From: a virus
Taxonomy: Duplodnaviria; Caudoviricetes
Direction: 5' to 3' (one strand)
Virus record (IMG/VR): IMGVR_UViG_3300044712_001597
Location: 1,687 to 65,686 of that record
DNA length: 64,000 nt
Shown here: piece by piece, positions 1-64,000 of the stretch
Position numbering within the stretch: the stretch's first letter is position 1
How the letters are laid out: each line of letters starts with the position of its first letter
The notes under the pieces: generated by a model
Databases searched by the model: none
Seen by the model: the letters and a program-made list of their open reading frames with translations, nothing else
What the model was told of the DNA's origin: nothing
Made by a program: the position numbers and the translations under genes

Positions 1-8
1 ACAAGTGC

Positions 9-419
9 GTGTTAGAGTCCGCGGAGCGAGGTTATGAAGTCCGCTTCACTCCTCAAGGTCCTAATCCTCGTGCCTGGTCTAAGCATCCAGCCGTCCGCAT
101 GTGGGAGTCTGACATTCCTGCCTTGGTGGCTTACACCCTGGATGTCTGCAAAGAGTGGAAATCTCGCGGCTTCGTTGACAGCTGCGCGGACAAGATCATC
201 CGGTCTTGGCGAGCCTACGCCGCGTCAAAAGGACTTCCGCAAGCCGTCTTTGCCACCGCTCCTTTTCCGTCCTGGATTACCATGGAGCTTTGCTTGTCGC
301 ATCGCTCTAACCTCATCCGCAAAAATTGGTTGTTCTACGCTTCGTTGTGGCCGGGAGTTCCAAATGATCTTCCCTACGTCTGGCCAACTCCTCTCGCTCA
401 TCAATTCCAACCTCGCTAA
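9..419 (+). CDS. Pyrimidine-dimer DNA glycosylase-like protein (MSMEG_6728/DenV-related), 5' truncated
   Basis: Motifs HPAVRMW, EWKSRGF, SHRSNLIRK, LPYVWP; frame probably begins upstream of the window. Confidence 0.75.
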   Translation: MLESAERGYEVRFTPQGPNPRAWSKHPAVRMWESDIPALVAYTLDVCKEWKSRGFVDSCADKIIRSWRAYAASKGLPQAVFATAPFPSWITMELCLSHRSNLIRKNWLFYASLWPGVPNDLPYVWPTPLAHQFQPR

Positions 420-426
420 AATCTCT

Positions 427-924
427 ATGCTCACCGTTGCTCAACTCGCGGACGAAGTCGCCAAGTACGTCGTCGCTCAATCTGAAATTCCTGACGAAAT
501 TGCTTCTCAGATCAGCAAACTTGACGCTTCTCAGCTCGTGGAATTCAATACAGAGTTAGTCCGTAGTTTCACGCGACGTGGAACCGACGTCGTCCAAATT
601 AAAGATCCTCGTGTCGCTGCGCTGGACTACATCCGAGCCGTGTACCACTTGGATGATTCGCAAAGTTTACCTAAGCGCCAAGAGCACGATGTCATCGCGG
701 CCTTTGCTGCGGGAATGCTCGAGTCTCACACTCTCTATTCTTCGTTGCTCTCCCACGGATTCTCTTCGAATTCTGGCGACACGCACTTCAACGCTCTTTA
801 TCATAAGCTTCTACTTGTCAGTCTTAATCTCTCGGAATGTCTTTCTGAGTTTGCTAAACGGCACACGCAGGAAGCCGAGAATCTTAATCACTTCTCTCCT
901 ACCTTCCACCACCAACAAAACTAA
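427..924 (+). CDS. Hypothetical protein
   Basis: ATG at 427 directly after the previous stop; in frame with ORF 34..924. Confidence 0.6.
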   Translation: MLTVAQLADEVAKYVVAQSEIPDEIASQISKLDASQLVEFNTELVRSFTRRGTDVVQIKDPRVAALDYIRAVYHLDDSQSLPKRQEHDVIAAFAAGMLESHTLYSSLLSHGFSSNSGDTHFNALYHKLLLVSLNLSECLSEFAKRHTQEAENLNHFSPTFHHQQN

Positions 925-973
925 GTCGGCGAAAGAAATCGAAATTCGCATCGCCCTGACGGTTCGACAATTT

Positions 974-1360
974 ATGAATCAACACCCTGACCCTGTGGAG
1001 CCGGTGAAAACCGGAAAGATCGTATTTTCGATCAATGGCGTCCGCTTGCCAATCGAAGCGGAGATGATCCCCAAGCTTTTCGTCACGTACATCGCAGCAG
1101 AGCGGGCGGAATACTACGCCGGAGTGGATGCCGCTCGGTGCGACGCTGCCGAAGGAGCAAACGCTTGCTTTGCCAGAGTGTTCCGTGAAGAAGTCAACCA
1201 CGCGCTGCGTGACCGTGACGAGTTGGAAGACTGGCTTGCGAACAATACCAACTGGGCTTCGGAGCGAACGGACGGAATCACGGTCGAGTATTTGTCGCAC
1301 GATACGCATCTGCCAGACACTGCCCAAACCACCACAAGTAATCCTAACCAACAAAACTAA
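974..1360 (+). CDS. Hypothetical protein
   Basis: 3' part of ORF 578..1360; start uncertain; WLANNTNW motif. Confidence 0.55.
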   Translation: MNQHPDPVEPVKTGKIVFSINGVRLPIEAEMIPKLFVTYIAAERAEYYAGVDAARCDAAEGANACFARVFREEVNHALRDRDELEDWLANNTNWASERTDGITVEYLSHDTHLPDTAQTTTSNPNQQN

Positions 1361-1367
1361 ATCCAAC

Positions 1368-1679
1368 ATGACACATATCGCACTGACCCCGTTCGGCGCT
1401 CAGCAACTGCGCGCTCTTCGTATCTCTCAATCCGGAGCCGAAGTCCTTCGCAAGGGAGGAATTCTCTACGCCATCTCGCGCGGACGCGTCTACGACGAAG
1501 AGACAAAGATCGCCTTGTTGAAGCAGTCTGCTCTGCGACAAAGCCACGTCGATGACTGGAGACAAGAAACAGTCAAAGAGCGCTGCGACAGTCCGCAAGC
1601 CTGTCTGCGCGCTCTCGGTTTTCGTCCGGCGCACCGCCCCAATCTTCGCTTCATCGAGTCCTTCACCTGCTCCGAGTAA
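1368..1679 (+). CDS. Hypothetical protein
   Basis: ATG after an AC-rich leader; operon packing. Confidence 0.55.
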   Translation: MTHIALTPFGAQQLRALRISQSGAEVLRKGGILYAISRGRVYDEETKIALLKQSALRQSHVDDWRQETVKERCDSPQACLRALGFRPAHRPNLRFIESFTCSE

Positions 1680-1683
1680 TCTT

Positions 1684-2043
1684 ATGGACGGCGTCATTTC
1701 GATTCTCTTCTTTCTCAAGAGCCATGGTCCTTTTCTGCTGATCGTCGCAGTCATTCTCGTGGCTTTCACGGTCCTGTCTTGCTGGTTTTGGAGCTGGCTG
1801 TCGCAGCGCCGAGTCTGGGTGATGGGCTACAACTCCATTTGCGATCAGATCCCTTTGCTTCAGAAAGGAGACCACGTACTCACTAACCCTCCGCCTCCTT
1901 CTTGGCTCAATCCTGGTCTTCAAACTCGGTTTCGTCAAGGACAACTGGCTTGTTTGCGCGAGATGCAAATCGCAAACACTCGAGAAGAGCAGCGGATCAT
2001 GCGGCTGAAAACGCGGGCTGTGCATCGTCCAGGACGAGGGTAG
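1684..2043 (+). CDS. Hypothetical membrane protein
   Basis: N-terminal hydrophobic segment (FLLIVAVILVAFTVLSCWFW). Confidence 0.55.
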   Translation: MDGVISILFFLKSHGPFLLIVAVILVAFTVLSCWFWSWLSQRRVWVMGYNSICDQIPLLQKGDHVLTNPPPPSWLNPGLQTRFRQGQLACLREMQIANTREEQRIMRLKTRAVHRPGRG

Positions 2044-2052
2044 TTTTCCGCC

Positions 2053-2262
2053 GTGAAGATCGTGCACCATCTTAATCCGCAGTCCAAGCCGCGTACGTGG
2101 CGAAGTGGTATCTATCTTTGCCACTCTTGCGGTAAGTACGTCGAGCGCGAAGCGGAAGAAGGAAAACCTTTGCCCAAGTGGAAAAAGTCATTCTGCACGT
2201 CGACTGGAAAAAACGTACGCCTCTGGTTGAAACTCTCGCACGACCTTCCGCATCGACACTAA
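2053..2262 (+). CDS. Small Cys-containing hypothetical protein
   Basis: CHSC and later C residues; operon packing. Confidence 0.5.
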   Translation: MKIVHHLNPQSKPRTWRSGIYLCHSCGKYVEREAEEGKPLPKWKKSFCTSTGKNVRLWLKLSHDLPHRH

Positions 2263-2269
2263 ACTCTCT

Positions 2270-2674
2270 ATGAAACCCTACCAGCGCCTTCAATACTGGA
2301 TTCAACAGCTATACGTCGTCTCCGTATCAATCACCGTACTCGGAGCGACACAAAAGTGGGGAATCGCCTTGGCTATTCTGATTCCACTCTCCATCTGGCT
2401 GTGGGAGTACAATTCCAAGCCGAACGCGCCATGTGATTTTGAGCGCGAACTTAAGGATACGAATGAACTGCTGCAAAATGTGATTCGAGAGCGAAACAAA
2501 CTTGGGCGCGAAATTACACGCCTTCGCGTCCGCGCCGAGTCGTCGGAGCATGAGAGCGCGATGCTTCGTGGTGAACTACAATCCATCGCGTGCTCAGACG
2601 GCGGCGCGAAATGGCTGCGCGATCTCGCGAGCCGCGCTTTGTCGAACAGCCAGATGAGGAATCACCAGCCATGA
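2270..2674 (+). CDS. Membrane-anchored coiled-coil hypothetical protein
   Basis: Two hydrophobic segments followed by a heptad-rich region. Confidence 0.55.
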   Translation: MKPYQRLQYWIQQLYVVSVSITVLGATQKWGIALAILIPLSIWLWEYNSKPNAPCDFERELKDTNELLQNVIRERNKLGREITRLRVRAESSEHESAMLRGELQSIACSDGGAKWLRDLASRALSNSQMRNHQP

Positions 2675-2774
2675 AAGAGCCCCGCCACGGCCTGCCGCCC
2701 TGTGATCACGATGAATGCCCGCCGACACGCTGCGCCCGGCTGGCTGGTGATTTCTCTCCATCGCCTTTTTCGGC
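2641..2774 (+). repeat. attC-like imperfect inverted repeat 1
   Basis: GTCGAAC-5nt-GATGAGGAATCACCAGCC ... GGCTGGTGATTTCTCTCCATC-GCCTTT-TTCGGC; 14-bp arm with one G:T pair and extrahelical bases; 134 bp long. Confidence 0.55.
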
Positions 2775-2958
2775 GGTGCTCTGTGACATGTCAGGATGCC
2801 ACGAACACGCGACAGGCGAAGTGCAAATCGGCGATGAATACATCCCGCTATGCGAACTGCACCGGAAGTCAGAAATGGAACGGCTTGCTCCAAAGTGGAG
2901 GCCGATGCCGCCACATTCGCCGAACACAAAGGCCAGCGGCCTCCCGAAAAAACCATGA
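2671..2958 (+). CDS. Cys/His-rich hypothetical protein
   Basis: ATGA overlap with the previous gene; CxxxGC...LCxxH. Confidence 0.5.
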   Translation: MKEPRHGLPPCDHDECPPTRCARLAGDFSPSPFSAVLCDMSGCHEHATGEVQIGDEYIPLCELHRKSEMERLAPKWRPMPPHSPNTKASGLPKKP

Positions 2959-3027
2959 GTGATCCTACCGAAACTACATCCCCCGCGCGGGCACGAACCG
3001 GAGGTTCGCTGCATCGCGCTGTTAGAG
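2919..3027 (+). repeat. attC-like imperfect inverted repeat 2
   Basis: GCCGAAC...CAGCGGCCTCC ... GGAGGTTCGCTG...GTTAGAG; 109 bp. Confidence 0.6.
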
Positions 3028-3236
3028 GGCCTGCGTGGTCGGCAAGCAAAGCGGAGGAAGTAATCGCTGGAATCTACCTGATCGCCGCCCTGCTCGCATG
3101 GAACGGCGGCATCATCTGGCTTGCCGTGCTTCTCTTCATCAAGGCCGCGGCGGACACAGTGTGCGCCTTAACATTTGCCGCCATTGAAGTCTGCCACGAA
3201 TCGAAACAGCCCTCTAACGTCCAAGAGGAGCCATGA
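2955..3236 (+). CDS. Hypothetical membrane protein
   Basis: ATGA overlap; two hydrophobic helices. Confidence 0.5.
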   Translation: MSDPTETTSPARARTGGSLHRAVRGPAWSASKAEEVIAGIYLIAALLAWNGGIIWLAVLLFIKAAADTVCALTFAAIEVCHESKQPSNVQEEP

Positions 3237-3300
3237 CCACCCGCAAAACAGACTCCGCAACTTCCAATGACCACCCACGCAACAGACTCCGCGACTTCCA
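3233..3300 (+). repeat. 34-bp tandem duplication
   Basis: ATGACCACCCGCAAAACAGACTCCGCAACTTCCA followed by ATGACCACCCACGCAACAGACTCCGCGACTTCCA. Confidence 0.85.
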
Positions 3301-3310
3301 CTGACCGGGA

Positions 3311-3553
3311 ATGAATATGCCGATTAAGCCGGGAGATTTTTTTCTCCTTCCATTCAAAGGGCCGAAGATAGCGCTGCTCGTTGAAGCCGTGCGCGAGCGC
3401 ACCGTACTTGGTTATGGCCAATGGGATGTTCGACACGTGCACAACGGAAAAATCCTTACATGCTACCTTCCGTCCTGCCACCGCTGTCCGCCGTCAAAGG
3501 CGCGAAAAATCATGCCGTCTCACTCTGGTTGTTCCTCCGTCGCCCGCAAATAA
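3311..3553 (+). CDS. Hypothetical protein
   Basis: ORF in operon context. Confidence 0.4.
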   Translation: MNMPIKPGDFFLLPFKGPKIALLVEAVRERTVLGYGQWDVRHVHNGKILTCYLPSCHRCPPSKARKIMPSHSGCSSVARK

Positions 3554-3566
3554 CTATACCAAAACG

Positions 3567-3818
3567 ATGACAGCTAAAGAACGAGAAGGATACGAACTAA
3601 CAAAGGGAGCAATGATGTGCTTCGGCAAATACTTGTTGCTCGGAATGGCTCTCATCTTCCTTCTCGGGTTAGTGCGAAACTGGCAAGGCTGGGGTGTGGA
3701 TGACTCAGACAAAGACGCATGGAACCGCTCTGGATTGCGAATCCACACCGACGCAAAAACCGGGGTGCAATATCTGAGCGATGGCAAGGGAGGGCTGGTG
3801 CGTCGTGAGTATCGCTAA
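3567..3818 (+). CDS. Membrane protein, DUF6440-like
   Basis: One TM helix and the motif D-x-x-TGVQYL...GGL. Confidence 0.55.
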   Translation: MTAKEREGYELTKGAMMCFGKYLLLGMALIFLLGLVRNWQGWGVDDSDKDAWNRSGLRIHTDAKTGVQYLSDGKGGLVRREYR

Positions 3819-3871
3819 CATCCAAGATGAGGGATCGGCACCCTCAACCAAGCTGCCGAAAACACACTGAT

Positions 3872-4405
3872 ATGAACGCCGCCAGACGTATCTTCATTGG
3901 AGGATCGAAACATGGACAAGTCTTTTCCGCTTTTAGAGAGCCATTTGTCAGAGTTGCGATTCCATCGTTATCGCCTACATTCGAGTTGGAGGTTATGCCT
4001 TGCGTTGAAGATACCTTCACGCTCGAGACGTATCAACTGCGGACCTACGAACTCGCGGGAACTCGTCGCTCTGCTCAATATCTTGTCCTTCAAAGTCTCA
4101 GTGACTCTGAAGCCGCGCGACTTATCGAAGAGTATGAAGCACATAACTCGAGGAGCGAGTCTACTGTGAAAGCCAATACTTTCTTGAGCGTGGCGAGACT
4201 CTTATGGGACTGGCGAGGATGGACTAAGGTTGGAATTCTCGATGCAGTCACTTATCGCGACACGGGTCTCCATTTCTTTCTCAGCAGTTCATGCGTTAAC
4301 TTGTGGAGCGAAAAATCACCGCATCCCGTTTATTCGCCTAGTCTTGTTACCTGGATTTTCTTCATTTTGCTTTGCCTGCGCTTGCAAGTCTGCGCGAAAC
4401 TTTAA
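3872..4405 (+). CDS. Hypothetical protein
   Basis: FIGGSKHG N-terminal motif seen in small phage proteins. Confidence 0.5.
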   Translation: MNAARRIFIGGSKHGQVFSAFREPFVRVAIPSLSPTFELEVMPCVEDTFTLETYQLRTYELAGTRRSAQYLVLQSLSDSEAARLIEEYEAHNSRSESTVKANTFLSVARLLWDWRGWTKVGILDAVTYRDTGLHFFLSSSCVNLWSEKSPHPVYSPSLVTWIFFILLCLRLQVCAKL

Positions 4406-4418
4406 CTCTCGCAACTTA

Positions 4419-5786
4419 GTGATACAACTTCGTCCATACCAGATTGCTGCCGCGAGCAAGTTGTCCGATATCCTTGTCAAGCATCGCTTCGCGGTTGACG
4501 CTTCCGATACTGGAGTCGGAAAAACTTTCACGGCGATTGCCACCGCTCTTGAGTTCGAACCCCATCCTCCGGTGGCCGTCATTTGTAAAGCGAAGGCCGT
4601 GACGAAGTGGATGCAGGCTCTCGCGCAGTTCCCGCAATTGGAAGTCTTGTTCGTCACAAGCTGGGAAAAAGCCAGAAGCAAGAAGAATCCTCACTTCATC
4701 GCGAGCTTTACGTCAAAAGGAAAACTTCGCGGCTTCAACTTGCGACTCTCGCGTCCAACTATCGTAATCTTTGACGAGATTCATTGCGCTGGGGGTCAAT
4801 CAAGCCAAAATGGAGAACTGGTGATCGCCTGCCACCGATGCCCTCAGGCGTGGACGCTGGGTCTATCAGCTACGCTGGCAACAGATCCTCTCCGGATGCG
4901 AGCTCTCGGCTATTGCCTCGGTCTCCATCAACTTCACGACTACTGGAATTGGTGTCGCAGCAACGGCTGTGGAAAAGCTCCCTTTGGCGGTTTGTACTTC
5001 CGCAACAAAGACCGCGAGCGAGTTCTCGGGAAGTTGAACCGCATTCTCTTTGACTCGGAAGATCCCCGAGGAATCCGACTCCGCAAGAAAGAGTTGATGG
5101 ACTGTGGTCAATTTCCTAAGGTTGAAACATTCGTGGAGCTATGGGATGTTTCTCTGCACGCAGCCAAGTGGCTCCAGGAAGCTTTGACCGAAGTCGACAA
5201 AGCGGAAGACGCGGATATGGAAAAGCATGACTGGCAGCCGCATGGCGGAATTCTGGCGATGCGCGATCGCCAACGCTCCGAGCTGTTGAAACTTCCTGCT
5301 CTGCTTGATGAGATTCAAGACCGTTTAGACGAAGGCGAGTCCGTCATTGTGTTCTTGCAGTTTACTCGCTCCTTGCGAGTCGTAGGCGAACAGCTCAGCA
5401 AAGACGGGATTCTATATTCGTTGGTGGCTGGAAACACGCCTCGCTCATCCTCGAAACGCCTTACTGCCCTTCCGGTGGAGGTCTTTCAGCGCAATCAGAC
5501 ACGAGTATGTCTCTGTCAAATCGACGCAGGATCGGACTCAATTGACTTGCACGATGTTCACGGCGGACATCCCCGGCACATGATTGTCTTCCCGACTTAC
5601 AAGGCCGTCACTCTGATCCAAGCTCTTGGACGCGGAGACCGTTTTGGAGCAAAGACGCCCCTTGTCCGCCGAATCATCTACTCGGCTGGCGGTATCGAAG
5701 AGAAAATCGCCCGAGTCGTAGAGCGACGTCTTGAAAATCTGTCCATGCTCTCCGACGGCGAACTCAATGCAGGAGGAATGATATGA
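4419..5786 (+). CDS. Superfamily 2 (SNF2/ResIII-like) helicase
   Basis: Q-motif LRPYQ, Walker A DTGVGKT, DEIH, SAT, motif VI QALGRGDR; GTG start inferred. Confidence 0.9.
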   Translation: MIQLRPYQIAAASKLSDILVKHRFAVDASDTGVGKTFTAIATALEFEPHPPVAVICKAKAVTKWMQALAQFPQLEVLFVTSWEKARSKKNPHFIASFTSKGKLRGFNLRLSRPTIVIFDEIHCAGGQSSQNGELVIACHRCPQAWTLGLSATLATDPLRMRALGYCLGLHQLHDYWNWCRSNGCGKAPFGGLYFRNKDRERVLGKLNRILFDSEDPRGIRLRKKELMDCGQFPKVETFVELWDVSLHAAKWLQEALTEVDKAEDADMEKHDWQPHGGILAMRDRQRSELLKLPALLDEIQDRLDEGESVIVFLQFTRSLRVVGEQLSKDGILYSLVAGNTPRSSSKRLTALPVEVFQRNQTRVCLCQIDAGSDSIDLHDVHGGHPRHMIVFPTYKAVTLIQALGRGDRFGAKTPLVRRIIYSAGGIEEKIARVVERRLENLSMLSDGELNAGGMI

Positions 5787-6103
5787 AGTCCAAGAGACCA
5801 AATGGAACTCGCTGGATTCGATCGGCGCGACGTCTTCAAATCTATGCTCGCGACCGATGGACTTGCGTCTACTGCGAAACACCGGTATTCCGATCAACGG
5901 CTCACTTGCCTAATGCTGCTTCGTTGGATCACATATTTCCTCGGTCTCAAGGCGGAACAAATGAGGCAACGAATCTCGTCACATGCTGCTTTCAATGCAA
6001 CAGCCGTCGAGCTGATTTGTCAGTTGTAGATTTCGCCATGACGTTTCATTTTCCTAAACAAGTTCTACGGCGTGTCAAAAACGCGCTACGCCGAAAAGTA
6101 TAA
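5783..6103 (+). CDS. HNH endonuclease
   Basis: RDRWTCVYC...LDHIFPRSQGG...NLVTCCFQCN. Confidence 0.9.
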   Translation: MKSKRPNGTRWIRSARRLQIYARDRWTCVYCETPVFRSTAHLPNAASLDHIFPRSQGGTNEATNLVTCCFQCNSRRADLSVVDFAMTFHFPKQVLRRVKNALRRKV

Positions 6104-6107
6104 CTCT

Positions 6108-6755
6108 ATGAAAACCACCCTAGTTGCCACCACTACTCCGCGCATTGCCGGAGTCCAAACCGCCGACGAACTCATCGCTTATTGCGCGCGAGTTTCTAAT
6201 CCTTCAAACCAACTCAACCACGAGACGGCTGACAAACTGCTGCGCTACTGCGCAAAGCATGGGCACTGGTCTGTGTTTGAGCAGGCGAGTATGACGGTGG
6301 AAATCGTCACCAGCCGCGCGATTGCAGCGCAGATTCTTCGTCACCGCTCTTTTTCGTTCCAAGAGTTCAGCCAGCGGTACGCGCGAGTTACGGCCTTTGA
6401 AGATGTCGAACTCCGTAAGCAAGGAGAGAAGAATCGTCAGGGCGGAGAGCAAGTCATCACGGAGGGACAAGCCATTCACTCAGTCAATCAAATCTTGGGC
6501 CTCATCAATGACGTCTATGACGACTTGCTTGAGCTTGGAGTGGCCAAAGAATGCGCGCGCATGATTCTTCCGCTCTGCACGCAAACGACGCTCTACATGA
6601 CGGGCACCGTGCGCTCCTGGATCCACTATCTCCAACAGCGCTTGGATTCCCACGCGCAGAAAGAGCATAGACTTGTGGCCAATGGAGTGCGAGATATCTT
6701 CAAGCAGGAATTTCCTTCGGTATACCGAGCAGTGTTTGAGTTGCCTGGTGAGTAA
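6108..6755 (+). CDS. thyX: FAD-dependent thymidylate synthase
   Basis: HWSVFE, RHRSFSFQEFSQRY signature, KECARMILP, HAQKEH. Confidence 0.97.
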   Translation: MKTTLVATTTPRIAGVQTADELIAYCARVSNPSNQLNHETADKLLRYCAKHGHWSVFEQASMTVEIVTSRAIAAQILRHRSFSFQEFSQRYARVTAFEDVELRKQGEKNRQGGEQVITEGQAIHSVNQILGLINDVYDDLLELGVAKECARMILPLCTQTTLYMTGTVRSWIHYLQQRLDSHAQKEHRLVANGVRDIFKQEFPSVYRAVFELPGE

Positions 6756-6785
6756 ACAATTTTCTACGCAGAAGCCACTTTTCAA

Positions 6786-6824
6786 TTTACATATAAACAG
6801 CTGCCATCTATAGTCACCAGTGTC
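6786..6824 (+). promoter_or_regulatory. Sigma70-like phage promoter (copy 1)
   Basis: TTTACA-17nt-TATAGT-10nt-ATGAGC; same geometry recurs elsewhere. Confidence 0.7.
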
Positions 6825-7466
6825 ATGAGCTTTCCAACTAGTCTTACGGAGATTGAGCCCCTTTGCCTTCGCGACGCAGTTGCCCGCGCCGCCGAGGCCC
6901 GTAAACGAGGAGAACCGATTTTGCCGTTCTACGCAACTCTTCCGAGTTTGCCGAATTTTGGATGGGCTCAATTCCGAGAATTGGTTCATTCTGTTCTCGC
7001 CCCCTCTCCGCAAGTTCCTCCGCGTCTTTCTTCCGATGACTACGCCATGGCCTTGGCTTACGTCGCTTCGCTGCGGAGCGAGGATCCAAAGCGGAAAGTA
7101 GGTGCAGTTGCGCTGAATCAAGAAAACCGCGTCATCGCTACGGCGTACAATGGACTGGTTCCAGGAGTGACCATGTCTGACGAGTGGTGGAGCGTAGATT
7201 CTAACCGTCGCACATTTGTTCTTCACGCTGAGTCCAATCTTTGCAGTCTGACTTCTCGCGGCGATGTGGAGACCGTGGCCGTGACGACGGCTCCTTGTGG
7301 ACCTTGTATGCTGAATCTTATCGCCCATGGCGTCAAACGAGTGATCTACGGAGAGTCCTATCTCACTGACCCGAGTGGAGAACACATCGCAGAGTTCTAT
7401 CAAGGTCGTATCGTTCTCAAGCACGTTCCGCTTTCTAAAGTTCACGATCTTCTCTCTATCGTCTAA
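6825..7466 (+). CDS. dCMP deaminase
   Basis: RSEDPKRKVGA, AYNG, HAESN and PCGPC zinc motifs. Confidence 0.92.
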   Translation: MSFPTSLTEIEPLCLRDAVARAAEARKRGEPILPFYATLPSLPNFGWAQFRELVHSVLAPSPQVPPRLSSDDYAMALAYVASLRSEDPKRKVGAVALNQENRVIATAYNGLVPGVTMSDEWWSVDSNRRTFVLHAESNLCSLTSRGDVETVAVTTAPCGPCMLNLIAHGVKRVIYGESYLTDPSGEHIAEFYQGRIVLKHVPLSKVHDLLSIV

Positions 7467-8656
7467 TGAAACCTCAAAAATCTCACTCTCAGCGGTCGCA
7501 TAGCCGCATCAGTCCTTCCGGCCTAAAGTCGCTGCAGACTTGTCCAGGATACGAGCCTGAAGACAAACCTGAAGGCGACGCTTCAAAACGCGGAACTTTT
7601 CTGCATGAAATCATGGAGCGTGGAAAGCTTCCTCCACAGCCTTGGCCTGCGTACATGCGCAGCGACGACCCCGAGCTCGCTCAGAAGATTTTGACTGTCG
7701 TCAAGCGTGCTGACGCTCAATCGGAGTACGAACCTCTCAAGGAAGTCGAGTTGGACTTCACCCCGTTGAAACTCAAGGATTTCGAAAAAGGGCACGCGGA
7801 TCGCATTATCATTCTTGGAGTAAATGATGACGAAGAGCCCGAGCACGCCGAGATGATCGACTTCAAGTTTGGCGCGTGGGAGGTCGAACAAGTCAACGAG
7901 AACATCCAGTTCCGGGCCTACGCTCTCGGGCTTTTCATCCAGTTTCCGTCTCTGCAGTCTGTGCGGGTCCGCATTATTCAACCCGAGCTTGGCCTTGATG
8001 CCAACCATACCTTTCTCCGGGCTCGCGACTATGACATGATTGTCACTCAGATTGGGGCGGTGGTTCGTCGCAGGCACAAGTGGCTTGAAACTCGTGACAC
8101 TGCGCTGCTCCGCTCCAATCCTGACAACTGCTCGTTTTGCGGCGCTCAAGCGACCTGCGCGATCTGGCAACAGCAAATGGCTCGCATGGCTAACGACGCC
8201 AATGTTCTCAGCGCGCCAGTGGTTCCAATCGAACACCTGGAAGATCCTTCTACAGCGGACGTCAATGAACTGCTGCGGGCCTATCGCTGGATCAAACCCA
8301 TGGAAGAGTATCTGAAGAAGTTCAAGCGCTTTGCCCTGGCCGTATACGACGCGGGTCTCATTTCGGATGAACTTACACTGACCGAGAAAAAAGGTGACGC
8401 CTCTATTCTCGATCCGCTGTTCGTGCGTGACTTCTTGAAAGAACGCTACGGCGTGTCCCATGATGAATTCATCGCCTCATGCGACATCTCCATTGGAAGT
8501 ATCCGTAATCTGGTGCAGGAGAGGTCAAAGCATGGCGAAAAAGAGGCCAAGGGAAAAGAAGCCATCGACGCCTTGACCAAAGAAGGAGTCATCTCATTCG
8601 CTCCGAGTATCCGATACGTTCAACTTCCTCGCGGAAAAAAGTCTAACAAATCCTAA
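7466..8656 (+). CDS. Cas4-like PD-(D/E)XK exonuclease (DUF2800 type)
   Basis: HSRISPS...CP, RGTFLHE, GHAD, IDFKFG, QFRAYALG, CSFC...C. Confidence 0.85.
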   Translation: MKPQKSHSQRSHSRISPSGLKSLQTCPGYEPEDKPEGDASKRGTFLHEIMERGKLPPQPWPAYMRSDDPELAQKILTVVKRADAQSEYEPLKEVELDFTPLKLKDFEKGHADRIIILGVNDDEEPEHAEMIDFKFGAWEVEQVNENIQFRAYALGLFIQFPSLQSVRVRIIQPELGLDANHTFLRARDYDMIVTQIGAVVRRRHKWLETRDTALLRSNPDNCSFCGAQATCAIWQQQMARMANDANVLSAPVVPIEHLEDPSTADVNELLRAYRWIKPMEEYLKKFKRFALAVYDAGLISDELTLTEKKGDASILDPLFVRDFLKERYGVSHDEFIASCDISIGSIRNLVQERSKHGEKEAKGKEAIDALTKEGVISFAPSIRYVQLPRGKKSNKS

Positions 8657-8666
8657 TATACCCACC

Positions 8667-8924
8667 ATGCAAACTCAAGCCGATGTCTTGTCCAAGATCG
8701 AAAGCGTCATCCAGCAATTTGTCGAACTTCACTCGGTTCCGTCCGAACTGTGTCTTCCCGAGCTTGGGCTAGATAGTCTCGACATCGTTGAGTTTGCTCT
8801 CGAGCTCGAATCCACTTTTGAAATCGAAATCTCTGAGGAGCTTATCGAAAAGATGAGCTTTTTCTCAGTGAAGCAGATTTCAGAAACGATCTACGCGATC
8901 GTCAACCCACAACCAACCAAATAA
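8667..8924 (+). CDS. Acyl carrier protein
   Basis: LGLDSLDIVEF phosphopantetheine-attachment motif; acidic 85-aa protein. Confidence 0.88.
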   Translation: MQTQADVLSKIESVIQQFVELHSVPSELCLPELGLDSLDIVEFALELESTFEIEISEELIEKMSFFSVKQISETIYAIVNPQPTK

Positions 8925-8930
8925 ACTACT

Positions 8931-10058
8931 ATGGCCATTGCAAAATTGTCCCTGCGTAAAAAGTCTGCTGACGACGAGTCGGCTGACTCCAGCGCCGAAG
9001 AAACCCCGAAAAAAACCCTGATGAAGAAGCGCCTCGGCGCTGGTCCGTCTTCTGCCGCCGACAAGGACGACGCCGAAGACGAAGCTCCGGCTCCAAAGAA
9101 GCTGCTCAAGAAAGCGCCTGCTGAGGAGGAAGCCGAAGAGCCCGAAGACGAAGCTCCGGCTCCAAAGAAGCTGCTCAAGAAAGCGCCTGCTGAGGAGGAA
9201 GCCGAAGAGCCCGAAGACGAAGCTCCGGCTCCGAAGAAAGCCGTGAAGACTTTGGAGACCGAAGTGGTCGACGAAGACGAAGCTCCGACTCCAAAGAAAC
9301 TGGCCGTTCGCAAGAAAGCCTTGCCATCCGCCGCCGGCGAAGAGGACGAAGAACTCGACGCTCTTCCGGGAGTTGACCGCTCTCCGGTTGTGTATGACGC
9401 CATGAAGCTCGGCGCCATCGACGGTCCCATCGAGTCTCGCGATCTTTCGCGGCCGCGTATCCAGTTGGTGCAAAACAACAGCACCGATCTGGAAGAAGCT
9501 GGATTCACGGTAGGTCAGATCGCTCTGGCCGGCGAGGTGCTCATCTGGGACAAGGGCTGTGATCCGCTCAGCGTAGTGCTGATGACTGGCCGCAAGCGTT
9601 TCTCGCAAAAGCTGACCGATGACGAGTACAAGGAAGGCGTCATTCCGATGACGTTTGACTCGCCGGAAGCAGCCGAGGAAGCCGGGTTCCGTACGACATG
9701 GGAAGGCGATCAACCGCCTGAAGTCGATGCATTCTTGTCGACGCTGTTCCTCGTGGAGCAACCGGACTTCATCGAGCCCAATCCCATCTTCAATCTGGAG
9801 TACGAGGATCGGCGGTTCACCATCGCGGAAATGAAGTTCGCCGGAGTCAACTACCGCTCTCGCGGCGTCGCCGGAAACTGGTTGATGACTCAGAGTCGTG
9901 GAAGTCTCCTTCCGGATACTCGACTCTCGATGCTGGCCATGTCCGCAAGCCGTGAGAAGCAGAAGAAATCCGGCAACATCGTCACCGTGGCGAAGTTCCG
10001 GAATCTCGGAAAACACAGCGATCAAGAGTTCGCCGATTGGATTCTCTCGCTGAGCTAA
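8931..10058 (+). CDS. Putative ssDNA-binding/recombination protein with long repetitive acidic/basic N-terminus
   Basis: Lies between exonuclease and polymerase; DLSRPRIQLVQ motif of phage SSB-like proteins. Confidence 0.55.
   Translation: MAIAKLSLRKKSADDESADSSAEETPKKTLMKKRLGAGPSSAADKDDAEDEAPAPKKLLKKAPAEEEAEEPEDEAPAPKKLLKKAPAEEEAEEPEDEAPAPKKAVKTLETEVVDEDEAPTPKKLAVRKKALPSAAGEEDEELDALPGVDRSPVVYDAMKLGAIDGPIESRDLSRPRIQLVQNNSTDLEEAGFTVGQIALAGEVLIWDKGCDPLSVVLMTGRKRFSQKLTDDEYKEGVIPMTFDSPEAAEEAGFRTTWEGDQPPEVDAFLSTLFLVEQPDFIEPNPIFNLEYEDRRFTIAEMKFAGVNYRSRGVAGNWLMTQSRGSLLPDTRLSMLAMSASREKQKKSGNIVTVAKFRNLGKHSDQEFADWILSLS
9073..9232 (+). repeat. 69-bp coding tandem repeat (about 2.3 copies)
   Basis: Units start at 9073, 9142 and 9211 and encode EDEAPAPKKLLKKAPAEEEAEEP. 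Confidence 0.9.
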
Positions 10059-10073
10059 GCAGCGCAACCCTTT

Positions 10074-10156
10074 GGGTTCTGGCTACGGCCAGAAACTCAT
10101 GACCCGAGCTGGCAGACCTCGGAAAAGGAGCGGAGTTCATCTTCGCTCGTCTGCCA
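10074..10156 (+). ncRNA. Candidate structured RNA: cUACGg hairpin plus H-type pseudoknot
   Basis: TTCTGGC-TACG-GCCAGAA; CCGAG/CTCGG stem whose loop TGGCAGAC pairs with GTCTGCCA; inner hairpin GAGCGGAG/CTTCGCTC. Confidence 0.6.
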
Positions 10157-10166
10157 CCCCACTTTT

Positions 10167-10868
10167 ATGACTTACATCACTTCATATCGCTGCGCGGTTC
10201 ACCATTACCGATGCAAGAACTTTCCTTCTACCGAAGGACCTGTCTCGGTGCGAGCAGCTTGCTATCTCTTTGAGCTCTCGGCGTATGACGCTTCGCTTCT
10301 CCCGCTTAGTCCGTGGACTACCGTGTATGTCAACCCGGCGACTGTACGAGAAGCAGATCCTTTTGTGTGGAGAACAGCCATCATCCGCCCGGATCTATGC
10401 GTCGAAATTGAGTCAGAGTCGGACGCGCAGAGTCTCAGCCTCCAACACGAGGCTTGCAATTCTTGGACTGCTTTCGTCCAGTCCGTCAAAAAGTCCATAA
10501 CTTGGATGCGGCGAATCGGGGTTCATCCACACATTCTTTCTCGGATGGCTTCGCCTTACGAAATGCGGATGGTCGAAGTGCGCACTCTGCAAGACGATTA
10601 TCTCGCTCGCATGGCCGCCAGCGGCAATGCTGAAATCGCCAGAATGGCTCACACGCTGCATGAGTATGAGACCATGGTCCGAAAGAACGACGTGATGGCC
10701 GATCCGTGCGTGGAGTTCAGTTCGTTTCTTTGGAATCCTGAATGGTCGCGCATCCCTGAGTGGGCTCGAAAGAAGTACTTGCAAGCTCGAGATGAAAAAG
10801 GCTTTACTTATCTCGATTCTACTTTCGCGCCAAAAGACGACAAAGTTGAAGTCAACTTCCAAGCGTAA
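10167..10868 (+). CDS. Hypothetical protein, possibly a degenerate ThyX-fold paralog
   Basis: GVHPHILSRMASPY...EIARMA resembles the C-terminal ThyX segment; catalytic RHRxxS motif absent. Confidence 0.45.
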   Translation: MTYITSYRCAVHHYRCKNFPSTEGPVSVRAACYLFELSAYDASLLPLSPWTTVYVNPATVREADPFVWRTAIIRPDLCVEIESESDAQSLSLQHEACNSWTAFVQSVKKSITWMRRIGVHPHILSRMASPYEMRMVEVRTLQDDYLARMAASGNAEIARMAHTLHEYETMVRKNDVMADPCVEFSSFLWNPEWSRIPEWARKKYLQARDEKGFTYLDSTFAPKDDKVEVNFQA

Positions 10869-11116
10869 TGAGTTCCGAGATTACAGATGACGAAATCGTG
10901 GACCAACTGCGCGGAACCTGCGTGTCAGAGAGCGAAGCCGCCGAGTCTCTAAACGTTTCGGTCGAGCGTATTCAAGAAGCCATTCAACGAAGTGGAGACG
11001 ATATTTTTCTCTGCGAACTTTGCGGTTGGTGGTGTGAAAGCAGCGAACTCGCTAAAGATAGTTCGTGCACAGACTGCTGCGACGTTGAAAACGAAGATTC
11101 CGACGAAGATGAGTAA
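10868..11116 (+). CDS. Small acidic HTH/zinc-ribbon protein
   Basis: EAAESLNVS; CELCGWW...CTDC. Confidence 0.6.
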   Translation: MSSEITDDEIVDQLRGTCVSESEAAESLNVSVERIQEAIQRSGDDIFLCELCGWWCESSELAKDSSCTDCCDVENEDSDEDE

Positions 11117-12944
11117 GCACGCGGCAGTTGATTTCGAGACCACCTTTTTTCCGAAGCGTAAGATATCGCTGAAGAACTTGGGAGTAGATCAATATCTCTG
11201 GCATCCAGAGGTTGAGGTCTATATGGTTTCAATCTATACCGCCGACGGGTCATACGTAGGCCATCCTCGTGAATTTGACTGGGGTCAGATTGCACATCTT
11301 GATTGGGTAAGTCACAACGCTGCCTTTGATCGTCGCGTTTTCCGGCGTCTTAGCTTCGACGATCCTTCCATTCGGCGCTATCACCCCAAGAATTGGTACT
11401 GCACGGCAAACTTGGTTGCTTGGATGGGGTGCAAGCGAGATTTGAAATCATCATGCCGAGAGCTGTTCAACGTGGACGTCGACAAAGATGCTCGAAAAGC
11501 CATGGAGAACAAGACGGTTCGCGAACTGATGAACGGACCTCACTGGCGCGAAATCTGCGAGTATGCTGAAAGAGACGCGTATTGGTGCTGGCGATTGTGG
11601 GATGAATTTTCGGTTTCTTGGCCGACAGTTGAGCGGAAGATCAGCGAGATGACAACTCAACAGTGTCTACGCGGACTTCCTGCAGATCAAGAGTATATCC
11701 AAGAGGCGATTCAACGCTTGGATCGTTGTTGCTTCGACGCGAAAAAGCAGTTGCCGTGGGCCAATGGGACTTCAGACGAAAAAAAGGTTCTTTCGCTTAT
11801 TGCGGTAGCTGAGGAATGCCGCAAACTCGGAATCAAACCTCCTCGATCCACAGCCGAAGACAGCGACGACTGCCAGCAGTGGGAAGCTGAGCATCCGGAG
11901 ATTCCGTGGGTCCGATCCATGCGGCGGTATCGCAAAGCCAACTTGCTCAAGACTAAGTTCGAGAAGATGCTCTCTCGCATTCGTCCTTTTGACGGCCGGA
12001 TTGACTTCAGTCAGAAGTACTGCGGAGCTCACACGAAGCGAATGACTGGCGATTCCGGCTTCAACGTGCATGGCTTTCAACGGGATCCATTTGCTTGCGT
12101 GGAGCTCGAAGCGGGACAGTCTGTTAAGTCTTTGGATCCTCGACTGGTTGTCGACATGCGCCGGGCTATCTGCGCTCCAGAGGATCAACAAATCGTAGTC
12201 GCTGATCTTTCGCAGATTGAACCCCGCACTCTTGCGTGGATCGTCAACGACCGCGTCAAACTCGATCTCATCAACCGCGGGATTTCGGTCTATCAGGTCC
12301 ACGCGATCCAGACTCTTGGATGGGACGAGCTTGAAGATCTAAAGAAAAAAGATCCAAAGCTTTATCAGATGTGCAAGATGCGAGTCCTTGGATTGTCCTA
12401 TGGCTGCGGAGCGCCAAAGTTCGTGAGCTACTGTTGGAACCAGTATGGATATCGCATGACTCTGGCAGAGTCAAAAAAGCAAGTGCGAGATTTCCGTCGA
12501 AAAGAGAAGTTGGTGACTCGTCTTTGGGAAAGACTTCAAACGAAGCTCGAAGCCTCTGTGGGCGACGATCTACACATCGAACTCCCAAGCTGGAACACGC
12601 AGGTCTATCGAGACGTGCGGTCAGTCAAGGGAGCAACTCGCATGGAGTACACGGCCTCAATTGCCGGTGGACGTCGTAATCGTCTTTGGGGCTCCTTGCT
12701 TTGCGAAAACATCATTCAAGCGACGGCTCGAGATTGCTTCTATGAAAAAGTGACGATGCTCGAAGACGGCGGTCTTCCTACTCTACTTCCAGTCCACGAC
12801 GAAATTGTATCCGATGCCATCCCGGCCCGAGACGCAAAAGAAGCTCGCGAGTTCGTGCGAGAAGTCATGCGAGCCGAGTGCGAATGGATGCCGGGAGTCG
12901 CTCTCGACTCTGAATGCTTTACCACACCCTACTATGTCAAATGA
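11109..12944 (+). CDS. DNA polymerase family A with 3'-5' exonuclease
   Basis: Exonuclease motifs DFET, HNAAFD, YAERD; motif A DLSQIEPR, motif B KMRVLGLSYG, motif C VHDE. Confidence 0.95.
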   Translation: MSKHAAVDFETTFFPKRKISLKNLGVDQYLWHPEVEVYMVSIYTADGSYVGHPREFDWGQIAHLDWVSHNAAFDRRVFRRLSFDDPSIRRYHPKNWYCTANLVAWMGCKRDLKSSCRELFNVDVDKDARKAMENKTVRELMNGPHWREICEYAERDAYWCWRLWDEFSVSWPTVERKISEMTTQQCLRGLPADQEYIQEAIQRLDRCCFDAKKQLPWANGTSDEKKVLSLIAVAEECRKLGIKPPRSTAEDSDDCQQWEAEHPEIPWVRSMRRYRKANLLKTKFEKMLSRIRPFDGRIDFSQKYCGAHTKRMTGDSGFNVHGFQRDPFACVELEAGQSVKSLDPRLVVDMRRAICAPEDQQIVVADLSQIEPRTLAWIVNDRVKLDLINRGISVYQVHAIQTLGWDELEDLKKKDPKLYQMCKMRVLGLSYGCGAPKFVSYCWNQYGYRMTLAESKKQVRDFRRKEKLVTRLWERLQTKLEASVGDDLHIELPSWNTQVYRDVRSVKGATRMEYTASIAGGRRNRLWGSLLCENIIQATARDCFYEKVTMLEDGGLPTLLPVHDEIVSDAIPARDAKEAREFVREVMRAECEWMPGVALDSECFTTPYYVK

Positions 12945-13146
12945 TCCAACACCACTAACGCGCGAATGCCTTCTTCGGAAGCTTCGCTCTACTGAATCTG
13001 AAGAACTCACGGCCCACGACGTGGTGGCGCTCATCGTGCTTCCCAGCTTTGTCGAACGTGGGTTAGACGCAGCGGAAGCCGTGGCCGAATCCCGAGTCAT
13101 CGCAGACGAATTTCTCATACAAAAACACCAAACTTCACTTTCATGA
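12934..13146 (+). CDS. Hypothetical protein
   Basis: Overlapping start/stop coupling on both sides. Confidence 0.55.
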   Translation: MSNDPTPLTRECLLRKLRSTESEELTAHDVVALIVLPSFVERGLDAAEAVAESRVIADEFLIQKHQTSLS

Positions 13147-13682
13147 ACCGCGAACCCATTCTTGCCCAAAGCCTGCAAGACATCGCGTTGCCACACTTCG
13201 TGGTTTCGTGTATTGTCTACAACCCAAAGGAAAAAACCATGCTCCTCATGTGGCGCACAGACAAAGTGCGCTCTGCAAAAAACTGCTGGTCAATTCCGAG
13301 CGGATTATTCGAACACGGAGAAACCTTCGAGTCGGCAATCTTTCGTGAGTTGCAAGAGGAACTTGGACTTGAAAGACCTCGTCTGCATCGACTTCAGTTC
13401 CACACACTCTACAACAACCTTCCTGGAGACGGCTTTCATTGGGTCGTGGGAATCTGGTCGGTCGCTTGTACTGATTTGTCGATCGACTCCGTTGTGAACC
13501 ACGAACCTGACAAACACCAAATTGTCATCCTGCCTCTTACGACCGTGCACGACATGCTGAGTCTTGAACTCGAGCAACAAGTGACGGTGTTTGAGCCGCG
13601 TCGTATTTTTGGCGGAAATCTGGCTGCTCCGCTTGTTGAAAGTTTGAACCGCATCATCTCAACCTCATGCACCGTCCGATAA
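13143..13682 (+). CDS. NUDIX hydrolase
   Basis: Nudix box GLFEHGETFESAIFRELQEELGL. Confidence 0.93.
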   Translation: MNREPILAQSLQDIALPHFVVSCIVYNPKEKTMLLMWRTDKVRSAKNCWSIPSGLFEHGETFESAIFRELQEELGLERPRLHRLQFHTLYNNLPGDGFHWVVGIWSVACTDLSIDSVVNHEPDKHQIVILPLTTVHDMLSLELEQQVTVFEPRRIFGGNLAAPLVESLNRIISTSCTVR

Positions 13683-14353
13683 TCATTCTCGAAGGACCAG
13701 ACGGAGTAGGAAAGACTACCTTTGCAAAAGCGTTCTGCGAAAGGTTCAATGGATTTTACATCCATCTCACGCTCCGCAAAAATATGCACGCTCATCAAGT
13801 GGCTGCGTTATCTTTGGCGCTTCGCAAATCTCGCCGACACCCCGTCATCATTGATCGTCATTGGCCTTCGGAGCAAATCTACGCGGCCGTGTATCGCGGC
13901 GGATCCAATCTTCAGGACGAGGCTAAGTGGATGCATCGAACGTGCAACACTCTTGGAGTATTTACTCTTGTTTGCCTCGCCGGTTCAGTTGACCAAATGG
14001 TTAAGTCGCACCATGCTCTATCGCAAGCCCGCAACGAGATGTATGAGCCCAGTAAGAAGTTTGAAGAAGTCGTCCGTTGCTACTATGATTGGTGGCATGG
14101 AACAAATCTGCGAATGACGCACATGGGCTTCTGTGAAGAACTCAAACCCATGCGCACTCGTCACATGGCTTCAACGCTTTACGATCGTCTACAGTACGCC
14201 AGTCCTTTAGCCCTAAAAGAAGCTTGTGAAAACGTGCACGCTCTCGCGCAAGCTTGGCGAAAGTTCAACATGGAAGATCCTTTTGCTCAGCGGCTAGCTA
14301 CACAATCCTATTTACTTCGTTCAACTCTCGGGTATAAATCAAAATTGTCATGA
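13667..14353 (+). CDS. Deoxynucleoside monophosphate (thymidylate-like) kinase
   Basis: IILEGPDGVGKTT P-loop; IIDRHWPSEQIY. Confidence 0.88.
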   Translation: MHRPIIILEGPDGVGKTTFAKAFCERFNGFYIHLTLRKNMHAHQVAALSLALRKSRRHPVIIDRHWPSEQIYAAVYRGGSNLQDEAKWMHRTCNTLGVFTLVCLAGSVDQMVKSHHALSQARNEMYEPSKKFEEVVRCYYDWWHGTNLRMTHMGFCEELKPMRTRHMASTLYDRLQYASPLALKEACENVHALAQAWRKFNMEDPFAQRLATQSYLLRSTLGYKSKLS

Positions 14354-15216
14354 GTTCTGTTACTTCCCTTCCACCGGTCCAATCGCGTTCTTACTCGGCT
14401 AGCGCAGTATGGCGTAGGCTTCTTCGCCAAGTTCTGTGCGAAGGCGCTCCTTCAAAGCCAAGAGGAATGGAGATTCTCGAAGTCATTGGAAACCAGGTGC
14501 GCGTCGACATGCGGCATCCAGTGGTTCTCAGCCGAACCCGTCGCCTCAACTACAAGTTTATGGCGGCCGAAGCTTGGTGGATTCTCAGTGGCAAAAGAGA
14601 TACGCAGTCCATTGGAAAGTTCTGCAAGAACATACTTCAGTTTTCCGACGACGGCGAAACCTTTTTTGGAGCCTACGGTCCGAAGATCCGAAACCAACTT
14701 GGGTCCGTCATTCGCTGCCTTGAGATGGATCGTGACTCACGCCAAGCGGTGATCAATATCTGGCGAGAAAATCCTCCAGTCTCAAAAGATATTCCGTGCA
14801 CTCTGTCCGCACAGTTTCTCATTCGCGACAACAAACTGCACTGCATTGACACGATGCGATCTAACGACGTCTGGCTCGGATTTCCCTACGACGTCTTCAA
14901 CTTCTCAATGCTGTCGTGGAAAGTTCTTGACGAACTGCGGTTTCGTAATCCTTCCTACCAATCTTTGGAGCTCGGTAGTCTTTACCTCAACGCCGGATCG
15001 CATCATCTCTACGAGAGAAACCGAGTCATGGCTGAAAGAATCACCGCCGAGGAAAATGATCTCGAGTATGATCCACTTCCGGAAGCAGGCTACTTCGTGG
15101 AGTCGGTAATCGAGGCTCAACTCGGCTGGGCGATAGGAACAGACGGCCTTCCGCTAAGCCTGTTGGTAACTCCATTTTTCAACTCGCTCCGGAACTTGCA
15201 AAAAGTTGAGTCCTGA
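14350..15216 (+). CDS. Thymidylate synthase-family enzyme, probable dCMP hydroxymethylase/C5-modifying enzyme
   Basis: DSRQA, DIPCT catalytic Cys, MRSND, GFPYD (Asp where dUMP-specific ThyA has Asn), GSHHLY. Confidence 0.85.
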   Translation: MSSVTSLPPVQSRSYSASAVWRRLLRQVLCEGAPSKPRGMEILEVIGNQVRVDMRHPVVLSRTRRLNYKFMAAEAWWILSGKRDTQSIGKFCKNILQFSDDGETFFGAYGPKIRNQLGSVIRCLEMDRDSRQAVINIWRENPPVSKDIPCTLSAQFLIRDNKLHCIDTMRSNDVWLGFPYDVFNFSMLSWKVLDELRFRNPSYQSLELGSLYLNAGSHHLYERNRVMAERITAEENDLEYDPLPEAGYFVESVIEAQLGWAIGTDGLPLSLLVTPFFNSLRNLQKVES

Positions 15217-15261
15217 GGAAGATCAAGGTGTTCTCCGTCACCCGGATCCTGGTATGAATAG

Positions 15262-17379
15262 ATGACTCAGGCTATGAAGTTTCCATGCATCGCCAATCTA
15301 TCGTCGCAAGACACGGAGCTTATTACTCCGTGGGAGTTTAAGCCCAAGGTTCCCAAGTTCAACACCAAGCGCTTGTACAAAGAATGGCTTGCGCAAGAAT
15401 CTACCAAGCACTGTCTCTACTCGGGTTTCACAGGCGTTGTTCCGTCTCTGCGCATTCACCGAGAAGCAAATCCCGTCCATTCGATCCACGCTCTCGTCGC
15501 GGACTACGATTCTGACATTACGCAGTCTGATATCGAATCCATGCTGGACCGATCAGTGGATCTAGCACCAAACTGGGTGCATACGACACCATCCGGAGGA
15601 GCTCGACTGGTGTGGATTATTGAACGACCAGTGCTAGTTGCTACGGCGCAAATTCTCAAGAAGACACTGACTTCTGCTGCCAAAGCTCTCGACTTGAAAG
15701 GGCTGCTTCCCGGATTTGACTTCGAAAACGCGTTTCTCAATTTCACTATCTACTACGACGTCGGACTCGAATGGTGCGAAGTTGAAGGATCCTCGCTACT
15801 GCCTGCTTCCGTAGTAGAAGGTTGGATGCTCAAAGCTTCATCCAGCGCGTCCTGGTCAGGAACTGAAGTCCCGCTTCCTTTGATCGAGAAAGCAGTGCAT
15901 GAGCGATTCCCTGGACGATGGGAAGGACCTTTTGAAGAAGGTTCTCGAGGTGTGCGATTCTGGGATCCCATGGCCGACAATCCCACGGCGGCTGTTGTGC
16001 GCCCTACGGGAATGCAATGCTTCACCGGTCCCTCGGGGTTCGTGTCTTGGTCACAGATTTTCGGAGTTCCTTTTATAGAGCAGTTTACGGCCAAGCGAGT
16101 GGGCGATATGCTCGACGGCATTTGGTACGATGGACGGAGTTACTGGTATCAATCGGCCGATGAGAAATGGGAATCTCGTGCCGAGAAAGAGATGATCCGT
16201 TTTTTCAAGGTCGAGCACGGTCTCTCAGCCGATCGCGAAAAAGGAGCTATTTACAGCGAGGTTGAACAAGCCTTGCACCTCGTCGATCAACACCGCCGAG
16301 TCGCTGGAGCCGCTCCATTCGTCTACTTTCCTACGGGAATGATCGAGTTCATGGGGCGCAGAGTTCTCAACACGGCCAGTGTCAAAGTTCTTTCCCCGGC
16401 TGAAGGAGTTTACGACTGGGGCGAAAACTTTCCGTGGATTCAAGCGTTCATTGAAACTCTATTCGGCGATGAAGAGCAAGTGTTGATTTTCATCAGCTGG
16501 TTAAAACGCTTTTACTGCTCGGCGCTCGCCGGACGTCTGCTGCAAGGTCAAGCTGTCTTTATCGCAGGAACTTCTGGCAAAGGAAAAACGCTTCTCTCTA
16601 ACATGATCGTATCCGGCTTAGTGGGCGGTCACATGGACGCGGCCAGTTTCATGCTTGGAGGCTCAAGCTTCAACAAGAATCTCTACCACGTTGGACTTTG
16701 GACTATCGACGACGCCACTCCAGGAGACTCGGTGTCTGACCACAAAAAATTCTCCAGCTTGCTTAAGAAAGTCACGGCAAATACAACTTTTGAGTATCAC
16801 GCAAAGTTCGCGGATTCGGCGATGGTAGAATGGTGCGGCCGAGTCGTCATCACGGGCAACATTGACGCCGAGTCTCTTCGCATTCTTCCGGACTTGGATA
16901 CCTCAATTCTTGACAAGCTTCTTCTGTTCAAGATCGCTGACATCAAGCAAAACTTTCCTGAGAAGCATGAGCTCGCTGAGATCATTCACCGAGAACTTCC
17001 CTACTTGGCTGCGTTTCTTACGCACTTCGAGATTCCTTCTGAGTATCTCAGCGGAGAACAGCGGTATGGCATTGTCAACTATCATCATCGAGAACTCAAG
17101 TGCGCGGCTGGTGAAACCACGGACGTCGCGGTTCTTGAACAGATTTTGGATAGCTTCATCGCTGAGCGAAAACGCAATCGCGAGCCTGTGCCGTGGGTAG
17201 GAACCGCTACTGCGCTGATGCAGGAGATTTACCTGGATGATGTTCTCAAGAGCTTGGTCGGTCGTAACTCGGCAAAATGGTTTGCTATCAATCTTGGAAA
17301 ACTTGAAGCGCAGAAGCGCTTTGCTCTTACCTCAGAAATAAAGAACAATCGTCGACTCTACTCTATTGGAACGCCATGA
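15262..17379 (+). CDS. Primase-helicase (PrimPol-like N-terminus, SF3/D5-like P-loop)
   Basis: ADYD, TPSGGARL; Walker A GTSGKGKT; TIDD; ITGN. Confidence 0.85.
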   Translation: MTQAMKFPCIANLSSQDTELITPWEFKPKVPKFNTKRLYKEWLAQESTKHCLYSGFTGVVPSLRIHREANPVHSIHALVADYDSDITQSDIESMLDRSVDLAPNWVHTTPSGGARLVWIIERPVLVATAQILKKTLTSAAKALDLKGLLPGFDFENAFLNFTIYYDVGLEWCEVEGSSLLPASVVEGWMLKASSSASWSGTEVPLPLIEKAVHERFPGRWEGPFEEGSRGVRFWDPMADNPTAAVVRPTGMQCFTGPSGFVSWSQIFGVPFIEQFTAKRVGDMLDGIWYDGRSYWYQSADEKWESRAEKEMIRFFKVEHGLSADREKGAIYSEVEQALHLVDQHRRVAGAAPFVYFPTGMIEFMGRRVLNTASVKVLSPAEGVYDWGENFPWIQAFIETLFGDEEQVLIFISWLKRFYCSALAGRLLQGQAVFIAGTSGKGKTLLSNMIVSGLVGGHMDAASFMLGGSSFNKNLYHVGLWTIDDATPGDSVSDHKKFSSLLKKVTANTTFEYHAKFADSAMVEWCGRVVITGNIDAESLRILPDLDTSILDKLLLFKIADIKQNFPEKHELAEIIHRELPYLAAFLTHFEIPSEYLSGEQRYGIVNYHHRELKCAAGETTDVAVLEQILDSFIAERKRNREPVPWVGTATALMQEIYLDDVLKSLVGRNSAKWFAINLGKLEAQKRFALTSEIKNNRRLYSIGTP

Positions 17380-18407
17380 ACATACTCGTCACTGGATCTA
17401 CGCCTCAACACAACGGTCGTAAGAATCGACCCGGCTACATCAGCGTCACCGCCATGCTGGTCTCTGTGCTTAAAAATCTCGGCCATCAAGTTCAGAATCG
17501 GCCATTTGACGTGCACTCAGATCACGCGAGCGACTTCGATGTCGTCATCGTAGGAATGCACTCATTCACTGGACTTCCTGCAATCCACAAATATCAAGCT
17601 TGCGAGTGCATTTATCAGGCCGCTGAGGATGGGATTCCTTGTTTCTTCATGCTCGATGACTGGGACATTAAGAAAGTCATCAATGGCTCACGAGCTGTAA
17701 TGAACCAACCATCGCGGATTACCAAGCCTCTCTACGAGTATTGCCACGAGTTCAAGTGGGCCACAGAAAACAAAAAGCGGCGGGATCGCATCTTCGAAGC
17801 CTGTCGCATCGTGGTAGATCCGCTCAGTTGGCCGTCTTGCTTGACTCCTCTCTATCCCGGAGGAGAAGTCGCGAAGCTCACAAACTTGATTCCGCCAGAA
17901 ACGCTGATTCCGTGGAATCCAGCCAGCGTCACCCCGCAGTACGCCGGGACTCCGTGCATGGACGAAACTCGTGAGGCTCGTTGGATTTTTGCCGTTTTGA
18001 CGAACCAGTTCAAATGGCTTGAGTCTCTCAAACTTGAGTGGCCAGTGCTTCACGCCGGAGGAAAAGCCAGCAAGGCGGACATCTTTCTTTCGGAAGTGCG
18101 AATCTTTGAGGAGATGTGCCAAAGCTGGGGATCGCTGTCTTGCCCCTACTGGCATCTCGGCAGTGGATGGTACCGCATTCGTCACTGCCTAGCGGTTCAA
18201 GCTGGGTGCTTGATCGCAGGGGACCCGCGTGAACTGTCGTTTATCGACCCGAGTTTCGCAGTGACGCCTCAGCAGCTTGAAAACCTTGACTTGGACGAAG
18301 CCCGGGATCTGCGCGACCGCCAGCGCTTGGCGTGGAAGACGAAGATCGAGTCGGTTGACGCGCATCGCCAAATCAAGGCAATCTTGCGCGACGTAAAAAA
18401 ATCTTAA
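17376..18407 (+). CDS. GT-B glycosyltransferase-like protein (putative DNA glycosyltransferase)
   Basis: MNILVTG...LKNLGHQV N-terminus, DVVIVG, LDDW, GWYRIRHCLAVQAG; about 340 aa, similar in size and pattern to T4 beta-glucosyltransferase. Confidence 0.6.
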   Translation: MNILVTGSTPQHNGRKNRPGYISVTAMLVSVLKNLGHQVQNRPFDVHSDHASDFDVVIVGMHSFTGLPAIHKYQACECIYQAAEDGIPCFFMLDDWDIKKVINGSRAVMNQPSRITKPLYEYCHEFKWATENKKRRDRIFEACRIVVDPLSWPSCLTPLYPGGEVAKLTNLIPPETLIPWNPASVTPQYAGTPCMDETREARWIFAVLTNQFKWLESLKLEWPVLHAGGKASKADIFLSEVRIFEEMCQSWGSLSCPYWHLGSGWYRIRHCLAVQAGCLIAGDPRELSFIDPSFAVTPQQLENLDLDEARDLRDRQRLAWKTKIESVDAHRQIKAILRDVKKS

Positions 18408-18409
18408 GA

Positions 18410-18454
18410 TTTTTGTTTACATAGCTGGCATCTAGAGTTATAGCTCTACTTGTC
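18410..18454 (+). promoter_or_regulatory. Phage promoter (copy 2)
   Basis: TTTTTG-TTTACA-17nt-TATAGC-10nt-ATGAGC. Confidence 0.7.
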
Positions 18455-19294
18455 ATGAGCAACCTAACTCACTCCAATCAACTTATCGAACTGACAGAAT
18501 CCGATCTTCGCGAGCGCGTACCCGCAATCTACGCGACCGACGCAGACAGCCGAGTTTCTGACCGGTACACCTTCGTTCCAACATCCGACGTCCTTCCTGT
18601 CTTGCAAGATAGCGGTTTCGTCGTCACCTCTGCTTCTACTCGGCGAAGCGGTGGGATTCATGCCCGGCATCGTCTCGAACTGTTTCACCGAGACAGTCTC
18701 GATGATCTCCGTAAAGGCCGGTTGGATGGATGTCCGCGGGTGATTCTCGAGAACAGTCACGACCGCAGCCGCCGTTTGGTTCTACTGGCCGGGTATTACC
18801 GGCTGGTTTGCTCCAACGGTCTAGTGGTCGCCAGCGGAGCGTCCGGCGAACTCAAGTCGCTGCACCTCAAATTGGACCGCACGGCGATTTGCACGTTGGT
18901 CAAAGATCTCGCGCGAATGCTCGATGCGACCACCTCGGCTGCGGAGTCCTTCCGCAAGCGCATGTTGACTCCAATGGAGAAATCAACTTTCGCGTGCTAC
19001 GCGCTCGAAGCTCGCTATCGCGGATGGAACTACTACCCCATCGAAGCGAAGTCCTTGCTGGCTGTTCGCCGCGACGCCGATAAAGGAGACGATCTTTGGA
19101 CCGTGTTCAACCGAGTGCAGGAGAATATCGTGCGCGGAGGAATGACAACCAACGCAGGTCGCCGCAGTCAAGGCTTGAAAAGCTTCCACGCGTCCGTGAA
19201 GGTCAATCAGCAACTTTGGGCCGGAGCCGAAGCTCTTGCTGCCGGAGGAACGAAGGCGCTACAAGTTCTGCGCAAGCAAATCTCCAAGGAGTAG
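18455..19294 (+). CDS. DUF932/DUF945 family protein
   Basis: SDRYTFVPT, NSHD, GYYRLVCSNGLV, RRDADKGDDLWTVFNRVQEN, NQQLW. Confidence 0.88.
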   Translation: MSNLTHSNQLIELTESDLRERVPAIYATDADSRVSDRYTFVPTSDVLPVLQDSGFVVTSASTRRSGGIHARHRLELFHRDSLDDLRKGRLDGCPRVILENSHDRSRRLVLLAGYYRLVCSNGLVVASGASGELKSLHLKLDRTAICTLVKDLARMLDATTSAAESFRKRMLTPMEKSTFACYALEARYRGWNYYPIEAKSLLAVRRDADKGDDLWTVFNRVQENIVRGGMTTNAGRRSQGLKSFHASVKVNQQLWAGAEALAAGGTKALQVLRKQISKE

Positions 19295-19310
19295 TCTTCA
19301 TCTTCTTCAT

Positions 19311-19353
19311 AGAGGGTCGAGACCGCAAGATCTCGGCCCTCTAAACTTTTTTT
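19311..19353 (+). terminator. Intrinsic terminator
   Basis: AGAGGGTCGAGA-loop-TCTCGGCCCTCT followed by a T-run. Confidence 0.75.
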
Positions 19354-19367
19354 CACTTTCTCAAAGA

Positions 19368-19411
19368 TTTTTGTTTACTTCTTAGCAGAAGTTGATATGG
19401 TCAGAAATGTC
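19368..19411 (+). promoter_or_regulatory. Phage promoter (copy 3)
   Basis: TTTTTG-TTTACT-16nt-TATGGT-10nt-ATGAGC. Confidence 0.7.
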
Positions 19412-20365
19412 ATGAGCAAACCAAACAACATCCAAATCGGCACCCCGGTCCAAGTCAAGATTCGCGGTGAGATTGTCACAGCAACCTACGTCGGCTGGAG
19501 CGACCGCTACGACACGGGAATTGTGGAGTACAATGGCGATCGCCACTACCGCAAGATTCAAACGGACGGGTCGAGCAGCTTGTCTTCCTCGTCTCCTATC
19601 GAAGTTAAGCCAAGCCGCTTCAACATCAACACGCGGTTCGACTTCATCGAGCAGGTCGTGGACATGGTCATCGCCGGCGAAAGCAAGTCAGTGATCATCA
19701 CGGGTGATGGCGGTCTCGGAAAAACTCACACGGTCATGGACCGCGTAAAGAAAGCGGGTCTTGCAGCCAGCGAAGTTTTGGAAGACGCCGATGAAGATGA
19801 TGAAGAAGGAGAACGCACCAGCGGGGTCACGGTCGGCGATTACTTCGTGGTGAAAGGCTTCATCACCAGCCGCGCTCTCTATGAACTGCTCTACGAAAAC
19901 CGCGACCGCATCGTGATTTTCGACGATTGCGATAGCGTGTGGGAAGCTCCTACGTCGGTATCGATTCTCAAAGCTGCGTTGGACAGCTACGACACTCGCA
20001 CAATCAGCTGGCTCAGCGCGATGAGCGACCCCGACATTCCGCGCTCCTTTGAGTTCCGCGGGCGCATCATCTTCGTCAGCAACCAGAGTCTCGGTAAGCT
20101 GGATCAAGCGGTGCTTAGCCGCTGCCTCTACGTGGACGTTACGATGACGCCAACGGAGAAAATCGAGCGCATCCGCTTTATCGCTCCCAATGTCCGCCCC
20201 GATATGTCGATGGCCGCGAAGAAAGAAGTGGTTGATCTGCTCGAGGAGTTCAAGGACCGCGTGGGCGATCTCAACATCCGCACGTTCTTGAAGGTGTGCG
20301 ACATCCGCAGTCGTGGTTCCGAAAACTGGCGCGATCTCGCGGAGTATATGATCACTGCGTTCTAA
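19412..20365 (+). CDS. AAA+ ATPase
   Basis: Walker A GDGGLGKT, Walker B IVIFDDCD, IFVSN, arginine finger SR. Confidence 0.88.
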   Translation: MSKPNNIQIGTPVQVKIRGEIVTATYVGWSDRYDTGIVEYNGDRHYRKIQTDGSSSLSSSSPIEVKPSRFNINTRFDFIEQVVDMVIAGESKSVIITGDGGLGKTHTVMDRVKKAGLAASEVLEDADEDDEEGERTSGVTVGDYFVVKGFITSRALYELLYENRDRIVIFDDCDSVWEAPTSVSILKAALDSYDTRTISWLSAMSDPDIPRSFEFRGRIIFVSNQSLGKLDQAVLSRCLYVDVTMTPTEKIERIRFIAPNVRPDMSMAAKKEVVDLLEEFKDRVGDLNIRTFLKVCDIRSRGSENWRDLAEYMITAF

Positions 20366-20374
20366 CACACAGGT

Positions 20375-20422
20375 TGGAGGCTCCTGAGGACATAAAACTC
20401 CTCGGGAGCCTTCATCATTTTC
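20375..20422 (+). terminator. Intrinsic terminator
   Basis: GGAGGCTCCTGAGGA...TCCTCGGGAGCCTTC hairpin followed by T-rich tail. Confidence 0.65.
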
Positions 20423-20428
20423 TTGAAG

Positions 20429-20473
20429 TTTTTTGTTTACTTCTTAGCAGAAGTCGGTACTATCTAAATCGTC
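20429..20473 (+). promoter_or_regulatory. Phage promoter (copy 4)
   Basis: TTTTTTG-TTTACT-TCTTAGCAGAAGTCGG-TACTAT-10nt-ATGAGC; spacer nearly identical to copy 3. Confidence 0.72.
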
Positions 20474-21202
20474 ATGAGCAACACCACATCTACTTCACAG
20501 CAGGAAAGCCTGCTCAACAAAATCCGTAATCTCCTCAAGCTGGCTGATCCGGCAAACGGAGCCACGCAGGCCGAAATGGAAACCGCGATGCGCAAAGCGC
20601 AAGAGCTTATGGTTCGCCACGGCATCGAGCAAATGGACCTCGGCAGCGCCGCCGAAGCCTCTCCCGTGGACGAAGAGCGCGTCACGATGTCCCGCAAGAA
20701 GTATCCGCAAGATCGTTGGATCCCGCGGGTTCTGAAAGCAGTGTTCGACGTCGACATTTTGGTCTCTTCCGCTTGGCGTCATGGAGCATACCGCCACATG
20801 TACATCATCATTGGAGAGCCGGTTGACCGTGAAGCCGCGAAGATGGCGATCACCTACGTTTTCGACGCGATGACAAAAGGCCTCAATGCGTACCTCAAAG
20901 TGACGGGCCAATCATGGAATTCTACGACGGCTCATTCGTTCTATCGTGGAGTCGCTGAAGGTTTCATCCGCGAATCGGCTCACGGACGCGCAGCCGCTAT
21001 GAAGCGCTTTAAGAAAGAAGAGCAAGACCGCTTCGCGATTGTTCTGGTCGACAAGTCGAAAGCGATCGCCAAGTACGTCGAGACGAAATATCCGAAGCTG
21101 CGCTACGGCAGCCGAGGAATCCGCGCGAACTTCGATGAGTCAGCCCACGCGGCCGGGCACGCAGCGGGAGCCGCTATCGACTTCTCCACGAAGCTCAATT
21201 AA
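20474..21202 (+). CDS. DUF2786 domain protein
   Basis: KIRNLLKLA...EMETAMRKAQELMVRHG; SFYRG; AHAAGHAAG. Confidence 0.88.
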   Translation: MSNTTSTSQQESLLNKIRNLLKLADPANGATQAEMETAMRKAQELMVRHGIEQMDLGSAAEASPVDEERVTMSRKKYPQDRWIPRVLKAVFDVDILVSSAWRHGAYRHMYIIIGEPVDREAAKMAITYVFDAMTKGLNAYLKVTGQSWNSTTAHSFYRGVAEGFIRESAHGRAAAMKRFKKEEQDRFAIVLVDKSKAIAKYVETKYPKLRYGSRGIRANFDESAHAAGHAAGAAIDFSTKLN

Positions 21203-21243
21203 CGACCCTCGGTCATGGATTACTCACTTTTGCTCCAAGTGCT

Positions 21244-21498
21244 GTGGAAGTTAGCTCAAAACTTCTGGCACATCCTTCTCTTCGTGGGAATTCTCGCCAT
21301 CGTCAGCCTGTGGCCCATCCGGAAGTAGTCAAAACGCTTCAACGCGAATTCGTCGGTCGATGCTCTTGCGGTCGGCCGGCGAATGTTCGCATCCGCACGG
21401 TGCTTGAGCGAAAGCAAATGTTCGACGGAAAAGTAGTTCCCATTTGCACCGTGGGTTATCTTCTTTGCGAAGAATGCGCGACTTCGCGATCTCATTGA
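21244..21498 (+). CDS. Hypothetical zinc-ribbon protein
   Basis: CSCG...LCEECA; converges on the giant gene. Confidence 0.4.
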   Translation: MEVSSKLLAHPSLRGNSRHRQPVAHPEVVKTLQREFVGRCSCGRPANVRIRTVLERKQMFDGKVVPICTVGYLLCEECATSRSH

Positions 21499-24400
21499 TG
21501 GCGCGGATTTCGCAGAACCTGCTTGATCATCTCTTCGTATTCTTCGGGAGACGCGTCGGCTTTACGAATTCCGCGATTCAGTAGAATGGTTTCCGCTTTC
21601 TTGCGTTCCTCTATCCAGGACTGACGATTGAAGGACCCGTCCGGATTAGAATAGCGCGGATTGTATCCCGGCATGGCCCGGAACGGCTCTTCTGCGAGTC
21701 CTGACAGAAAACGAGTCATCGAGGATGAGCCAGGCGTGACTTTTATTGGCTCAGATGCAAGATTTACCGCGGACAGGGGAGAAATCACGCCTGACTCGCC
21801 GTCGATCACTTCTGGAATATCAGACCCGACATCTGACAAAGGCATGGCCTGAAATCCTGGGCCTCCTGGCTTTTTTGAGTCTATCAAGCTTTGAAGCTCT
21901 TCGTCAGAGACATTTTCGACTAGAGCGGCAAAAAGTAAATTGGCCGTGACGGATGCCGAGTGGATGTTTGATACTGGAAGTCCAACAGGGTGATTGTTCA
22001 AAGTCAAGCCGTAAGTAATATCGTTAGGGTCGATAATCTTCCACACGTTTCCTTGAGGATCTGTGTGCACGTTGGATTTCGACCAATCTTGACTGCTAGC
22101 CCAATTCACTAAACTTTCTGCAAGATTTTTTTTCGGCGGACTCGTTTTGGTCTTCTTTGGTTTTCCAAAGACTGCCGCGACGGCCTCGTCCAGCGTGTCG
22201 TAGGATTCTCCTTCCTTGATACGGCGACCGATTTCCCAAACCGACCATCCTCCGTTTCGCTTCTCGATGAACGTTTTTCGCTTAGACTTAGGACTATTAG
22301 GATTAAATACCGTGAATTCGTCGATGTTTCCGAGTCCCGAGACCCCTGTAATTTTCAAATCGGGGTATTTCATAAGAAACTCGGCCATGAAATCTGCTGA
22401 GATAGAGCTCTTAGCGGCATCGTGCAGAGTATCTGATTTATGAGGTTTTCCATCCGACGTGCTTGACCCAAACGAAGTATCCTTGTGGGCTTCTGCTTGG
22501 CTCTGAGCGAGAGCAAATACTTGATCCAACGACGGCAACGTCCCAAACACCTTTCCGGCCATCTGAACGTCCCATCCTTTAGAGTCATCTCCGCTCACGT
22601 CGATAGTCTGCGATGGAGAAACTTTCAACTCGAAAGTTAAGGAATCTGCGAATCCATGCAAGTTTTCAACTTGAACATCTGGAGCAATCTTTTTCGCAGC
22701 GTTTATGAAGTCCGCCGTTGTCATTCCCGCAGACAGTTTGGGGCTTTGATTGGCTTCTTTGCTCTGCGGGTCTACCGACTCAGGCGCGTCGAGAGATTTG
22801 AAAGCGATGTCAAATCCTGGACTTGTGCTCTTGTCGAACTCCGGCTCGCTTGCTAAATCTTTCCAGCTTTTCGCACTTGCGATATCTTCAAAAGACTTGG
22901 CGCTAACGATTTCTTTTAGATACTTCAAACTTTTGTTGATTCCTTGTCTATGGTAGACGCCATAATTAAACTCAATTCCATGCGCGTCAAACGAGTGAAT
23001 TTGAATTCCTGTCTTGTCGATGATAAGCGTGTTCGCGATGTCGCTCGGAGTAGTCCACTCGTAAATCAGCGGTGGATCCGTCGGACTAAACGGCTCTGCG
23101 CCGGCCCATCCCCACCAATCTTCTTTCGAAAACGGTTTGAACGCGGATAGTAGCGACTCTGAAGAGATGAGAGTTTTTTGCGACTTTGGTTGCGGCGATT
23201 TTGAAATCATCTCGGACACTGGACGCTCAACTTGCTCTCCGCGTCCTTCAAGGTCCTTGAGCACCGGCAACGCGATCTTGCGCATCTTGCTGGACACAAA
23301 CGGAAGCAGTTCACGGATAGACTTCGCATTGGCTTTGAAGTCAAGCATCTTCTTGATCCAACGATGTCCCTCAGAAGCGCGGTAGTAATTCTGCAGTTTG
23401 TTGAACACCGTGTCCGTATTATGCTGCAAGTCGTAAACGTGGTCGATAGCCACCGCTTTTTGAGACAGCGTCTGCGCGTTTCGCAGCATCAACCAGCCGT
23501 CAGCGATTCCGGCCCACGCGCGTCCGCCATACGCACTGTTCCATCTTCCTTTGGAGAACAAAGTTTGCGCGAAGCTGACAACTTGCGTGCGAGTCCAGCC
23601 GAGTTTGTCGGCAGCTCGGCGCAGCGCAGCGTAACTAGTCTCATAGCTATCGCTTTGTCCCTTAAGCTCGGCATCTTCACCTGGCTTACGGTTTTCGTAT
23701 CCTGCTTTGTAGGCACTATGATACTTGATAAACTGTTGATAGAGCGGATTGTCTTGAATTTCTTTAGGTTGTTTGTTGTCGAGTCCGTGGCGAAACTCTG
23801 CGGCAATCGCGAAATACACTGCGTCCAAAAGCTTTTCTTGAAGATTGGGATAGAATATCCGCTTGGCGTAGTCCAAGTCGTTTTCATACTCTTTGTAGCG
23901 AAGACCGCGAATCCTGTCCGGCGAGTTGACAGACGATGCGAATATCTTATCAAAAGGCATAGTCTCCAAGTACGACAAGACGTAGAAGTCAGCCATTGTC
24001 ACCTTCGGATCATGCGGAAGATCGTATGTCACCGAAGGCATGAACTGCGGCTGGCCTTGGGTAATCACGTCGCGCCGCATTTCGGGGGTAATGCTGACAC
24101 GATGAATCGGGACTTTCTCGCCCGCAACGCTCACCTTGAACTCCATGTTTTCGTCAGGAGCGATGATCATCTCCCACCCAAGATTTTCTGCTTCTTCTTT
24201 GGTCTTAACCGACAGTAAGTCTTCTAAAATGGAGTTTGCTTGCTCAAGACCTTCTCTGGAAGAAGTGTTATCTTCTTCGCGAAAGAACATCGACATTTCA
24301 AATTCTGCTTCGCCGCCGATTACTGAGACTCCATTCCTGTCAACTATGATACTCGCGGGTCTTCCATTCACCGCAAGCTCTCCAATATAGGGCCGGATCT

Positions 24401-27400
24401 TGTCAGAGAATTCCTCTGCTCCAGCAAAAGCCTCCCAGTCCACATCTGTAATGGGGTTAAGTTTTGGAACTTTAAGTTCTCCCAGCTCGATATCACCGCG
24501 CTCCACCTTCCCGCCCCACTGCTTGACGTATTTGGCGATCTCCTTCGGGAGAATCTGGTCGTAGAAGCCCTTCATGCCTTCGCCGCCTACTTTAAGGTCG
24601 AGGCCAGAGTATGTTTGTCGGTTGCTTGGGTTCTCGGATATTTTTGCGGCCAGCTCTTTTCCAATAACGTCTGGCAATTCTTCGATTGTCGCAGTTTTGA
24701 CAATCGCGCTACTGAACGACCTGCCAGATCCCTTTGGCCAGATGAAGAGTTGTTTTGCCGCTTTGTCGTAGTCGATTTTATCGACCTGCTTGCTCAGGTC
24801 ATACCGCTCGGCCTGCGTTTCGCCAGTCGTCCACCCGATCCACTCCTTGCCCGTCTCGACGGCCTCACGGAGGGCGCGCTTGAACATTTGTAATGGCCAG
24901 GTTTTGCGGAATGGCGCGTCAGGAACCTTCGCAGCCTCGTCCATCGTCGCAGGAACCACAGTGCCGAACGGAGAGATGGCCATTTGTAATGTGTCGCGAT
25001 ACCCCTTCTCTCTTCCCACCTGGTGCAGCTTGCTTTGAATTTCTTCAATGAACAGACCGGGCTTTCCGTCGGCGTCTATGCGGTCATTCACGCGGGTCCA
25101 AGCAAGAGCTTTCAGGTCGGAGTAATGAGCTGTGTCAGAAGAAGAGAATGGATATTGGCTCTTTGCGACGCCGCCGATTGCATCCCTGGCGGCCTTCAGA
25201 TAGAAGCGCTTTTTGTCATCGTCAAGAGTTTTCCAGTGTTCCTCATCCGACTTTGAACCTCCGACGTTTGCCAGGGCCTTAGAGCGCTGGTGAATGTCGA
25301 TCTCAATCTGCTCTTCGGTCGCCAGTTTCTGGACCGGCTCGATAGTCGCGCCGAGTTCTTCGACAGTGGCGTTGTTGATTTGCCTAACTGCTCGTCTGGC
25401 ATGATCCTCAGTAAGATACAAGGCGCCTCCCATCTGAATCATGCCGCCCTTCATCACCTTGTAATAAGTGATCGTTCGCGATGACGGTCCAAACCCCGGA
25501 GCCTTCAACACGATTTCGCGGTGGTTATCTCCGCCCGGAAGAGTCCAGTTTGTGTTGCGAGGAAGTTCGTCTTTCCTTTTCTTTGGCTTACGAACAGGCA
25601 CTATTTCATAGCCAGACTCTTCCAGAGACAATCCTTCAACTGCGTCGATTTCATTTATTGCCTCTTGGGGAGACCGGAAAGACGTTGAGTAGACATCCGA
25701 CCCATTCTTCTTGACTCTCCAAACGGTCTCTGTCTCCGAGCTGTCTCCAAGAACGATCTCTGCCAGTTCAACATTTCCCTCATTCTGAAGGTAATCCAGA
25801 ATATCCTGCTTCGTCACGGACTCGCGATCTTGAATCCACGGAATGATGCCAGTCCACTTGAGTTCCTCTTCATTGGTGAACTTGCGCGCAAGGGCCTCTG
25901 CTTGTTGGGCTGTAAACTTCTCTTGCTTCTGCTCTTCGAATCCTTTTCCAAGGCGCGAGTAGAAGCCATTGGCCGTCGGCATGAACTTCGGATAGGCGGA
26001 GGTCGCTTTGAGTTTATTTGGTTTAAGCACAGCGTACTCTTTGCCAACTCCTGGTACTCCACGCGCGACTATTACGTCATGCCCATTCTGTTTTGCGAAC
26101 TCAACTACTCGCTTACCGAGCTCTGCTGGCGATATTATTTTTTCGTCGCTATGCGCAAAGTCGTCCCATAGATCCAACTCGCCTTTTCTACGCTTTCCTG
26201 ATACTCGAATGAGCAACGGATTTTCCGCTTCTAGCGTAGCCAACACAACGTGAGAACCTAGACCCCACGTATCTGTCGTGAGAGACACGGTTTCTGGAAA
26301 AAGGCGCTGCTCGCTAGAAGCGATAATACGAAATCCGTTCTGCTGGATATCACGAGCTCCTTCTGCATTCGTGGTGTGGTACAACTCTTCCCACACAGCC
26401 GGATTTCCAGTTATTTCTCGCGGCATGAATTGCACTCGATCAGTAGTCGGTGAAAGCATCCGTTCTCTCTTAAAAACCAGAATAGAGATATCTCCAGGCT
26501 GTCCGGGTGACGCTTCGTTTTCGTTGCGGTAGGCAATAGAATCGTAGCCGTTTTTAACGAGCTGGTCGATAGTGGCGTCAATACGGTCGTCGAATCCCAA
26601 TTTTTTTATCTCTGCAATTTGAGAGTCAGATAAGGGAGCTACGCTTAACCCGTGAGGATTTCCTGGACGCAGCACGAAGTCGGTGAGCGCCGCGCTGTCA
26701 TCAACATCTCGTGGAATAACCAGCGTTTTTGACAGGTCTGCTCTTGTCTTGTAGACAAATCCTTTTCGGGTTTCGTGCTCATCTGCTAACTCAACTTCGG
26801 CGACATTTCGACCCAAAGCGTCATCAGAAAATTCACCGAGCGAAACAGAAAAAGAAGAAGGAGTATCGTCATACAGATTCCAAATTCTGTTGTAGGCTTG
26901 TTTGAGCGTTTGGCCGAAATGAGCTCCGTGCTGATTGGCCTCGTCAAAAGTCATCGTCCCCGTAATGGGACGTGGTCCACCATGGTACCATGTCATGCCG
27001 TTCAATATTCGAGCGACTTCCGTCGGAGATTGATTCTTCGCGATTTCAAACAAATCGCTAAATTGCGTTACATTTTTTGCTCTTTGTCGAGCTACAAAAT
27101 CTCCAGGCATGAATTGCGGTTGGCCGGAGTCGGGGCGGGAAAGTAGATTCTCTGCTTCATTGATGACTTGGTCTACGATGCTCAAGTCATCTCGTCCACC
27201 CCACTCGGAATACTGCTCTTTGATACCACGAGCGGCTTCGTCAAGACGCTCAAGAAACTCTGGCGAGAAATACCCTTCCGGCGCGTCCTGCGAGATGAAC
27301 TGCAGCTCGTCGATCATATCCTGCGAAGTTAAGTCATCGCCGTCGTTGTAGCGATCAAATAAGTCGGTGAGACGTTCGCGAGTGTAGTCTTGACTTTCGC

Positions 27401-30400
27401 CTGGCATGAACTTTGGTCCCCCCGGAGAGTCGTAAACGGCGGTCATTCCGTTTTCGATGGCCGTATCTTCAATTTCTTTGCGCTGCTTTCGAGTAGGACT
27501 TCCTTCGTAGTAAATTGTGTCCCCATACGTCTGAACCCGGACATATCCCGCGGCCATGACATCCTCATAGTCCACCCGCCGCATATTAACATACTCTTCC
27601 GGAAACACGTCAATATGATTGGACACGTTGATCCACTCTAAGTTTTTTCCTAACCAAGCAGCGCCGCGGACTCTATACGAATTGGAAATCTTTTGCTTCG
27701 ACATAAAGCTTTTCGCGAGCTTAATACGCTCAGGAGTAGAGTCGTTCTCTGAAGCGGGCATGAAGTTGATTGTCATCTTGCCGTAGTCCACTGGAATCTT
27801 CTCAGCGGAGGAAATCTCAAAGGCGTTGATGCGATCCATGCGCGCGGACATGATCAACCGATCAGCCGAGTCTTGCCCTCGTTTAACTGGCAGACGACTG
27901 CGGTCTGGGTTGAGACCCTCGGTGTCTTTTGTGAAAAGGTTGAAGAAATCGTTGACGATATTCTTCTTCTGGAGCGCGATTGCTGGGTCCGTGTCCAGTC
28001 CAACTGCGCCTTTTTCGCCAGCTTGGTGATTGACGAGAACTCTATGCACGTCAGTCCAAAACTTCGCTTTGTCACGTCCCCACAGATTGAGCCGCTCGGG
28101 CTTTTTCTCGCTCCATAGATTCAGTTTGTCGAACATACGGCTAACCGAGATGGTTGTAGCCAAGAAGTTTCCGTCCTTGCTGAAGTGAAAGCCGATAGGA
28201 ACCACATCGCGAATCCGCGGAGCAAGAGATTTATATTTTCCCGCCTTCAAGGCCGCTTGATACTCCATCACGATGCGAGTCCCGTCTTGTTTTTGGAGCA
28301 CAGTGTTGAACGAGCGGATTCGCCGCTTCAATGAAGGAGATACGATGTCGTTGGACAGCGCATCGATGGCTGCGAGCTGAGAAGGAGTAAGAATTCCGCG
28401 GTAGACTCCGTTTCCAACGTCTTGAAAGCGATTTGGAGTTCCGTCATTCGGAGCCCGGTCAACGGCTTCTCGAATAAGCTTTCCACGCAGCCGAGCTCGC
28501 GACTTTACTTCTTTCGCAGTAAGCTGAATCGGAGTTCCGTCTACGTTACGCTTGATGACAGTGTCTGTAGAAACCTTTGCGCCCTCCGGCAGGTTAGACA
28601 TATCGATCGTGGGCGGCAAAGTCATTTCTCGTCCATTCTCGTCAACCAGACGTCCATTCTGGACGCGATATTCCTGGACCAGACGAGCAGCAGCTTGCTC
28701 CAGATCCGGAGTCACTTTGATTTCTCTCAGCGTCACGCCGTCCTTATCACGAATGACGATGGCGATTTCTGTGCTCAAGACTTCAGACGTGTCTTTGTAC
28801 TTCTCTTGCAGAACTCGGTTAGTGAGAAGCTCGGGAATGGATACTTCTGGTTGACGAGCATCTGAAGATGACGCCGCCTCGATCAAGGCTCCGTTCAACG
28901 AGCGAACGCTCCGCTCGAACTGCCGGTAGAGCGCCAGCATCTGAGGCGTGAGGGTGAGTCCAAGAATATCTGAGAATCTTCCAGCTTCATCAAAAAGACC
29001 CGTGGACTGCAACGCGCTCTTAAGCACCTGCACTGCGCGGTTTTTCGATCCGACGTTCACCCAGTCAGCGATTGCTTGTCCCGGAGAATCGAGGGCATCT
29101 CGCAGCGAGAATGCGTCGTTATTGGAAAACCCGGAAAGCTCAGCAAGAATCTCTTCACGAATGTAGGCGCGCATGTTTTCTTGAGAGCCCATGGAGTTCT
29201 TCCAGGCGGCAGGATTCGCCATGTGCGCGGCGTACACTTCGGCCGCGTAGTCCAGTTGATCATCTGAGATAATTCCCGGAGACTGCTGAGAAACAGTGCC
29301 GTCAACATTTTGATTGTAGCGGCCGAACAGTTGATCTCGGAGCGGAGTGAGACGATCTTGAACTTCTTTGAACTGCAGCAAATTGTGAAAGATTTCGTGG
29401 TGCAGAACCCGGCGCATATCTCCAAAAGAGTTGCGTGAAGACAGGATAGCATCCAGATTAACGAACATCGAAGGAATCTCAAGATTCTGCGGGCGCAAAG
29501 CTGGATCCACGTTGGCATACGAACGCTTTGAAAATGCAGCTCCGCGAGTTTGAGAAAGCTCGTTCGCCGTGTATTGCACCTTGTCAACCAATTGGCGAGC
29601 GAGTTGAAGCATCGCTTTCTCGGAGTCCGAAAGGGAAGCATCGTTTTTCGCCCCAAGATTGGCGATGATTGACTCGGCCTCGGTGAGCTTAGAACCGTAG
29701 AGTTCACGAACAAAGTCTATGGCGTTCTCAGCGTTGAGAAGGCGGATGTTCATGTTGGATCCTATACCCGAGTCAGAAGCCAACGTTCCGGCTTTCTCAA
29801 AGGCGTCAAGCACGATCAACGAGTAAGCTCGGCGCGTCGCAGCGATGTCCTCTGGTTTGCTTGAGGATAGCACTTCCCGACGAGCTCGCAGCGACCTGAT
29901 CTTGTCGTCAAGATCGGCGTCGAGAATTCCTTGCTCGGTATTCGACTGCTGTTTGGCGATGGCTTGCGAGAGTTTCGCGTCAATTTGATTGACAGCTTCT
30001 TCCGGGTTGCTGAGACGATCAATGGCCGCAAGCGTTTCTGGGCTTGCAGACTTACGGAACCGCTCGACGTCTGCGTCGTCATCCCGCTGGCGATCACGCG
30101 CGTCAATCTCAAGAGCCGTATCCAACTTTTGGCGGAAAGAAGTTTCAGGATCAAGCGCGACCTCTGCTTTTCGAGCAAGATCGGCTCCCATGGACACACC
30201 GATGCCATATCCCGAGCCAGCTTGGCGCGCGAGGTCTTCAGCATTCTCAATGTCCGGAAGCGCGAGCATGACGCCAAGCACTGCGCCATTCACTCCACTC
30301 TTGTTCAAGGCCCCCGACTGACGAATCACCCAGTCAACAGTTCGCGCGCGGTTGCGTCCGCGAGAACTTCTCTGAACTCGGCGAGCAGACTCTTCTGCGA

Positions 30401-31844
30401 ACTCTTCAGGAGTAAGCGTCTTTTTCGACTTGTCAACGCCCGTTCCGAAAGCCCTGCGAGTCCAATCGGCTGAGTCCGCATCCGCTCCTACCCGCTCAAT
30501 CAGCCCTTTCCGTCCACGAATTCCGATGTCGTCGATTTGTCTTCCAAGGTCTCGCATGAAACGCCCTGGAACTTCCAGTGCTTTCGCGGGAATATGCGTT
30601 GCCATGGAGATAGGCGTATGCATCCCGGCGATCCAAGAATCTCGGCTTCCGGTAAGCCACTCGCTGAAGTCTTGAGACTTGACTCTCGCGATTTCCCCGG
30701 TTTTACGAAGTCCTGCTCCAAGGGCTTCAATCGGGTGCTTTCCGAGCACGACTGGCTTCAATAGAGCCCGGGATGCCACATCGCCCACGGTCTCAATGGC
30801 CGCCGTAGTAGCTTGTGAAAGTGGACGCACGGCCGCTGCAGGAAGACTCAGCGGAGAAAGAATTTCGCCAAGATCGGAGATTGACTCAGTTGGAACGATT
30901 GACTGCGCAAGTACGAGATCTTGGTAGGCCTGTTTAGCTTTCTCAGCTTCCTCAGGACTTGCGCCTTGAAGCTCGGCCGCTTTTTGTGCGGCAGCCTGCA
31001 ACAGCGGATTCTGAGAAAGCAGTTCGGTCGCGCGATCGGGATTCGAAGCGGCGCCCTGCTGCTCCGCAGTGCGCATGATGTCGCGAAGTTGATAGTTCTC
31101 GAATGATTTTTCCTCAGACTGCGGCTCGAGTGAAATAGGACTCGGAGCTCCGACAAGAGCAGAAGCGAGAAGTCGGGCAGTGGCGGTCACGGGGCCTCCT
31201 TGCATCGCGACGTCCAACAGCGGCGATCCCCCCGGAACTTCGCGCATTCTATCGCTGGCTGTAGATCCGTAAAGCGAACCGCGAACGCCGGAGTTCGCTG
31301 TTTCTTCGGCATCTTTAGCCACGCCTGAGGCGACAGACCTCCACGCTTGATTGAGCTGCTTTTCTGCTTCCACGAGCTTTTCAGGCTTAGGTGTCTGAGC
31401 TGGCGTAGTCGCGCCGAGAACTTCACCAGACGCCGGCTGCGGCTTTTGAAAGCTTGACGCCATAGCTTCTTTTCCAAAATTCGCGGTGGCTCCGGCTAAC
31501 TCAACCGCTCCTCGAGCCATACTTCCGAGCTGATCGACAGCCGCAGCCGCGAAAGTAGGAAGTTCACGAACGTCAATCAGTGGACGGGAGCGATCGTCCT
31601 CGAAAAGAAGTCGAAGTTGATCTTGAGTGAGAGTCTCACCGGCCAGTTTACGCTGGCGCAGAGAATCGACGTTTCGGTCAGCTTTCTTTTGTTCGTCCTC
31701 CAACTCATCGAGAATTTGCTTTTTGATTCCCGAAGGCTTTGCTGCTTCTGCTTCGAGCTCAGCTGCGATTTCGTCTTTGATCGTTTTTGGAGTTTTAGGC
31801 TTCTCGCTTTCAAGCTCCCTTGCGATTTCGTCTTTGATGCTCAT
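21492..31844 (-). CDS. Giant polyvalent (DarB-like) ejected virion protein with zincin peptidase and ADP-ribosyltransferase-like modules
   Basis: 3450-aa ORF at the end of the virion operon; HEIFH...E; YHG..GAHFG..GYDSI and YHTT..SLTT..KEYAV modules; repeated FMP linkers. Confidence 0.8.
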   Translation of the reverse strand: MSIKDEIARELESEKPKTPKTIKDEIAAELEAEAAKPSGIKKQILDELEDEQKKADRNVDSLRQRKLAGETLTQDQLRLLFEDDRSRPLIDVRELPTFAAAAVDQLGSMARGAVELAGATANFGKEAMASSFQKPQPASGEVLGATTPAQTPKPEKLVEAEKQLNQAWRSVASGVAKDAEETANSGVRGSLYGSTASDRMREVPGGSPLLDVAMQGGPVTATARLLASALVGAPSPISLEPQSEEKSFENYQLRDIMRTAEQQGAASNPDRATELLSQNPLLQAAAQKAAELQGASPEEAEKAKQAYQDLVLAQSIVPTESISDLGEILSPLSLPAAAVRPLSQATTAAIETVGDVASRALLKPVVLGKHPIEALGAGLRKTGEIARVKSQDFSEWLTGSRDSWIAGMHTPISMATHIPAKALEVPGRFMRDLGRQIDDIGIRGRKGLIERVGADADSADWTRRAFGTGVDKSKKTLTPEEFAEESARRVQRSSRGRNRARTVDWVIRQSGALNKSGVNGAVLGVMLALPDIENAEDLARQAGSGYGIGVSMGADLARKAEVALDPETSFRQKLDTALEIDARDRQRDDDADVERFRKSASPETLAAIDRLSNPEEAVNQIDAKLSQAIAKQQSNTEQGILDADLDDKIRSLRARREVLSSSKPEDIAATRRAYSLIVLDAFEKAGTLASDSGIGSNMNIRLLNAENAIDFVRELYGSKLTEAESIIANLGAKNDASLSDSEKAMLQLARQLVDKVQYTANELSQTRGAAFSKRSYANVDPALRPQNLEIPSMFVNLDAILSSRNSFGDMRRVLHHEIFHNLLQFKEVQDRLTPLRDQLFGRYNQNVDGTVSQQSPGIISDDQLDYAAEVYAAHMANPAAWKNSMGSQENMRAYIREEILAELSGFSNNDAFSLRDALDSPGQAIADWVNVGSKNRAVQVLKSALQSTGLFDEAGRFSDILGLTLTPQMLALYRQFERSVRSLNGALIEAASSSDARQPEVSIPELLTNRVLQEKYKDTSEVLSTEIAIVIRDKDGVTLREIKVTPDLEQAAARLVQEYRVQNGRLVDENGREMTLPPTIDMSNLPEGAKVSTDTVIKRNVDGTPIQLTAKEVKSRARLRGKLIREAVDRAPNDGTPNRFQDVGNGVYRGILTPSQLAAIDALSNDIVSPSLKRRIRSFNTVLQKQDGTRIVMEYQAALKAGKYKSLAPRIRDVVPIGFHFSKDGNFLATTISVSRMFDKLNLWSEKKPERLNLWGRDKAKFWTDVHRVLVNHQAGEKGAVGLDTDPAIALQKKNIVNDFFNLFTKDTEGLNPDRSRLPVKRGQDSADRLIMSARMDRINAFEISSAEKIPVDYGKMTINFMPASENDSTPERIKLAKSFMSKQKISNSYRVRGAAWLGKNLEWINVSNHIDVFPEEYVNMRRVDYEDVMAAGYVRVQTYGDTIYYEGSPTRKQRKEIEDTAIENGMTAVYDSPGGPKFMPGESQDYTRERLTDLFDRYNDGDDLTSQDMIDELQFISQDAPEGYFSPEFLERLDEAARGIKEQYSEWGGRDDLSIVDQVINEAENLLSRPDSGQPQFMPGDFVARQRAKNVTQFSDLFEIAKNQSPTEVARILNGMTWYHGGPRPITGTMTFDEANQHGAHFGQTLKQAYNRIWNLYDDTPSSFSVSLGEFSDDALGRNVAEVELADEHETRKGFVYKTRADLSKTLVIPRDVDDSAALTDFVLRPGNPHGLSVAPLSDSQIAEIKKLGFDDRIDATIDQLVKNGYDSIAYRNENEASPGQPGDISILVFKRERMLSPTTDRVQFMPREITGNPAVWEELYHTTNAEGARDIQQNGFRIIASSEQRLFPETVSLTTDTWGLGSHVVLATLEAENPLLIRVSGKRRKGELDLWDDFAHSDEKIISPAELGKRVVEFAKQNGHDVIVARGVPGVGKEYAVLKPNKLKATSAYPKFMPTANGFYSRLGKGFEEQKQEKFTAQQAEALARKFTNEEELKWTGIIPWIQDRESVTKQDILDYLQNEGNVELAEIVLGDSSETETVWRVKKNGSDVYSTSFRSPQEAINEIDAVEGLSLEESGYEIVPVRKPKKRKDELPRNTNWTLPGGDNHREIVLKAPGFGPSSRTITYYKVMKGGMIQMGGALYLTEDHARRAVRQINNATVEELGATIEPVQKLATEEQIEIDIHQRSKALANVGGSKSDEEHWKTLDDDKKRFYLKAARDAIGGVAKSQYPFSSSDTAHYSDLKALAWTRVNDRIDADGKPGLFIEEIQSKLHQVGREKGYRDTLQMAISPFGTVVPATMDEAAKVPDAPFRKTWPLQMFKRALREAVETGKEWIGWTTGETQAERYDLSKQVDKIDYDKAAKQLFIWPKGSGRSFSSAIVKTATIEELPDVIGKELAAKISENPSNRQTYSGLDLKVGGEGMKGFYDQILPKEIAKYVKQWGGKVERGDIELGELKVPKLNPITDVDWEAFAGAEEFSDKIRPYIGELAVNGRPASIIVDRNGVSVIGGEAEFEMSMFFREEDNTSSREGLEQANSILEDLLSVKTKEEAENLGWEMIIAPDENMEFKVSVAGEKVPIHRVSITPEMRRDVITQGQPQFMPSVTYDLPHDPKVTMADFYVLSYLETMPFDKIFASSVNSPDRIRGLRYKEYENDLDYAKRIFYPNLQEKLLDAVYFAIAAEFRHGLDNKQPKEIQDNPLYQQFIKYHSAYKAGYENRKPGEDAELKGQSDSYETSYAALRRAADKLGWTRTQVVSFAQTLFSKGRWNSAYGGRAWAGIADGWLMLRNAQTLSQKAVAIDHVYDLQHNTDTVFNKLQNYYRASEGHRWIKKMLDFKANAKSIRELLPFVSSKMRKIALPVLKDLEGRGEQVERPVSEMISKSPQPKSQKTLISSESLLSAFKPFSKEDWWGWAGAEPFSPTDPPLIYEWTTPSDIANTLIIDKTGIQIHSFDAHGIEFNYGVYHRQGINKSLKYLKEIVSAKSFEDIASAKSWKDLASEPEFDKSTSPGFDIAFKSLDAPESVDPQSKEANQSPKLSAGMTTADFINAAKKIAPDVQVENLHGFADSLTFELKVSPSQTIDVSGDDSKGWDVQMAGKVFGTLPSLDQVFALAQSQAEAHKDTSFGSSTSDGKPHKSDTLHDAAKSSISADFMAEFLMKYPDLKITGVSGLGNIDEFTVFNPNSPKSKRKTFIEKRNGGWSVWEIGRRIKEGESYDTLDEAVAAVFGKPKKTKTSPPKKNLAESLVNWASSQDWSKSNVHTDPQGNVWKIIDPNDITYGLTLNNHPVGLPVSNIHSASVTANLLFAALVENVSDEELQSLIDSKKPGGPGFQAMPLSDVGSDIPEVIDGESGVISPLSAVNLASEPIKVTPGSSSMTRFLSGLAEEPFRAMPGYNPRYSNPDGSFNRQSWIEERKKAETILLNRGIRKADASPEEYEEMIKQVLRNPRHQ

Positions 31845-31851
31845 AGCAGAA

Positions 31852-33372
31852 TTAGCGGGATTGGCGCATAAGGTTTTTCAGCTGCTCGCGGGTTTGAGCA
31901 AACGCAGGATCTGAGCGATCCATTTTTTCAAGGCGCTCAGCCAAGGCGTCAATTTGACGTTGACGATCTTGCGATTGCTGACTTTGCAAGTTCTTAAGGT
32001 TGGACGTAACAAGTTCCACGAAGTCTTTACGCGCTTTCTGGATTCGTTGGAGATTTTCTTTGAACAGGCGCGGAGAGAGTGAAGGACTGATCGAGCCTTC
32101 AGCGGCGGCCAACAGCGCCAGTTCTTTTTCTGAAATCGCGCCAAGTGCTCCTCCTGTTGGAGAATTACGGCGCATATCGGCCAGAGTCTTGAACGCCACG
32201 TCGGCCTCGATGTTTTCGATGAGCTTGCGCACGTCGTTAGCTCCAGTGTCAAAAGGAACTTTTGCGATAAAGTCAGACATGCGCCCCACGGCTGGCAATT
32301 TCGACTTGTTCACCAAAGCGACTACTTTGTCGATGTCTTCCACTGCACGAGTTGCTTGAGCAAGACCAGACTTGAGTGACTCGATTTCGCGCTCGGTGTC
32401 CGTGTTCGCCGTATCCGGCTCAAAGCGATACTGAACCTGGCCTTTCGCGTTGGTTTCAGCGCTCTTGATGCGGAATCCTTCGGGAACTTCCACTTCCGTG
32501 GCCGACAACGGAGCTCCCGGAGATTGTAGCCGAGCAGTCGGAGTCTTTTCCGCTTCTTCAACTCGCACCTGGCTCTCTGGCAAAATCTGCTGAGTGACGC
32601 GGTCCACTACCACGCTTCCGCCGTTCTCCACGTTCATGCGGACAAAGCGACTTGGAGCTTGCGTTTGCTCCTTCTGCGCTTGAATATCTTCACGCTGCGC
32701 GCGGGTTTGCATGCTTGACATCCGCTCTCCGAGATTGATATCGCGCACGGCCATCAACGGAGTTTCGTTGTACGCTCCAACAAACTCTTCAACAGGAGGA
32801 ACTAAAAGATCAGCCAGTGGAGTCCGTCCCTGGAAAGCGCCGCTTGAGTCAATCGATCGAGGCGTTGTGCTGATTCCTTGTTTTGAGGGGTACGCCGTGT
32901 CAAACAGCGGAAGATCGGGATCGACGTCTGTCGTCAAAGAACCGAAAGGTTCCATTGAGGATCCAGCATTCTTTTGGCGAAGAACGTTGACTTCTTCTTG
33001 AGCTTTCTCCGCTTCGATGAGTTCGCGATTAAGCTTAGCTTGTTCCAAAGGAGTAAGAGGCTTTTCTTCGCCCGCGGTTTCGCGAGCTAACTCCAACGCT
33101 CCGCGAGCCGCGTCAATCTTTTGCTGCTCACGCTTAAGATTATAGTCTTGCACTCCTTTGACCGTATCGACCAACGACCCGGCTCCGATGCGGATTCCGC
33201 TCAACAGCGACTCCAAGCCTGCGATTGACCCTTTCGCCAGCGAGTCAACCCCAGATTCAACTTGAAGAGCCGGCGTAGGAACGAGAGTGCGTCCATCAAC
33301 CAGGGCCAACGGAGAAAGCGAAACCGTTCGCGGAAGAGCAGCTGTTGAAGGAGAAAAGCTGAACCCAGCCAT
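31852..33372 (-). CDS. Internal virion/ejection protein
   Basis: Helical protein just before the giant gene; GGALGAISEKEL motif seen in phage ejection proteins. Confidence 0.6.
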   Translation of the reverse strand: MAGFSFSPSTAALPRTVSLSPLALVDGRTLVPTPALQVESGVDSLAKGSIAGLESLLSGIRIGAGSLVDTVKGVQDYNLKREQQKIDAARGALELARETAGEEKPLTPLEQAKLNRELIEAEKAQEEVNVLRQKNAGSSMEPFGSLTTDVDPDLPLFDTAYPSKQGISTTPRSIDSSGAFQGRTPLADLLVPPVEEFVGAYNETPLMAVRDINLGERMSSMQTRAQREDIQAQKEQTQAPSRFVRMNVENGGSVVVDRVTQQILPESQVRVEEAEKTPTARLQSPGAPLSATEVEVPEGFRIKSAETNAKGQVQYRFEPDTANTDTEREIESLKSGLAQATRAVEDIDKVVALVNKSKLPAVGRMSDFIAKVPFDTGANDVRKLIENIEADVAFKTLADMRRNSPTGGALGAISEKELALLAAAEGSISPSLSPRLFKENLQRIQKARKDFVELVTSNLKNLQSQQSQDRQRQIDALAERLEKMDRSDPAFAQTREQLKNLMRQSR

Positions 33373-33373
33373 G

Positions 33374-33826
33374 TTAGTACCCTCCGAGTTTGATTCCGCC
33401 GGGACTATAGAAAAGATTTCCGGCTTTCAGTGACTGGCCAAAAGGCGAGAGACCTGGAGCGTTCTTGTCTGCCACGGCCATCTTAGCTCCGGCGGCAGAA
33501 GGAATCGAAGTTCCCGGAAGGACGCCCGTAGCTTGAGCGGCTGCGGCCTGAGAAGAAGCATCAAAGTTGGTTTTCGCAACCCGATCTTTTTCTTTCTGCA
33601 CGGAGTCGAAGCGCTCTTGCTCGCGCTTGGCTTCTTCAGCTTTTCGGGCCGCCTCTTCTCGAGCTCGCTGCTGCTCGAGACTGCGCTGCAGCGCCGCTTG
33701 TTGCTCCTGCTGCATTCGACGTTGAGCTTCCATTTCAGCCTGCCAAATGGACATGCTGTTATCTGACGAGGTGTTGCGCCTCTCGTTAGACTTCTTCTTT
33801 TTTCCGCCGCCTCCAGATCCGCCCAT
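33374..33826 (-). CDS. Hypothetical virion protein
   Basis: MGGSGGGG start; coiled coil. Confidence 0.6.
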   Translation of the reverse strand: MGGSGGGGKKKKSNERRNTSSDNSMSIWQAEMEAQRRMQQEQQAALQRSLEQQRAREEAARKAEEAKREQERFDSVQKEKDRVAKTNFDASSQAAAAQATGVLPGTSIPSAAGAKMAVADKNAPGLSPFGQSLKAGNLFYSPGGIKLGGY

Positions 33827-33829
33827 AGT

Positions 33830-34708
33830 TTACTCCTTGCTAGTTTGAGTTGTTGGTTTCCACGAAAAGAGAGGTCCTAGCTCAGAGTCTACGCGCAAGT
33901 TGCAATACGCGGCCGAAGGAGATTCCCATGCCACCAAGTCGGGACGATTGACGACCTCAGTTTGATACTTCGGGCAAAACACGGAAGAGGGTTTTGACGG
34001 ATCCACGCAGCGAAAGCAAGCCGAGTAATAGTCTGAGTTGAGAGTCTTATCCGACTTGGTTTGACCGGAGGCCGCGTCATAGCGGTTTTCATCGAGAGGA
34101 ACATCGTACTGCCGAGCGTATTCAAAAACGTCTTCATCCGTCCAGTTCCTCAACGGGAAAGCAGCCGCGGCTCCCAGAGGATTCTGCACAAACGATACGC
34201 TGAGCGGAATATCGCCCGAACACGGATCGCTATCCACGGATTTGTGGCCGTGGAACATACAATTCCAAGTAAAGTCGAAAGATCCTGTCGGACGAGACAA
34301 AAAAGAAGTCAGACCGCACAAAAACGAACTTTCGACTCCAGGCTCTGTAGTTCCGCGCGCCAGGGTGAGATAGTCCGGAGATGGAGAAGCGAAAGAGCTG
34401 ATTTGATACTTCTGAAGAACATCCACACGCCCATTGCCTGCGCAAAGAGAAATTGACGACGGTGCGTAGTCATAGGTCTCAAGATTCCACTCTTGAATCA
34501 GGCGGAAAATAAACTGCAACTTGCGCGGATACCACGGTTCTTTCCAGCACACGACTGGAAGTTCAACTCCAAGGCCGAAGCGAAGCAAGTGCAGCATGAC
34601 GGTCGAATCTTTTCCGCCGCTCCAAAGAACGCACGGACGAGTATTCTCGCGAAGCACTTTTTCGCAGAAATCCAAAGTGGAAGAAACTTTTGCGGAAAGA
34701 GCGTCCAT
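33830..34708 (-). CDS. PAPS-reductase-family (PP-loop) protein
   Basis: WSGGKDS, PLRNWTDEDVFEY, CFRC...CPK. Confidence 0.85.
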   Translation of the reverse strand: MDALSAKVSSTLDFCEKVLRENTRPCVLWSGGKDSTVMLHLLRFGLGVELPVVCWKEPWYPRKLQFIFRLIQEWNLETYDYAPSSISLCAGNGRVDVLQKYQISSFASPSPDYLTLARGTTEPGVESSFLCGLTSFLSRPTGSFDFTWNCMFHGHKSVDSDPCSGDIPLSVSFVQNPLGAAAAFPLRNWTDEDVFEYARQYDVPLDENRYDAASGQTKSDKTLNSDYYSACFRCVDPSKPSSVFCPKYQTEVVNRPDLVAWESPSAAYCNLRVDSELGPLFSWKPTTQTSKE

Positions 34709-34711
34709 AGT

Positions 34712-35524
34712 TTAGAAAGCCAGCAATCCCGCACCCGCTAAAGAAGTTCCTCCGGCGATCAACGAGCCAGTAAGATTTCCCGAGTTTGAAAGATTTGCTC
34801 CAGTCATCGCGTTTGTAGCTTGCGCATTTCCCGATCTACGAGCTGCTTCAAGCTGAGCATTGTTCGTGCGACGTTGCGTCTCCATCTGCATGGCTTGTTG
34901 AAACGCGTTGAGTACGTTTGAAGCGTTGTTGCCGAGAAAGCCAAGTACCTCTCCGCGATGAGAGTCTCGGGCATCAGCGTTGGCGGACCGGACGGCCGTC
35001 ATGTTTGAAGCAATAGCTCCCGGATCCAAACCGGCGACGGGACGAGGAGTCCCTGCCATGATCGAAGCAGCCTTGGTTTGAATTCTATCACGGTCCGCGA
35101 TAAAGTCACGCCTTGTCCGGTCTGCGAGCGAAGAACGTGCAAATCCAGAGCCCAAGCGAGTGCCTGTGGCAATAGCGTCTTCCAATCCTTGACGCACCCA
35201 GAGGTTCGAGAGTTCGGTAGAAGGTCCGCCTTCGAGCTCGGACAGCACTTCACGCGGAAGTTTCTCACGCATGGTGGCCACTTCGGGATTGAGTTGACGG
35301 TCCAACTCTCGAGACTTGAGTTCATTCACCAGCGACTCGCGGGCCACTGCTTTCTGCAGCGCATCGGTATCCGCAATTCTGAGTTCAGGCGGAAGCGCGA
35401 TGGCCGCATCAGTGAGATTGCTCGAAAGTCGCAAAGCTTCAAGCAACCGAGAATTGTATCCTTCAAGAGGATTGACTTCAACCGGTTTTGCGACAACTGG
35501 TTTGGATGACGATGTTCCGCCCAT
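34712..35524 (-). CDS. Putative ejection (pilot) protein
   Basis: MGG start; Ala/Gly/Asn-rich hydrophobic C-terminus. Confidence 0.55.
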   Translation of the reverse strand: MGGTSSSKPVVAKPVEVNPLEGYNSRLLEALRLSSNLTDAAIALPPELRIADTDALQKAVARESLVNELKSRELDRQLNPEVATMREKLPREVLSELEGGPSTELSNLWVRQGLEDAIATGTRLGSGFARSSLADRTRRDFIADRDRIQTKAASIMAGTPRPVAGLDPGAIASNMTAVRSANADARDSHRGEVLGFLGNNASNVLNAFQQAMQMETQRRTNNAQLEAARRSGNAQATNAMTGANLSNSGNLTGSLIAGGTSLAGAGLLAF

Positions 35525-35538
35525 AGTGCTTGGATATA

Positions 35539-35922
35539 TTATGACTCTGACAATGAGTAAATCTCCCGCTTCAATCGAGTAAATCCAGCGGATTCAATCA
35601 TTTCAGTGGGAAATGTGGAGCGATCAGCCGCGAGCGGAACTCCAATCAAGCCATCGCCAGCATTCTGAAACTGACAGTGAGCTCTCCAGCTCTGAAGAAC
35701 TTCTACGACTCCGCGAGGAGTAGTCAGCGCGGGATGAAACGCTGGAAAAGCAATAGGGACGTAGAGAACGTCGGCGTAGCCAAACACTCTGCCCTCTCGC
35801 TCGAAGCAAAACACTTTTCCATTCCGCATAGGGTGAATTTCGTGGTCGAAAGTGCGCGCAAACTGCTGGAGCTTTACAAACTCAGGAGTATACGTTGGAA
35901 CATCGCAGATTTTGGTTTTCAT
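35539..35922 (-). CDS. Hypothetical protein (possibly GNAT-like fold)
   Basis: VFGYA...AGFTRL; lies between tail and ejection genes. Confidence 0.5.
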   Translation of the reverse strand: MKTKICDVPTYTPEFVKLQQFARTFDHEIHPMRNGKVFCFEREGRVFGYADVLYVPIAFPAFHPALTTPRGVVEVLQSWRAHCQFQNAGDGLIGVPLAADRSTFPTEMIESAGFTRLKREIYSLSES

Positions 35923-36632
35923 GGGAGTCGTTGGATTCTAAAGATTACCGGAGAACTTCCGGCACGATTGTCAGTATATGGATTGTCATACACACTGATT
36001 CCTAGCGGTCCGCCAGAATGATAGAAATCCATTGTTGGCTGAAGAGCTACCGCGGACAAGGCTTCGGCTTCAGTAAAGAATCTGGGCGTCTCGTACCAGT
36101 TGATTCGGCCGGTCATAGCCGTAGGAGTTTCGATATCTGTGTAGGTCGTGAGAAGTTGAACTCCGTGCCGTCTTCCGCCAGAAGGAGAAAAATGATTAAG
36201 ACCCCAAAAACTGGTCCCAGAGAAACCTACGACTCCTCCTATCCACGTCGCACGATAGTTTCCTGCCGGAGCGCTGAAATACCACCAACTCGGATTCCAT
36301 CCAAAGATATCCAGAACCACGTCGCGGAATTCCACCCACGGATCAACTACGAAGTCAGGACGGATCGGAGGAATCACGGGCTCAGTTACTTGAAGCGACT
36401 CGCTTTCGACGTTCTCAAACTGAGAAGCGGAGCTAGCAAAAGTCTTGTCAAACTCAAGTTGTTCAAGTGTCGAGAGCGAGGCATTGACGAGCGCGCAAGG
36501 AAGGCAATCCGACGACCGAGACTGTTTGACCGGAATAGACGAGTAGAGACTCGGAGTTCGGTAAGATGATAGCGGGCTTACGAAGCTTGAAGTTGTCTTA
36601 GAGAAGACCGCGTTAGAACTTGCCGCAGGCAT
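35919..36632 (-). CDS. Putative tail protein (paralog A)
   Basis: Shares N-terminus FVSP..LYSSIP..CLPC with the next gene. Confidence 0.6.
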   Translation of the reverse strand: MPAASSNAVFSKTTSSFVSPLSSYRTPSLYSSIPVKQSRSSDCLPCALVNASLSTLEQLEFDKTFASSASQFENVESESLQVTEPVIPPIRPDFVVDPWVEFRDVVLDIFGWNPSWWYFSAPAGNYRATWIGGVVGFSGTSFWGLNHFSPSGGRRHGVQLLTTYTDIETPTAMTGRINWYETPRFFTEAEALSAVALQPTMDFYHSGGPLGISVYDNPYTDNRAGSSPVIFRIQRLP

Positions 36633-36635
36633 GAG

Positions 36636-37292
36636 TTAAAGAATTGGAGAACGAAAAAGACGAAGAACGCCGTTTGCGCTGTATGATCCTCCTCCGTTGT
36701 AGAGAGTAAGCGTCCAAGATGTATTGGCCGGAATGAAAGCCAGAAGCGTCGTTTCTCCGCCGTTAAGTAAACCCGCCACGCTGTAAGGTTGGCCGTCAAT
36801 CGATCCTGCGATGGGAGGAAACACTACGCGTTGACCGTTGATTTCGAGATTGTTGTCTACCGAGGCCGGATTGTCGGACGGACTGTAGATCCAGCGATCA
36901 AATGGAGCCGGAGGCAAGGAATAAACTCCATAAGGATAGCCCGGAGGATCAGTAAATCCTCCTCCCGGAAACAGAGGCTCCAGAGCGATTTCTTCATACG
37001 GCTGAAAAGCTCCATCGGGAGGAACAGCAGGAATTTGAGGAAGAGTCGAAGACACACTTTGAGAATCTTGTCCTTCAAAAGCACGGGTAGAGGGAGTTTG
37101 AGCCAAAGTAGTGATAATCTCACGGCTAGAGCTTGAAGAAATATCAAGAACGGCACAAGAAAGACAACGAACCGCCGAAGAACGCAACAGTGGAATCGAA
37201 GAGTACAAAGACACTGGCAAAGTTCCACTCATCGGGCTAAGAAAAGCGCTCGGAGCTGTCTCGCTGAAAGAAACGTCTTTAGAAGCAGGCAT
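36636..37292 (-). CDS. Putative tail protein (paralog B)
   Basis: N-terminus FLSP..LYSSIP..CLSC. Confidence 0.6.
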   Translation of the reverse strand: MPASKDVSFSETAPSAFLSPMSGTLPVSLYSSIPLLRSSAVRCLSCAVLDISSSSSREIITTLAQTPSTRAFEGQDSQSVSSTLPQIPAVPPDGAFQPYEEIALEPLFPGGGFTDPPGYPYGVYSLPPAPFDRWIYSPSDNPASVDNNLEINGQRVVFPPIAGSIDGQPYSVAGLLNGGETTLLAFIPANTSWTLTLYNGGGSYSANGVLRLFRSPIL

Positions 37293-37301
37293 GCGTAAAA
37301 A

Positions 37302-40300
37302 TTATGGACACGGAAGCAAGGCGGCGACCGCTTGATTAGCAAGACTTTGGGCCACAGAATCCGCATCCGCTTGACTGATTGCTGACCGGTGACTTCGAGT
37401 CGCCGTCGCGGCGGTGAAAGACGAAACGAAAGATCCAAGCTGCGTGATTTTTGCAAAATACGGCGACGGACTCGTGATAACCGTGGTGAAATCGCCGCCA
37501 ATAAACAAGAATCCGCTGTCCGCGATCTCAATTGCCCGCACCGCGCCATTGAGAACGTACAGTCCGGAGTTGAAGGCCGCGTTACGAGAGCCGTTTGAAT
37601 TCAAACGCACCATGCGCTGAACCGCTGCTCCTCCATAAGTCGTAAAAGATCCTCCAACATAGATAGAAGTGTCTACGCAGCGCACCGCATGGACATCCGC
37701 GTTGAATCCGAGTCCGGTGAACGTCCCATCCACAGTTCCAGAAGGATTCAAGCGCACAATGTCAGCTCCCGAAGCAATTCCGTCGGCCGCGAGAACTAAC
37801 TTTCCGTCTGGTTGAACGTCAAACCCGATAGACTCGGACACCGGAAGAGTGAACGAGTACGGGGTAAAAGAAGGATCCGACGATCCGTTAGAAAGCAGGC
37901 GAACGACTTGTCCTCCCGTAGGAGAAACTTTCACCACGGCCACAATTTCTCCGGAAGGTAGAACTGCCAGTTTGAACACTCGTGAGTAGCCAGAAGGTGG
38001 AGTGAAAGCGCCGTCAAGTTGACCAGTGATGCTCAAACGGCAAAGTGCAGAGCTCAACGAAACTCCACCGTAAGAAGTAAAAGATCCTCCTACGAGTACT
38101 TGATTGTCCGGTTGAATCGCCAGACAGAGTCCTTGACGAGTGGATCCAAGACCAGTTCCAGTTTGAAAAGTTGGATCGAACTCGCCAGAAGGAAGAAGAC
38201 GAGCAATTCCTGCGCTGATCGAACCGTTATACTCTGAAAAATCTCCGCACACGACTACCCGGTTTGAAAAGTCAAGAGCCACTGCGCGCACGACGTCGTT
38301 GAAAGCTGTTCCGACGGCGAAAGGAAGCAGCCGAGTTCCGTCTGGATTTCGAGCAGCCACTCGAGCTTGCGAAACAGTGCGGTCGAGGGTGAACTCACCT
38401 CCTAGAATTGCATTATTTCCCGCGCGGTAGGCGATAGAAAGAACGGAGTCGTTGAGCGCCGCCGTGCAACGAGTGTCGGCAATCTTAGTGGCGTCCCAGA
38501 AACAAGGATACTGTGTGCGTAAATAGGCCGCTTGATTCTGAGCAGACTCTGTGGCGGCGGACAGAGCCCGCGCGTCGGCATCCTCTTGCGAGATTTTTGA
38601 GCGGTAGTTTCCTGTGGCCGTCACCACGATCGCTCCGGTCACTGACCCCTCATCGCAAGACAGAGTTTCAGTGAAAGTTTGAGAAGAGGTCCAAACTTGA
38701 CGCGACACGGCCGAGTACAATTGGTCGGACGGAACGAATTTAGGATCCCGATCAAAGGCTTCGCTGGACCCATCCTCGAACACCAGACATGCCTTAGATT
38801 CATCCGGAGTGCATTGGCCATTAGATTTCTCAGGATACGCGCTCAAGAACACTCTCAGGGACTCGAGAGCGGCTTGACCGCACCATCTCACGAGCAAAGA
38901 AAAGGCCTTGTCGATGTTTTCTCGCTCGTGGGCCTCACAAGTACCGCAACCTGCTTGCGAATTTGAAACCTCAGTAGTCAGTCGACGACTCTGCTTGCGC
39001 AAGTCTGAAAAGTCATGATCGTCGCCAGAAGGAAGAAGTATTCCAGCGCTCTCTTTGGAGACCGGGGCGATGATTTTTTGACAATGGATTTGCTTGTAAG
39101 CTCCTCTACGCCCACGGTAGTCGACTCGAACCGACACGTCATCGGCAAGCTCCATGAAATCCAACTGAGCGAATTGAAACTCTTTCAGATCTTGCCCATC
39201 GCCGAGCAAACGAGTTTCAAACTCGCAGAAAATAGGCTGCTGATACTCGGTCAACGTGAAGTCGTCGTCCAGCTCGAAGAAAGAATCTTCACGCTCAGGC
39301 ATGAAAGCTTCCCAGACATGGTTATGACTTCCATCGGACAAAGCTGCATAGTCAACGGAAGCGGCGAAGGCTCGACGGCGTCCTTGGATATTTGCTGAAG
39401 TCCACTGCACAGGACGAATTCCCGTCCACACAGAAGACCAAGCAGGAATCTTATCGGATGTCGACTCAGAAACCGGAGAATAGTCAAGCACGAAAGTCTC
39501 GGCATTGAGACTCTGACGAACGGGCATGGACATCAGCAGATAGTTCTCGAAGCTAAGGCCACAAATTCCTGAGCGGTCTTCACTGAGAAATTGCTTTGAG
39601 AAAGCCATCTCGGCGTCTTTGAAATTGACTTGGCTGGTGAGTTGAGATGACGCGACGGCGTCAGAGGAAACCAATCCTCCCGAACTGTACCACCACATGA
39701 GACCCGCCTGGAAAACGATGCTTCGTCCAGCAATGCAACCGGTAGAAGGAAACAGCATTGACTGAAAATCTTGAGTGAGAGGCCACTGCGACCGATTACG
39801 AATACCCGACCGGAGAATTTCGCTGCGCTCTTCGGTAAACACTACAACGACTTCCGAGCGACTGTCACTCGTGAAGGAAGTCAATCCTGTCACGGGCTGA
39901 CGGAAAGAAAAATCTCCGCGACCTTCTCCCTGCGTTCGCTCGGTAAACTTCAAAGGATCAAGAAGATCGGACGCGATCACCAACTTATCTCGAGCGATCC
40001 ACAAGCGACCCCCAGAAAATGACATCCACGTCCCACGAGGAGTTTCCAACGATGGCGCCGACTCGTCAAGATGCCGAGAAAATTCGCCATCCCAGAAAGC
40101 CGACTGGGATACTCCGTCCTGCATGACGAGAACGTTGTAGGTCGGAACGATTTGAATGGTTGAGTCTGCAAGAGTTTGAACCGTCTTCTCGCAATCGCAA
40201 AAATGAACCATCGGAGCCAACGGATTGAATTTCACGTTGGACAGGCGGAACTGACGCCAATCTCGCGGTTGCGCAAGCGGAAACGGAACTGCGTAGACAT

Positions 40301-40571
40301 AACCATCGACTGCGCAGACCAGATAGTCAACTTCAGTAGAATTCTTGGTGACTCGGAAATGAGTCATTCCTTGGAGATTACCTTCCGGAAGGATGAGCTT
40401 CATCGCGAATCCTGGACGAGTCTGAGCAATTCCGCCGCGATTGACAATGTTGACCGCTCGTTGATACTGACCTTCAGGAAGCAACCAAGGATGACGAACC
40501 GTGTTCATCCCGGCGATCCATCCGGCGTCAACCTTTACCGCTTGGCCTGATTCGATGGTAGGAGACCGCAT
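37302..40571 (-). CDS. Tail nozzle/stabilization protein with C-terminal delta-60 (DUF5122-like) beta-propeller repeats
   Basis: TRPG N-terminal motif; repeats of QPDxxxLVGGSFT..RL...G..D..F; paired SxISQxDAD motifs. Confidence 0.7.
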   Translation of the reverse strand: MRSPTIESGQAVKVDAGWIAGMNTVRHPWLLPEGQYQRAVNIVNRGGIAQTRPGFAMKLILPEGNLQGMTHFRVTKNSTEVDYLVCAVDGYVYAVPFPLAQPRDWRQFRLSNVKFNPLAPMVHFCDCEKTVQTLADSTIQIVPTYNVLVMQDGVSQSAFWDGEFSRHLDESAPSLETPRGTWMSFSGGRLWIARDKLVIASDLLDPLKFTERTQGEGRGDFSFRQPVTGLTSFTSDSRSEVVVVFTEERSEILRSGIRNRSQWPLTQDFQSMLFPSTGCIAGRSIVFQAGLMWWYSSGGLVSSDAVASSQLTSQVNFKDAEMAFSKQFLSEDRSGICGLSFENYLLMSMPVRQSLNAETFVLDYSPVSESTSDKIPAWSSVWTGIRPVQWTSANIQGRRRAFAASVDYAALSDGSHNHVWEAFMPEREDSFFELDDDFTLTEYQQPIFCEFETRLLGDGQDLKEFQFAQLDFMELADDVSVRVDYRGRRGAYKQIHCQKIIAPVSKESAGILLPSGDDHDFSDLRKQSRRLTTEVSNSQAGCGTCEAHERENIDKAFSLLVRWCGQAALESLRVFLSAYPEKSNGQCTPDESKACLVFEDGSSEAFDRDPKFVPSDQLYSAVSRQVWTSSQTFTETLSCDEGSVTGAIVVTATGNYRSKISQEDADARALSAATESAQNQAAYLRTQYPCFWDATKIADTRCTAALNDSVLSIAYRAGNNAILGGEFTLDRTVSQARVAARNPDGTRLLPFAVGTAFNDVVRAVALDFSNRVVVCGDFSEYNGSISAGIARLLPSGEFDPTFQTGTGLGSTRQGLCLAIQPDNQVLVGGSFTSYGGVSLSSALCRLSITGQLDGAFTPPSGYSRVFKLAVLPSGEIVAVVKVSPTGGQVVRLLSNGSSDPSFTPYSFTLPVSESIGFDVQPDGKLVLAADGIASGADIVRLNPSGTVDGTFTGLGFNADVHAVRCVDTSIYVGGSFTTYGGAAVQRMVRLNSNGSRNAAFNSGLYVLNGAVRAIEIADSGFLFIGGDFTTVITSPSPYFAKITQLGSFVSSFTAATATRSHRSAISQADADSVAQSLANQAVAALLPCP

Positions 40572-40582
40572 GTCTTAAGAAG

Positions 40583-43537
40583 TTAGTCCATCCAGTCGGA
40601 TGGATTGGTTGTGACGTCTTCGTTGATCTGCAACGGAACGGTTCTCGGACCGTCAATGGCTCGATTTCGCTTGTTGAGATAATCAACAGCCTGCACGCGA
40701 TACCGTTCTGCCTCGTCGTAAAAGTTCTTGAACAGAAGATCCTGAGACTTCACCATCATCACTACGGCCATGATCGAGTCAAGGTTGATGAAGTCTCGCT
40801 CAGACAAAGACGAAGAAGCCCGTGCTCGGTAGCGCATGCGAATGGCCTTGGCGTTATTCGCAACTTGAATCCGACGATAAGACGAAGTGGTCTCGAGCGG
40901 ACGCATGTCTGCGATAAGCGTGAGATTGTCGCTGCGCTGAGTATCCCACGCATAAACTCGCACATCGCCCGAGGAACTTGGCTTCTCAACCCGGTCGACG
41001 GAGGCTACGCTGATCCACGGTCGAAGATGCGTTAGTCTCAGAATTCCAACTCCCGTCGAAGTCAAAGACACTCTCCCCGTAGTGGAAGGAGAATTCAGAG
41101 CTTGGCTTTGACTGGCGTAGAGCTCAACTTCAGATATCGAAATCGGGCGCACGAAGTAGTCGGTAGAAACTTGCAGCGGAGTGCTGAGCGTGTCCGTAGA
41201 CTCGACTTGAATCTTGTCTCCCGCTTGGAAATGGTGCTGCGTAATTTCGAGCGAGGTCGAAGGAGAAACCGCAAAGTCGCGAGAAATTTGAAGAGTGTGA
41301 AGTCCACTTCCAACGGTCGTAAAGTCGATAGGAGTTCCAGCAGAGTAGACCTGCAGCTTACCGTCGACCAGCGCAATTTCGTAGTCCGTGTTGGCGACAA
41401 GCGGAGCAGGTAGAGTTCCGGTGGTGCTAAACTTCGCAGAAGTAAAGTTCTCAATGAACCCCGGAACATCGAGCGTGAGTAAGCTGTCTCGCGGAATAGC
41501 CGACACCGCTTTCTCCGTTGAGAGGAAAAGATCGCCGGCTCCAAGAGCTACCGCAGAAAGTCGTCCGGTAGTTGACAACAGATTTGTCGCGTTGGACAAA
41601 GTGTCGTAGATTTCGACGAGCGAAGAAGACAGTTTGCGCAAGTAATACAGCGTGGTTCCGTCAACTGGAGGAGAGACGGTCGGGAACGCTCCTTGCGTGT
41701 AAAACCTCACTGCTTGTCCGGTTGAATACGAAGCTGTGTCGGTCTTCCACTGAGGCTGAAACCCGACAGAAAACGAGCGACTTACCACTAAGAAAAGTTG
41801 CCCTGATCCAAGTGAAGTGAGATTGATCGCTTCCGGCGTAGTGGAATTCAGCGTGAAGGACGTCGCGGACATCGGGGCTTCGGCTCGATAAACGGTTCCT
41901 TGAGCCGTAGGAGCTGGAAGAGATCCATTCGTGGTCAGCGTGACGAAACTTCCGCCGGCCGCGATGATTTGAACCGCAGGAGCAGAAGTGTACCCCGTTC
42001 CTCCAGTGACGACTTGGATGGACGTTACAACTCCACCAGAGACGATCGCTTGGGCTGTAGCTCCGGTCCCTCCTCCGCCGGTCAACCGGACGATAGGAGC
42101 GGCGACGTACCCGGATCCTCCTCGGGTTACTGCAATGCTTGAAACAGAACCTGTCGTAAGCGCGGCGGTGGCAGTCGCACCGGTTCCGGCAGGCGTACTC
42201 AAGTTGTGAGGCAAAGCCGTGGTGATGTTGTTGACATTGCCGAGCGCGACAAAGGCTGGTATCGTCTTCACCAGCGAGCTTGTTCCGGATCCCACCGTTG
42301 TCAAGGTGATAGAATTAGCGCCGGTGAAAGCGTCATCCAGAGTGGAGTGAATCGTCACGGACTGCGGAGTCACCACTCGCACGTAGTAAGTGCTTCCTGC
42401 TACGAGCGGAGCCGGAATCTCTCCTCCCGCATTCGCCGCGGTGACAGCGTCTCCTGTCAAAAAGTTGTGAGGAACTTGAAAGTTCAACGAGGTCACTGGA
42501 GTAACAACCTTGAGAGCTCGGACTTTGAGATCGACTCCCGGCTCGTAAACGTCAATCGCGTTCGACGACGCAGATGCCGATTCTTGCGACTCATAGATTG
42601 AAAACTTGTCTGGCCCGTTTACTCGAGCCACATAAGTCGAGTTAGACGAGAGAGGAGAAGGAACTTGCGTGCCAAGAAACGTCACCAACCCAAAATCGAC
42701 CAGCTCGCTGGAACCGGTTGTTTGAAACTGAGTTCGAGTTTTAACCGAACGCTTGTCCACGAACTCAAGAACCGATGCCGGCATCGTCGTGAGCTGAATC
42801 GCGCCTTGATTCGTGCGGGCGTCTAGACGAGAAACATGGAGCGACACACGGTCAGCGTCGACTGCTCGAATAAAGTACCGCGAGCCATTAACTAAGGGAA
42901 GAGGAATCGACCCGGACTTTAGAGCGACTTGAACTTCGGCACCGGTAGCGAGACCGTGCGCTGAGCTGCTAAACTCAAAGACGGGAGAAACCCTGAACTG
43001 TCGAACAAACTTGCGAGTTGTCGGAGCAGAATTCGGAAAAACCGTCTGAACAGGAAAAAGAATACCATCAATCCAAGTTCCGTCTTCAAGCTGATCCCGA
43101 AGAATGCGGCCATTAGAATCCTTACCTAGCGCCCTCAAAATCACGCTGGCGTCAACGGGGATGGCCGCAACAGCGAATAAAGGACCTGCCTCGATGATAT
43201 CTTGAAAGCTTCCTGAGACTCCGCGATCGTCCCACGCCCAGCGAACGACTTGAGAGTCTAAAAGACCCTCGCCGTTGAGATGGTAGCGATAAAACTCATC
43301 GCGCATGAAAGCTGGAATTCCAGCAACCGAAACCGCCAAAGGAGTTTCCACCTCGCTTGGAAGCGAAACATGGCCATTCTCATCGGCGGCTTGAATGTCT
43401 AGGCCGCCAATGTTCGCGTTCCAGTCTCCTTCGTCTTGGAGAGCTTGAACGGCCAAAGCGATTCGCTGAAGAGCAAAAGACTTGTCGCAGCGCCCAAGAA
43501 CTTCGACTGCGTGAGGCAGTAACTCCGAGACAAACAC
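40583..43537 (-). CDS. Tail adaptor/tubular protein with inserted repeats
   Basis: Repeated H.F.TGD.V...G.LP.PL..GTTYYVR modules and a GGSGYxxAP repeat inside an adaptor-like frame. Confidence 0.6.
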   Translation of the reverse strand: MFVSELLPHAVEVLGRCDKSFALQRIALAVQALQDEGDWNANIGGLDIQAADENGHVSLPSEVETPLAVSVAGIPAFMRDEFYRYHLNGEGLLDSQVVRWAWDDRGVSGSFQDIIEAGPLFAVAAIPVDASVILRALGKDSNGRILRDQLEDGTWIDGILFPVQTVFPNSAPTTRKFVRQFRVSPVFEFSSSAHGLATGAEVQVALKSGSIPLPLVNGSRYFIRAVDADRVSLHVSRLDARTNQGAIQLTTMPASVLEFVDKRSVKTRTQFQTTGSSELVDFGLVTFLGTQVPSPLSSNSTYVARVNGPDKFSIYESQESASASSNAIDVYEPGVDLKVRALKVVTPVTSLNFQVPHNFLTGDAVTAANAGGEIPAPLVAGSTYYVRVVTPQSVTIHSTLDDAFTGANSITLTTVGSGTSSLVKTIPAFVALGNVNNITTALPHNLSTPAGTGATATAALTTGSVSSIAVTRGGSGYVAAPIVRLTGGGGTGATAQAIVSGGVVTSIQVVTGGTGYTSAPAVQIIAAGGSFVTLTTNGSLPAPTAQGTVYRAEAPMSATSFTLNSTTPEAINLTSLGSGQLFLVVSRSFSVGFQPQWKTDTASYSTGQAVRFYTQGAFPTVSPPVDGTTLYYLRKLSSSLVEIYDTLSNATNLLSTTGRLSAVALGAGDLFLSTEKAVSAIPRDSLLTLDVPGFIENFTSAKFSTTGTLPAPLVANTDYEIALVDGKLQVYSAGTPIDFTTVGSGLHTLQISRDFAVSPSTSLEITQHHFQAGDKIQVESTDTLSTPLQVSTDYFVRPISISEVELYASQSQALNSPSTTGRVSLTSTGVGILRLTHLRPWISVASVDRVEKPSSSGDVRVYAWDTQRSDNLTLIADMRPLETTSSYRRIQVANNAKAIRMRYRARASSSLSERDFINLDSIMAVVMMVKSQDLLFKNFYDEAERYRVQAVDYLNKRNRAIDGPRTVPLQINEDVTTNPSDWMD

Positions 43538-43540
43538 GTG

Positions 43541-43819
43541 CTATCCTCCCATGTTGGCAGCAGAAAGCGTAGAAAGCTCATCGCCGAATCCGGCGAGCGG
43601 ATCCGAAGAACCAACCAGTTGACTCATTTTCTCATCAGCCGCTGCCGACTTTTCTTGCGCCTTGATTGTTGCGTCGGCGGCGTCGAGAGACTGACCAAAA
43701 GCTTTGACAAACTGCCGAGCCAAATCCAGGGTCTCTCGAGGAAGCTCGATAGACACCATGTCTTGTTGTACTGGAGCAGAAGGAGGAACAGCGCCAAGAG
43801 CGGAAAGAGTAGGATTCAT
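43541..43819 (-). CDS. Hypothetical protein
   Basis: Operon packing. Confidence 0.55.
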   Translation of the reverse strand: MNPTLSALGAVPPSAPVQQDMVSIELPRETLDLARQFVKAFGQSLDAADATIKAQEKSAAADEKMSQLVGSSDPLAGFGDELSTLSAANMGG

Positions 43820-43825
43820 AGGTGC

Positions 43826-44197
43826 TTAGTCTTCAGATTCTTCAGACTCTTCCGATTTGAGACCTGCTTCAATGGCCTTCATCGCCGAGTCGAGGTCGCC
43901 TGATTTGCTTGACGAAGTTTCCTTAGATGAGGAGAGCGGAGAAAGACTGTGAACCTCCAGATCCAAGCGACAGGACTTTTCGCCGTTGCGGTCAGTGACG
44001 GCTCGCTCAGTCACTTTGAACTTGATGATTGCTTCACCTTCATCCGGAAGATCAATGACTTCTTTCAGGTTTCCCATGTAGAGCGACGGATAGTGCATCT
44101 TCGGCTTCTCAGAAGACTCCGACTCTTTGTCTGGGCTGGACGCCAAGGCCGTTGGCTCGTCGTAAGTATATCCAAGGTCGTATGATTTAGTTTCCAT
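43826..44197 (-). CDS. Hypothetical acidic protein
   Basis: ATG at 44197; HYPSLY motif. Confidence 0.6.
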   Translation of the reverse strand: METKSYDLGYTYDEPTALASSPDKESESSEKPKMHYPSLYMGNLKEVIDLPDEGEAIIKFKVTERAVTDRNGEKSCRLDLEVHSLSPLSSSKETSSSKSGDLDSAMKAIEAGLKSEESEESED

Positions 44198-44274
44198 GGG
44201 TTTATAGATACTCCAGATTGACAAGGTTGAACACTAGCAAAATCTCGCGATAAGAAAAAGTTGAATTTGCGCAG

Positions 44275-44703
44275 TCACCAGTTTGCAGGGTAACCCCGGC
44301 CGTCGACATGAACAAAGGTCGGATAAGTTCCAATCCCTCCAGAAAAAACGCCTTGCTGCCGGAAGCGGCGAAGCACGTCGCGCCACTCGCGAGGCGTCCC
44401 CTTCGCACACCGAAAGTCGCAGGCCATGAAGCGCATGTGGAAAGAGTTTTTCTCCCCGCCAATCGCTCGGTTGTAGGCCGGAGCGCGGTAAATCGAGAGC
44501 AGCGTCACCGGAGCGCCGACCTCGTCGCGAAATCTGTCTAGTGTGCGCAGCGCCGGGAGAATGTTCAGCCACAACTCCTCGGGCGGGTCGGTGTTCAATC
44601 GAAGCCGCTCGTCGCTGGCTCCCCGGAATAACACCTCGTGCGCCTTGAAATGGCGTATCTTGTTCTCATCGAGAAACGCTTGGAACTTTTGCTCGGTATT
44701 CAT
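44275..44703 (-). CDS. Endolysin, peptidase M15 family
   Basis: SIYRAPAYNRAIGG..SFHM..ACD...GIGTYPTFVHVD. Confidence 0.9.
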   Translation of the reverse strand: MNTEQKFQAFLDENKIRHFKAHEVLFRGASDERLRLNTDPPEELWLNILPALRTLDRFRDEVGAPVTLLSIYRAPAYNRAIGGEKNSFHMRFMACDFRCAKGTPREWRDVLRRFRQQGVFSGGIGTYPTFVHVDGRGYPANW

Positions 44704-45305
44704 TTCGCGGGATGGGTGACAAGCCAAAATGTGCCGTCGTAGCACTTCTCAGAGAACCAAGAGTTGTGGTCGTGGTTAGAAGGGATTGTGCGAAGCTTTG
44801 AGTAGACGGACGAGTCGACGTTCTTCGGTCCAGTATAGCCGAGCCTGCCGTAACCGAGAAAAGAACCGATCTTGGCGATTGTGCGAAGCACGCAATCTCT
44901 CGCTCCAGTGTAGACGTGAATCGTGCCCACTTTTCCGTCCCGAAGAGCTTGGTTCCAGCCTCCGCGTTCAAAGTCTTCATCAGTCGCTCCGGCGATCAAA
45001 TGTACTTCGCTGACGACACAGCCGAGATGCGAGAGCGCCTGCCGGATGACTTCGCATCCGTTGCTGTGGCCAACGAGAACAGGCGTGTAGCCCTGCTCGA
45101 AAGCCCGGTGCGCGAGGCTCGCGACGTAGCGTGCGCGTTCGTCCTGCCTCGACTTCGGCGTGATCGCGAGAGCCAAGTAGCGGAACTCCTCGGCCTTGGA
45201 ATCCGTCTTGAGATTGATGTCGCTCGCCATCTTGACGGACCAGTTCGACCAGTCCTTCGGATTGGTTCGGATGCCGGGAAGCAGGATGTAGTAGCGGGCG
45301 CTCAT
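44700..45305 (-). CDS. Alpha/beta hydrolase
   Basis: LLPGI, GHSNG nucleophile elbow, D and H (DHNSWF). Confidence 0.8.
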   Translation of the reverse strand: MSARYYILLPGIRTNPKDWSNWSVKMASDINLKTDSKAEEFRYLALAITPKSRQDERARYVASLAHRAFEQGYTPVLVGHSNGCEVIRQALSHLGCVVSEVHLIAGATDEDFERGGWNQALRDGKVGTIHVYTGARDCVLRTIAKIGSFLGYGRLGYTGPKNVDSSVYSKLRTIPSNHDHNSWFSEKCYDGTFWLVTHPAK

Positions 45306-45457
45306 TGCTTGTCAGGAAGGAAGGTCGGGCCTTGGTTCCAGTCGATCTCCGGGGCCTTGTAATACGCGCCCACCGTGCCGTAGCGCCCTCGGTCGCCGAG
45401 AGGCATCTCGCACGTTACGAGGAGCAGGCAGCACACGGTTAAAGCGGCGAGCTTCAT
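45302..45457 (-). CDS. Small lipoprotein, o-spanin candidate
   Basis: MKLAALTVCCLLLVTC lipobox-like start; 51 aa; overlaps both neighbours; below the ORF-track size cutoff. Confidence 0.5.
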   Translation of the reverse strand: MKLAALTVCCLLLVTCEMPLGDRGRYGTVGAYYKAPEIDWNQGPTFLPDKQ

Positions 45458-45762
45458 CGGTCTTCGGCAATTCTGCGTTTGACTTCAACCTGCGTCTCGA
45501 CGGCTTTGGTGAGTTCGCGGATCGCGGCGGCGTTCTCGGCTTGGACTGCGGCCATGCGCTCAAAAGCGACAATGACGCGGTCGTTGAGTTCGCTCATGTC
45601 CTCATAGACCTTCGCCGTCCCGATCAATGCGACCGCCGCAACGATGACGCCGACGCCCCACCGACCAGCAGCCCACAGCAAGAGCCCCGCGATGGTATTG
45701 GGAACAACGACCTCTTGAGGAGTATCTCGGTTTGCAATGGCGTGTAGTTCTTCTCGGCTCAT
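45454..45762 (-). CDS. Membrane protein (holin or i-spanin candidate)
   Basis: TM segment followed by coiled coil; within lysis cluster. Confidence 0.5.
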   Translation of the reverse strand: MSREELHAIANRDTPQEVVVPNTIAGLLLWAAGRWGVGVIVAAVALIGTAKVYEDMSELNDRVIVAFERMAAVQAENAAAIRELTKAVETQVEVKRRIAEDR

Positions 45763-46106
45763 GGGTAGAATGCGTCGTCGAGGTGCTCGCGGGACCGCGT
45801 GGCATTCAGCCAAGCGCGGGCCGTAGACATTGGGTCGCTCCAATCTGCGAGAAGCAGACGGTTGCTTTTCCAGTAAGAATCCCAGCCCCACAGGGAACCG
45901 CTAGAAAGCCGGTAAGTCGCGATTGCGTGCCCGCGCTCCGGCGTCTGGAAACTCAAAACTCTCGACGGGATGCGGTACTCTTGCAACCCGGCCACCATCG
46001 CCTCGGCCTCGGGCAAACAGGCGTTCTTGTAGCGGCCAGCAAAAGCGGGCTCAGGAACCCGTGCAGCACACCCGGTCAGCAAGAGAGCGAGTAGCATCCA
46101 CTTCAT
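45759..46106 (-). CDS. Lipoprotein with Cys-His-Asp pattern
   Basis: LLLTGC lipobox; NAC...GHA...WD. Confidence 0.6.
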   Translation of the reverse strand: MKWMLLALLLTGCAARVPEPAFAGRYKNACLPEAEAMVAGLQEYRIPSRVLSFQTPERGHAIATYRLSSGSLWGWDSYWKSNRLLLADWSDPMSTARAWLNATRSREHLDDAFYP

Positions 46107-46675
46107 ACGGCCTCGACTTCTTCAACGGTTGTGGCAGCGGCCAAGTTGGCGGCGCGGATGACGAAGGGGGCAAGCGCAGCGACGAGGGCGGCTTGGGTCG
46201 CAGCGAGCGGCTCGGGAACTAAGCAGGTTTCTACGATTAGCTTTGCCTTCGCGATGTCCCCGATCTTCGCGGCTTCGTCGCTTGCGTCGAGCACAGGCTT
46301 GAACTGAGCCTGCACGCCAAGCGGAAGTTGAGAGAAGATCGCGAGCGTTGCGGCGCGGCCTTCGAGGTAGAGCTTGCGGGCCTTGGCTTGTTTGGCCTGC
46401 GCGACGATCTCGGCGACGTGGGACTCGATGTCTGAGGGCCATGCTCGCTCGCTTGCGGTGTCGGGGCCGTGGTTGCGCACGCGCACGATCCGGCAGCCAC
46501 CGACGTTGAGTGTGCCTACGACGCGGAAACCGGGGCCAGCGGGCGCGACGTAGGTGACGACCGAGACGGTCTGGTTCGCGTTGCCGCCGACTGCCTGCGG
46601 GGCTTGCTTTTGCGGGTTTGCGAGCGCGGCTTGGTAAGCCGCGTCGATGGCTGCGTTGATTGCGGTAAGGTCCAT
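46103..46675 (-). CDS. Putative tail fibre assembly/hypothetical protein
   Basis: Follows the fibre gene; AATTVEEVEAV C-terminus resembles fibre chaperones. Confidence 0.5.
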   Translation of the reverse strand: MDLTAINAAIDAAYQAALANPQKQAPQAVGGNANQTVSVVTYVAPAGPGFRVVGTLNVGGCRIVRVRNHGPDTASERAWPSDIESHVAEIVAQAKQAKARKLYLEGRAATLAIFSQLPLGVQAQFKPVLDASDEAAKIGDIAKAKLIVETCLVPEPLAATQAALVAALAPFVIRAANLAAATTVEEVEAV

Positions 46676-46680
46676 AAGAA

Positions 46681-48477
46681 TTACACGGGTTCGAGTCCGG
46701 CTCCGGCGTTGTAGAGTAGGGTGATTTCTTCGTCCGTGAGAGCGCGGTTCCAGATGCCCGCTGCGTCGATCTTGCCAACCCATTTGAGTGAGCCGTGGAG
46801 ACTGAGCGCGGGAGAAAACTCGTCTGGGATCGGCCAAGTGAGTGAAGGGTCAACTTCAGTCAACACTTTTACTCCATCGACCCATAGGTCGATAGTCTTA
46901 GCCGACCGATGCGACACAACAGCGATGTGATACCACTGATCGGCGGACAACGCGCCAGCGGTCAACCCCATCGCTTGCGGATACACAGCAATATCCCACC
47001 CACTCGGTCCGGGCTTTAGGAACACCGGGGAATCACTCTCCGGCGTATTAAAAATGACATGCTCGCCAGAACCAGCCGACAAATACACCCACGCACTCAA
47101 CGAAAAATTCTCTGATCCGATGTTGACTGAGCCAGATTGCAACCAGTTCGTGCCGTCAAACTCTGCCGCATCCCCGATTTTACCCGGGCCGAACGTCACG
47201 CCATTGTTATTCGTCAGCGTGTTACCGTTGCCGCTTGCGTCGGCGAGGTCGGAGAGCTTCCAGAAAGCAAGCAGCCCAGCAAGCGGAAACCCCGGATCAT
47301 AAACAACGCCGGAGGCGTTGCTCGCAGACGAAACAGAAGTTCCGTTTGCGTTAGCAGCCGAAACCATGCACCGCACTTGCTTGTGCAGGTCTTGCGCTCC
47401 TAGCACGTAGGTCTGATTCGTAGCCCCCGCCACGTTTTGCCAACTGTGAATCTCTCCGAAGTTCCGGTTCGTAATGTTGAGTTCCCCGTTACCCCCGTCG
47501 CTTTCGGGTTCGGCATCTGGTTCGGTTTCCCAGACGACTCGGACCTTTGTGTCGTCGAAGACTTCGGCAAAGAGGATGCCCCCTGCGCTGCCCCAATCGT
47601 TGAGCAGATCGGCCAGCGCGATTGCGCCTTCGGCTTGGGTTTCCCACACAGCGGATTGGCTGTCAGGGCCGAGGAGTTCCCACTTAGCTCCTCCGGCGGC
47701 AGAAATGGGTTGAAGTTCCGTGACATTCCCGAATGGGACGACGGCGTTGCCATTGGAAAGCACAGCCGCAGCATCGCCGATGATCTCGACCTCAGTGATC
47801 GCGAGCGCCCGGCGCTGCCACTGATAGGAAAAGGCTGTGGGGTTTCCCGTCCACGAGCCGTTGGTCGCCGTGAGCGTGCTGCCCTGCGCGGGAGTGCCGG
47901 AAATCGTCGGCGCGACAAGGTTGATCGGTCGAGTTCCGCTCGCGAGGATGCGCCAGCCGGTATCGGCTCCGACATAGAGCAGTCGGAAGAATGTGCCCGC
48001 TGCATTATTGACGAAATCGACCTGCACTCCCTCAATGAGATGGCCGTTGCGAGCGACCACGATTGGATCACTGGCCCATTGACCGAATGCGTCGGCTACG
48101 TCGATCCAGTCTCCGATCTGAGGGGTGTTTGGCAGCGTGAGTGTAAGCCCGCCCAGCGCTGCGTAGGCAGACATTGGAAGGACGGATGCCGACTCGGTGA
48201 GGAGGGTGTAGGGTCCGCCAGAGCCTGTGCTCTGCTCAACCCAGGTCGCTTGTCCAGGAGCAGAGTTAACGCACACCCACCGCCGAGAACCGAAAATCCA
48301 AAGAGAACCGCGGCGAAAATGTTGATTGGCGTCATCGTAGGACGCCGGAGGACGAGAGGCCTGCAGATTATTGCGGCGATAGACGGAAGTCGCTCCACCG
48401 GCCTCGAGCGTGAAATCTCGTATCTCCGTGGCGCCGCTGATTACCGTGGAAGGAGCAAGTTTAGATCCGGAAGACAT
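46681..48477 (-). CDS. Fibre/decoration protein with Ig-like and C-terminal LamG (concanavalin-like) domain
   Basis: LTLPNTPQIGD; APTISGTP...YQWQR; FWKL..DASGNGN...WYHIAVV...IWNRAL. Confidence 0.8.
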   Translation of the reverse strand: MSSGSKLAPSTVISGATEIRDFTLEAGGATSVYRRNNLQASRPPASYDDANQHFRRGSLWIFGSRRWVCVNSAPGQATWVEQSTGSGGPYTLLTESASVLPMSAYAALGGLTLTLPNTPQIGDWIDVADAFGQWASDPIVVARNGHLIEGVQVDFVNNAAGTFFRLLYVGADTGWRILASGTRPINLVAPTISGTPAQGSTLTATNGSWTGNPTAFSYQWQRRALAITEVEIIGDAAAVLSNGNAVVPFGNVTELQPISAAGGAKWELLGPDSQSAVWETQAEGAIALADLLNDWGSAGGILFAEVFDDTKVRVVWETEPDAEPESDGGNGELNITNRNFGEIHSWQNVAGATNQTYVLGAQDLHKQVRCMVSAANANGTSVSSASNASGVVYDPGFPLAGLLAFWKLSDLADASGNGNTLTNNNGVTFGPGKIGDAAEFDGTNWLQSGSVNIGSENFSLSAWVYLSAGSGEHVIFNTPESDSPVFLKPGPSGWDIAVYPQAMGLTAGALSADQWYHIAVVSHRSAKTIDLWVDGVKVLTEVDPSLTWPIPDEFSPALSLHGSLKWVGKIDAAGIWNRALTDEEITLLYNAGAGLEPV

Positions 48478-48489
48478 GAGAAATTGAAA

Positions 48490-48596
48490 GTTGAAACTGA
48501 ATTTCCTGGATGGTTAGATTCTTAGCCCTCGCGAACAGATGTCATGAGCTACAACCATCGCGCTAAGAAGAGCTAACCATCCAGGAAAGAGTTCAA
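48490..48596 (-). other. Long imperfect hairpin between capsid and fibre genes
   Basis: TTTCCTGGATGGTTAG/CTAACCATCCAGGAAA (16 bp), TTCTTAGC/GCTAAGAA and CGCGA/TCGCG. Confidence 0.8.
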
Positions 48597-48607
48597 TCAG
48601 TGTTGAA

Positions 48608-49816
48608 TTAGAGTCCCGTCGAAGAACTCAGGCAGGTTTCCAACCCCGTATCGAACGGGCAGCGCTCGTAGGCGAAGGGAACCACCGCGTGGGGACGAAT
48701 CGGCTGGTATGCGCGACTGATCTGGTAGATGTGTTGACCGTAGTCAAGGAACAAGTTGCAGTCGTTGTCGCGTTGAGCCACCCACTCGAGCTCACCCATG
48801 TGCAGCTGCGGAGCGAACTTGAAGGATCCTTCTCCAACGTACCTCTCGGGAGTCAACCGAGAGAAGCTTTCTCCGGCGACCAAGAAGCCAATTTCGTACT
48901 TCGCCTTGACCCACGCCGGATTACGGCGGGCAGCTTTTCCGTTGGTTGCGGCCACTCCAACTTCGGGCTCAAGGAGCACGGGATTGCCGTTTCCGTCGAG
49001 AACGTTGAAGCGCAGAGGCTGCGAGTCGACGCCGAAGGCAAAACCCCGGTATCCCTTGAACTGATAGCCGGCGATGGACTCCTCGCCGAGCTTGAAGGAT
49101 CCCGTGGTGAGTGCGATCAGGTCTTCCTTGACGTCCGCGTCGTTACGGAACGACTCGATTTGGTCGATGGAGGCGAGCACCATGAAGAAGTCACCTTGTG
49201 CCGTGCCAAACGGATCGGCAAGAAGATCTTCACGGAGCACAGAACCCAAGCGGTAAAGCGACTTGAAGCTCATTTGCGCGTCCGGGAGGGCCGCATAGAA
49301 CTTCGTGTCGACTTGCTGGGCGTCGCCGGTGATCAGGTTATCGAACGAGACTCCCTTCTTGGCCAAGAACTTGACGCCCGAGCGGAACAGAAGAGTCGCC
49401 CGGATGTCGGCGTTCATGATCTTAAGGATGCCTTTCTCCAAGGCCATCTGAGCCTGGAGGTAAGCGCCCTTGAAGGCCGTGCGGCTCGTCTTGATGCAGA
49501 CGCGAGGACCGCGACCGCGGAGAGACTGGAGCTGGTATTGGTACTCAGTCGAACCCACTTCATCGGCATCGGCGCCGGTGCCGCAGAGTTCCACGTCGTT
49601 AGTGAAGGTGGGATTCGCAAGACTCGACTGCATGACAGCCTGCTCTTGAACCACCGAGCGGACCACCTCCGAAACATTCGGAATAGTTCCGCCCTTGAGG
49701 ACGTTCATGTAGGGAGACTTGCGAGCGAGAACTTTCGCGATCTGCCCAACGATTCGGTTTGCATCTTTCGTGGCAAAGTTTTGCACGGCCGAAAGATCGA
49801 TACATTCATTAGCCAT
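48608..49816 (-). CDS. Major capsid protein
   Basis: 402 aa; strongly biased codons; downstream of portal and scaffold; own promoter and leader. Confidence 0.75.
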   Translation of the reverse strand: MANECIDLSAVQNFATKDANRIVGQIAKVLARKSPYMNVLKGGTIPNVSEVVRSVVQEQAVMQSSLANPTFTNDVELCGTGADADEVGSTEYQYQLQSLRGRGPRVCIKTSRTAFKGAYLQAQMALEKGILKIMNADIRATLLFRSGVKFLAKKGVSFDNLITGDAQQVDTKFYAALPDAQMSFKSLYRLGSVLREDLLADPFGTAQGDFFMVLASIDQIESFRNDADVKEDLIALTTGSFKLGEESIAGYQFKGYRGFAFGVDSQPLRFNVLDGNGNPVLLEPEVGVAATNGKAARRNPAWVKAKYEIGFLVAGESFSRLTPERYVGEGSFKFAPQLHMGELEWVAQRDNDCNLFLDYGQHIYQISRAYQPIRPHAVVPFAYERCPFDTGLETCLSSSTGL

Positions 49817-49957
49817 AACGATTTCTTTCTTTTTGAGGTTGAAGCTGACGGTTGTCTACTCTTCGTCCTCGGCACGTTAGGACTGATTGCGGCCTGTGCG
49901 TCTTACACTAACACTCTAAGACTGAGTAGCTCGTGCGTGAGCCATTCGATGATGTAG

Positions 49958-49997
49958 CCTATAACTCGGAAAAGGCCGACAGGTAAACAAAAAAATT
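49958..49997 (-). promoter_or_regulatory. Capsid gene promoter (variant of the phage promoter)
   Basis: Minus strand reads TTTTTTTG-TTTACC-18nt-TATAGG. Confidence 0.6.
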
Positions 49998-50717
49998 CTA
50001 CTTGAGCAAGATTTCGCGAGCGTGTTCTCGAGCCGACCCGTCTTTGATTCCGTGCAGCCAAGAAGCGCCAGACTTTTTCCAGCGCAGAAATTCTTCTCGA
50101 GCGATAGAAGGAACTTTCCAAATGCTTCGGATGTGATGCGTGTCCGCCCATCCCAGAGACTCGAAGACTGGAGCGTGATGAGTATCCCATCCTTCATGTT
50201 GCCCGCAGCCGACCAGCGAAGAGTGAAGCGAAACCAGTTTCACATCAAACAACGCATTTCCATTGATGTGCCCGCAGTGTGATCCGCTATTGAGCCAGTG
50301 TCCAACTACCACAGCGTCAGGATGCTCGTGCCAAGCTTTACACAGGCGAACATCCCAGTCCAGCGCAAGAGGAACAGCATCTCCTTCGGTTGTGAGAACG
50401 GCGGAGTAGTCCATCTTGCGCGTGCGATGAAGCTCGTGCACCCAGTGCATCAAGTCATGCCAGACTCCATTTGCTCCGGCAGGATAGCCGATTTCGCGAC
50501 GGCGGGTTCGATGAACCCAAACGCGATCGAAGACTTTTTCGAGATCTTTGCAGAGACCGAAGTGAAAGTTGCGGCAGTCAAAGCGCGTCACCAGAGCGAT
50601 GTCGCTATACTGATACCGCGTAGAAGCAGGAGCGAGCTCAATGAGAAGGCGAGCGAGATCTTCGCTCTCTTCAATGTCTCCTTCCCATGCCTGAATTGCG
50701 GTGAGAATCTTTTTCAT
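49998..50717 (-). CDS. Glycosyltransferase-like protein (GT-A)
   Basis: GYPAGAN, TTEGDAVPL (ExD), HINGNALF, GWD. Confidence 0.55.
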   Translation of the reverse strand: MKKILTAIQAWEGDIEESEDLARLLIELAPASTRYQYSDIALVTRFDCRNFHFGLCKDLEKVFDRVWVHRTRRREIGYPAGANGVWHDLMHWVHELHRTRKMDYSAVLTTEGDAVPLALDWDVRLCKAWHEHPDAVVVGHWLNSGSHCGHINGNALFDVKLVSLHSSLVGCGQHEGWDTHHAPVFESLGWADTHHIRSIWKVPSIAREEFLRWKKSGASWLHGIKDGSAREHAREILLK

Positions 50718-50718
50718 G

Positions 50719-51621
50719 TTATATCGAGTTGAAGTTTGACGTGTGCAGTCCGTACACCGCGAAACCGACATGCGGCACATGCAAACGCGTATCGACATAC
50801 GGTTGGATTCCGCACTCACGAGCGCGGGCGCAAAATGCGATATCCTCTCCGCGACCGTCCGTCATCGGCTGAAAGAAGTTCCAAGGCATTCCAGACTGAG
50901 AAGGCGCGAGTTCTGGAAAACGTTCTTGCATGAGCTCGAAAACTTTTCGAGAAACGAGCAGGCAGCCGGTCCCGACCCAGTCGCATGGAAGAATGGTGTC
51001 TCGGAACTCCGCCGCCAACTCGCGATAGCGAGAATCAGTAGAGAGCGAGTTGACAGAACCCGCTGACGGCTGACGACCAAAGTACGTCGCACCAACCAAA
51101 TCTCGGTTGTGGCTCAACAAACGGTCGATCGTCTGCAGTCCGGCAGAAGAATCTGGGAAGTTTGCAGGAAGCCGGCACATCTGCCGCAAGAAGGACGGAC
51201 GGCCGATGGGAATGATCATGTCATCGTCGATGAAGAGCATCCACTTGGCGTCAGTAGCCAAGAACTTCATCGCCAGACGATTGCGGGCGTGGTAGATCAT
51301 TCCATCTCCAAGCTCCATATCGAACCGGACGCGCTCTTTGCCGTAATCGAGAGCAATGGCCGCAAGAGTCCAAGCGGTCGCCGGATTCGTGAACTTGTAC
51401 GACGGAAATGCAACGAAAACGTCCCTTCCGGTCCACTCGTCTAGAAACTGGCGCAACGCGTCCTGCGAATTCGTTTCTACGGGCGTCGTAGAGTCATCCA
51501 GGTTGGACGAGGCGTGACTTTCTTCCTTCGAGTGCGTGGTTTCTCGGTCGACTGGAATGGGACTCTCCTCGAGACTCGAGGTGACTTTCCGCTTGATTTT
51601 GAGTTTGGATGTAGAAGCCAT
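50719..51621 (-). CDS. GT2-like glycosyltransferase
   Basis: ARNRLA, FIDDDM (DxD), VGTGCLL, GEDIAFC, PHVG. Confidence 0.85.
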   Translation of the reverse strand: MASTSKLKIKRKVTSSLEESPIPVDRETTHSKEESHASSNLDDSTTPVETNSQDALRQFLDEWTGRDVFVAFPSYKFTNPATAWTLAAIALDYGKERVRFDMELGDGMIYHARNRLAMKFLATDAKWMLFIDDDMIIPIGRPSFLRQMCRLPANFPDSSAGLQTIDRLLSHNRDLVGATYFGRQPSAGSVNSLSTDSRYRELAAEFRDTILPCDWVGTGCLLVSRKVFELMQERFPELAPSQSGMPWNFFQPMTDGRGEDIAFCARARECGIQPYVDTRLHVPHVGFAVYGLHTSNFNSI

Positions 51622-51633
51622 GGGTCAAAAAGA

Positions 51634-52947
51634 TTAAAGATCCGACTCTGCGGCGCTCAAACCGCGCTCCACCGCTTCTTCGTCCGACAACTTGGCCTGC
51701 GAAGAAGCCGCGTCTTCTGCTGTTTTCACCGCGGGGCGAGAAGAAGGCAGACGAGAAGCTTTGCGAATCTGAGAAAGCTCGGCTTCGAGTTTCTTGCGGG
51801 TCTCAACTTCGGCGTCATACTGCTTCTTCAGGCCCTCCAGCGCGTTAGCCAGATGGATGGAAGCGGCAGCAGCAGCGGCGACTTCTGCTCGAGACTTCGG
51901 GTTCGCCGGGTAGAGGGCTTGCTTGAAGTTGGCTTCGAGTTGTTCCACGCTCTTATTGTGCTGCTCGATTTCTTCGCGTTCTTTCTTGCTGGCATTCTCT
52001 GGAATCTCTCGATAGCGAGCCCACGGAGTGTCTTTCGTGAGCGCGTCGAGATGTTCTTCGATTTGAGTCTGCTCAGCTTCGAAACGCTGTCTCTCTTGCT
52101 CCTCTTGCGACTTGAGATAGGACTCGCGATCTTCGGCGAACTTTCCAAGCTCTTTTTGACGCTGCTCGGCAATGTCCACGCGCTGAGCGAGACGCTGCTC
52201 CAACCGAGTGCGATCGATGGCGGGAAGCTTCGACAAGATCGCGGAGTCCCACCACTTCGGATCCACGCGATCGAGTCCGATTTCACGGAGCTTGTCGGCT
52301 TGCTCTTTCGGCAGACCGCGCTGTTGCAGAAGCTCGAACACCGACTCGTCAACGGCGCTCAGCTTCTCATCAAACTGCTTCTTGAACTCTGGATCGTTCT
52401 CCGTGTCGAAAATCTTGCGGAACCGACGGAGCTCGGTGAGTTCTTTTTCCACGGGCTCCGGAAGAGCGCGAGAAGTGGTCAGTTCGGCAACTCGGGCTTC
52501 GAGCTCGTCCACTCGAGCAGCCTTAGTCTTGAAGTGCTTTGCGACTTCGCGCAGTTTGTCGAAGTTGACAAGATTGCGCGGGCTGACATTCGCTGGAGCC
52601 TTGATCGCGTCCAAATCAAGCTCCTCGAGATCCTTCTCACTGGACTTCTCCTCAGGCTTTTCTTCAGGCTTCTCCTCAGGCTTTTCTTCAGGCTTCTCCT
52701 CAGGCTTTTCTTCAGGCTTCTCCTCAGGCTTTTCTTCAGGCTTTTCTTCAGGCTTCTCCTCAGGCTTTTCTTCGGGCTTTTCTTCGGGCTTTTCTTCGGG
52801 CAGAGGATCATCGTCCAGTCCGGCGAGACGCATCGCTTCGTCGAGAGAATTGATGTGCTCGTTGGTGGGAACTTCGGTTGACTCCAGATGGAGATCGTTG
52901 GGGATCACGGAATCAGTGACGGACGCGGGTGCGGTGGACTTTGGCAT
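51634..52947 (-). CDS. Capsid scaffolding protein
   Basis: Acidic coiled-coil protein between portal and capsid. Confidence 0.7.
   Translation of the reverse strand: MPKSTAPASVTDSVIPNDLHLESTEVPTNEHINSLDEAMRLAGLDDDPLPEEKPEEKPEEKPEEKPEEKPEEKPEEKPEEKPEEKPEEKPEEKPEEKPEEKSSEKDLEELDLDAIKAPANVSPRNLVNFDKLREVAKHFKTKAARVDELEARVAELTTSRALPEPVEKELTELRRFRKIFDTENDPEFKKQFDEKLSAVDESVFELLQQRGLPKEQADKLREIGLDRVDPKWWDSAILSKLPAIDRTRLEQRLAQRVDIAEQRQKELGKFAEDRESYLKSQEEQERQRFEAEQTQIEEHLDALTKDTPWARYREIPENASKKEREEIEQHNKSVEQLEANFKQALYPANPKSRAEVAAAAAASIHLANALEGLKKQYDAEVETRKKLEAELSQIRKASRLPSSRPAVKTAEDAASSQAKLSDEEAVERGLSAAESDL
52645..52800 (-). repeat. 12-bp coding tandem repeat (about 13 x PEEK)
   Basis: Alternating GGCTTCTCCTCA and GGCTTTTCTTCA units. 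Confidence 0.95.
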
Positions 52948-52965
52948 AGGATGGTTGGGTTGAGA

Positions 52966-53226
52966 TTACATTTCTCTGAAGCCAGGATCGACTGGCGTCG
53001 GAGGTTGCCGTTCTTTAAGCGAAAGAATGAAGTCCACAGCCGCTTCGTAACCAGCACGAAAACAAGCGAGCCGCGAAACTGCGTTGTCGTCATTTTTCAG
53101 AGCGATGTCGGGGGTGATCGCCGCGGGACATCCGTTCATCGCTGTTTCTTTGAATTTTTGAGGCGAAACGCGACTGAAAAAATCGCGAGTCGCCACACTA
53201 TCTTCGGGTTTCCACTGGTTGCTCAT
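52966..53226 (-). CDS. Hypothetical protein
   Basis: Small gene between portal and scaffold. Confidence 0.6.
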   Translation of the reverse strand: MSNQWKPEDSVATRDFFSRVSPQKFKETAMNGCPAAITPDIALKNDDNAVSRLACFRAGYEAAVDFILSLKERQPPTPVDPGFREM

Positions 53227-53252
53227 GATACGTAAAACGTGGTCGCCGAGGT

Positions 53253-55550
53253 TCAGGACGAGACTACCCCTCGAGGCGGAGTCGGACGAACGGGATCGGC
53301 CACGGATTGAATTGACTGCTGGGGAGCCGGGACCAAGCTTGGCATTGGCGGAGCATCTTGCGCGACTTCCGTGGCTGGAACTACTCCGGGTTGAAGAGCA
53401 GAAGCAGTGGCTTGGTAAGCTTGTTGATCCACAGGCGGAAGAGGAATTATTTGCTCGAGCTGAGCGAGTAGGGCTTGAGCGTCGGCGAGTTGGTCGGGAG
53501 GAACTCCTTTCTGCGTCGCGGATTGAACGTGCGCAGTCGTGTGCTCGGCCACGGCGATGAAAAACTGTTGGCTGGTCAACAGCGGATTCACCTGCAGATT
53601 TTCGAGCATAGGAAGAACTCGCGAGACGATCACCGCCAAATGCACGACGTCGTCATCTGTGGGATCGACTGGCATGCTAGCGAAGTCATTCAGCATGGAA
53701 GTCAGCTCCATCAGCTGTGTGCGCTGCTGCTTAAGCGGGCTCAGCGGATTCAAGTCGACGTTGAGCAATCGTTCGGCGGCTCCTGCTCCGAGCTTCGACG
53801 ACAGGTGACGGCGTTTAAGCTCAACGGCATCGACGAGAGGGTCTGCCGCGTAACTTGCAACCACCATATCGAGAATGCCGGACTGCGATGCGATGGCGTC
53901 GTCAACGTTCGCGCGGCTGGAGGTATTCGCGAGAACGAGTATCTCAGGACCCGTGAGTCCTTCAAGAAGCATCTCAGTAACGCACTTCACCGCATCGGCG
54001 TCGAGTTCTTCAGGAATTGAAGCCAAGAAAAATTGCTCGGCATATCCTGCTTGGGTAAGCGCTTGGTAAAGTTCGGCGTCGTAAATAATCTCGGCAGAAT
54101 TACTCAGCGCGCGGTACTCTTGGACAATCGCCTCGGCAGCTGCAACGTTTTCAGGAAGACAAATACGGCGCTGAATCTCGTCGATGCTGTTGAATGTCTG
54201 ATCCGCGTAGCGGGCAAGTACTCCGGCTCGAATCTGAGCGTCGATGGACGCGACATAGTTGACTTCGGAGGCTGTTCGTCGCTCGCCCGCTTCGTTGACG
54301 ATTTGGCCGGGCATGAATGCGCCGACTTGAATCTCAGCTTGCGAAGTAGAATGCCGGTCAAGAGCGAAAAAGGCTTCGGAGTTGACTTCAAACTTGACGT
54401 TCTCAACTACGTCATATCCATCGCCAAGTACCGCGAAAGGATGATTGACAGAGAGTCCTGGAGTTTCAGTCGCTCCGCTTCCGGCTTTGGTCGTGCGCTT
54501 GAGCAGCAAGAGACCAGAAAGATGAAGCGCGTCGTTGATCAAGTTGCGAGACTGTTCGACCGAGACGTGCGTGTTGTAGAGAGTTCGTCCTGCTCCGCGC
54601 GAACCGTGGAGAGTACGATCGCCGACCTCGGCAGAGAACAGAGCAAGAATGTGCTCCATCTTGGCGTAGCGGCCACGCCGGAAGAAAAGTCCTTTGCCGT
54701 CGTCGCGGTCAAAGATGTAGTGATCCACTCCGCCTTGAGGATTCTGCACGAACAGATGCCCGGTCTTTACGACGCGAATAGTGGAAGTGAAACTCGAAGC
54801 CAGGTTATTCTCGCGAATGAGGTCTTCGTAGACTCGAGCGTTTTCGTCTGTGCTTTTGTCATCGAATTGCTTACTCGCCGAGTTGAGCTTCGCGACCAAG
54901 GCTTTCACTCTCCATCCTGCAGCTTCAGCAGCTTCGGGTCTTTTGAGAATCTCCGCGATTTCGTCGACGTAATAGTCTTTCTTGCGGGCCCAGGTTTTGC
55001 ACTCCTTCGCAAGCTGCGGACAGCCGACGTAGAACAAGGCTTCGTCTTGGCGGCAGAGCTCCGGCTTCCACGAGTAGTCATCGTTCCACGTGACGGCTGC
55101 GTAGCCGTAACCGACATTCTCATCAATGAGCTGTTGTTGATAATCGGACCAACCAGACCAAGAGCGAATGGTGTCGGTAATCTTTTTGCGGAAAATGTCT
55201 TGCTTCGCTTCTTTGTCTTGCGCGCCTGGAAACCGAGAGAAAGTTAAGAGTGGAAGCTGGTCCACCATCTGCTTGTAGGGAGGAGCAATGCGCTTGAGCA
55301 TCGCGGACATGAAGCCGGTCGGGCGATTGCTTCTCCACGACTGACCTGCCGCTTTTAGTTTCCGAGGATTCCAAGGTTGCTCATTGTTGATCTTGCGAGC
55401 GATGGCTGCGTTTTTGCGATTCCTCTCCTTGTTGTCCTGGACGAAGTTCTTGTAAATCGCATGCGCCTGCGTAAAACCAATCACGCCAGACTCGAGCTCG
55501 AGTGTCTCGGGGTTGATGACGTTTTTTGACTCTGTCAGATCGGCAGACAT
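53253..55550 (-). CDS. Portal protein
   Basis: 765 aa; downstream of terminase; RTASEV motif of podoviral portals; DDDVVH. Confidence 0.75.
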   Translation of the reverse strand: MSADLTESKNVINPETLELESGVIGFTQAHAIYKNFVQDNKERNRKNAAIARKINNEQPWNPRKLKAAGQSWRSNRPTGFMSAMLKRIAPPYKQMVDQLPLLTFSRFPGAQDKEAKQDIFRKKITDTIRSWSGWSDYQQQLIDENVGYGYAAVTWNDDYSWKPELCRQDEALFYVGCPQLAKECKTWARKKDYYVDEIAEILKRPEAAEAAGWRVKALVAKLNSASKQFDDKSTDENARVYEDLIRENNLASSFTSTIRVVKTGHLFVQNPQGGVDHYIFDRDDGKGLFFRRGRYAKMEHILALFSAEVGDRTLHGSRGAGRTLYNTHVSVEQSRNLINDALHLSGLLLLKRTTKAGSGATETPGLSVNHPFAVLGDGYDVVENVKFEVNSEAFFALDRHSTSQAEIQVGAFMPGQIVNEAGERRTASEVNYVASIDAQIRAGVLARYADQTFNSIDEIQRRICLPENVAAAEAIVQEYRALSNSAEIIYDAELYQALTQAGYAEQFFLASIPEELDADAVKCVTEMLLEGLTGPEILVLANTSSRANVDDAIASQSGILDMVVASYAADPLVDAVELKRRHLSSKLGAGAAERLLNVDLNPLSPLKQQRTQLMELTSMLNDFASMPVDPTDDDVVHLAVIVSRVLPMLENLQVNPLLTSQQFFIAVAEHTTAHVQSATQKGVPPDQLADAQALLAQLEQIIPLPPVDQQAYQATASALQPGVVPATEVAQDAPPMPSLVPAPQQSIQSVADPVRPTPPRGVVSS

Positions 55551-55556
55551 AGCAAA

Positions 55557-55787
55557 TTACCAGAGAGCTTCAGGGCAAGACTCGGTTGAGAAAAGAATTT
55601 TTGCGCGAATGAGGCATAAACACTTAGAACATTGGACACCATCTCGATAATCGCAAGAATCGCAGATGGACAATCTTTTTTTCTTGGTAGCAGCATCTAC
55701 GAAGGCGCTCTCTCCATGCGAAACTTTCTCAATGATCCGTCCTGCAGCCTGCGCAGCGGTCTTGAAAGCCTCAGGTTGAAGTTTCAT
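55557..55787 (-). CDS. Cys-rich small protein (DUF6171-like)
   Basis: RLSICDSC...CSKCLC...K...CP..LW. Confidence 0.65.
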   Translation of the reverse strand: MKLQPEAFKTAAQAAGRIIEKVSHGESAFVDAATKKKRLSICDSCDYRDGVQCSKCLCLIRAKILFSTESCPEALW

Positions 55788-56389
55788 CGCAGCCAGCAGT
55801 GAGATGGAAGATCGGGGCTGCTCGCGAGATTGGAGCGTCGCAGCCACACGGCGGCTCGATTTTCATGCCCGAGAATTTGACAAGCTCGCAGTTTCTTTCC
55901 GGGACGAGTATCTTGTCCGCAGCGTAGAATCGTGGACATGCGGTTGACGGCGTCCACGCAGGTGGAGCAAGAACTGTTCCAGCGAACGTTGTAAGGACAG
56001 CGCGAACAAATCTCGGCGCGTCGCTCAGCTTCCGACTTCAGTTCGAGATTCTCAATGGAGTGGTTTTCAATGCGAGAATCGAGCCACTCGAGCATGCGAT
56101 CCGTGAGCGTGACGATTTGCTTGGGAAGCGAGTACTTGACTTCCACCGTGACGGAGGCTCCAGGAACCCGATGGCACATGTGCGGAAAGTTTGAGCAGAT
56201 ATACTCCTCAACTTCTGCTTCGACGTCGCCGATGGGAATGACGTTGTCTGCCCGGAACTTGATGACTGCTTGGATCAGCTGCTGATACGAGTTGGATCGC
56301 AGTGGAGAGGGAAGCGGTTTTCCTGTGCGGTCCAGCACGGGAAAGTGCCAGCCTCCAGGCATCACAATGGAATCAATCACTCGGCTCAT
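55784..56389 (-). CDS. Cys-rich hypothetical protein
   Basis: PGGW; RRAEICSRCPYN...CSTC...C...CW. Confidence 0.65.
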   Translation of the reverse strand: MSRVIDSIVMPGGWHFPVLDRTGKPLPSPLRSNSYQQLIQAVIKFRADNVIPIGDVEAEVEEYICSNFPHMCHRVPGASVTVEVKYSLPKQIVTLTDRMLEWLDSRIENHSIENLELKSEAERRAEICSRCPYNVRWNSSCSTCVDAVNRMSTILRCGQDTRPGKKLRACQILGHENRAAVWLRRSNLASSPDLPSHCWLR

Positions 56390-56558
56390 CGTCGATTTCT
56401 TGGTCGTTAGCTTCTTGGAATAACGTAAGAATGTGCCACTGTAAAATGCCAATGACTTCAACGTAGGTTAAGTTGAGCTCGTCACGAGCGTAGTCCACAG
56501 CGCCTTGAACTCGGTCGCTGACGATCCTCATTTGCTGTTCGCGGTCCACGGTGCTCAA
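56373..56558 (-). CDS. Hypothetical protein
   Basis: Overlap coupling; LTYVEVIGIL. Confidence 0.55.
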   Translation of the reverse strand: MSTVDREQQMRIVSDRVQGAVDYARDELNLTYVEVIGILQWHILTLFQEANDQEIDDEPSD

Positions 56559-58537
56559 TCTGATGTGACGTCCATGAACTCAAGCTCGTCCACGATTCCA
56601 TGGCGCGCAGCAGAAGCAGGAGCGATCCTGCGTTTGATGGGATTCTCCACAAGAAGACCGGAGATTCCCACGTTCATACGGATGCCGTGGACTCCAACGA
56701 GCAGCGAATCGAAATGGTCTGGCGATTCGCCGTTATGGCGCTTCTTGAAGTCTTTCTTGGACTCCAATCGAAGTATCCCTCGACCTTGTTGCTGGTAGTG
56801 ACGGGTTGTGCTCTGCTTTTCGAGTTTGTTCCAGTTGATGCCGGGATTGAGTTTGAGTAGATCAGCTTCGATGAACTTGCGCACGGCCCACGCCATCTCG
56901 GTGATGATGTCGTAATATCTCTCAGCGCAGGTCTCTTCGTCATCGTCAAGAATCTTGGAGTCTGTCGCGCTCCAACTGAACATGATGCCAAACACTTCGG
57001 GCCCAAACAAACTCTTGAGAGCGTCGTGGATTCCTGTGGCGTTACCCGTGCGGTCCGTGGAGAGCCACTGCGGCTTGACACCCATGTCGCGGCAGAGACG
57101 CCGAATGGACTCGGCAGCTGGAATCGTGTCTTTCTTCTCAAGCGGAAGCTGCTGCTCTACTTGGATGACACGGCGCTCGGTGGCGAATGGGTGGAATACT
57201 CCATTGAGATCCGTCCAACCAGTTGAGTTTCCTGTTCGCAGCAGCGTGAAGATCATGGAGTCATTGCCTTCGAAGGCAGGATCCAACCCAGCAGCGGTGA
57301 TGGTAGGACCGCTGAACACGTAAAGTCCTTTTGATCGAGCGAACGACGCCGTTGAGACGATGACGATCTGAGCAGACTGCTCGGGAAACCAACCGCGGGC
57401 CATCGTATAGTATTCGGGATTGTCGAGTCCCAGCTTGAGCAGCCGCTCGAATCCTTCCCACGTTTGAAGACCTGGAAAGACGACTCTTTTCTGGTCGACA
57501 TTCTCGCACTTCGCTCCGTCTAATCGAACGACGTTCCAACCAGAAGCAGCTTCCCAAGTCTCGTGGATGTCGATGTCGACAGAACCCCATCCGCCTTTCG
57601 GCTCTGCAAGTTGACCAAACTTGCTGTTACGATCCTTCGGGTTGGTTGCGGCGAAGACTCCGACATGCGAGTCAGTAGACTCCTCAGTCAACAGAACGTT
57701 GTTGACATCTTCCCAGACTCCTTCAGGAATTTCCTCTGCTTCGTCGAGGAGCAGGAACACGCGACTAAGCTTTCCAAAGCGTGCGTGCTCAACTGGACGT
57801 GGGACGGGGTGAAACCCTCGCAGTCGTCCTTTGCCTGTGTCGCCCTGAGGAATCGAGGCCAAATGGATTCCTTGCTTCTCATCCTCGTTGACTTTGATGG
57901 ACTCCGACTTGACGTCCAGATTGGGAATGGGCACGATCGTGGACTGCAGCAGACTCTTGAGGTGAGCGAAGATGTTGGTGACCGCGTGTGAGCGAGTAAC
58001 TGACATCACTTTGATGCAAGTCCATTCAGGATCCCGCATGAACTCGAGGCCGAAGTAGACGGCACCGGAGTAGCTCTTAGAGAGTGATCCGCCACCCATG
58101 ACGAGATTCTTCGCATGCGCTTTGAGAGCGTTCCACACCAACTGCGTGCAATGCGGTTCTGGTGTAAACAACTCAGGTCCCCACGCGATGAGGGCTGCGG
58201 CTTCATAGCACTCGACCTCTAACATGCGCTGAATGTAACGCCACACAAGAAACTCGGCGTCTTGGAAAGTCAACTCAATTTCGCCGCCTTCTGGACGTCT
58301 CTTCGTGTAGTGGCGGATGATGTGCTCGGCGACGTCGAAGACTGCTTCCTGCTTGTCAAGGTTCGCAGAGTAGATGCGGCGCAGAACATGTGCTCGCTCA
58401 CAATACTCACGAGAAGTCAAGACCATTCCTGCTTGCCGCTGCTGGTCGAGGGTGAGTACTTTATCAGGGGTGACGGATCCGCGCACGCCTGTGCGATTGT
58501 AGTGCAATTGCCGACCTTTATTCGCGCGCCAGGCCAT
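56555..58537 (-). CDS. terL: Terminase large subunit
   Basis: GGGSLSKS Walker A variant, LLLDEAE Walker B, ATNP, GLDPAFEGND nuclease, SPDHFDS. Confidence 0.9.
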   Translation of the reverse strand: MAWRANKGRQLHYNRTGVRGSVTPDKVLTLDQQRQAGMVLTSREYCERAHVLRRIYSANLDKQEAVFDVAEHIIRHYTKRRPEGGEIELTFQDAEFLVWRYIQRMLEVECYEAAALIAWGPELFTPEPHCTQLVWNALKAHAKNLVMGGGSLSKSYSGAVYFGLEFMRDPEWTCIKVMSVTRSHAVTNIFAHLKSLLQSTIVPIPNLDVKSESIKVNEDEKQGIHLASIPQGDTGKGRLRGFHPVPRPVEHARFGKLSRVFLLLDEAEEIPEGVWEDVNNVLLTEESTDSHVGVFAATNPKDRNSKFGQLAEPKGGWGSVDIDIHETWEAASGWNVVRLDGAKCENVDQKRVVFPGLQTWEGFERLLKLGLDNPEYYTMARGWFPEQSAQIVIVSTASFARSKGLYVFSGPTITAAGLDPAFEGNDSMIFTLLRTGNSTGWTDLNGVFHPFATERRVIQVEQQLPLEKKDTIPAAESIRRLCRDMGVKPQWLSTDRTGNATGIHDALKSLFGPEVFGIMFSWSATDSKILDDDEETCAERYYDIITEMAWAVRKFIEADLLKLNPGINWNKLEKQSTTRHYQQQGRGILRLESKKDFKKRHNGESPDHFDSLLVGVHGIRMNVGISGLLVENPIKRRIAPASAARHGIVDELEFMDVTSD

Positions 58538-58552
58538 GAGGATTGTTTGAGA

Positions 58553-59053
58553 CTAGTCCAGGGATTGAGCAAGATCGACGACTCTTGGAGAGACGTTGAC
58601 GTCCACGCGCTCTGTGAGCTCACCAGCGAGTTTCGCGTCCAATTGAAGAGCGGCGAGTTTATCCACGCTCTTGACGACGTCTCCATGCGGAGTAGGACGA
58701 ATCTCCGAAGCTAAGTCAGAATGGATGTGGATTTCGCCGATGGGAGTTCGTACGGCTCGGGCGAGGAAGTCGCGTTTTTCGTCCAAGCTCAAGAAGCGAT
58801 CACTCTGTGAGCGAGCAGCGAGTCGTGCTTTGAGCTCAGCGACATAAGCTTGGACTTCCGGCTTGCGGATGAGCTTAGTGGCTCGATTGGCCGCCATTCC
58901 GCCTCGAGCTTTCTCGCTGGCCACGTTCCATGACGCGCAGTGCTGTGGAAAAGCTGCGAGATACGCACGATAGAGCGGATAACCATCGAGAACGTGCATG
59001 TCCACGAATTCTCGTTGCTGCAGAGTCAAACGTTGTGCGGCGCGGGATAGCAT
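58553..59053 (-). CDS. terS: Terminase small subunit
   Basis: LTLQQREFV...AY..A...ATKLIRKPEVQAYV; DKLAALQLDAKLAGE. Confidence 0.8.
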   Translation of the reverse strand: MLSRAAQRLTLQQREFVDMHVLDGYPLYRAYLAAFPQHCASWNVASEKARGGMAANRATKLIRKPEVQAYVAELKARLAARSQSDRFLSLDEKRDFLARAVRTPIGEIHIHSDLASEIRPTPHGDVVKSVDKLAALQLDAKLAGELTERVDVNVSPRVVDLAQSLD

Positions 59054-59095
59054 AACGCCGGCAAGATACAACTCGCGAAGCCTGCAAGTAAAACA
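59054..59095 (-). promoter_or_regulatory. Promoter for the packaging operon
   Basis: Minus strand reads TTTACT-18nt-TATCTT-9nt-ATG. Confidence 0.55.
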
Positions 59096-59098
59096 GAC

Positions 59099-59578
59099 TT
59101 ATCTGCCGAGAAGGTGCGAGGCCATCGCGATCAACGGCGCGTCGCAAGTCATGTTGGTCCACTTCCAGTCTGGCCAGTATTCTTGAGCGAGAGCTTTGAG
59201 TTGTTTCTTTCGAATCGCTCTATCTCTACTCCGAGCAGAACGAGGTAGAACTCGGTTCATCCAGTATTCTGGAGGAGGTTGATAAAAACTGAGAGTAGGT
59301 TTCTCAATCAGCTGGTACATCAAGATGGCTCCGCGAATCAACGCGTAGTTCTCGTGCAGAACGGACATGATGGCCGCGGATCGATTTTCGCCAGCAAACT
59401 TGGGGATCAACTCCATATACACTCTATCGCAAGCAGAGCATACCTCTCGGCAGACGCGCACAATCTCTGAGTCCGTTTCAGGCATCTTCCAGCCAGAAGT
59501 CACGCGGTACGCTCCATTCTCTACTGAGAGCATGACGATTCCGCCTCCTTTTCCTGGATCTACCCCGCAGATGTTCAT
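59099..59578 (-). CDS. RuvC-like Holliday junction resolvase
   Basis: GVDPGKGGG, YME, P..W, CDAPLIA. Confidence 0.85.
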   Translation of the reverse strand: MNICGVDPGKGGGIVMLSVENGAYRVTSGWKMPETDSEIVRVCREVCSACDRVYMELIPKFAGENRSAAIMSVLHENYALIRGAILMYQLIEKPTLSFYQPPPEYWMNRVLPRSARSRDRAIRKKQLKALAQEYWPDWKWTNMTCDAPLIAMASHLLGR

Positions 59579-59740
59579 GTTTCGGACACTATCTTACTTC
59601 GCAGTAAACCAGCACTCAAAATTACTTAGCAGAAAAATAGTTTGTAACATAGGATGTGCACGGACTAAACTTATGTGGGAGTTTTTAGAAATATAGGCTG
59701 AATAGGGGGGTTGAGTAGTGTGAGCCCCCCTGTTCTGACC

Positions 59741-60589
59741 ATGTTTCGAAAAACCGCCAATGAAGTTTGGTCAACTCACATCGCTATGTTACAAAAAACC
59801 AGAAAACTCAACTTGAAGCCCGTATCTGACCCTGTTCCAGGGACTTATACACTTCTTCCAGAAAATACACAACCCGGCGAGCTCGTAGAAACTGCGTCCG
59901 AGGAGTACGAAAAGGCCTGCCAATTGGAATCCGATGCCCTCGAAAGGCTCAATTTGGCCAAGCAATCGCTGGTCGCCTTGCGAGCGGAACACACCCGCCA
60001 AAAGGCCAATTTGGCCCAAAAAATCGCAGACGAGACACAGAAAGCCAACGTTTTCGTGCTCGAGTGCCGTGAAAACTTCCTCCGATTTCAGAAACTTCGG
60101 GGCAAACTGCGCCGTCAAATTGGTGATAAAACCATCGCGCAGGAGGTCGCTTTGGCCAACCGGTTGAGCCGAAATGACAAACTTCATGCCATTCGCATCG
60201 ACCTTATTGACGTCAAAGCTCATTTGCGGCAAATCAAGGCTCTTTCGCGCCGTGGAGTGTCGCTTTCCAACGATCCTCGTCTTGAAGAATATCTTCCTCA
60301 TCGACTCAAGGGAGAGTCCATTCCTAATCTCTTGACCCGATTGTTCCGCCACTTCGAGAAGAAGCTTCTTGAGCTGGAGCGAGAGTACGTGCGGGCGAAA
60401 GCCGGGCCGATCTACAAAGAGTCGGCCGCGAGAGACATCTTCCCTGCGAAGCCTTCTAAAGCAGTTGAAGAACCTTCTCCCGCGCATAGCCACTTCGACG
60501 CTGAGGAAGTTGCGAAGCAGCTGCGCAAACACAAGGCTCCCAAGATTGACGACCTGCCCGTGAAGCTGACCATCTCAAAGAAAAAATAA
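59741..60589 (+). CDS. Hypothetical basic coiled-coil protein
   Basis: First gene of the + arm; start uncertain. Confidence 0.6.
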   Translation: MFRKTANEVWSTHIAMLQKTRKLNLKPVSDPVPGTYTLLPENTQPGELVETASEEYEKACQLESDALERLNLAKQSLVALRAEHTRQKANLAQKIADETQKANVFVLECRENFLRFQKLRGKLRRQIGDKTIAQEVALANRLSRNDKLHAIRIDLIDVKAHLRQIKALSRRGVSLSNDPRLEEYLPHRLKGESIPNLLTRLFRHFEKKLLELEREYVRAKAGPIYKESAARDIFPAKPSKAVEEPSPAHSHFDAEEVAKQLRKHKAPKIDDLPVKLTISKKK

Positions 60590-60636
60590 TTTTTTTGTGT
60601 ACATGGCAGCTTGCTACGGATATAGATCTACTCGTC
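60590..60636 (+). promoter_or_regulatory. Phage promoter (copy 5)
   Basis: TTTTTTTG-TGTACA-17nt-TATAGA-TCTACTCGTC-ATGAGC. Confidence 0.7.
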
Positions 60637-60996
60637 ATGAGCAAACCATCTACTTCTCACGTGGAAGGATTCTTTCGCGGCGCAAGCCCGAGAATCGGAA
60701 CCATCAAGCAGGATTATCACGCGGCGATCCTCACCGGTTTGGGATTCTCTTCTCGAGCCATCGCCGAGAGGTTGTCCATTCCAAAGTCCCGAGTCACGCG
60801 TATCTCTTCCATCGTTGGAATCTCTTGCCGAGGCTACCGCGACATGCTGTCTCCTGCGAGTGCGTCCATTGCGAATATGGCCCTCAAAACCCGAGTGACG
60901 GAGCTGCAGGTTGAGAAATTCACTGGCCATGTCATCTCCCGTTTGCTGGGCGCTCGACTCTCCCCGGACGGTCTCACCCTCTACAAGCCATATTGA
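60637..60996 (+). CDS. HTH DNA-binding protein
   Basis: GFSSRAIAERLSIPKSRV. Confidence 0.65.
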   Translation: MSKPSTSHVEGFFRGASPRIGTIKQDYHAAILTGLGFSSRAIAERLSIPKSRVTRISSIVGISCRGYRDMLSPASASIANMALKTRVTELQVEKFTGHVISRLLGARLSPDGLTLYKPY

Positions 60997-61107
60997 AACT
61001 TGACAAAAACTTTCAGTGAGCGCGAATAAACTTACAAACCGGAGCGCACTCGTCGTGGGCTCGCAATGCCGAGGGTCGGCGAGCATCTGGCCCTGCACCC
61101 CTTCTCA

Positions 61108-61163
61108 GGGGTCGACTGAAGAGCGAAAGCGAAACGCCAAACGGCGTCTCGTGGAGTGGACCC
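61108..61163 (+). ncRNA. Hammerhead ribozyme (type I)
   Basis: CGA-CUGAAGA-GC GAAA GC-GAAA-CGCC AAAC GGCG-UC-UCG: full conserved core, GUC triplet, predicted cleavage after 61148. Confidence 0.85.
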
Positions 61164-61263
61164 AGCAGGGGAATAACCTGTCCACCCGCCCTCGGCACCT
61201 TGCCCCGCGACGAGTGCGCTTCTTAAGTTCATTCCGCGTTCCCACCCTCTACAAACCGTAATC

Positions 61264-61707
61264 ATGATTGGCGAAGATTTCTTACCTCTACCGGACTCCT
61301 TTGAAAAAGTCCTGACGCCTGAGAACCGAGTTCCTCTCGAGTTTCTTCCAGCTCATTGGCTTTTCATCGTCTTGACTAACGCATCTCGCAATGAGTACGC
61401 GTTCACCTACGGCGGTGAGCTTCATGTCAACTGGGAGAGTTCATATATCCATCACTTCTCTTCCACGAGCACAGGAATTCCTCCAACCTGCATCCAGATT
61501 GAGTGTCCTAATGGTCAAGTGATCGCCGTCAAGATTACTAGCATGCGGGAAAAGAAAGTCACGCCTGTTCAATCCTCGAAGCCTAAGACGACAAAATCTC
61601 CGGCTCCGTCATCCCACTTTGCTCAAGCTGCGCGCGCGGAAGCAGCCGAGCAATCCACAGAAACTCCGCGCAAGAAACTCACTCTCCGCCTCAAGCGAGA
61701 CGGATAG
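61264..61707 (+). CDS. Hypothetical protein
   Basis: ORF directly after the ribozyme element. Confidence 0.55.
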   Translation: MIGEDFLPLPDSFEKVLTPENRVPLEFLPAHWLFIVLTNASRNEYAFTYGGELHVNWESSYIHHFSSTSTGIPPTCIQIECPNGQVIAVKITSMREKKVTPVQSSKPKTTKSPAPSSHFAQAARAEAAEQSTETPRKKLTLRLKRDG

Positions 61708-61733
61708 CAAGAAAGGAAACTCGTACACATACC

Positions 61734-62093
61734 ATGTACCCCGACGAAAACACACCTGCAGCCTCCAAGGTTGCCAAGCCCAAGAAACCCACCAAGAAGG
61801 TGGCCGAGAAGAAAGCGGTCGAGAAAAAGACCGCCGACGTCGCTGCCGAGAAAAAGCAGAAACGCGCCTCTGCGGAGAAGTTGCCCTACAACTTCCGCAC
61901 CCGCTCGCTGGCCCGCGCTCTCATCAACGCCGTGGACGGCGAAGACGAGAAAAAGGAAGCCCGCAAGGCGCTGAAGGAAGCTCGCACGTTCGAGGAGACT
62001 CGCACGGCCGCTCTCACTCTCGTCAGCAAGGCTGACTTCGAAGCCCTGGTGGAAGCCTGGTTCGACGCAGGCGAGGAGAAGTCCAAAGACTAA
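61734..62093 (+). CDS. Lys/Ala-rich putative nucleic-acid-binding protein
   Basis: Histone-H1-like N-terminus; biased codon usage. Confidence 0.65.
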   Translation: MYPDENTPAASKVAKPKKPTKKVAEKKAVEKKTADVAAEKKQKRASAEKLPYNFRTRSLARALINAVDGEDEKKEARKALKEARTFEETRTAALTLVSKADFEALVEAWFDAGEEKSKD

Positions 62094-62097
62094 CCTC

Positions 62098-62185
62098 GAC
62101 TCTGAGAATCTGGAGTTTGGGCGCTTCGAGACCACGTGCGCAAAGCGGCACTTCAATCGCCGCGCTCAAACTCCTTCTCAAGTCT
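62098..62185 (+). other. Long intergenic hairpin
   Basis: TGAGAA/TTCTCA and GGAGTTTGGGCGC/GCGCTCAAACTCC arms. Confidence 0.7.
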
Positions 62186-62200
62186 CAACTCTTTCTTCTC

Positions 62201-62416
62201 ATGGCTCGACGAAAAGGCTACATGTCTCCGGCTGCTCGAAAAGCAGAAATCGCTCGGATCCGCAAGATCCTTTCTTCCTCTACCCTTCGCTTCACAGCAA
62301 AAGAAATCGCCAGTCTCAAAGGACGTCTCGGCGGTCTCCTTGGAAAAGGCAAACCCTCCCGCGTGTATGCCGGAAAACGCGGAGCCGAAGTCAAATACGG
62401 CAAAAAATACTTATGA
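62201..62416 (+). CDS. Small basic protein
   Basis: MARRKG...; GRLGG..G..AGKRGA motif. Confidence 0.55.
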   Translation: MARRKGYMSPAARKAEIARIRKILSSSTLRFTAKEIASLKGRLGGLLGKGKPSRVYAGKRGAEVKYGKKYL

Positions 62417-62694
62417 GCCTTTGCGTTGAACTCACGATCCCAGAAGGTTCATTTTACGTCAAACCTTCGGAGTGCCATTTCAAGTTCTCGTTCTACGACC
62501 AAGGTATTGGAGCCTACCAGTACGGCAGCCAACTCTGCTACGACCGTGATATCGTTCCGCTGTTGGAGGAGCTGGTGATTCCCGTGGCGTACGACGAAAA
62601 TGACGAACCTGTGCGAGACCCCGCGATTCTTGCGAAGTTGGTTGACGCGGCGTACAAGAAACCAATAGACTGGAAACCCTCTGAAGACTTATGA
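62413..62694 (+). CDS. Hypothetical protein
   Basis: DQGIGAYQYG motif; ATGA coupling. Confidence 0.6.
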   Translation: MSLCVELTIPEGSFYVKPSECHFKFSFYDQGIGAYQYGSQLCYDRDIVPLLEELVIPVAYDENDEPVRDPAILAKLVDAAYKKPIDWKPSEDL

Positions 62695-62858
62695 AAGATA
62701 TCCTCGCGCACTTGCTCATCCTTCTCGCTGTCGTGATTTTTAGTCTACTTTCGTGGGTGTTCTTTTCCTGCATGGAAGCGGCCGCGTATAACCGTATCAC
62801 AAACTCCAGCGTCACCACGTGGGACGCTATGTGGGTCGAGCTTAGAGTCACACCATGA
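62691..62858 (+). CDS. Small membrane protein
   Basis: 55-aa ORF with TM helix and TTWDAMWVEL; ATGA overlaps on both sides. Confidence 0.55.
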   Translation: MKDILAHLLILLAVVIFSLLSWVFFSCMEAAAYNRITNSSVTTWDAMWVELRVTP

Positions 62859-63475
62859 CATTCCACAATCCCGATAACCTGCGTCCTGAACAAGTTGATC
62901 CCGACAACGAAGGCTGGCGGCTTCTGACTGTCGAAGAACTCGACAATCCACCGGAAGACACGGAATACTGGGCGGGGGCACAAACAGCCCCGCAGTGGTC
63001 ACCAAACCAAGAACGAGCCAAGATCAAGTCTCGGGCTATTACCTATCGCACTAAGGCTCTATTTCCGCGAAAGTCCCAAAGTGAAATCCGAGAAGACGGC
63101 AAGAACGTAGTAGAGCATTTGAAGGTCGCATTGACGAAGGATTGTCCACCCTCAACCCCGGTTTCTGCTGACGACGGTCCAGGCGAGGAAGACGGTCCTT
63201 GGGCAGAAGGATGGAATGAGCGAGCGGCTAAGTCGCCGGACATTCAAATCACCCCGCCTCTTAACGACGGCGGCCCTGCGTTTCCGCAGCCCGACACCTA
63301 CCCCCCAAACGACCAAGTGCAACACGGCTCCCCCGGTATGTCCCTGCGGGACTACTTTGCGGGGCAAGCGTTGATCCGACTGATTTCAAGTGCTACCGAC
63401 GCATCCGCCGTGGCTACACACGCGTATGCCATAGCAGACGCAATGCTCGAAGCCCGGAAAGGCGGTGCGAAGTGA
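62855..63475 (+). CDS. Phage hypothetical protein
   Basis: DGGPAFP...GMSLRDYFAGQAL...AYAIADAML, a common phage domain. Confidence 0.75.
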   Translation: MTFHNPDNLRPEQVDPDNEGWRLLTVEELDNPPEDTEYWAGAQTAPQWSPNQERAKIKSRAITYRTKALFPRKSQSEIREDGKNVVEHLKVALTKDCPPSTPVSADDGPGEEDGPWAEGWNERAAKSPDIQITPPLNDGGPAFPQPDTYPPNDQVQHGSPGMSLRDYFAGQALIRLISSATDASAVATHAYAIADAMLEARKGGAK

Positions 63476-63825
63476 ACCGCGACGAACAACTCCAACGCAT
63501 CCGCGCCCGCTGCGTCGAGCTTCTAGCAATCGCTGAGAAGCGGACGCCGGGGGAGTGGGCTTACTATCCACAAAATAGCGGATTCCCTACGGTATTTGGT
63601 GACAAACTGATGCTTATCTCTCCCGTGGCGCGAGTGACCAACAGTGACGCCACCTTCATCGCCGCCTGCGCTGGCCCCGCCGAAGCCGGATGGAAAGCGA
63701 CGATTGCGGCGATTGATGGGTTGCTTCATTACTCTGAAACAGAGTCACTAATTCATGGCGATGGCGGTGCAGCGGCGGATGCCGCAATCGACGCCATCCT
63801 CGCCACATGGGAGGGGCTGGTATGA
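63472..63825 (+). CDS. Ead/Ea22-like protein
   Basis: AEKRTPGEW...DATFIAA. Confidence 0.65.
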   Translation: MNRDEQLQRIRARCVELLAIAEKRTPGEWAYYPQNSGFPTVFGDKLMLISPVARVTNSDATFIAACAGPAEAGWKATIAAIDGLLHYSETESLIHGDGGAAADAAIDAILATWEGLV

Positions 63826-64000
63826 CAATCACTCTCCATCTCGGCTCATGGTTGGTTCCAGCCTCCCTATCTATTTTCGCTGCCGTCATGCTGTTGTGGG
63901 CGTATGCTGTCGATAGACGAGCGAGCGGATATACGCAGGGGATTCTTTGCTTTATCGCCCTGTGCATCTGCCTTCCTTTAGCTGTAGTAGCGTGGGTTGT
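63822..64000 (+). CDS. Membrane protein, 3' truncated
   Basis: ATGA overlap; hydrophobic; runs off the window. Confidence 0.45.
   Translation, partial: MTITLHLGSWLVPASLSIFAAVMLLWAYAVDRRASGYTQGILCFIALCICLPLAVVAWV

What the first reader, a model, noticed from the sequence alone, without database searches (positions are those of the whole stretch)
2641..3840. Integron attC-like hairpins delimit small phage genes, with no integrase in the window
Seen in sequence: two complete imperfect inverted repeats with attC geometry (2641-2774 and 2919-3027). Each has an RYYYAAC-like left core, arms with extrahelical bases and a GTTRRRY-like right core. Two further left halves occur at 3212 (CTCTAACGTCCAAGA) and 3813 (CGCTAACATCCAAGA). 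The cores match cassette-wise: the segment opened by GTTAGAGGGC (3021-3030) is closed by its exact complement GCCCTCTAAC (3209-3218), and the one opened by TTCGGCG (2769-2775) is closed by CGCCGAA (2918-2924). Established: this complementarity is the hallmark of integron cassettes that excise as circles. Unusual: start codons (2671, 2955, 3233) lie inside the elements and ORFs read through the right arm, so shuffling would create fusion proteins. Inference: a phage-borne cassette array diversified by a host integron integrase or by hairpin-mediated ssDNA recombination.
Basis: partly seen in the sequence, partly recalled or inferred. Interest (0 to 1): 0.8.

Follow-up and report, generated by a model that had tools for sequence, protein, structure and literature searches.

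The report
Integron attC sites inside a phage
Two hairpins between small early genes of this 66 kb phage are real integron cassette recombination sites of the kind found in soil Verrucomicrobia, but here the genes lie on the opposite strand to normal and start inside the sites.

Summary
I built a covariance model from 24 related hairpins taken from other contigs, none from this window. It hits the 64 kb window at only two places: 2638-2777 (41 bits) and 2916-3030 (25.3 bits).

- **Architecture:** the family has the attC layout of AAC/GTT boxes, an unpaired spacer and two bulged bases on the arm opposite AAC. Both arms match published attC primers in register.
- **Cassette signature:** box flanks are complementary across each cargo (5.49/7, 59 pairs), not within a hairpin (3.2/7). 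In the window the 3024-3030 flank pairs 7/7 with 3209-3215.
- **Integrases:** two related viral records carry integron integrases beside such arrays. The window phage has none, so it is a CALIN (an attC cluster lacking an integron integrase).
- **Host link:** the same attC type fills large chromosomal integrons in the order of a Chthoniobacterales MAG.

Two points are new.
- Genes in the viral arrays lie on the attC bottom strand. Host arrays are canonical.
- The attC supplies the ribosome-binding site, the start codon and often a conserved LPPCDHDECPP leader.

Phage CALINs are already published, so this is a new variant of a known kind. Recombination activity was not tested.

The parts
2270..2674 (+). 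g1, 134-aa ORF upstream of attC-1. Its last codons (..SNSQMRNHQP*) run through the R' box, spacer and left arm of attC-1, and its stop overlaps the next start (ATGA).
   Evidence: Few homologues, which match only parts of it.
2638..2777 (+). attC-1, with bottom-strand geometry on the + strand. R' GTCGAAC 2641-2647; purine-rich spacer with SD (AGCCAGATGAGG); left arm 2656-2671 holding ATG 2671. The loop encodes the leader MKEPRHGLPPCDHDECPPTRC. Right arm 2741-2756; R'' TTTCGGC 2768-2774 (G of GTT mutated to T).
   Evidence: 41 bits. 85.6% identical over 139 nt to L033 and 88.5% over 96 nt to L060, with unrelated flanks.
2671..2958 (+). g2, 95 aa. It is a leader encoded by attC-1 (aa 1-~33) fused to a Cys/His-rich cargo domain (aa ~35-87, nt ~2773-2927).
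   Evidence: Third-position-biased divergence against L020/L021.
2771..2922 (+). Cassette cargo 1 (g2 domain), bounded by CGGCGGT (after R'' of attC-1) and TTCGCCG (before AAC of attC-2). The same cargo has flanks CGGCGGT / TCCGCCG in L021.
2916..3030 (+). attC-2. R' GCCGAAC 2919-2925; spacer ACAAAGG; left arm CCAGCGGCCTCC 2933-2944. The loop holds the g3 start ATG 2955 (ATGA). Right arm is at 3001-3015 with bulged T3006 and C3012; R'' GTTAGAG 3021-3027.
   Evidence: 25.3 bits. Duplex energy is in the top 0.1% of 7320 positions. 16/23 in register to primer HS286.
2955..3236 (+). g3, 93-aa membrane-like ORF. It starts inside attC-2 and ends ..PSNVQEEP* in the next R' box region.
   Evidence: No family hit.
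3024..3215 (+). Cassette cargo 2 (g3), bounded by AGAGGGC (3024-3030) and its exact complement GCCCTCT (3209-3215).
   Evidence: family-wide rule
3209..3300 (+). Probable decayed attC-3. It has an R' box GCCCTCTAAC 3209-3218, a spacer with SD (GTCCAAGAGGAG) and ATGA at 3233. A 34-nt tandem duplication (3233-3266 / 3267-3300) follows, and there is no right arm.
   Evidence: D2. Not scored by R1. One 217-nt contig of run X1 carries the 3223-3276 interior between an intact R' box and a right arm (weak).
3813..3835 (+). R'-like box CGCTAAC plus the spacer ATCCAAGATGAGG at the g5/g6 junction. Unvalidated half-site.
   Evidence: (D4). R1 gives 5.6 bits, E 3.2.
4419..5786 (+). SF2 helicase (455 aa), the conserved phage gene used to find relatives of this phage.

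Best explanation
The hairpins at 2638-2777 and 2916-3030, plus a decayed third site at 3209, are integron attC recombination sites. The genes between them (the g2 cargo domain and g3) are integron cassettes sitting in the early operon of a phage that has no integrase, which makes this a CALIN. They belong to one attC family that also forms large sedentary chromosomal integrons in the order of a Chthoniobacterales MAG, and arrays next to integron integrases in other viral records.

Shown: homology of structure and sequence to attC; the cassette-wise pairing of box flanks expected if each cargo was cut and joined at the conserved AAC/GTT triplets by an IntI-type enzyme; and the same cargo and the same attC interior occurring in different contexts.

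Inferred: a host-encoded IntI, or one from a co-infecting phage, acting on the folded + strand (which has bottom-strand geometry) inserted or exchanged these cassettes.

In viral arrays the site has a second job, which is also inferred. Genes are encoded on the attC bottom strand. The unpaired spacer carries a Shine-Dalgarno sequence and the left arm carries the start codon in an ATGA overlap with the upstream stop. Ribosomes finishing one cassette would therefore open the hairpin and restart in the attC. They would then read through the right arm into the next cargo, producing leader-cargo fusions such as g2.
For: - **Structure:** on 24 elements from other contigs, an 8-bp R stem plus a 12-bp L stem with two bulges on the 3' arm gives 87.4% paired cells against 69.7% in shuffles (0/500). 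15 of 20 pairs show compensatory change, and slid controls reach at most 44%.
- **Model hits:** model R1 hits only the two claimed places in the window. It gives 89 hits at E<=0.01 in the 52 loci given to it. All are on the gene-sense strand of their array; L062 is the same record as L021 held in the opposite orientation.
- **Primer match:** the + strand 3' arm matches attC primer TCSGCTKGARCGAMTTGTTAGVC in register in 20 of 27 elements, at 12-19/23 (window 15 and 16). The null best anywhere in 110-nt windows has mean 13.6. The other primer matches the complement of the left arm (primers from PMC10963911 and PMC2669170).
- **Strand assignment:** the bulged bases lie opposite the AAC triplet, which defines the bottom strand (PMC5027507, passages).
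- **Cassette-wise complementarity:** mean 5.49/7 in 59 consecutive pairs, with 17 at 7/7 and 35 at >=6. Hairpin-wise it is 3.2/7 (0 of 78 at 7/7), and the null is 2.79 with 0.5% at 7/7.
- **Integrases:** TIGR02249 scores 293.1 and 280.7 bits (cut-off 265) for ORFs next to arrays in G005 and G002. There are none in G000, G006 or G007.
- **Host link:** MAG G008 has 11 R1 hits and two IntI at 417 and 399 bits. 52 of 101 genomes of its order have R1 hits at E<=1e-5. Two 20-kb chromosomal stretches hold 30 and 28 hits, and intI lies downstream on the same strand.
- **Mobility:** attC-1 is 86-89% identical to L033 and L060, with unrelated flanks on both sides. The g2 cargo occurs in L020 and L021 without the leader, and the leader occurs in 40 loci without that cargo.
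- **Coding strand:** in viral arrays the + ORF fills >=90% of the cargo in 45 of 61 cassettes, against 17 of 61 for the - strand. Pfam hits are 6 families in 59 + ORFs and 0 in 58 - ORFs. Host arrays are reversed: 1 against 17 of 56, and 2 against 19 families.
- **Starts inside attC:** 58 of 81 viral elements have a start inside the attC with an ORF reading past the right box, and 50 of those abut a stop. Host elements give 7 of 58.
Against: - No recombination was observed. The one public run holding this DNA gave only two short contigs and no joints.
- attC-1 has TTT instead of the conserved GTT, and attC-2 has a poorly paired R stem and did not fold as one hairpin in the single-sequence fold. 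Both sites may be inactive relics.
- IntegronFinder's own attC model and HattCI could not be run. R1 is home-made, its E-values are rough, and its seeds were picked with AAC/GTT anchors and a duplex-energy filter. The invariance of the triplets in the seed is therefore circular.
- 8 of the 24 seeds carry the same leader loop as attC-1, which inflates its score.
- A peptide conserved at the protein level inside the variable loop is not a known attC property. Genes on the bottom strand are the opposite of what the canonical model predicts for expression from Pc (PMC5027507).
- The viral nature of G002 and G005 rests on IMG/VR and CheckV labels that I did not verify.
- The host link rests on one 7-kb MAG contig, and I did not scan other orders as a specificity control.
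- 10 other helicase relatives with at least 4.9 kb of upstream DNA have no R1 hit at E<=0.01.
Confidence: 0.8

Rival explanations
1. The hairpins are purely mRNA elements that sequester the ribosome-binding site and start codon and enforce translational coupling, or act as RNase III-type processing sites. They would have no role in DNA recombination, and the likeness to attC would be convergent.
For: The SD and start codon lie inside the hairpin, with ATGA overlaps at 2671, 2955 and 3233. Each start region pairs with its own downstream region far better than with those of other elements: mean -29.4 against -22.8 kcal/mol, 0 of 10,000 permutations as low. The sense strand is slightly more stable than the antisense strand: -37.3 against -35.4, Wilcoxon p=0.004. 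50 of 58 in-element starts abut a stop. attC stem-loops and short ORFs within them are already known to modulate translation (PMC8876359, passages).
Against: An RNA-only role does not explain several results. Box flanks pair across the cargo rather than within the hairpin. Integron integrases sit next to homologous arrays. The same element fills host chromosomal integrons where the genes are on the other strand. Both arms match attC primers in register. There is no Rfam family hit in 1-22000. The RNA role is better seen as an added function, which is included in the best explanation.
Confidence: 0.07
2. The elements are selfish palindromic repeats (MITE/REP-like) that spread by transposition into intergenic sites of phage genomes, unrelated to integrons.
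For: A ~100-140 nt unit with terminal inverted repeats is 86-99% identical between contigs whose flanks are unrelated. It occurs in multiple copies per contig.
Against: No transposase is associated with the elements. All copies in a record form one co-oriented array. The flank complementarity is between neighbouring elements across the cargo, which a transposing unit with its own terminal repeats would not produce. IntI is adjacent in G002, G005, G008, G013, G028 and G053.
Confidence: 0.03
3. Chance inverted repeats and short complementary words in a GC-rich coding region.
For: Short words such as the 7-nt and 10-nt complements are individually expected by chance in 1.8 kb (my own estimate, no call). 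The 13-mer shared by the half-sites is not enriched. The generous duplex scan gives many z<=-2.8 peaks in any locus. Whole-element fold z-scores are weak.
Against: A model trained elsewhere hits only these two places in 128 kb of searched strand. There is covariation across 24 elements. The family-wide cassette rule holds.
Confidence: 0.01

Closest known systems
CALINs (clusters of attC sites lacking an integron integrase) in phage genomes: Qi et al. 2023, Front Microbiol, PMC9892861 (abstract, section 3.4 and passages read)
   Same: attC clusters without intI inside phage genomes, including virulent phages. DNA methyltransferases are among the cargo there. Here N6_N4_Mtase x2, Dam and MT-A70 appear in the related arrays. 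In that paper, phage attCs were recombined by IntI1 in 5 of 6 cases.
   Different: That survey ran IntegronFinder on 10,705 NCBI phage genomes and found 17 CALINs in cultured or uncharacterised phages. In the passages I read it does not describe genes on the attC bottom strand, start codons inside attC, or a conserved leader peptide. Its supplementary tables were not visible to me. Here the elements are in uncultivated ~40-66 kb phages and were called with my own model.
Sedentary chromosomal integrons (large homogeneous attC arrays next to intI)
   Same: It is the same attC family. R1 gives 30 and 28 hits in two 20-kb chromosomal stretches of G053 and G064. intI is on the R1-hit strand downstream of the array, which gives canonical intI/attC polarity. 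Cassettes are of typical size and typical content, including ParE, YafQ and PIN toxins.
   Different: In the host arrays the genes are on the attC top strand. In the viral arrays and in the window they are on the bottom strand. Host attCs rarely hold a + strand start: 7 of 58 against 58 of 81. None of the two stretches encodes the CDHDEC leader.
Short ORFs in attI/attC that drive translational coupling in class 1 integrons (ORF-11, ORF-17/18, attC-embedded ORFs): review PMC8876359 (passages read)
   Same: A short ORF with its own SD inside the recombination site restarts ribosomes that terminate at the upstream cassette, melts the stem-loop and feeds the next cassette. Fusions to the ORF's N-terminus are known there.
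   Different: Those ORFs are on the top strand and their peptide sequence matters little. Here the ORF is on the bottom strand and is present in most viral-array sites. In one subfamily it encodes a peptide conserved at the protein level across at least 25 different cargoes.
T4-type PeSL regulatory cassettes and T7 early RNase III hairpins (recalled, no paper read)
   Same: Conserved structured intergenic units punctuate small early phage genes and are thought to favour module shuffling (PeSL) or mRNA processing (T7).
   Different: Those units have no AAC/GTT core boxes, no cassette-wise flank complementarity and no link to a tyrosine recombinase. This is a functional analogy only.

Membership tests
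integron attC site | Imperfect inverted repeat of 57-141 bp that folds as a hairpin (length range from PMC5027507) | tested here: met
   R1 matches are 140 nt (2638-2777) and 115 nt (2916-3030). The arms of element 1 are 15/16 complementary. The family structure is supported by covariation. Element 2 alone does not fold this way in an unconstrained fold.
integron attC site | R boxes: 5'-RYYYAAC-3' on one arm paired with 5'-GTTRRRY-3' on the other, with conserved AAC/GTT triplets | tested here: inconclusive
   attC-2 has GCCGAAC / GTTAGAG, so the triplets are present and the consensus is met at 6/7 positions in each box. attC-1 has GTCGAAC / TTTCGGC, so AAC is present but GTT is mutated to TTT. 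78 of the 80 listed elements have both triplets, but the seeds were chosen with these anchors.
integron attC site | Unpaired central spacer of about 5-6 nt per arm between the R and L boxes | tested here: met
   The spacer is 7 nt on the left and 6 on the right in the family and in both window sites. The spacing is identical to the attC primer consensus, 1+5+1+3+6+7.
integron attC site | Two or three extrahelical bases on the arm opposite the AAC triplet in the recombined (bottom) strand. The far one is a conserved T, spaced from the other by about a 6-bp stem. | tested here: met
   The consensus has two single-base bulges on the 3' arm, 5 bp apart. The first is a near-invariant T and the second is C, G or A. 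In attC-2 they are T3006 and C3012. In attC-1 there is one bulge plus an insertion. The near base is 'usually G' in the literature and is often C here.
integron attC site | In arrays, the R-box remainder after GTT is complementary to the box before the next AAC (each cassette carries both halves) | tested here: met
   5.49/7 in 59 pairs, against 3.2/7 within hairpins and 2.79 for the null. In the window the values are 7/7 and 5/7.
integron attC site | Hit by the IntegronFinder attC covariance model or by HattCI | not testable with these tools
   Neither model is available here and Rfam has no such family (no hit). The substitutes were my own model R1 and the primer consensus.
integron attC site | Recombined by an integron integrase as a folded single strand | not testable with these tools
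   This needs an attC x attI or attC x attC assay. Read laying showed no joints, but only 2 short contigs were laid.
complete integron | intI gene (tyrosine recombinase with the IntI-specific domain) next to the array | tested here: not met
   There is no PF00589 and no TIGR02249 match in the whole 65,686-bp record. The feature is met in the related records G002 and G005.
CALIN | [quoted passage not shown] | tested here: met
   Two R1 hits lie on the + strand with 138 nt between them, and there is no intI. The call was made with R1, not with IntegronFinder.
canonical integron cassette | Promoterless gene on the attC top strand, so that bottom-strand insertion lets Pc express it (PMC5027507) | tested here: not met
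   The window genes g2 and g3 and the viral-array genes are on the bottom-strand side. The positive control in host arrays behaves canonically.

The most novel reading that the evidence does not exclude
Phages of soil and freshwater bacteria maintain their own pool of 'reverse-sense' integron cassettes. In this pool the gene is written on the attC bottom strand. The attC itself provides the Shine-Dalgarno sequence in its unpaired spacer and the start codon in its left arm. In one subfamily it also provides a conserved CxHxxCx4C leader peptide that is fused to whatever cargo follows, including NUDIX, HU and methyltransferase-type proteins. Arrays would be read as phage early operons running towards a co-oriented intI, where one is present. 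Cassettes would be swapped between phages by host or phage IntI, using the same attC family as the host's chromosomal integron.
Probability: 0.5. Interest if true: 0.85.

Novelty: new variant of a known kind. Interest (0 to 1): 0.75.

Why it matters
Integrons are usually seen as bacterial gene-capture devices that read cassettes from one promoter next to the integrase. This case suggests that phages use the same recombination sites to shuffle small early genes, including methyltransferases and other likely counter-defence functions.

The phage cassettes differ in design: the gene is on the other strand and the recombination site doubles as a translation start and a protein tag. If confirmed, this would give a concrete mechanism for the well-known mosaicism of phage early regions. 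It would also link phage and host cassette pools in Verrucomicrobia-type soil bacteria.

It would provide natural examples of attC sites embedded in coding sequence, which is of interest for attC-based engineering. Finally, it gives a practical way to mine phage accessory genes from metagenomes: search for the attC model and read the bottom strand.

Tried and rejected
- **Single-sequence folds:** folds of the two elements and of leader regions gave weak z-scores and missed element 2, so they are not diagnostic.
- **Sliding duplex scan:** the scan gives many strong peaks by chance in GC-rich loci and was dropped as a detector.
- **AAC/GTT-anchored repeat counts:** counts of inverted repeats anchored on AAC/GTT were not enriched overall, 2.0 against 1.6 per 1000 pairs. 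A loose anchored detector gave 237 hits against 160 in shuffles. Only the strong subset was used as seeds.
- **Database searches:** there was no near DNA relative in 50,697 phage records, no tRNA and no Rfam hit in 1-22000. There was no Pfam or PHROG family for g1-g4 or g6; g5 hits phrog_14094 of unknown function.
- **Locating relatives:** the helicase single-protein scan found nothing, so I used an alignment. The small genes g1-g6 have no homologues next to the helicase in 18 related loci. g1 and g3-g6 have none in any of 65 loci.
- **Partner for the left flank of attC-1:** the search was uninformative, 238 matches against 226 expected.
- **Read laying:** one run, kept as contigs, with two short pieces laid and no joints. 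This gives no support and no evidence against excision.
- **Minus-strand coding of the leader region:** considered and rejected, because the synonymous GAT/GAC choice creates a stop in the only compatible minus frame in the window and in L022. I worked this out by hand from the sequences.
Full report
**What the window is.** The window is bases 1687-65686 of a 65,686-bp IMG/VR virus record rated 100% complete. It encodes a family-A-type DNA polymerase and virion proteins, and an SF2 helicase, an HNH endonuclease and a pyrimidine-dimer glycosylase-like protein. A thymidylate synthase (ThyX) is indicated only by a short DNA match to cyanophage genes. It has no tRNA, no tyrosine recombinase and no integron integrase. 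The finding lies in a run of small + strand ORFs upstream of the helicase: g1 2270-2674, g2 2671-2958, g3 2955-3236, a tiny ORF from 3233, g4 3311-3553, g5 3615-3818 and g6 up to 4405. Three junctions are ATGA overlaps.

**Checking the observation.**
- Element 1 contains a 16-nt inverted repeat with 15 matches, 69 nt apart.
- Element 2 does not fold as one hairpin in an unconstrained DNA fold, and fold z-scores are modest.
- The quoted core words are present at the stated positions.
- Taken alone, the short complementary words and the 13-mer shared by the two 'left halves' are what chance allows.
- The case therefore had to be made by comparison with other sequences.

**Modularity of g2.** The 95-aa g2 protein has 23 database relatives. 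Nineteen share only its C-terminal Cys/His-rich domain and have unrelated N-termini. Four share only its first ~32 residues, followed by unrelated sequence.

Searching with the leader gave 11 viral and 27 metagenomic loci. In these loci M-x(2-4)-LPPCDHDECPP[TS]xC heads at least 25 different proteins, including a NUDIX hydrolase and an HU/IHF protein. Among distant copies only third codon positions vary, so the peptide itself is under selection.

**The hairpin is conserved.** In 16 of 25 distinct leader elements, the region around the start codon pairs with its own sequence 50-110 nt downstream at -31 to -52 kcal/mol. This is far better than with other elements' downstream regions: mean own -29.4, cross -22.8, and 0 of 10,000 permutations as low. 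The stems end in ..YRAAC / GTTYR.., and the single-base bulges are always on the 3' arm.

L029 holds five such elements in 1.15 kb. There the right-arm nucleotides are conserved whichever reading frame is used, so the arms are nucleic-acid elements.

Elements are 86-99% identical between contigs whose flanks on both sides are unrelated.

**They are attC sites.** An alignment of 24 elements, none from the window, supports an 8-bp R stem, an internal loop and a 12-bp L stem with two bulges. Paired cells are 87.4% against 69.7% in shuffles (0/500), 15 pairs carry compensatory changes, and slid controls stay at or below 44%.

This is the published attC architecture: R boxes with AAC/GTT, an unpaired central spacer, extrahelical bases with a conserved T, and a variable terminal structure (PMC5027507, passages).

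The + strand 3' arm matches the attC primer TCSGCTKGARCGAMTTGTTAGVC in exact register, and the complement of the left arm matches the partner primer (primers from PMC10963911 and PMC2669170).

The covariance model R1 hits the window only at 2638-2777 and 2916-3030. It gives 89 hits in the 52 loci searched.

**The cassette signature.** In 59 consecutive pairs of elements, the 7 nt after GTT of element n are complementary to the 7 nt before AAC of element n+1. The mean is 5.49, with 17 pairs perfect. Within a hairpin the mean is 3.2 and the null is 2.79. This is what integrase crossover at the triplets produces.

In the window, 3024-3030 pairs 7/7 with 3209-3215, and 2771-2777 pairs 5/7 with 2916-2922. 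The g2 cargo carries the same flanks in L021.

**Integrases and host.**
- ORFs next to the arrays in G005 and G002 exceed the integron-integrase cut-off, at 293 and 281 bits against 265. All R1 hits in each record form one co-oriented array.
- The window phage and its helicase relatives G006 (5 hits) and G007 (1 hit, complete with terminal repeats) have attCs but no IntI.
- A contig of a Chthoniobacterales MAG carries a 92% identical leader. That MAG has 11 R1 hits and two IntI.
- 52 of 101 genomes of its order have hits. Some hold very large arrays upstream of a co-stranded intI.
- Host assignment remains tentative, because other orders were not scanned.

**Strand.** The bulges lie opposite AAC on the + strand, so the gene-sense strand is the attC bottom strand. 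The intI polarity in G002, G005, G008, G013, G028 and G053 agrees with this.

| Measure | Viral-contig arrays | Host chromosomal arrays |
|---|---|---|
| + ORF fills the cargo | 45 of 61 | 1 of 56 |
| - ORF fills the cargo | 17 of 61 | 17 of 56 |
| Pfam families, + ORFs | 6 in 59 ORFs | 2, both from an IS |
| Pfam families, - ORFs | 0 in 58 ORFs | 19 |
| + strand start inside attC reading past the right box | 58 of 81, 50 abutting a stop | 7 of 58 |

In the host stretches the pattern is reversed, which is the canonical arrangement. L051 is an exception among the viral or metagenomic loci. Divergence of the g2 cargo is third-position biased in the + frame.

**Mechanism.**
- **Shown:** the sites are attC homologues arranged as cassettes.
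- **Inferred, recombination:** an IntI not encoded by this phage made or remodelled the array.
- **Inferred, translation:** in mRNA the same hairpin masks the start. The ribosome terminating at the ATGA overlap melts it and restarts in the attC. This is the mechanism described for short ORFs in attC and attI (PMC8876359).
- **Possible decay:** attC-1 (GTT to TTT) and the truncated third site suggest decay in this genome. A 217-nt contig from the probable source sample shows the third site's interior inside an intact element (weak).

**Novelty.** CALINs in phages are published: 17 in 10,705 genomes (PMC9892861). I found no description of bottom-strand genes, attC-borne starts or the leader peptide in searches or in the passages I read.

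Noticed in passing
window 3233-3300: There is a 34-nt tandem duplication (88% identical) directly after the R' box and spacer at 3209-3232. It encodes a 23-codon ORF and looks like the scar of a lost right arm. A 217-nt contig from run X1 has the 3223-3276 interior between an intact R' box with spacer and a right arm.
   Followed up: partly
window 1533-1543: CTG+CGACAAAG: the 8 nt after CTG are the exact complement of the flank before the AAC of attC-1 (2637-2644). A very weak R1 hit lies at 1484-1526 (5.5 bits). This may be a degenerate upstream attC that would make 1536-2644 (g0d, g0e, g1) one old cassette. Chance is not excluded.
   Followed up: partly
window 2671-2770 and loci L022-L061: The leader peptide M..LPPCDHDECPP[TS][RH]C has C-x-H-x2-C-x4-C spacing, like a small zinc knuckle. 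It is conserved at the protein level at the N-terminus of at least 25 unrelated cargo proteins. It has no Pfam or PHROG family and is absent from the two host integron stretches examined.
   Followed up: partly
window 2773-2927: The g2 cargo domain forms a small family of 19 relatives with invariant C38, C43, C61 and H64 and the motif ATGE.Q.GDEYIPLCELHR. It is probably a zinc-binding mini-domain of unknown function.
   Followed up: partly
L029 4161-4611: Two nearly identical attCs each carry an 18-codon mini-ORF (MNNTTNAPAGSLQRLVRR). Its stop overlaps the start of the following cargo ORF. In the last element of the same array, the same right-arm nucleotides form the N-terminus of a cytosine methyltransferase-like ORF. 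The methyltransferase reading comes from visible motifs only and was not searched.
   Followed up: partly
L051 (3,033-nt metagenome contig): This array has five R1 hits in which the longer ORFs are on the minus (top) strand in all four cassettes, although one of its attCs is of the leader type. Both cassette polarities may therefore coexist.
   Followed up: no
G053:C4 about 615-735 kb and G064:C1 about 2102-2142 kb: These are very large chromosomal integrons in genomes of the MAG's order. There is roughly one 132-nt attC every 0.4-1 kb over about 120 kb in G053, ending at an intI. Cargo is rich in toxin-antitoxin families and includes an IS.
   Followed up: partly
L007 (G006) 546-2922 and 5248-5921: In this helicase relative, homologues of window ORFs 1128-2043 sit directly before the helicase and the five attCs lie further upstream. 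The 2.3 kb holding g0e to g6 in the window is therefore absent at that position in the relative.
   Followed up: partly
window 21492-31844 (-): A single 3,450-aa ORF on the minus strand, not examined.
   Followed up: no
window 3827-4405 and 3912-4169: Two long overlapping + strand ORFs in different frames. The 85-aa one has a strong GGAGGA site but an arginine/serine/leucine-rich product. Gene calls for g6 are uncertain.
   Followed up: no

Follow-up and report, generated by a model that had tools for sequence, protein, structure and literature searches.

The stretch of DNA analysed here (the window, 64,000 nt) comes from a viral record 65,686 bases long, for which CheckV estimates 100%, and carries both phage replication and virion genes, as found in scans of 28 ORFs against PHROGs and 26 against Pfam. 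Its giant open reading frame, P0001 (21492..31844, minus strand), encodes 3450 aa and is the last gene of a minus-strand virion block, starting 7 nt past the stop of its upstream neighbour (31852..33372, minus strand). That neighbour specifies a candidate ejection protein of 506 aa, with matches to phrog_24864 (E 5.7e-19) and phrog_2534, 'released from the phage upon host infection' (E 7.5e-7). P0001 had no Pfam match at E<=0.1 as a whole and none above threshold when searched module by module; many of its 308 relatives (E<=0.001), however, carry Pfam families of polyvalent proteins, which bears out the identity proposed in an earlier note on this DNA. PF18760, PF18814, PF00583 and PF23802 were present in relatives sharing both the N-terminal region and the hub module, and the domains carried by relatives include ART-PolyVal, PBECR5, GNAT and DUF7178. 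P0001 is best explained as a polyvalent protein from the virion block of an uncultured ~66-kb phage, and its gene position, together with analogy, suggests that it is injected.

The protein has three parts: an N-terminal region of 1360 aa with a metallopeptidase-like HExxH...E domain, a hub module, and interchangeable modules of effector type. Comparisons used a set of 120 proteins (P0001 and the 119 others listed), within which 46 relatives have the N-terminal 1360 aa and 74 share the hub module only. The N-terminal region (aa 1-1360; 27765..31844, minus strand), delimited by BLAST blocks ending at aa 1363-1366 and by its presence across relatives, defines the family that bears the FMP motif described below. 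Its final folded portion ahead of the first FMP (aa 1112-1352; 27789..28511, minus strand) showed a weak structural likeness to WYL-domain regulators; comparison with BrxR (7qfz_A) gave Z 8.8 and rmsd 3.2 with 87 residues aligned, and PafBC and CapW were similar. Four variable modules follow (25986..27755, minus strand), recognised from single-module relatives: m1 (aa 1364-1478), m2 (1482-1577), m3 (1581-1805) and m4 (1809-1953). Relatives of m1-m4 numbered 21 among 1.84 billion representatives, each lying within one module, and m4 was also found as free proteins of 129-178 aa. The stretch aa 1581-1956 resembled clusters of PF18760 (ART-PolyVal) with an Atlas score of 0.93 and 186 shared features; a custom HMM was not significant, and an ART-PolyVal-like nature of m3 and m4 is a lead only. 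The hub module, m5 (aa 1957-2600; 24045..25976, minus strand), is conserved across relatives, its second half being common to all 119 of the other relatives listed. It had no Pfam match, as was true of the N-terminal region, and an Atlas search returned hypothetical proteins only (score 0.86). The C-terminal variable part (aa 2604-3450; 21495..24035, minus strand) was characterised with PHROGs and tblastn, aa 2761-2840 matching phrog_20946 (E 7.2e-8) and aa 2604-2867 matching LR756511.

A putative gluzincin-like peptidase region was recognised at about aa 760-1000 (28845..29567, minus strand) from an invariant HExxH, a downstream Glu and predicted helices. The HExxH is HEIFH, at aa 816-820 (29385..29399, minus strand), where the earlier note had also placed a second motif, EEILAE; HEIFH is indeed at that position, but EEILAE lies ~240 bases below it, at aa 897-902 (29139..29156, minus strand). 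H816, E817 and H820 were invariant in 44 sequences, and E898, which from the alignment would be the third metal ligand, was kept in 43 of the 44. HExxH occurred in 49 of 57 proteins and HExxGH in 7 of 57, the second motif of the family, x-E-[IV]-[LM]-[AS]-[ED], following at a spacing of ~80 aa; both motifs fell in predicted helices in both models, with the Glu helix at 408-426 in the first and 189-208 in the second. That HExx(G)H and Glu are invariant in sequences 20-45% identical speaks for an enzyme that acts on some substrate. The zincin peptidase claimed upstream of the FMP motifs is supported as far as these residues and their co-occurrence with the motif (see below) go, and is putative as a fold, no significant zincin match having been obtained by fold comparison. 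The HExxH region had no Pfam family and no PDB match by sequence, and Foldseek found no PDB match at E<=0.001, the best rows being neurolysin (E 0.024, prob 0.18), Ste24p (E 0.55) and the putative Zn peptidase 4l7a (E 0.8). The best VIA matches (Z 5.5 and 4.9) were helical hairpins only, with no zincin, and the top BFVD matches were other phage polyvalent proteins (E 9.1e-5, prob 1.00). M49 dipeptidyl-peptidase III (DPP III) has the zinc motifs HEXXGH and EEXR(K)AE(D) in a two-lobe fold. The likeness of the present family to M49 is at the level of motifs only, lying in the alternation of HExxH and HExxGH and in the form of the second motif, and no DPP III chain was among the fold-search matches listed.

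The window holds 12 copies of the sequence GGCATGAA where 2.16 would be expected, a count that none of 100 shuffles reached. Six copies lie on the plus strand at 24037, 25978, 26422, 27106, 27403 and 27757, exactly as reported in the earlier note, and correspond to in-frame FMP tripeptides of P0001 at aa 2601, 1954, 1806, 1578, 1479 and 1361. By chance 0.115 FMP would be expected, and none of 20,000 residue shuffles gave at least six, the maximum being three. FMP 1 (aa 1361-1363, INFMPA; 27756..27764, this and the following on the minus strand) stands where the N-terminal region ends. FMP 2 (aa 1479-1481, GPKFMPG; 27402..27410) marks the point where homologues of m1 end and those of m2 start, while FMP 3 (aa 1578-1580, GQPQFMPG; 27105..27113) and FMP 4 (aa 1806-1808, RVQFMPR; 26421..26429) are defined by the in-frame motif and single-module relatives. 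FMP 5 (aa 1954-1956, YPKFMPT; 25977..25985) directly precedes the hub module, with BLAST blocks starting at aa 1946-1954, and FMP 6 (aa 2601-2603, GQPQFMPS; 24036..24044) closes it. Successive sites are separated by 118, 99, 228, 148 and 647 aa. The pairs noticed earlier were also recovered, GQPQFMP being common to the sites at aa 1578 and 2601 and PKFMP to those at aa 1479 and 1954. At the DNA level the six sites share only 8-12 identical bases, the third base of the Pro codon being C, A, T, G, G and T, and synonymous positions within GQPQ vary. Since synonymous positions vary, FMP is judged to be conserved at the protein level, and DNA microhomology, which had been offered as a reason for the conservation, is not sustained. 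Two F(Q/R)AMP variants, FQAMP at aa 3331-3335 (21840..21854, minus strand) and FRAMP at aa 3388-3392 (21669..21683, minus strand), do exist as sequence matches but are weak, putative members of the motif, because AMP is expected ~0.3 times in P0001 by composition and BLAST against the 119 other proteins gave no relatives for the last 115 aa.

Several comparisons placed the motif at the borders of modules, as had been proposed. Internal BLAST block ends lay within 10 aa of a motif in 2535 of 7841 cases (207.7 expected), with the peak on Pro, and independent relatives of aa 1364-1956 each matched one module alone. Gain or loss of modules at FMP in homologues, a check suggested in the earlier note, was evident in 12 whole-module indels between close pairs, 22 of whose 24 edges were within 12 aa of a motif. 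Pfam stretches in 13 relatives fell between motifs in 22 of 23 instances, and in P0031 one FMP was inside a PBECR5 domain. An AlphaFold model of aa 481-1400 was confident to aa 1360 and had pLDDT <50 from F1361 on, the FMP 1 tail being unplaced and not in a cleft. Neither 84 loci nor 4 shorter relatives yielded a split gene that ends at the motif. The junction motif marks exchangeable units, which are gained and lost motif to motif; recombination at the junction may be a by-product.

Among the 46 relatives with the N-terminal 1360 aa, FMP was the top enriched tripeptide (156 against 5.9 expected) and the sole one enriched more than 10-fold that recurred several times per protein; in the 74 hub-only relatives, no tripeptide enriched to that degree recurred in this way. 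Every module closes with a short junction whose consensus reads G-[QD]-x-[QR]-[FY]-[ML]-P, with small or acidic residues after it, and unrelated modules share its core (N-terminal region, hub, ART-PolyVal, GNAT, DUF7178 and PBECR5). In the orthologous columns, FMP 1 reads N37/44-[Y20 F14 L7]-[M33 L11]-P43/44 and FMP 6 reads G44-Q44-x-[Q29 R9]-[F35 Y3]-[M33 L4]-P. Some lineages have switched their junctions: P0029 has FLP at 7 of 7 sites where its close relatives P0028 and P0030 have FMP, YLP occupies all three sites in P0002, P0004 and P0005, and the sites of P0034 are FMA or WMA. The switches fall on three distinct branches of the tree. Because whole lineages switch every site together (FLP, YLP, FMA), it would appear that one factor reads all of the junctions.

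The motif and the peptidase region largely travel together. In the set of 120 proteins, for which the counts are not phylogenetically independent, 41 had both a match to the peptidase-region HMM and at least two FMP, 70 had neither, 6 had the region only and 3 had FMP only. Five of the six region-only proteins are those with switched junctions (P0002, P0004 and P0005 with YLP or P0029 with FLP at every site, and P0034 with FMA or WMA); the sixth, P0003, has a single NYMP at the first junction, and no repeated variant was found in it. The three FMP-only proteins have HEGLGH, HEFGGH or HETMH in their N-terminal part. As the entire 1360-aa N-terminal region co-occurs with the motif, the reader may be another part of that region.

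The most likely reader of the junctions would nevertheless be the peptidase in the same polypeptide, and it is given almost an even chance that a cis-acting peptidase of the P0001 family cuts at the junction motif. Zincins favour a hydrophobic P1' residue, so the cut would be expected at or beside the aromatic-Met/Leu pair, and the modules would be set free either inside the capsid or once the protein has been ejected into the host. A fuller interpretation, held more tentatively and at clearly less than an even chance, is that of a true phage polyprotein with a readable code: an N-terminal gluzincin would cut each [FY][ML]P junction once the protein has been packaged or ejected, freeing lineage-specific anti-host modules, with code and peptidase co-evolving (FMP to FLP, YLP or FMA). 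The tail of host SSB is acidic-hydrophobic, and a cut after Phe would leave C-termini such as ...D-I-R-F that could mimic it, a refinement regarded as highly improbable.

Effector modules and a protease in one chain, with short conserved linker sites at which modules are released after delivery, are familiar from MARTX toxins (which have a cysteine protease domain) and from RNA-virus polyproteins. The P0001 family would resemble these in logic only, the protease classes, sites and organisms being different. A parallel between polyvalent proteins and polyproteins was drawn by Iyer et al. 2017 (PMC5512222), who proposed processing by the embedded metallopeptidases and described HEXXH and HEXXXH forms. 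The proteins of that survey resemble P0001 in being giant and phage-encoded, with an HExxH/HExxxH metallopeptidase-like domain and effector-type modules (in the P0001 family, domains seen in relatives), and its main text contains neither 'FMP' nor 'linker', and so names no repeated junction motif in those terms. The same source provides a precedent for self-processing in P1 DdrB, a phage head protein whose metallopeptidase domain is C-terminal and which undergoes proteolytic processing ahead of packaging, but this is a single event without a defined repeated site, in a protein of other architecture. Mass spectrometry of virions detected another metallopeptidase-bearing polyvalent protein, phi24B gp47 (2811 aa), which was put forward as an ejection protein (bioRxiv 10.64898/2026.04.10.717836); it differs from P0001 in having LPD1, LPD5, LPD38 and MuF-C domains. 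N4 gp50, the virion RNA polymerase (vRNAP), is counted among the metallopeptidase-bearing polyvalent proteins and is reported to be packaged unprocessed (PMC5512222), and is like P0001 in its size (~3500 aa) and in being encoded with virion genes. P0001 was rejected as an N4-like virion RNA polymerase, as no RNA polymerase family was found in the whole protein by Pfam or PHROGs, and of 50,697 phage records searched by tblastn with aa 1-3000, 3 matched, none N4-like and none a Stx phage.

In the most probable alternative the junctions would be uncut docking or tethering motifs whose copies bind one partner (such as the capsid interior, portal, packaging chaperone, N-terminal region or a host factor), the protein staying whole as N4 vRNAP does. 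This is considered unlikely, though far from negligible: concerted change at all sites of a lineage fits any single reader, not just a protease, the exposed place of the motif at module ends suits a short linear motif, and N4 vRNAP, ArdC and TraC1 are delivered uncut despite a metallopeptidase domain (PMC5512222). The fold searches without a significant zincin match point the same way. However, a binding motif need not sit at every module border nor bound the exchanged units, and the invariant HExx(G)H and Glu residues again speak for a working enzyme.

It is improbable that the junctions are cut by another protease, of phage maturation or of the host, with the HExxH domain having another task such as that of an effector or cell-wall penetration. 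The positional evidence for a processing site (block ends, indels, Pfam stretches and the AlphaFold model) applies equally to such a protease, a single in-frame FMP is also present in each of two further virion-block ORFs, and a peptidoglycan-related role was proposed for the metallopeptidase of phi24B gp47 (bioRxiv 10.64898/2026.04.10.717836). Yet no maturation protease was recognised among the ORFs of the window scanned with PHROGs (28) and Pfam (26), and a host protease would leave unexplained both the confinement of the motif to proteins with this N-terminal region and the lineage-specific switches among close kin. Slightly more improbable again is a motif without any reader, either a structural cap or hinge inherited with the modules or a junction favoured by recombination. 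In relatives devoid of the motif, a conserved G-x-x-[LM]-F element (e.g. GFPMFQ, GQALFVGG) does align with the Phe at the hub end, and motif-to-motif indels are what recombination at a shared junction would produce, but unrelated modules have the same core, the identity between sites is too limited and too variable at synonymous positions, and the change of all seven P0029 sites relative to close kin would hardly be expected unless one factor read them all. The suggestion that the Met is an internal translation start, by which modules would also be made separately, is given next to no credence: ATG is present at all six sites, but a G-rich, purine-rich run resembling a Shine-Dalgarno sequence lies upstream (8-14 nt) of the aa 1479 site only, and Leu replaces Met at every site in P0029 (FLP) and in P0002, P0004 and P0005 (YLP).

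If the phage polyprotein reading is true, the modules of these proteins would be freely swappable as long as the junction is kept. The FMP junctions represent candidate cut sites at which the self-cutting idea of 2017 could be tested.

The IMG/VR record of 65,686 bases, of which the window covers 64,000, is rated complete by CheckV. Replication genes (helicase, exonuclease, DNA polymerase, thymidylate synthase and a primase-like gene) occupy about 4-21 kb on the plus strand, and a long virion block on the minus strand starts with a small-terminase-like ORF (58553..59071), past which lie ORFs matching tail, baseplate and virion proteins. The block ends with the giant ORF (21492..31844, minus strand), which specifies a protein of 3450 aa (P0001). 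The ORF directly upstream (31852..33372, minus strand) has matches to phrog_24864 and to phrog_2534, annotated as 'released from the phage upon host infection', and the latter match, together with the position at the end of the block, places the giant gene like those for the internal or ejected proteins of podovirus-like phages. By gene position and this analogy, the giant protein would be packaged and injected; a polyvalent protein of 2811 aa, gp47 of phi24B, is described in a preprint as detected in virions by mass spectrometry (bioRxiv 10.64898/2026.04.10.717836). An identity as an N4-like vRNAP was rejected, as neither an RNA polymerase match in Pfam or PHROGs nor an N4-like tblastn hit was found. 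In PHROGs, P0001 matched only phrog_20946; megablast of the giant gene against phage records gave no match, and tblastn of aa 1-3000 against 50,697 phage records gave three hits only, weak and partial, with the N-terminal region (aa 1-1360) present in no cultured phage of that set. The virion block also holds a PAPS-reductase-like ORF of 292 aa (33830-34708, minus strand; PF01507, E 5.5e-7; phrog_424, E 1.1e-10), and the end of the giant gene is adjoined by three plus-strand ORFs (18455-21202) with matches to DUF932 (E 9.9e-24), phrog_1250 (E 1.3e-47), and DUF2786 plus DUF7168.

The sequence GGCATGAA is present in 12 copies in the window against 2.16 expected, and six of these specify in-frame FMP tripeptides of P0001, at aa 1361, 1479, 1578, 1806, 1954 and 2601 (FMP 1 to 6). 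With 0.115 expected, and six reached in none of 20,000 shuffles, the six motifs reported in the earlier note are real. The two F(Q/R)AMP variants that it listed near the C-terminus are likewise present, as candidate members of the motif in a region without relatives among the listed proteins. Relatives numbered 308 in a search of 5.8 billion proteins, and 120 of them were listed. Those with the N-terminal region in common (P0002-P0046) carry 2-8 FMP each, about 0.1 being expected, and when all 46 proteins were pooled FMP was the top enriched tripeptide (156 vs 5.9 expected), present in 40 of them and the only one among those enriched more than tenfold to recur several times per protein. The 74 listed relatives that share only the hub, a conserved central segment, showed no comparable tripeptide enrichment. 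An alignment of 44 sequences (A1) retrieved 80 related loci when used as query, a single-protein query none; at least two FMP were found in 32 of 75 giant ORFs of IMG/VR loci, and further relatives carry up to nine copies (P0134).

Across 177 sites, the preceding positions favour G at -4 (68), Q, D or G at -3, I, L or P at -2, and Q (63) or R (59) at -1, while F-M-P is followed by A (69) or E (43) and then an acid-rich stretch. Two orthologous columns of A1 define the motif more fully: the end of the N-terminal region reads N37-[Y20 F14 L7]-[M33 L11]-P43 and the hub end G44-Q44-x-[Q29 R9]-[F35 Y3]-[M33 L4]-P, so that the real motif is [NQR]-[FY]-[ML]-P and counts of FMP alone are too low. Shorter x-M-P-E repeats (QVRMPEAQRAMPEGEQ) precede a module, in runs, in some of P0131-P0135, which hints at a minimal element of the form [hydrophobic]-M-P-[acidic or small]. 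Elsewhere in the virion block, a 765-aa ORF (53253-55550, minus strand; GAFMPGQ) and a beta-propeller, fibre-like ORF of 1089 aa (37302-40571, minus strand; EAFMPERE) each contain one in-frame FMP; roughly 0.7 would be expected by chance over the remaining ORFs, and these may be chance occurrences or further substrates.

Five independent lines concur that the motif delimits exchangeable units, as had been proposed from the sequence. In most relatives, similarity to the conserved N-terminal block of P0001 runs out at aa 1363-1366 and resumes with another conserved block from 1946-1954. Pairwise BLAST of all 46 proteins gave 7841 internal block ends, of which 2535 fell no more than 10 aa from an FMP where 207.7 would be expected, with ends clustering at the Pro and starts 1-3 residues ahead of the Met. 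Between close relatives, modules have been gained or lost at the motif itself: 22 of the 24 edges of 12 non-redundant indels (153-368 aa) lay no more than 12 aa from it, the pair P0007 and P0009 being the sole exception. When aa 1364-1956 were compared with 1.84 billion representatives, only 21 proteins were found and each matched one module (about 1391-1482, 1477-1572, 1575-1838 or 1797-1953), the last of which also stands alone as proteins of 129-178 aa. Pfam stretches (ART-PolyVal, PBECR5, GNAT, DUF7178, DUF3293 and a methyltransferase) lay between motifs in 22 of 23 cases from 13 relatives, the exception being an FMP within one PBECR5 of P0031. Domain parsing by AlphaFold of aa 481-1400 (39 sequences, mean pLDDT 75.6) was confident to aa 1360 and fell below 50 from F1361 on, the confidence collapsing exactly at FMP 1; judged from the homology blocks, sites 2-6 are probably linkers as well. 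No convincing split gene ending at a junction was found among ORFs of at least 150 aa at 84 loci, where six carry the motif within their last 25 residues. Only four shorter relatives of the N-terminal region came up; the source labels one of them as partial, and the remaining three may be cut at contig ends.

The hub (aa 1957-2600; 24045-25976, minus strand) is roughly 640 aa long and rich in invariant residues (e.g. EE.QSD.H, DAPFRKDW and GGEGMKGFYD), and its second half is common to all 120 listed relatives, some of up to 6021 aa. It matched no Pfam family, and in the Atlas only hypothetical proteins and no named cluster; a first, envelope-based view of its C-terminus was too noisy for quantitative use. 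In FMP-less relatives (P0082, P0091, P0099, P0103, P0111 and others) the hub closes with G-F-x-[LM]-F-Q in place of GQxQFMP, and an HExxH of the form FLHETGHF lies directly behind it, so the position of the peptidase varies among subfamilies. An Atlas match is a lead, and a lead only, to an ART-PolyVal-like nature of aa 1581-1956 of P0001; an HMM of the relatives' ART-PolyVal modules gave a best domain E of 0.018 in a one-sequence search of P0001, which is not significant. The free-standing relatives of the fourth module had no Pfam match.

Upstream of the junctions, the HEIFH and EEILAE motifs pointed out in the earlier note were located at aa 816-820 and 897-902, within a putative peptidase region (about aa 760-1000). 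In the 44 aligned sequences H816, E817 and H820 never vary and E898 is shared by 43, the second motif reads x-E-[IV]-[LM]-[AS]-[ED], and both motifs lie in predicted helices. Among 57 proteins with the region the first motif has the form HExxH in 49 and HExxGH in seven, the remaining protein being truncated; the two forms alternate inside one family (P0031, P0040-P0044, P0046, P0045, P0066). The pairing of HExxGH with the second motif resembles the motif pair of M49 DPP III (HEXXGH, EEXRAE), at the level of motifs only. Pfam gave nothing above threshold for the whole of P0001 or 13 segments, a profile of the region had no match among PDB sequences (two chance rows, E 0.14 and 0.62), and fold searches for a zincin returned nothing significant (neurolysin, E 0.024; thimet oligopeptidase; Ste24p, E 0.55; 4l7a, E 0.8). 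VIA-align lists were dominated by helical hairpins, and the best BFVD match was another phage polyvalent protein (E 9.1e-5).

The N-terminal region is linked to the motif. Among the 120 listed proteins, 41 had both a match to the peptidase-region HMM and at least two FMP, 70 had neither, six had the region only and three FMP only (Fisher's p 5e-22, a descriptive value since the proteins are related). Four of the six region-only proteins have YLP or FLP at every site (P0002, P0004, P0005, P0029), P0034 has FMA or WMA, and P0003 has a single NYMP with no repeated variant found; the three FMP-only proteins carry HEGLGH (P0045), HEFGGH (P0066) and HETMH (P0049) in their N-terminal part. It is the whole 1360-aa region that co-occurs with the motif, so the factor recognising the junctions could be another part of it, such as aa 1112-1352 (27789-28511, minus strand), the last folded part before FMP 1. 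This part is WYL-like (BrxR/CapW/PafBC, Z 8.4-8.8 over 86-94 aligned residues, with 8.8 for BrxR, a level rated common by the tool) and might, but need not, be a ligand-sensing domain adjoining the putative peptidase.

Our tentative reading, given close to an even chance, is that P0001 is a self-processing polyprotein cut at its junctions by a putative N-terminal peptidase. A gluzincin-like domain would cut each exposed junction at its aromatic-Met/Leu pair, either inside the capsid or once the protein has been ejected, freeing the hub and the lineage-specific effector modules, which in relatives include ART-PolyVal, PBECR5 RNase-like and GNAT modules. The analysis shows the module borders, conservation at the protein level, the tie to the N-terminal region and the concerted variants; catalysis, the bond that would be cut, its timing and delivery are inferred. 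Counting against it, the tail at FMP 1 was not placed by AlphaFold and the zincin fold was not confirmed. A docking site that is bound and left uncut is an unlikely but credible alternative. Cutting by some other protease appears improbable.

Substitutions at the junctions are concerted. P0029 has FLP at all seven sites, its close relatives P0028 and P0030 having FMP; P0002, P0004 and P0005 have YLP at all three; and P0034 has FMA or WMA. In a tree of the N-terminal region (FastTree, columns for aa 1100-1360, midpoint rooting; the 44 rows of A1, with P0021 and P0032 of the 46 left out), these site-wide switches fall on three separate branches. If the motif played a separate structural role in each of the unrelated modules, its copies would not change together, and the joint switches therefore argue for one recognising factor; a junction without such a reader, structural or recombinational, is more doubtful still. 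Selection acts at the protein level: DNA identity among the six sites extends to only 8-12 bases, their Pro codons end in C, A, T, G, G and T, and synonymous positions vary between the two GQPQ contexts. A DNA microhomology, also suggested earlier, is thus ruled out as the cause of conservation, while the part of that suggestion concerning cassette swapping may still hold, in that illegitimate recombination at the junction may aid exchange. Use of the Met as an internal start, raised at the same time, has next to no chance of being right, with a Shine-Dalgarno-like run absent at five of six sites and Leu replacing Met in whole lineages.

Polyvalent proteins occur widely among phages and conjugative elements. 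To our knowledge, no cleavage site has been defined in them. That they cut themselves with their own metallopeptidases was proposed in 2017 by Iyer et al. (PMC5512222). Precedents point both ways: the best-studied members, N4 vRNAP, ArdC and TraC1, are delivered whole, unlike P1 DdrB, which is processed. The junction motif is absent from the main text of that paper ('FMP' and 'linker' each occur zero times), the FTP supplements aside; a literature search for a phage FMP motif returned only an unrelated adenovirus paper, and no such site was found in the literature on polyvalent proteins and phage polyproteins. The polyvalent class and the idea of self-processing were already known, and what appears new is a defined, repeated and co-evolving junction motif.

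The family supplies a precise candidate site of 3-7 residues, in 2 to 9 copies per protein, and FLP, YLP and FMA are natural specificity variants usable as built-in controls, so the cleavage hypothesis is directly testable. Even if the sites are uncut, a junction motif that recurs within one protein and co-evolves with its reader still merits study. If they are cut, the system would be a natural example of modular release, and the motif would parse thousands of unannotated giant phage proteins into effector modules.

What the first reader, a model, noticed from the sequence alone, without database searches (positions are those of the whole stretch)
61041..61222. Hammerhead ribozyme at the tip of a 180-nt rod-like RNA
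Seen: an exact catalytic core CUGAAGA / GAAA / GUC with a minimal stem II (GC-GAAA-GC), stem III CGCC-AAAC-GGCG and stem I CGA/UCG, extendable by GGGUC/GACCC. It is nested inside two long helices: GAGCGCACTCGTCGTGGG (61042-61059) pairing with 61204-61221, and TGCCGAGGGTCGG (61067-61079) pairing with 61186-61197. Established: hammerheads occur in phages, but their roles are mostly unknown. Inference: self-cleavage of the early transcript after 61148 would leave both halves clamped by the outer helices, possibly giving a protected 5'-OH mRNA end, an RNase III-released small RNA or a ligatable RNA.
Basis: partly seen in the sequence, partly recalled or inferred. Interest (0 to 1): 0.85.

Follow-up and report, generated by a model that had tools for sequence, protein, structure and literature searches.

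The report
Hammerhead ribozyme inside knotted phage RNA
The self-cutting hammerhead RNA is real, but it is an optional insert in a compact, doubly knotted small RNA that many unrelated phages carry, that matches no catalogued RNA family, and whose job is unknown.

Summary
The hammerhead core reported at 61116-61148 (+) is real. A strict descriptor hits the 64-kb window once, against 0.015 sites per shuffle. All three stems covary in relatives.

The "180-nt rod" is only partly right. The outer 19-bp helix exists, but it is a feature of this member and a minority of others. The second "long helix" is one strand of a pseudoknot.

The stretch belongs to a widespread phage RNA family with no Rfam 15 match. 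Its core is two hairpins whose loops each pair with the other's 3' tail. A model built without the window scores it 93.7 bits, E 1.3e-22, as the only hit.

Relatives occur in uncultured phages, Mycobacterium phage Gaia, Arthrobacter phage Constance and E. coli prophages. Some are circularly permuted. Others lack the hammerhead and sit tightly between tRNA genes.

Cleavage after C61148 should give a nicked two-piece RNA held by about 38 base pairs. Its function is unknown. I infer a stable trans-acting RNA aimed at a conserved host component.

Cleavage and transcription are untested. This scan's earlier notes describe the same family on other DNA.

The parts
61000..61005 (+). Possible -35 box TTGACA. 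The best downstream -10 candidates (GAATAA or AATAAA, 61024-61030) are poor.
   Evidence: Read. The promoter scan did not list it, so evidence is weak. The RNA may instead be read through from the + strand genes upstream.
61041..61059 (+). P1 5' strand (19 bp outer closing helix). Its last six bases, 61054-61059, are the conserved family motif X1, CGUGGG.
   Evidence: MFE fold. Flank duplex -43.9 kcal/mol against a shuffled mean of -18.0. X1 is conserved in the 30-sequence alignment.
61060..61083 (+). Hairpin D (CUCGC 61060-61064 with GCGAG 61079-61083). Its loop carries E5' (61067-61076).
   Evidence: Helix table. In one search, helix 1 has 5 of 5 pairs changed on both sides and 92% of cells paired.
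61084..61097 (+). Junction CAUCUGG (61084-61090), pseudoknot strand B5' CCCUGC (61091-61096) and the conserved A61097.
   Evidence: Near-invariant columns. B pairs with 61165-61170. The middle pair of B covaries across the family as G-C 22, U-A 6, A-U 1 and C-G 1.
61098..61111 (+). Optional hairpin Px (CCCCU/AGGGG, loop UCUC) between the core and hammerhead stem I.
   Evidence: Folds. It is present in only a few members, such as L006 and L014. In permuted members this hairpin is opened and forms the RNA ends.
61113..61151 (+). Type I hammerhead ribozyme, with the predicted cut between C61148 and U61149.
- Stem I: 61113-61115 with 61149-61151
- Core CUGAAGA: 61116-61122
- Stem II: 61123-61130
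- GAA: 61131-61133
- Stem III: 61134-61147
- C17: 61148
61150..61185 (+). Motif X2, CGUGGAG (61150-61156), then hairpin C (GUGGAC 61156-61161 with GUCCAC 61180-61185). Its conserved loop holds B3' GCAGGG (61165-61170) and GAAUAAC.
   Evidence: In one search, helix 6 has 5 of 5 pairs changed on both sides and 96% of cells paired.
61188..61197 (+). E3' strand GCCCUCGGCA, pairing with 61067-61076. It is followed by CC, so the sequence reads ...GGC-A-CC.
   Evidence: Own-versus-cross control: mean Watson-Crick run 6.85 in own pairs against 4.3 in cross pairs. Duplex energy -19.7 kcal/mol.
61204..61222 (+). P1 3' strand.
60595..60996 (+). Upstream ORF of 133 aa with no family match. Its stop codon lies 44 nt before P1.
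61264..61707 (+). Downstream ORF of 147 aa with no family match. It starts 41 nt after P1.

Best explanation
Bases 61041-61222 (+) encode one member of a widespread phage RNA family that is absent from Rfam.

The conserved core is about 100 nt. It has two similar halves. Each half is a CGYGG motif, a 5-bp hairpin (D or C) and a tail. The tail of each half pairs with the hairpin loop of the other half (helices B and E). The result is two interlocked pseudoknots with rough twofold symmetry. In this phage a member-specific 19-bp helix P1 closes the whole.

A canonical type I hammerhead is inserted in the linker between the halves, as in most members.

Expected mechanism, with its basis:
1. The + strand is transcribed within the block of small + strand genes (inferred).
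2. The hammerhead cuts between C61148 and U61149 (inferred from an intact, covarying core).
3. This gives a 5' piece ending in a 2',3'-cyclic phosphate and a 74-nt 3' piece (counted to the end of P1 at 61222) with a 5'-OH. The two stay joined by P1, E, B and stem I, about 38 bp (shown as base-pairing potential).
4. The same cut separates the upstream message from the downstream one.
5. The mature nicked particle most likely acts in trans as a stable small RNA on a host component conserved across phyla, probably linked to tRNA or translation (inference from context and conservation).
For: - Hammerhead: the descriptor hits once, with 0.015 sites expected per shuffle.
- Hammerhead conservation: 38 unique family hammerheads were parsed.
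  - The parsing pattern required CUGANGA, GAAA and a non-G position 17, so these were selected for, not discovered.
  - Their independent support is the near-invariant alignment columns.
  - N7 is U 21, C 12, A 5. H17 is C 33, A 5. The pair next to the cut is C-G 17, G-C 16, A-U 5.
- Fold: on 30 sequences, 92.9% of cells pair, against 71.5% when shuffled and at most 41% when slid. 20 of 30 pairs change on both sides.
- Helix E: it covaries between purine-rich and pyrimidine-rich versions. Own pairs give 6.85 and cross pairs 4.3.
- Membership: a model built from 32 other members scores the window 93.7 bits, E 1.3e-22. It is the only hit in the window and in the whole 65.7-kb virus record.
- Strand:
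  - The hammerhead core reads only on +.
  - There are 21 G-U cells against 7 A-C cells.
  - Intrinsic-terminator-like hairpins with U runs follow members L003, L033 and L057.
- Stand-alone RNA:
  - In tRNA arrays the hammerhead-less core starts 1 nt after tRNA-Gly and ends 5-6 nt before tRNA-Lys (L007, L011).
  - No protein family recurs among 134 nearest ORFs at 45 loci.
- Natural circular permutation with all helices kept: 15 unique permuted sequences, in which D takes 3 forms and E takes 4 basic forms.
- Breadth: uncultured phages, phage Gaia, Arthrobacter phage Constance at 126.6 bits, and 108 of 5426 complete E. coli genomes.
- Breadth in bacterial genomes: Rhizobium, a Rhizobiales genome, Lysobacter, Bordetella and an actinomycete genome.
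Against: - There is no expression or cleavage evidence for this locus or any relative.
- No Rfam hammerhead model matches the window even at E up to 10. The E. coli member reaches only 24.7 bits against a cut-off of 34.
- Stem I (3 bp) and stem II (2 bp plus GAAA) are minimal here.
- Nearest-neighbour energies prefer a local alternative fold (-22.4) over the hammerhead fold (-15.1 kcal/mol) for 61098-61160.
- 13 of 38 family hammerheads have a non-standard pair next to the core in stem II. Perreault et al. used such a mispair as a reason to reject candidates (PMC3088659, passages seen).
- Gaia's core is degenerate (UUGAUAA), and 7 further members have no hammerhead. Cleavage is therefore dispensable for whatever the core does.
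- The trans-acting role is inference only. The window has no tRNA genes. The element lies between two ORFs, which fits a cis role equally well.
- The promoter is weak or absent by the scan.
Confidence: 0.6

Rival explanations
1. Cis-acting message punctuation. The element exists to cut the early polycistronic transcript between the 133-aa and 147-aa genes. It would leave the upstream message with a structured 3' end and the downstream message with a structured 5'-OH end. The pseudoknot core would be only a protective cap or a folding chaperone for the ribozyme.
For: - The element sits 44 nt after one + strand ORF and 41 nt before the next.
- In E. coli prophages it lies in the late leader between Q and the holin.
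- Perreault et al. describe hammerheads flanking genes in prophages and propose transcript processing (PMC3088659, passages seen).
Against: - Hammerhead-less members packed between tRNA genes cannot work this way.
- The two products stay joined by about 38 bp, so the messages are not really separated.
- Loop and junction sequences are nearly invariant from actinophages to proteobacterial prophages. That is more conservation than a protective cap needs.
- Some members have their own terminator.
Confidence: 0.2
2. The double-pseudoknot core is itself catalytic or tRNA-like. It could be a new self-cleaving or self-processing ribozyme that trims its own 5' edge next to tRNAs. Or it could be a tRNA mimic whose E+D stack (7-10 bp plus 5 bp) imitates an acceptor/T arm ending in A-C-C.
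For: - The core begins 1 nt after a tRNA 3' end in L007 and L011.
- Eckert et al. state that self-cleaving ribozymes cluster near one another (PMC10085705, passage seen).
- An unpaired A follows E3' in 28 of 41 members, my own tally of the printed column. I read N-C-C after the E helix in 18 of 41, the window included; for several members that reading needs the helix end shifted by one base.
- Extreme sequence conservation of unpaired loop bases is typical of active sites or of recognition by universal enzymes.
Against: - The helix order (D, E, D', B, C, B', C', E') is not that of HDV-like ribozymes as I recall it. I did not work through the twister or pistol helix orders, and no Rfam ribozyme model matches.
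- ARAGORN finds no tRNA or tmRNA at the element.
- There is no T-loop-like sequence.
- The third base after E3' is not conserved.
- In the window X1 is buried in the 19-bp P1 helix.
Confidence: 0.12
3. One reading: a viroid-like rod with the hammerhead at its tip, processed by RNase III or ligated into a circle.
For: The pseudoknot-free MFE fold looks like a rod. The 19-bp P1 helix is long enough to be an RNase III substrate, from general knowledge. Circular permutation in relatives shows that the ends can move.
Against: - The rod's inner helices are not the conserved ones.
- D, B and C covary and cross E.
- P1-like helices occur in only 12 of 41 members.
- There is a single hammerhead and a single copy in the genome, so a unit-length circle cannot be excised.
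- The phage has no ligase gene.
Confidence: 0.04
4. A DNA-level element (attachment, packaging or origin site), or a chance motif with no function.
For: The - strand also folds well (z -5.98). A 9-nt direct repeat, TACAAACCG, flanks the element.
Against: - Compensatory changes keep RNA pairs, including G-U on the + strand only (21 against 7).
- The hammerhead core is directional.
- The family occurs in unrelated phages at unrelated genome positions.
- The chance expectation for the motif is 0.015 per window.
Confidence: 0.02

Closest known systems
Type I hammerhead ribozymes of phages and prophages (Rfam RF00163; Perreault et al. 2011, PMC3088659, passages read by term search)
   Same: - Core CUGANGA / GAAA / A15.1-U16.1 / H17.
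- Stems II and III closed, stem I open.
- Phage intergenic setting.
- The expected products are a 2',3'-cyclic phosphate and a 5'-OH.
   Different: - Stem I is only 3-5 bp and opens directly into a conserved double-pseudoknot RNA.
- No stem I/II loop contact is evident.
- It scores below every Rfam cut-off. There is no hit for the window at E up to 10, and the E. coli member scores 24.7 bits against a cut-off of 34.
- The ribozyme is an optional arm of a larger RNA.
Two-piece, circularly permuted tmRNA (Rfam RF04321)
   Same: - Natural circular permutation.
- A functional RNA expected to consist of two base-paired pieces.
- Located in tRNA islands of phages.
- In one E. coli-type lineage a tmRNA-like tag template (ANDDVVLMAA*) lies 185 nt upstream.
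   Different: - The window has no tag frame.
- It has no tRNA-like domain, and ARAGORN and Rfam find nothing.
- The tag module is missing from most family loci. A tag was found at 7 E. coli-type loci, and the other candidates look like chance.
GOLLD and ROOL, large phage RNAs of unknown function often next to tRNA genes (recalled; both are in Rfam)
   Same: Phage-borne, often beside tRNAs, no conserved protein partner, function unknown.
   Different: The core here is about 100 nt rather than 400-800 nt. There is no Rfam match. It carries a hammerhead insert.
HDV-like 'theta' ribozymes placed after phage tRNA genes (recalled, paper not read here)
   Same: A double-pseudoknot RNA directly downstream of phage tRNA genes.
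   Different: The helix order differs from the HDV fold, by my own comparison from memory. No HDV-family Rfam hit was found. No self-cleavage is known.
Plant-virus tRNA-like structures with a pseudoknotted acceptor arm, such as TYMV (recalled)
   Same: A strand near the 3' end pairs with a hairpin loop to build a coaxial stack of about 12 bp, followed by unpaired A-C-(C).
   Different: The terminal CCA is not conserved. There is no T-loop. Aminoacylation has not been tested. This is a resemblance only.
Divergent hammerhead cluster #1,533,398 of bioRxiv 10.64898/2026.10.21.760802 (passages read by term search)
   Same: A hammerhead-like cluster of 152 loci. Its best RF00163 score (26.4 bits) is below the cut-off of 34, much like the 24.7 bits found here.
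   Different: No sequences were visible to me, so identity with this family cannot be judged. The passages shown to me mention no surrounding pseudoknot RNA.

Membership tests
Hammerhead ribozyme, type I | Conserved core: C3 U4 G5 A6 N7 G8 A9, G12 A13 A14, the A15.1-U16.1 pair, and a non-G at position 17. | tested here: met
   61116-61122 is CUGAAGA. 61131-61133 is GAA. A61134 pairs with U61147. C61148 is position 17.
Hammerhead ribozyme, type I | Three helices around the core, supported by covariation, with stem I open. | tested here: met
   - Stem I pair 2.1-1.1 is C-G 17, G-C 16 and A-U 5 among 38 unique sequences.
- All 4 pairs of stem II and 3 of 5 pairs of stem III change on both sides.
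Hammerhead ribozyme, type I | Score at or above the curated cut-off of an Rfam hammerhead model. | tested here: not met
   There is no hammerhead hit in the window at the gathering score or at E up to 10. The permuted E. coli relative scores 24.7 bits against a cut-off of 34. The short stems I and II explain the low score.
Hammerhead ribozyme, type I | Mg-dependent self-cleavage 3' of position 17. | not testable with these tools
   No RNA data set holds this stretch.
Hammerhead-bearing double-pseudoknot phage RNA (uncatalogued family, defined here and in earlier notes of this scan) | Significant match to a covariance model built from other members. | tested here: met
   Model R2, built from 32 members without the window, scores 61051-61210 (+) at 93.7 bits, E 1.3e-22.
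Hammerhead-bearing double-pseudoknot phage RNA (uncatalogued family, defined here and in earlier notes of this scan) | Motifs X1 CGUGGG, junction CAUCUGG, X2 CGYGGAG and loop CCCAGCNGGGGAAUAAC, with helices D, E, B and C in the family order. | tested here: met
   All are present at 61054-61197. The window differs in lacking the common CUAGG after helix C, and it has a longer helix E.
Viroid-like or circular hammerhead RNA | Rod or branched fold conserved among relatives. Paired ribozymes or tandem units able to release a unit-length RNA. | tested here: not met
   The conserved fold is pseudoknotted. There is one hammerhead and one copy in the genome.
tmRNA (one-piece or two-piece) | A tRNA-like domain with a T-arm and acceptor end, plus a tag reading frame. 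| tested here: not met
   ARAGORN finds nothing in the window. Rfam finds nothing. No tag-like frame lies within 900 nt of the element.
HDV-like (including theta) ribozymes | Nested double pseudoknot in the order P1-P2-P3-P3'-P1'-P4-P4'-P2', and a match to an Rfam HDV-type model. | tested here: not met
   The helix order here is D-E-D'-B-C-B'-C'-E'. No Rfam hit was found. The HDV helix order is recalled.

The most novel reading that the evidence does not exclude
The roughly 100-nt core would be a new class of functional RNA. It would be a pseudo-twofold, 'domain-swapped' pair of pseudoknots. Phages release it as a discrete small RNA, either by flanking tRNA processing or by a built-in hammerhead that turns it into a two-piece particle. 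It would engage a host component conserved from actinobacteria to proteobacteria. One version is a tRNA mimic, whose pseudoknotted 12-bp stack ending in A-C-C binds a tRNA-handling enzyme or the ribosome. Another is a sponge for a universal small molecule. A third is a new ribozyme.
Probability: 0.3. Interest if true: 0.9.

Novelty: new variant of a known kind. Interest (0 to 1): 0.7.

Why it matters
Most bacterial and phage hammerheads still have no known role. Here the ribozyme is tied to a defined partner, because it is an optional arm of a highly conserved small RNA. That makes its purpose testable, since nicked, intact and permuted forms of one RNA can be compared.

The core RNA is widespread. 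It occurs in 108 of 5426 complete E. coli genomes, in classroom-isolated actinophages and in many uncultured phages. It is absent from Rfam 15, and I found no description of it in six literature searches. It may therefore be an overlooked class of phage RNA acting on conserved host machinery.

It is also a clean natural example of circular permutation, and possibly of internal duplication, in a small RNA. Cultured carriers exist, so the experiments are ordinary: Arthrobacter phage Constance, Mycobacterium phage Gaia and E. coli lysogens.

Tried and rejected
- **Rfam 15.** Nothing matched at the gathering score in the window. At E up to 10 around the element there were only chance-level hits: mir-9441, CRISPR-DR33 and Bp1_684. 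Nothing matched on the Gaia copy.
  - On 16 related loci the 42 matches were tRNAs, one RNase P RNA and one Betaproteobacteria-1 RNA, none on the element.
- **First motif scan.** Pattern GAGCATCTGGCCCNGCA gave 119 stretches. Of the 79 matches I examined in L070-L148, only 2 are family members. The rest are unrelated and were dropped.
- **Genome scan.** Only 5 of the 80 loci I tested are members by model R2. The taxon list must not be read as the family's range.
- **Helix A.** I first drew AUCUGG pairing with CCUAGG. I rejected it because the GG of CUAGG is usually part of helix E, and the window and L030 lack the partner.
- **tmRNA idea.** The tag-like frame occurs in only one E. coli-type lineage. 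ARAGORN found no tmRNA in 31 loci.
- **Protein partner.** No family recurs among 134 nearest ORFs at 45 loci. The top counts were Terminase_6N 4 and tRNA-synt_2b 3. Single cases included CsrA and the Ro60 vWA domain. RtcB was absent among the 25 of 26 families listed.
- **Ligases.** The phage has no RtcB or RNA ligase.
- **Neighbouring genes in the window.** They match no informative family.
- **Expression.** No RNA holder was listed for window 60900-61400. The one DNA run may be the source of the assembly. I did not lay reads.
- **Energy comparison of pseudoknotted folds.** ViennaRNA cannot score pseudoknots, so one search gives only nested sub-structures and separate duplex energies.
- **Literature.** Six searches found no description of the core.
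  - Term-search passages were read in three papers.
The hammerhead lists of Perreault 2011 could contain members without my seeing them. The RAGATH paper was not opened at all; its motif names are recalled.
Full report
**What is in the sequence.**
- Stem I is CGA (61113-61115) with UCG (61149-61151).
- The core is CUGAAGA (61116-61122).
- Stem II is GC-GAAA-GC (61123-61130).
- GAA is at 61131-61133.
- Stem III is A61134 plus CGCC, loop AAAC, then GGCG plus U61147.
- C17 is 61148.

A strict hammerhead descriptor finds exactly this one site in both strands of the 64-kb window. In 200 dinucleotide-preserving shuffles the mean was 0.015 sites, and 3 of 200 shuffles had any.

The 182-nt stretch folds far better than shuffles: -106.1 kcal/mol, z -7.1, 0 of 200 as good. 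The - strand also folds well (z -5.98), so folding energy alone does not give the strand.

Rfam 15 reports nothing for the window at gathering scores. It reports no hammerhead even at E up to 10 in a 371-base search.

**Relatives.** The window is bases 1687-65686 of a 65,686-base virus record rated complete. A sensitive blastn against named phages gave one weak hit (E 0.08) in an unannotated gap after tRNA-Ser of Mycobacterium phage Gaia.

The two sequences share two long motifs and differ by compensatory changes. Scanning IMG/VR for the second motif, CCCAGCNGGGGAAUAAC, returned 67 stretches. Most share the whole architecture.

My classification covered the 73 motif matches in hand, including the window:
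- 40 matches have standard order and an intact hammerhead pattern.
- 17 are circularly permuted with a hammerhead. One further permuted locus, L052, was mis-sorted as standard.
- 8 have standard order and no intact hammerhead. These include Gaia, whose core is degenerate (UUGAUAA).
- 8 are unrelated or cut by contig ends.

The first motif was a poor probe. Only 2 of the 79 matches examined are members.

**The conserved fold.** There are 41 unique standard-order sequences. Parsing them gives the same layout every time, in this order:
1. X1, CGUGGG.
2. Hairpin D (5 bp), whose loop holds strand E5'.
3. Junction CAUCUGG.
4. Strand B5', CCCNGC, then a conserved A.
5. A variable insert.
6. X2, CGYGGAG.
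7. Hairpin C (5 bp), whose loop is CCCA-B3'(GCNGGG)-GAAUAACUG.
8. A 2-4 nt linker.
9. Strand E3'.
10. Usually an unpaired A. I tally A as the first base after E3' in 28 of 41 rows of the table printed.

B pairs a strand upstream of hairpin C with C's loop. E pairs D's loop with a strand downstream of C. These are two interlocked pseudoknots.

The covariation evidence on a 30-sequence MAFFT alignment is as follows:
- The five nested helices plus C give 92.9% paired cells. Shuffled columns give 71.5% (0 of 500 shuffles reach the observed value). Slid partners give at most 41%.
- 20 of 30 pairs change on both sides.
- All 5 pairs of D and all 5 pairs of C change on both sides. So do all 4 pairs of stem II and 3 of 5 pairs of stem III.
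- The variable pair of B is G-C 22, U-A 6 (the window's type), A-U 1 and C-G 1.

Helix E could not be put in register by MAFFT. I therefore compared each D loop with its own tail and with other members' tails. The mean Watson-Crick run is 6.85 for own pairs (minimum 6) and 4.3 for cross pairs. Only 5% of cross pairs reach the own-pair mean.

The two halves are alike: a CGYGG motif, a 5-bp hairpin, a loop with a pairing strand at a similar offset, and a tail ending in an unpaired A. Each tail pairs with the other half's loop. I read this as a pseudo-twofold, domain-swapped arrangement, probably born of a duplication. That reading is inference and was not tested statistically.

**The hammerhead within the family.** The parsing pattern itself demanded CUGANGA, GAAA and a non-G at position 17. 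Their presence in the 38 unique hammerhead sequences it returned is therefore by selection. The near-invariant columns of the 30-sequence alignment give the independent support.

Among the 38:
- N7 is U 21, C 12 and A 5. The window has A.
- H17 is C 33 and A 5.
- The pair next to the cut site is C-G 17, G-C 16 and A-U 5. The window has A-U.
- Stem I is 3-5 bp.
- The first pair of stem II is G-C in 23 sequences. It is non-standard in 13 (A-A 7, U-U 5, A-G 1). It is A-U in 1 and G-U in 1.

The window's ribozyme is canonical at every core position. It has the shortest stems seen: stem I of 3 bp and stem II of 2 bp plus GAAA. Members L006 and L028 have the same stem II.

Nearest-neighbour energies favour a local alternative over the active fold for 61098-61160, at -22.4 against -15.1 kcal/mol. 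That is a caveat for activity. Such energies ignore the tertiary contacts of the core.

**Membership of the window.** A covariance model built from 32 other members scores 61051-61210 (+) at 93.7 bits, E 1.3e-22. This is the only hit in the window and in the whole virus record. The seed members score 108-146 bits, so this is a divergent member.

The window's own features are these:
- An extra hairpin Px (61098-61111) lies before stem I.
- Helix E is long, at 10 bp.
- The usual CUAGG after helix C is missing.
- A 19-bp outer helix P1 is present (-43.9 kcal/mol against a shuffled mean of -18.0). Only 12 of 41 members have flanks that beat all 30 shuffles.

**Strand and autonomy.**
- The hammerhead core reads only on the + strand.
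- Paired cells hold 21 G-U against 7 A-C.
- Members L003, L033 and L057 are followed by a GC hairpin and a U run.
- The window's flanking genes are all on the + strand.
- In tRNA arrays the hammerhead-less core starts 1 nt after tRNA-Gly and ends 5-6 nt before tRNA-Lys (L007, L011). Ordinary tRNA processing would release it as an RNA of about 105 nt.
- In L047 a permuted, hammerhead-bearing copy sits between tRNA-Gly and tRNA-Ser.
- No protein family recurs among the 134 nearest ORFs at 45 loci.
- The window has no tRNA genes, and its neighbours match no informative family.

Together these points fit a self-contained RNA gene that moves between phages, like tRNA genes do.

**Circular permutation.** There are 15 unique permuted sequences, in which helix D takes 3 forms and helix E takes 4 basic forms. 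They keep D, E, B and C with fresh covariation. For example, D is UCGGC/GCCGA, CGUGC/GCACG or UGUGC/GCACA.

In these members the outer end is closed by a 31-38-nt hairpin, and the RNA opens at the position of Px. In the E. coli type the new ends form a helix of about 20 bp next to stem I (-22 to -30 kcal/mol). One phage contig, L056, has two tandem copies. Tandem duplication is the usual route to permutation.

**Range.** The E. coli form lies between antiterminator Q and the holin. It is unannotated, and it occurs in 108 of 5426 complete genomes.

Named phages with members are Gaia (129.5 bits; its sequence, as L029, was among the model's 32 seed rows, so this match is by construction) and Arthrobacter phage Constance. 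Constance scores 126.6 bits, has an intact hammerhead, and is partly annotated as a 36-aa ORF. Phage Karkharias is matched by blastn only, and Microcystis phage Mwe-JY26 gives a partial match.

In bacterial genomes only 5 of 80 motif matches are true members: a Rhizobiales genome, Rhizobium, Lysobacter, Bordetella trematum and an actinomycete.

**What it does.** Shown: the sequence, the fold's covariation and the family membership.

Inferred:
- The + strand is transcribed.
- The hammerhead cuts after C61148.
- The two products are a 5' piece, 108 nt if counted from the start of P1 at 61041, and a 74-nt 3' piece running to 61222. They stay joined by P1 (19 bp), E (10 bp), B (6 bp) and stem I (3 bp).

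Hammerhead-less members exist, so the cut is an accessory. It may define a 5' end, or it may uncouple the RNA from flanking messages.

Unpaired loop and junction bases are nearly invariant from actinophages to proteobacterial prophages. This points to a target that is itself conserved across phyla. The recurring tRNA-array setting, and a tmRNA-like tag module beside one lineage, point loosely to tRNA or translation. This is the weakest step.

**Known or new.**
- No Rfam 15 family matches.
- Six literature searches found no description of the core.
- I read term-search passages, not the whole text, of Perreault 2011, Eckert 2023 and a 2026 preprint. None described the core either.
- The preprint reports a sub-threshold hammerhead cluster of 152 loci that may or may not be this family.
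- Earlier notes of this scan describe the same family on other DNA. I reached the fold independently, before opening them.
- One note's claim of an RNA-ligase neighbour was not borne out here.

**Verdict.** The hammerhead is real. The rod is not the conserved structure. The stretch is a divergent member of an uncatalogued hammerhead-bearing double-pseudoknot RNA family of phages, and its function is unknown.

Noticed in passing
L188:4890-4944 (E. coli chromosome; also L012, L032, L038, L044, L055, L059): A tmRNA-like tag template lies 185 nt upstream of the permuted element. It encodes ANDDVVLMAA* and matches Rfam tmRNA_permuted at 26.3 bits, below the cut-off of 47. ARAGORN detects no tRNA-like domain. 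Sister loci such as L021 and L050 lack it.
   Followed up: partly
L007:2968-3382 (-): A 7.1-kb viral contig carries 27 tRNA genes and a full bacterial class A RNase P RNA (266 bits, E 1.8e-85), next to a hammerhead-less member of the family. A phage-borne RNase P RNA would be unusual.
   Followed up: no
window 61033-61041 and 61250-61258: A 9-nt direct repeat, TACAAACCG, brackets the element just outside helix P1. It could be a cassette insertion scar or chance. By my rough estimate about 0.2 such repeats are expected in 300 nt.
   Followed up: partly
L056:2552-2879 (-): Two diverged copies of the whole element, each with its own hammerhead, stand in tandem about 24 nt apart. Cutting at both would release a permuted unit-length RNA.
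   Followed up: partly
L002:1470-1630 (Mycobacterium phage Gaia 77848-78008): Gaia's copy keeps the whole scaffold and stems II and III, but its core reads UUGAUAA instead of CUGAUGA. It is probably an inactivated hammerhead in an otherwise conserved RNA.
   Followed up: partly
L310:1161-1271 (Arthrobacter phage Constance gene 68): An annotated 36-aa hypothetical protein overlaps the 5' part of a 126.6-bit member of the RNA family. It is likely a mis-called ORF.
   Followed up: no
family hammerheads: 13 of 38 unique hammerheads have A-A, U-U or A-G at the stem II pair next to the core (10.1-11.1). The stem covaries beyond that pair. This recurs in several lineages and may be a tolerated natural variant.
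   Followed up: no
neighbour ORFs of family loci: Among 134 nearest ORFs, 3 carry a class II aminoacyl-tRNA synthetase core domain (tRNA-synt_2b), one a Ro60 vWA domain and one CsrA. These are too few to call an association, but all three bind RNA.
   Followed up: no
L070-L148 (viral contigs): The 17-mer GAGCATCTGGCCCNGCA recurs in at least 77 unrelated viral contigs without the rest of the element. It is probably a conserved coding stretch of some phage gene.
   Followed up: no
L047:5089-5209 (-): A Betaproteobacteria-1 RNA (Rfam RF02932, 102.7 bits) lies on the same viral contig as a permuted member and two tRNA genes.
   Followed up: no
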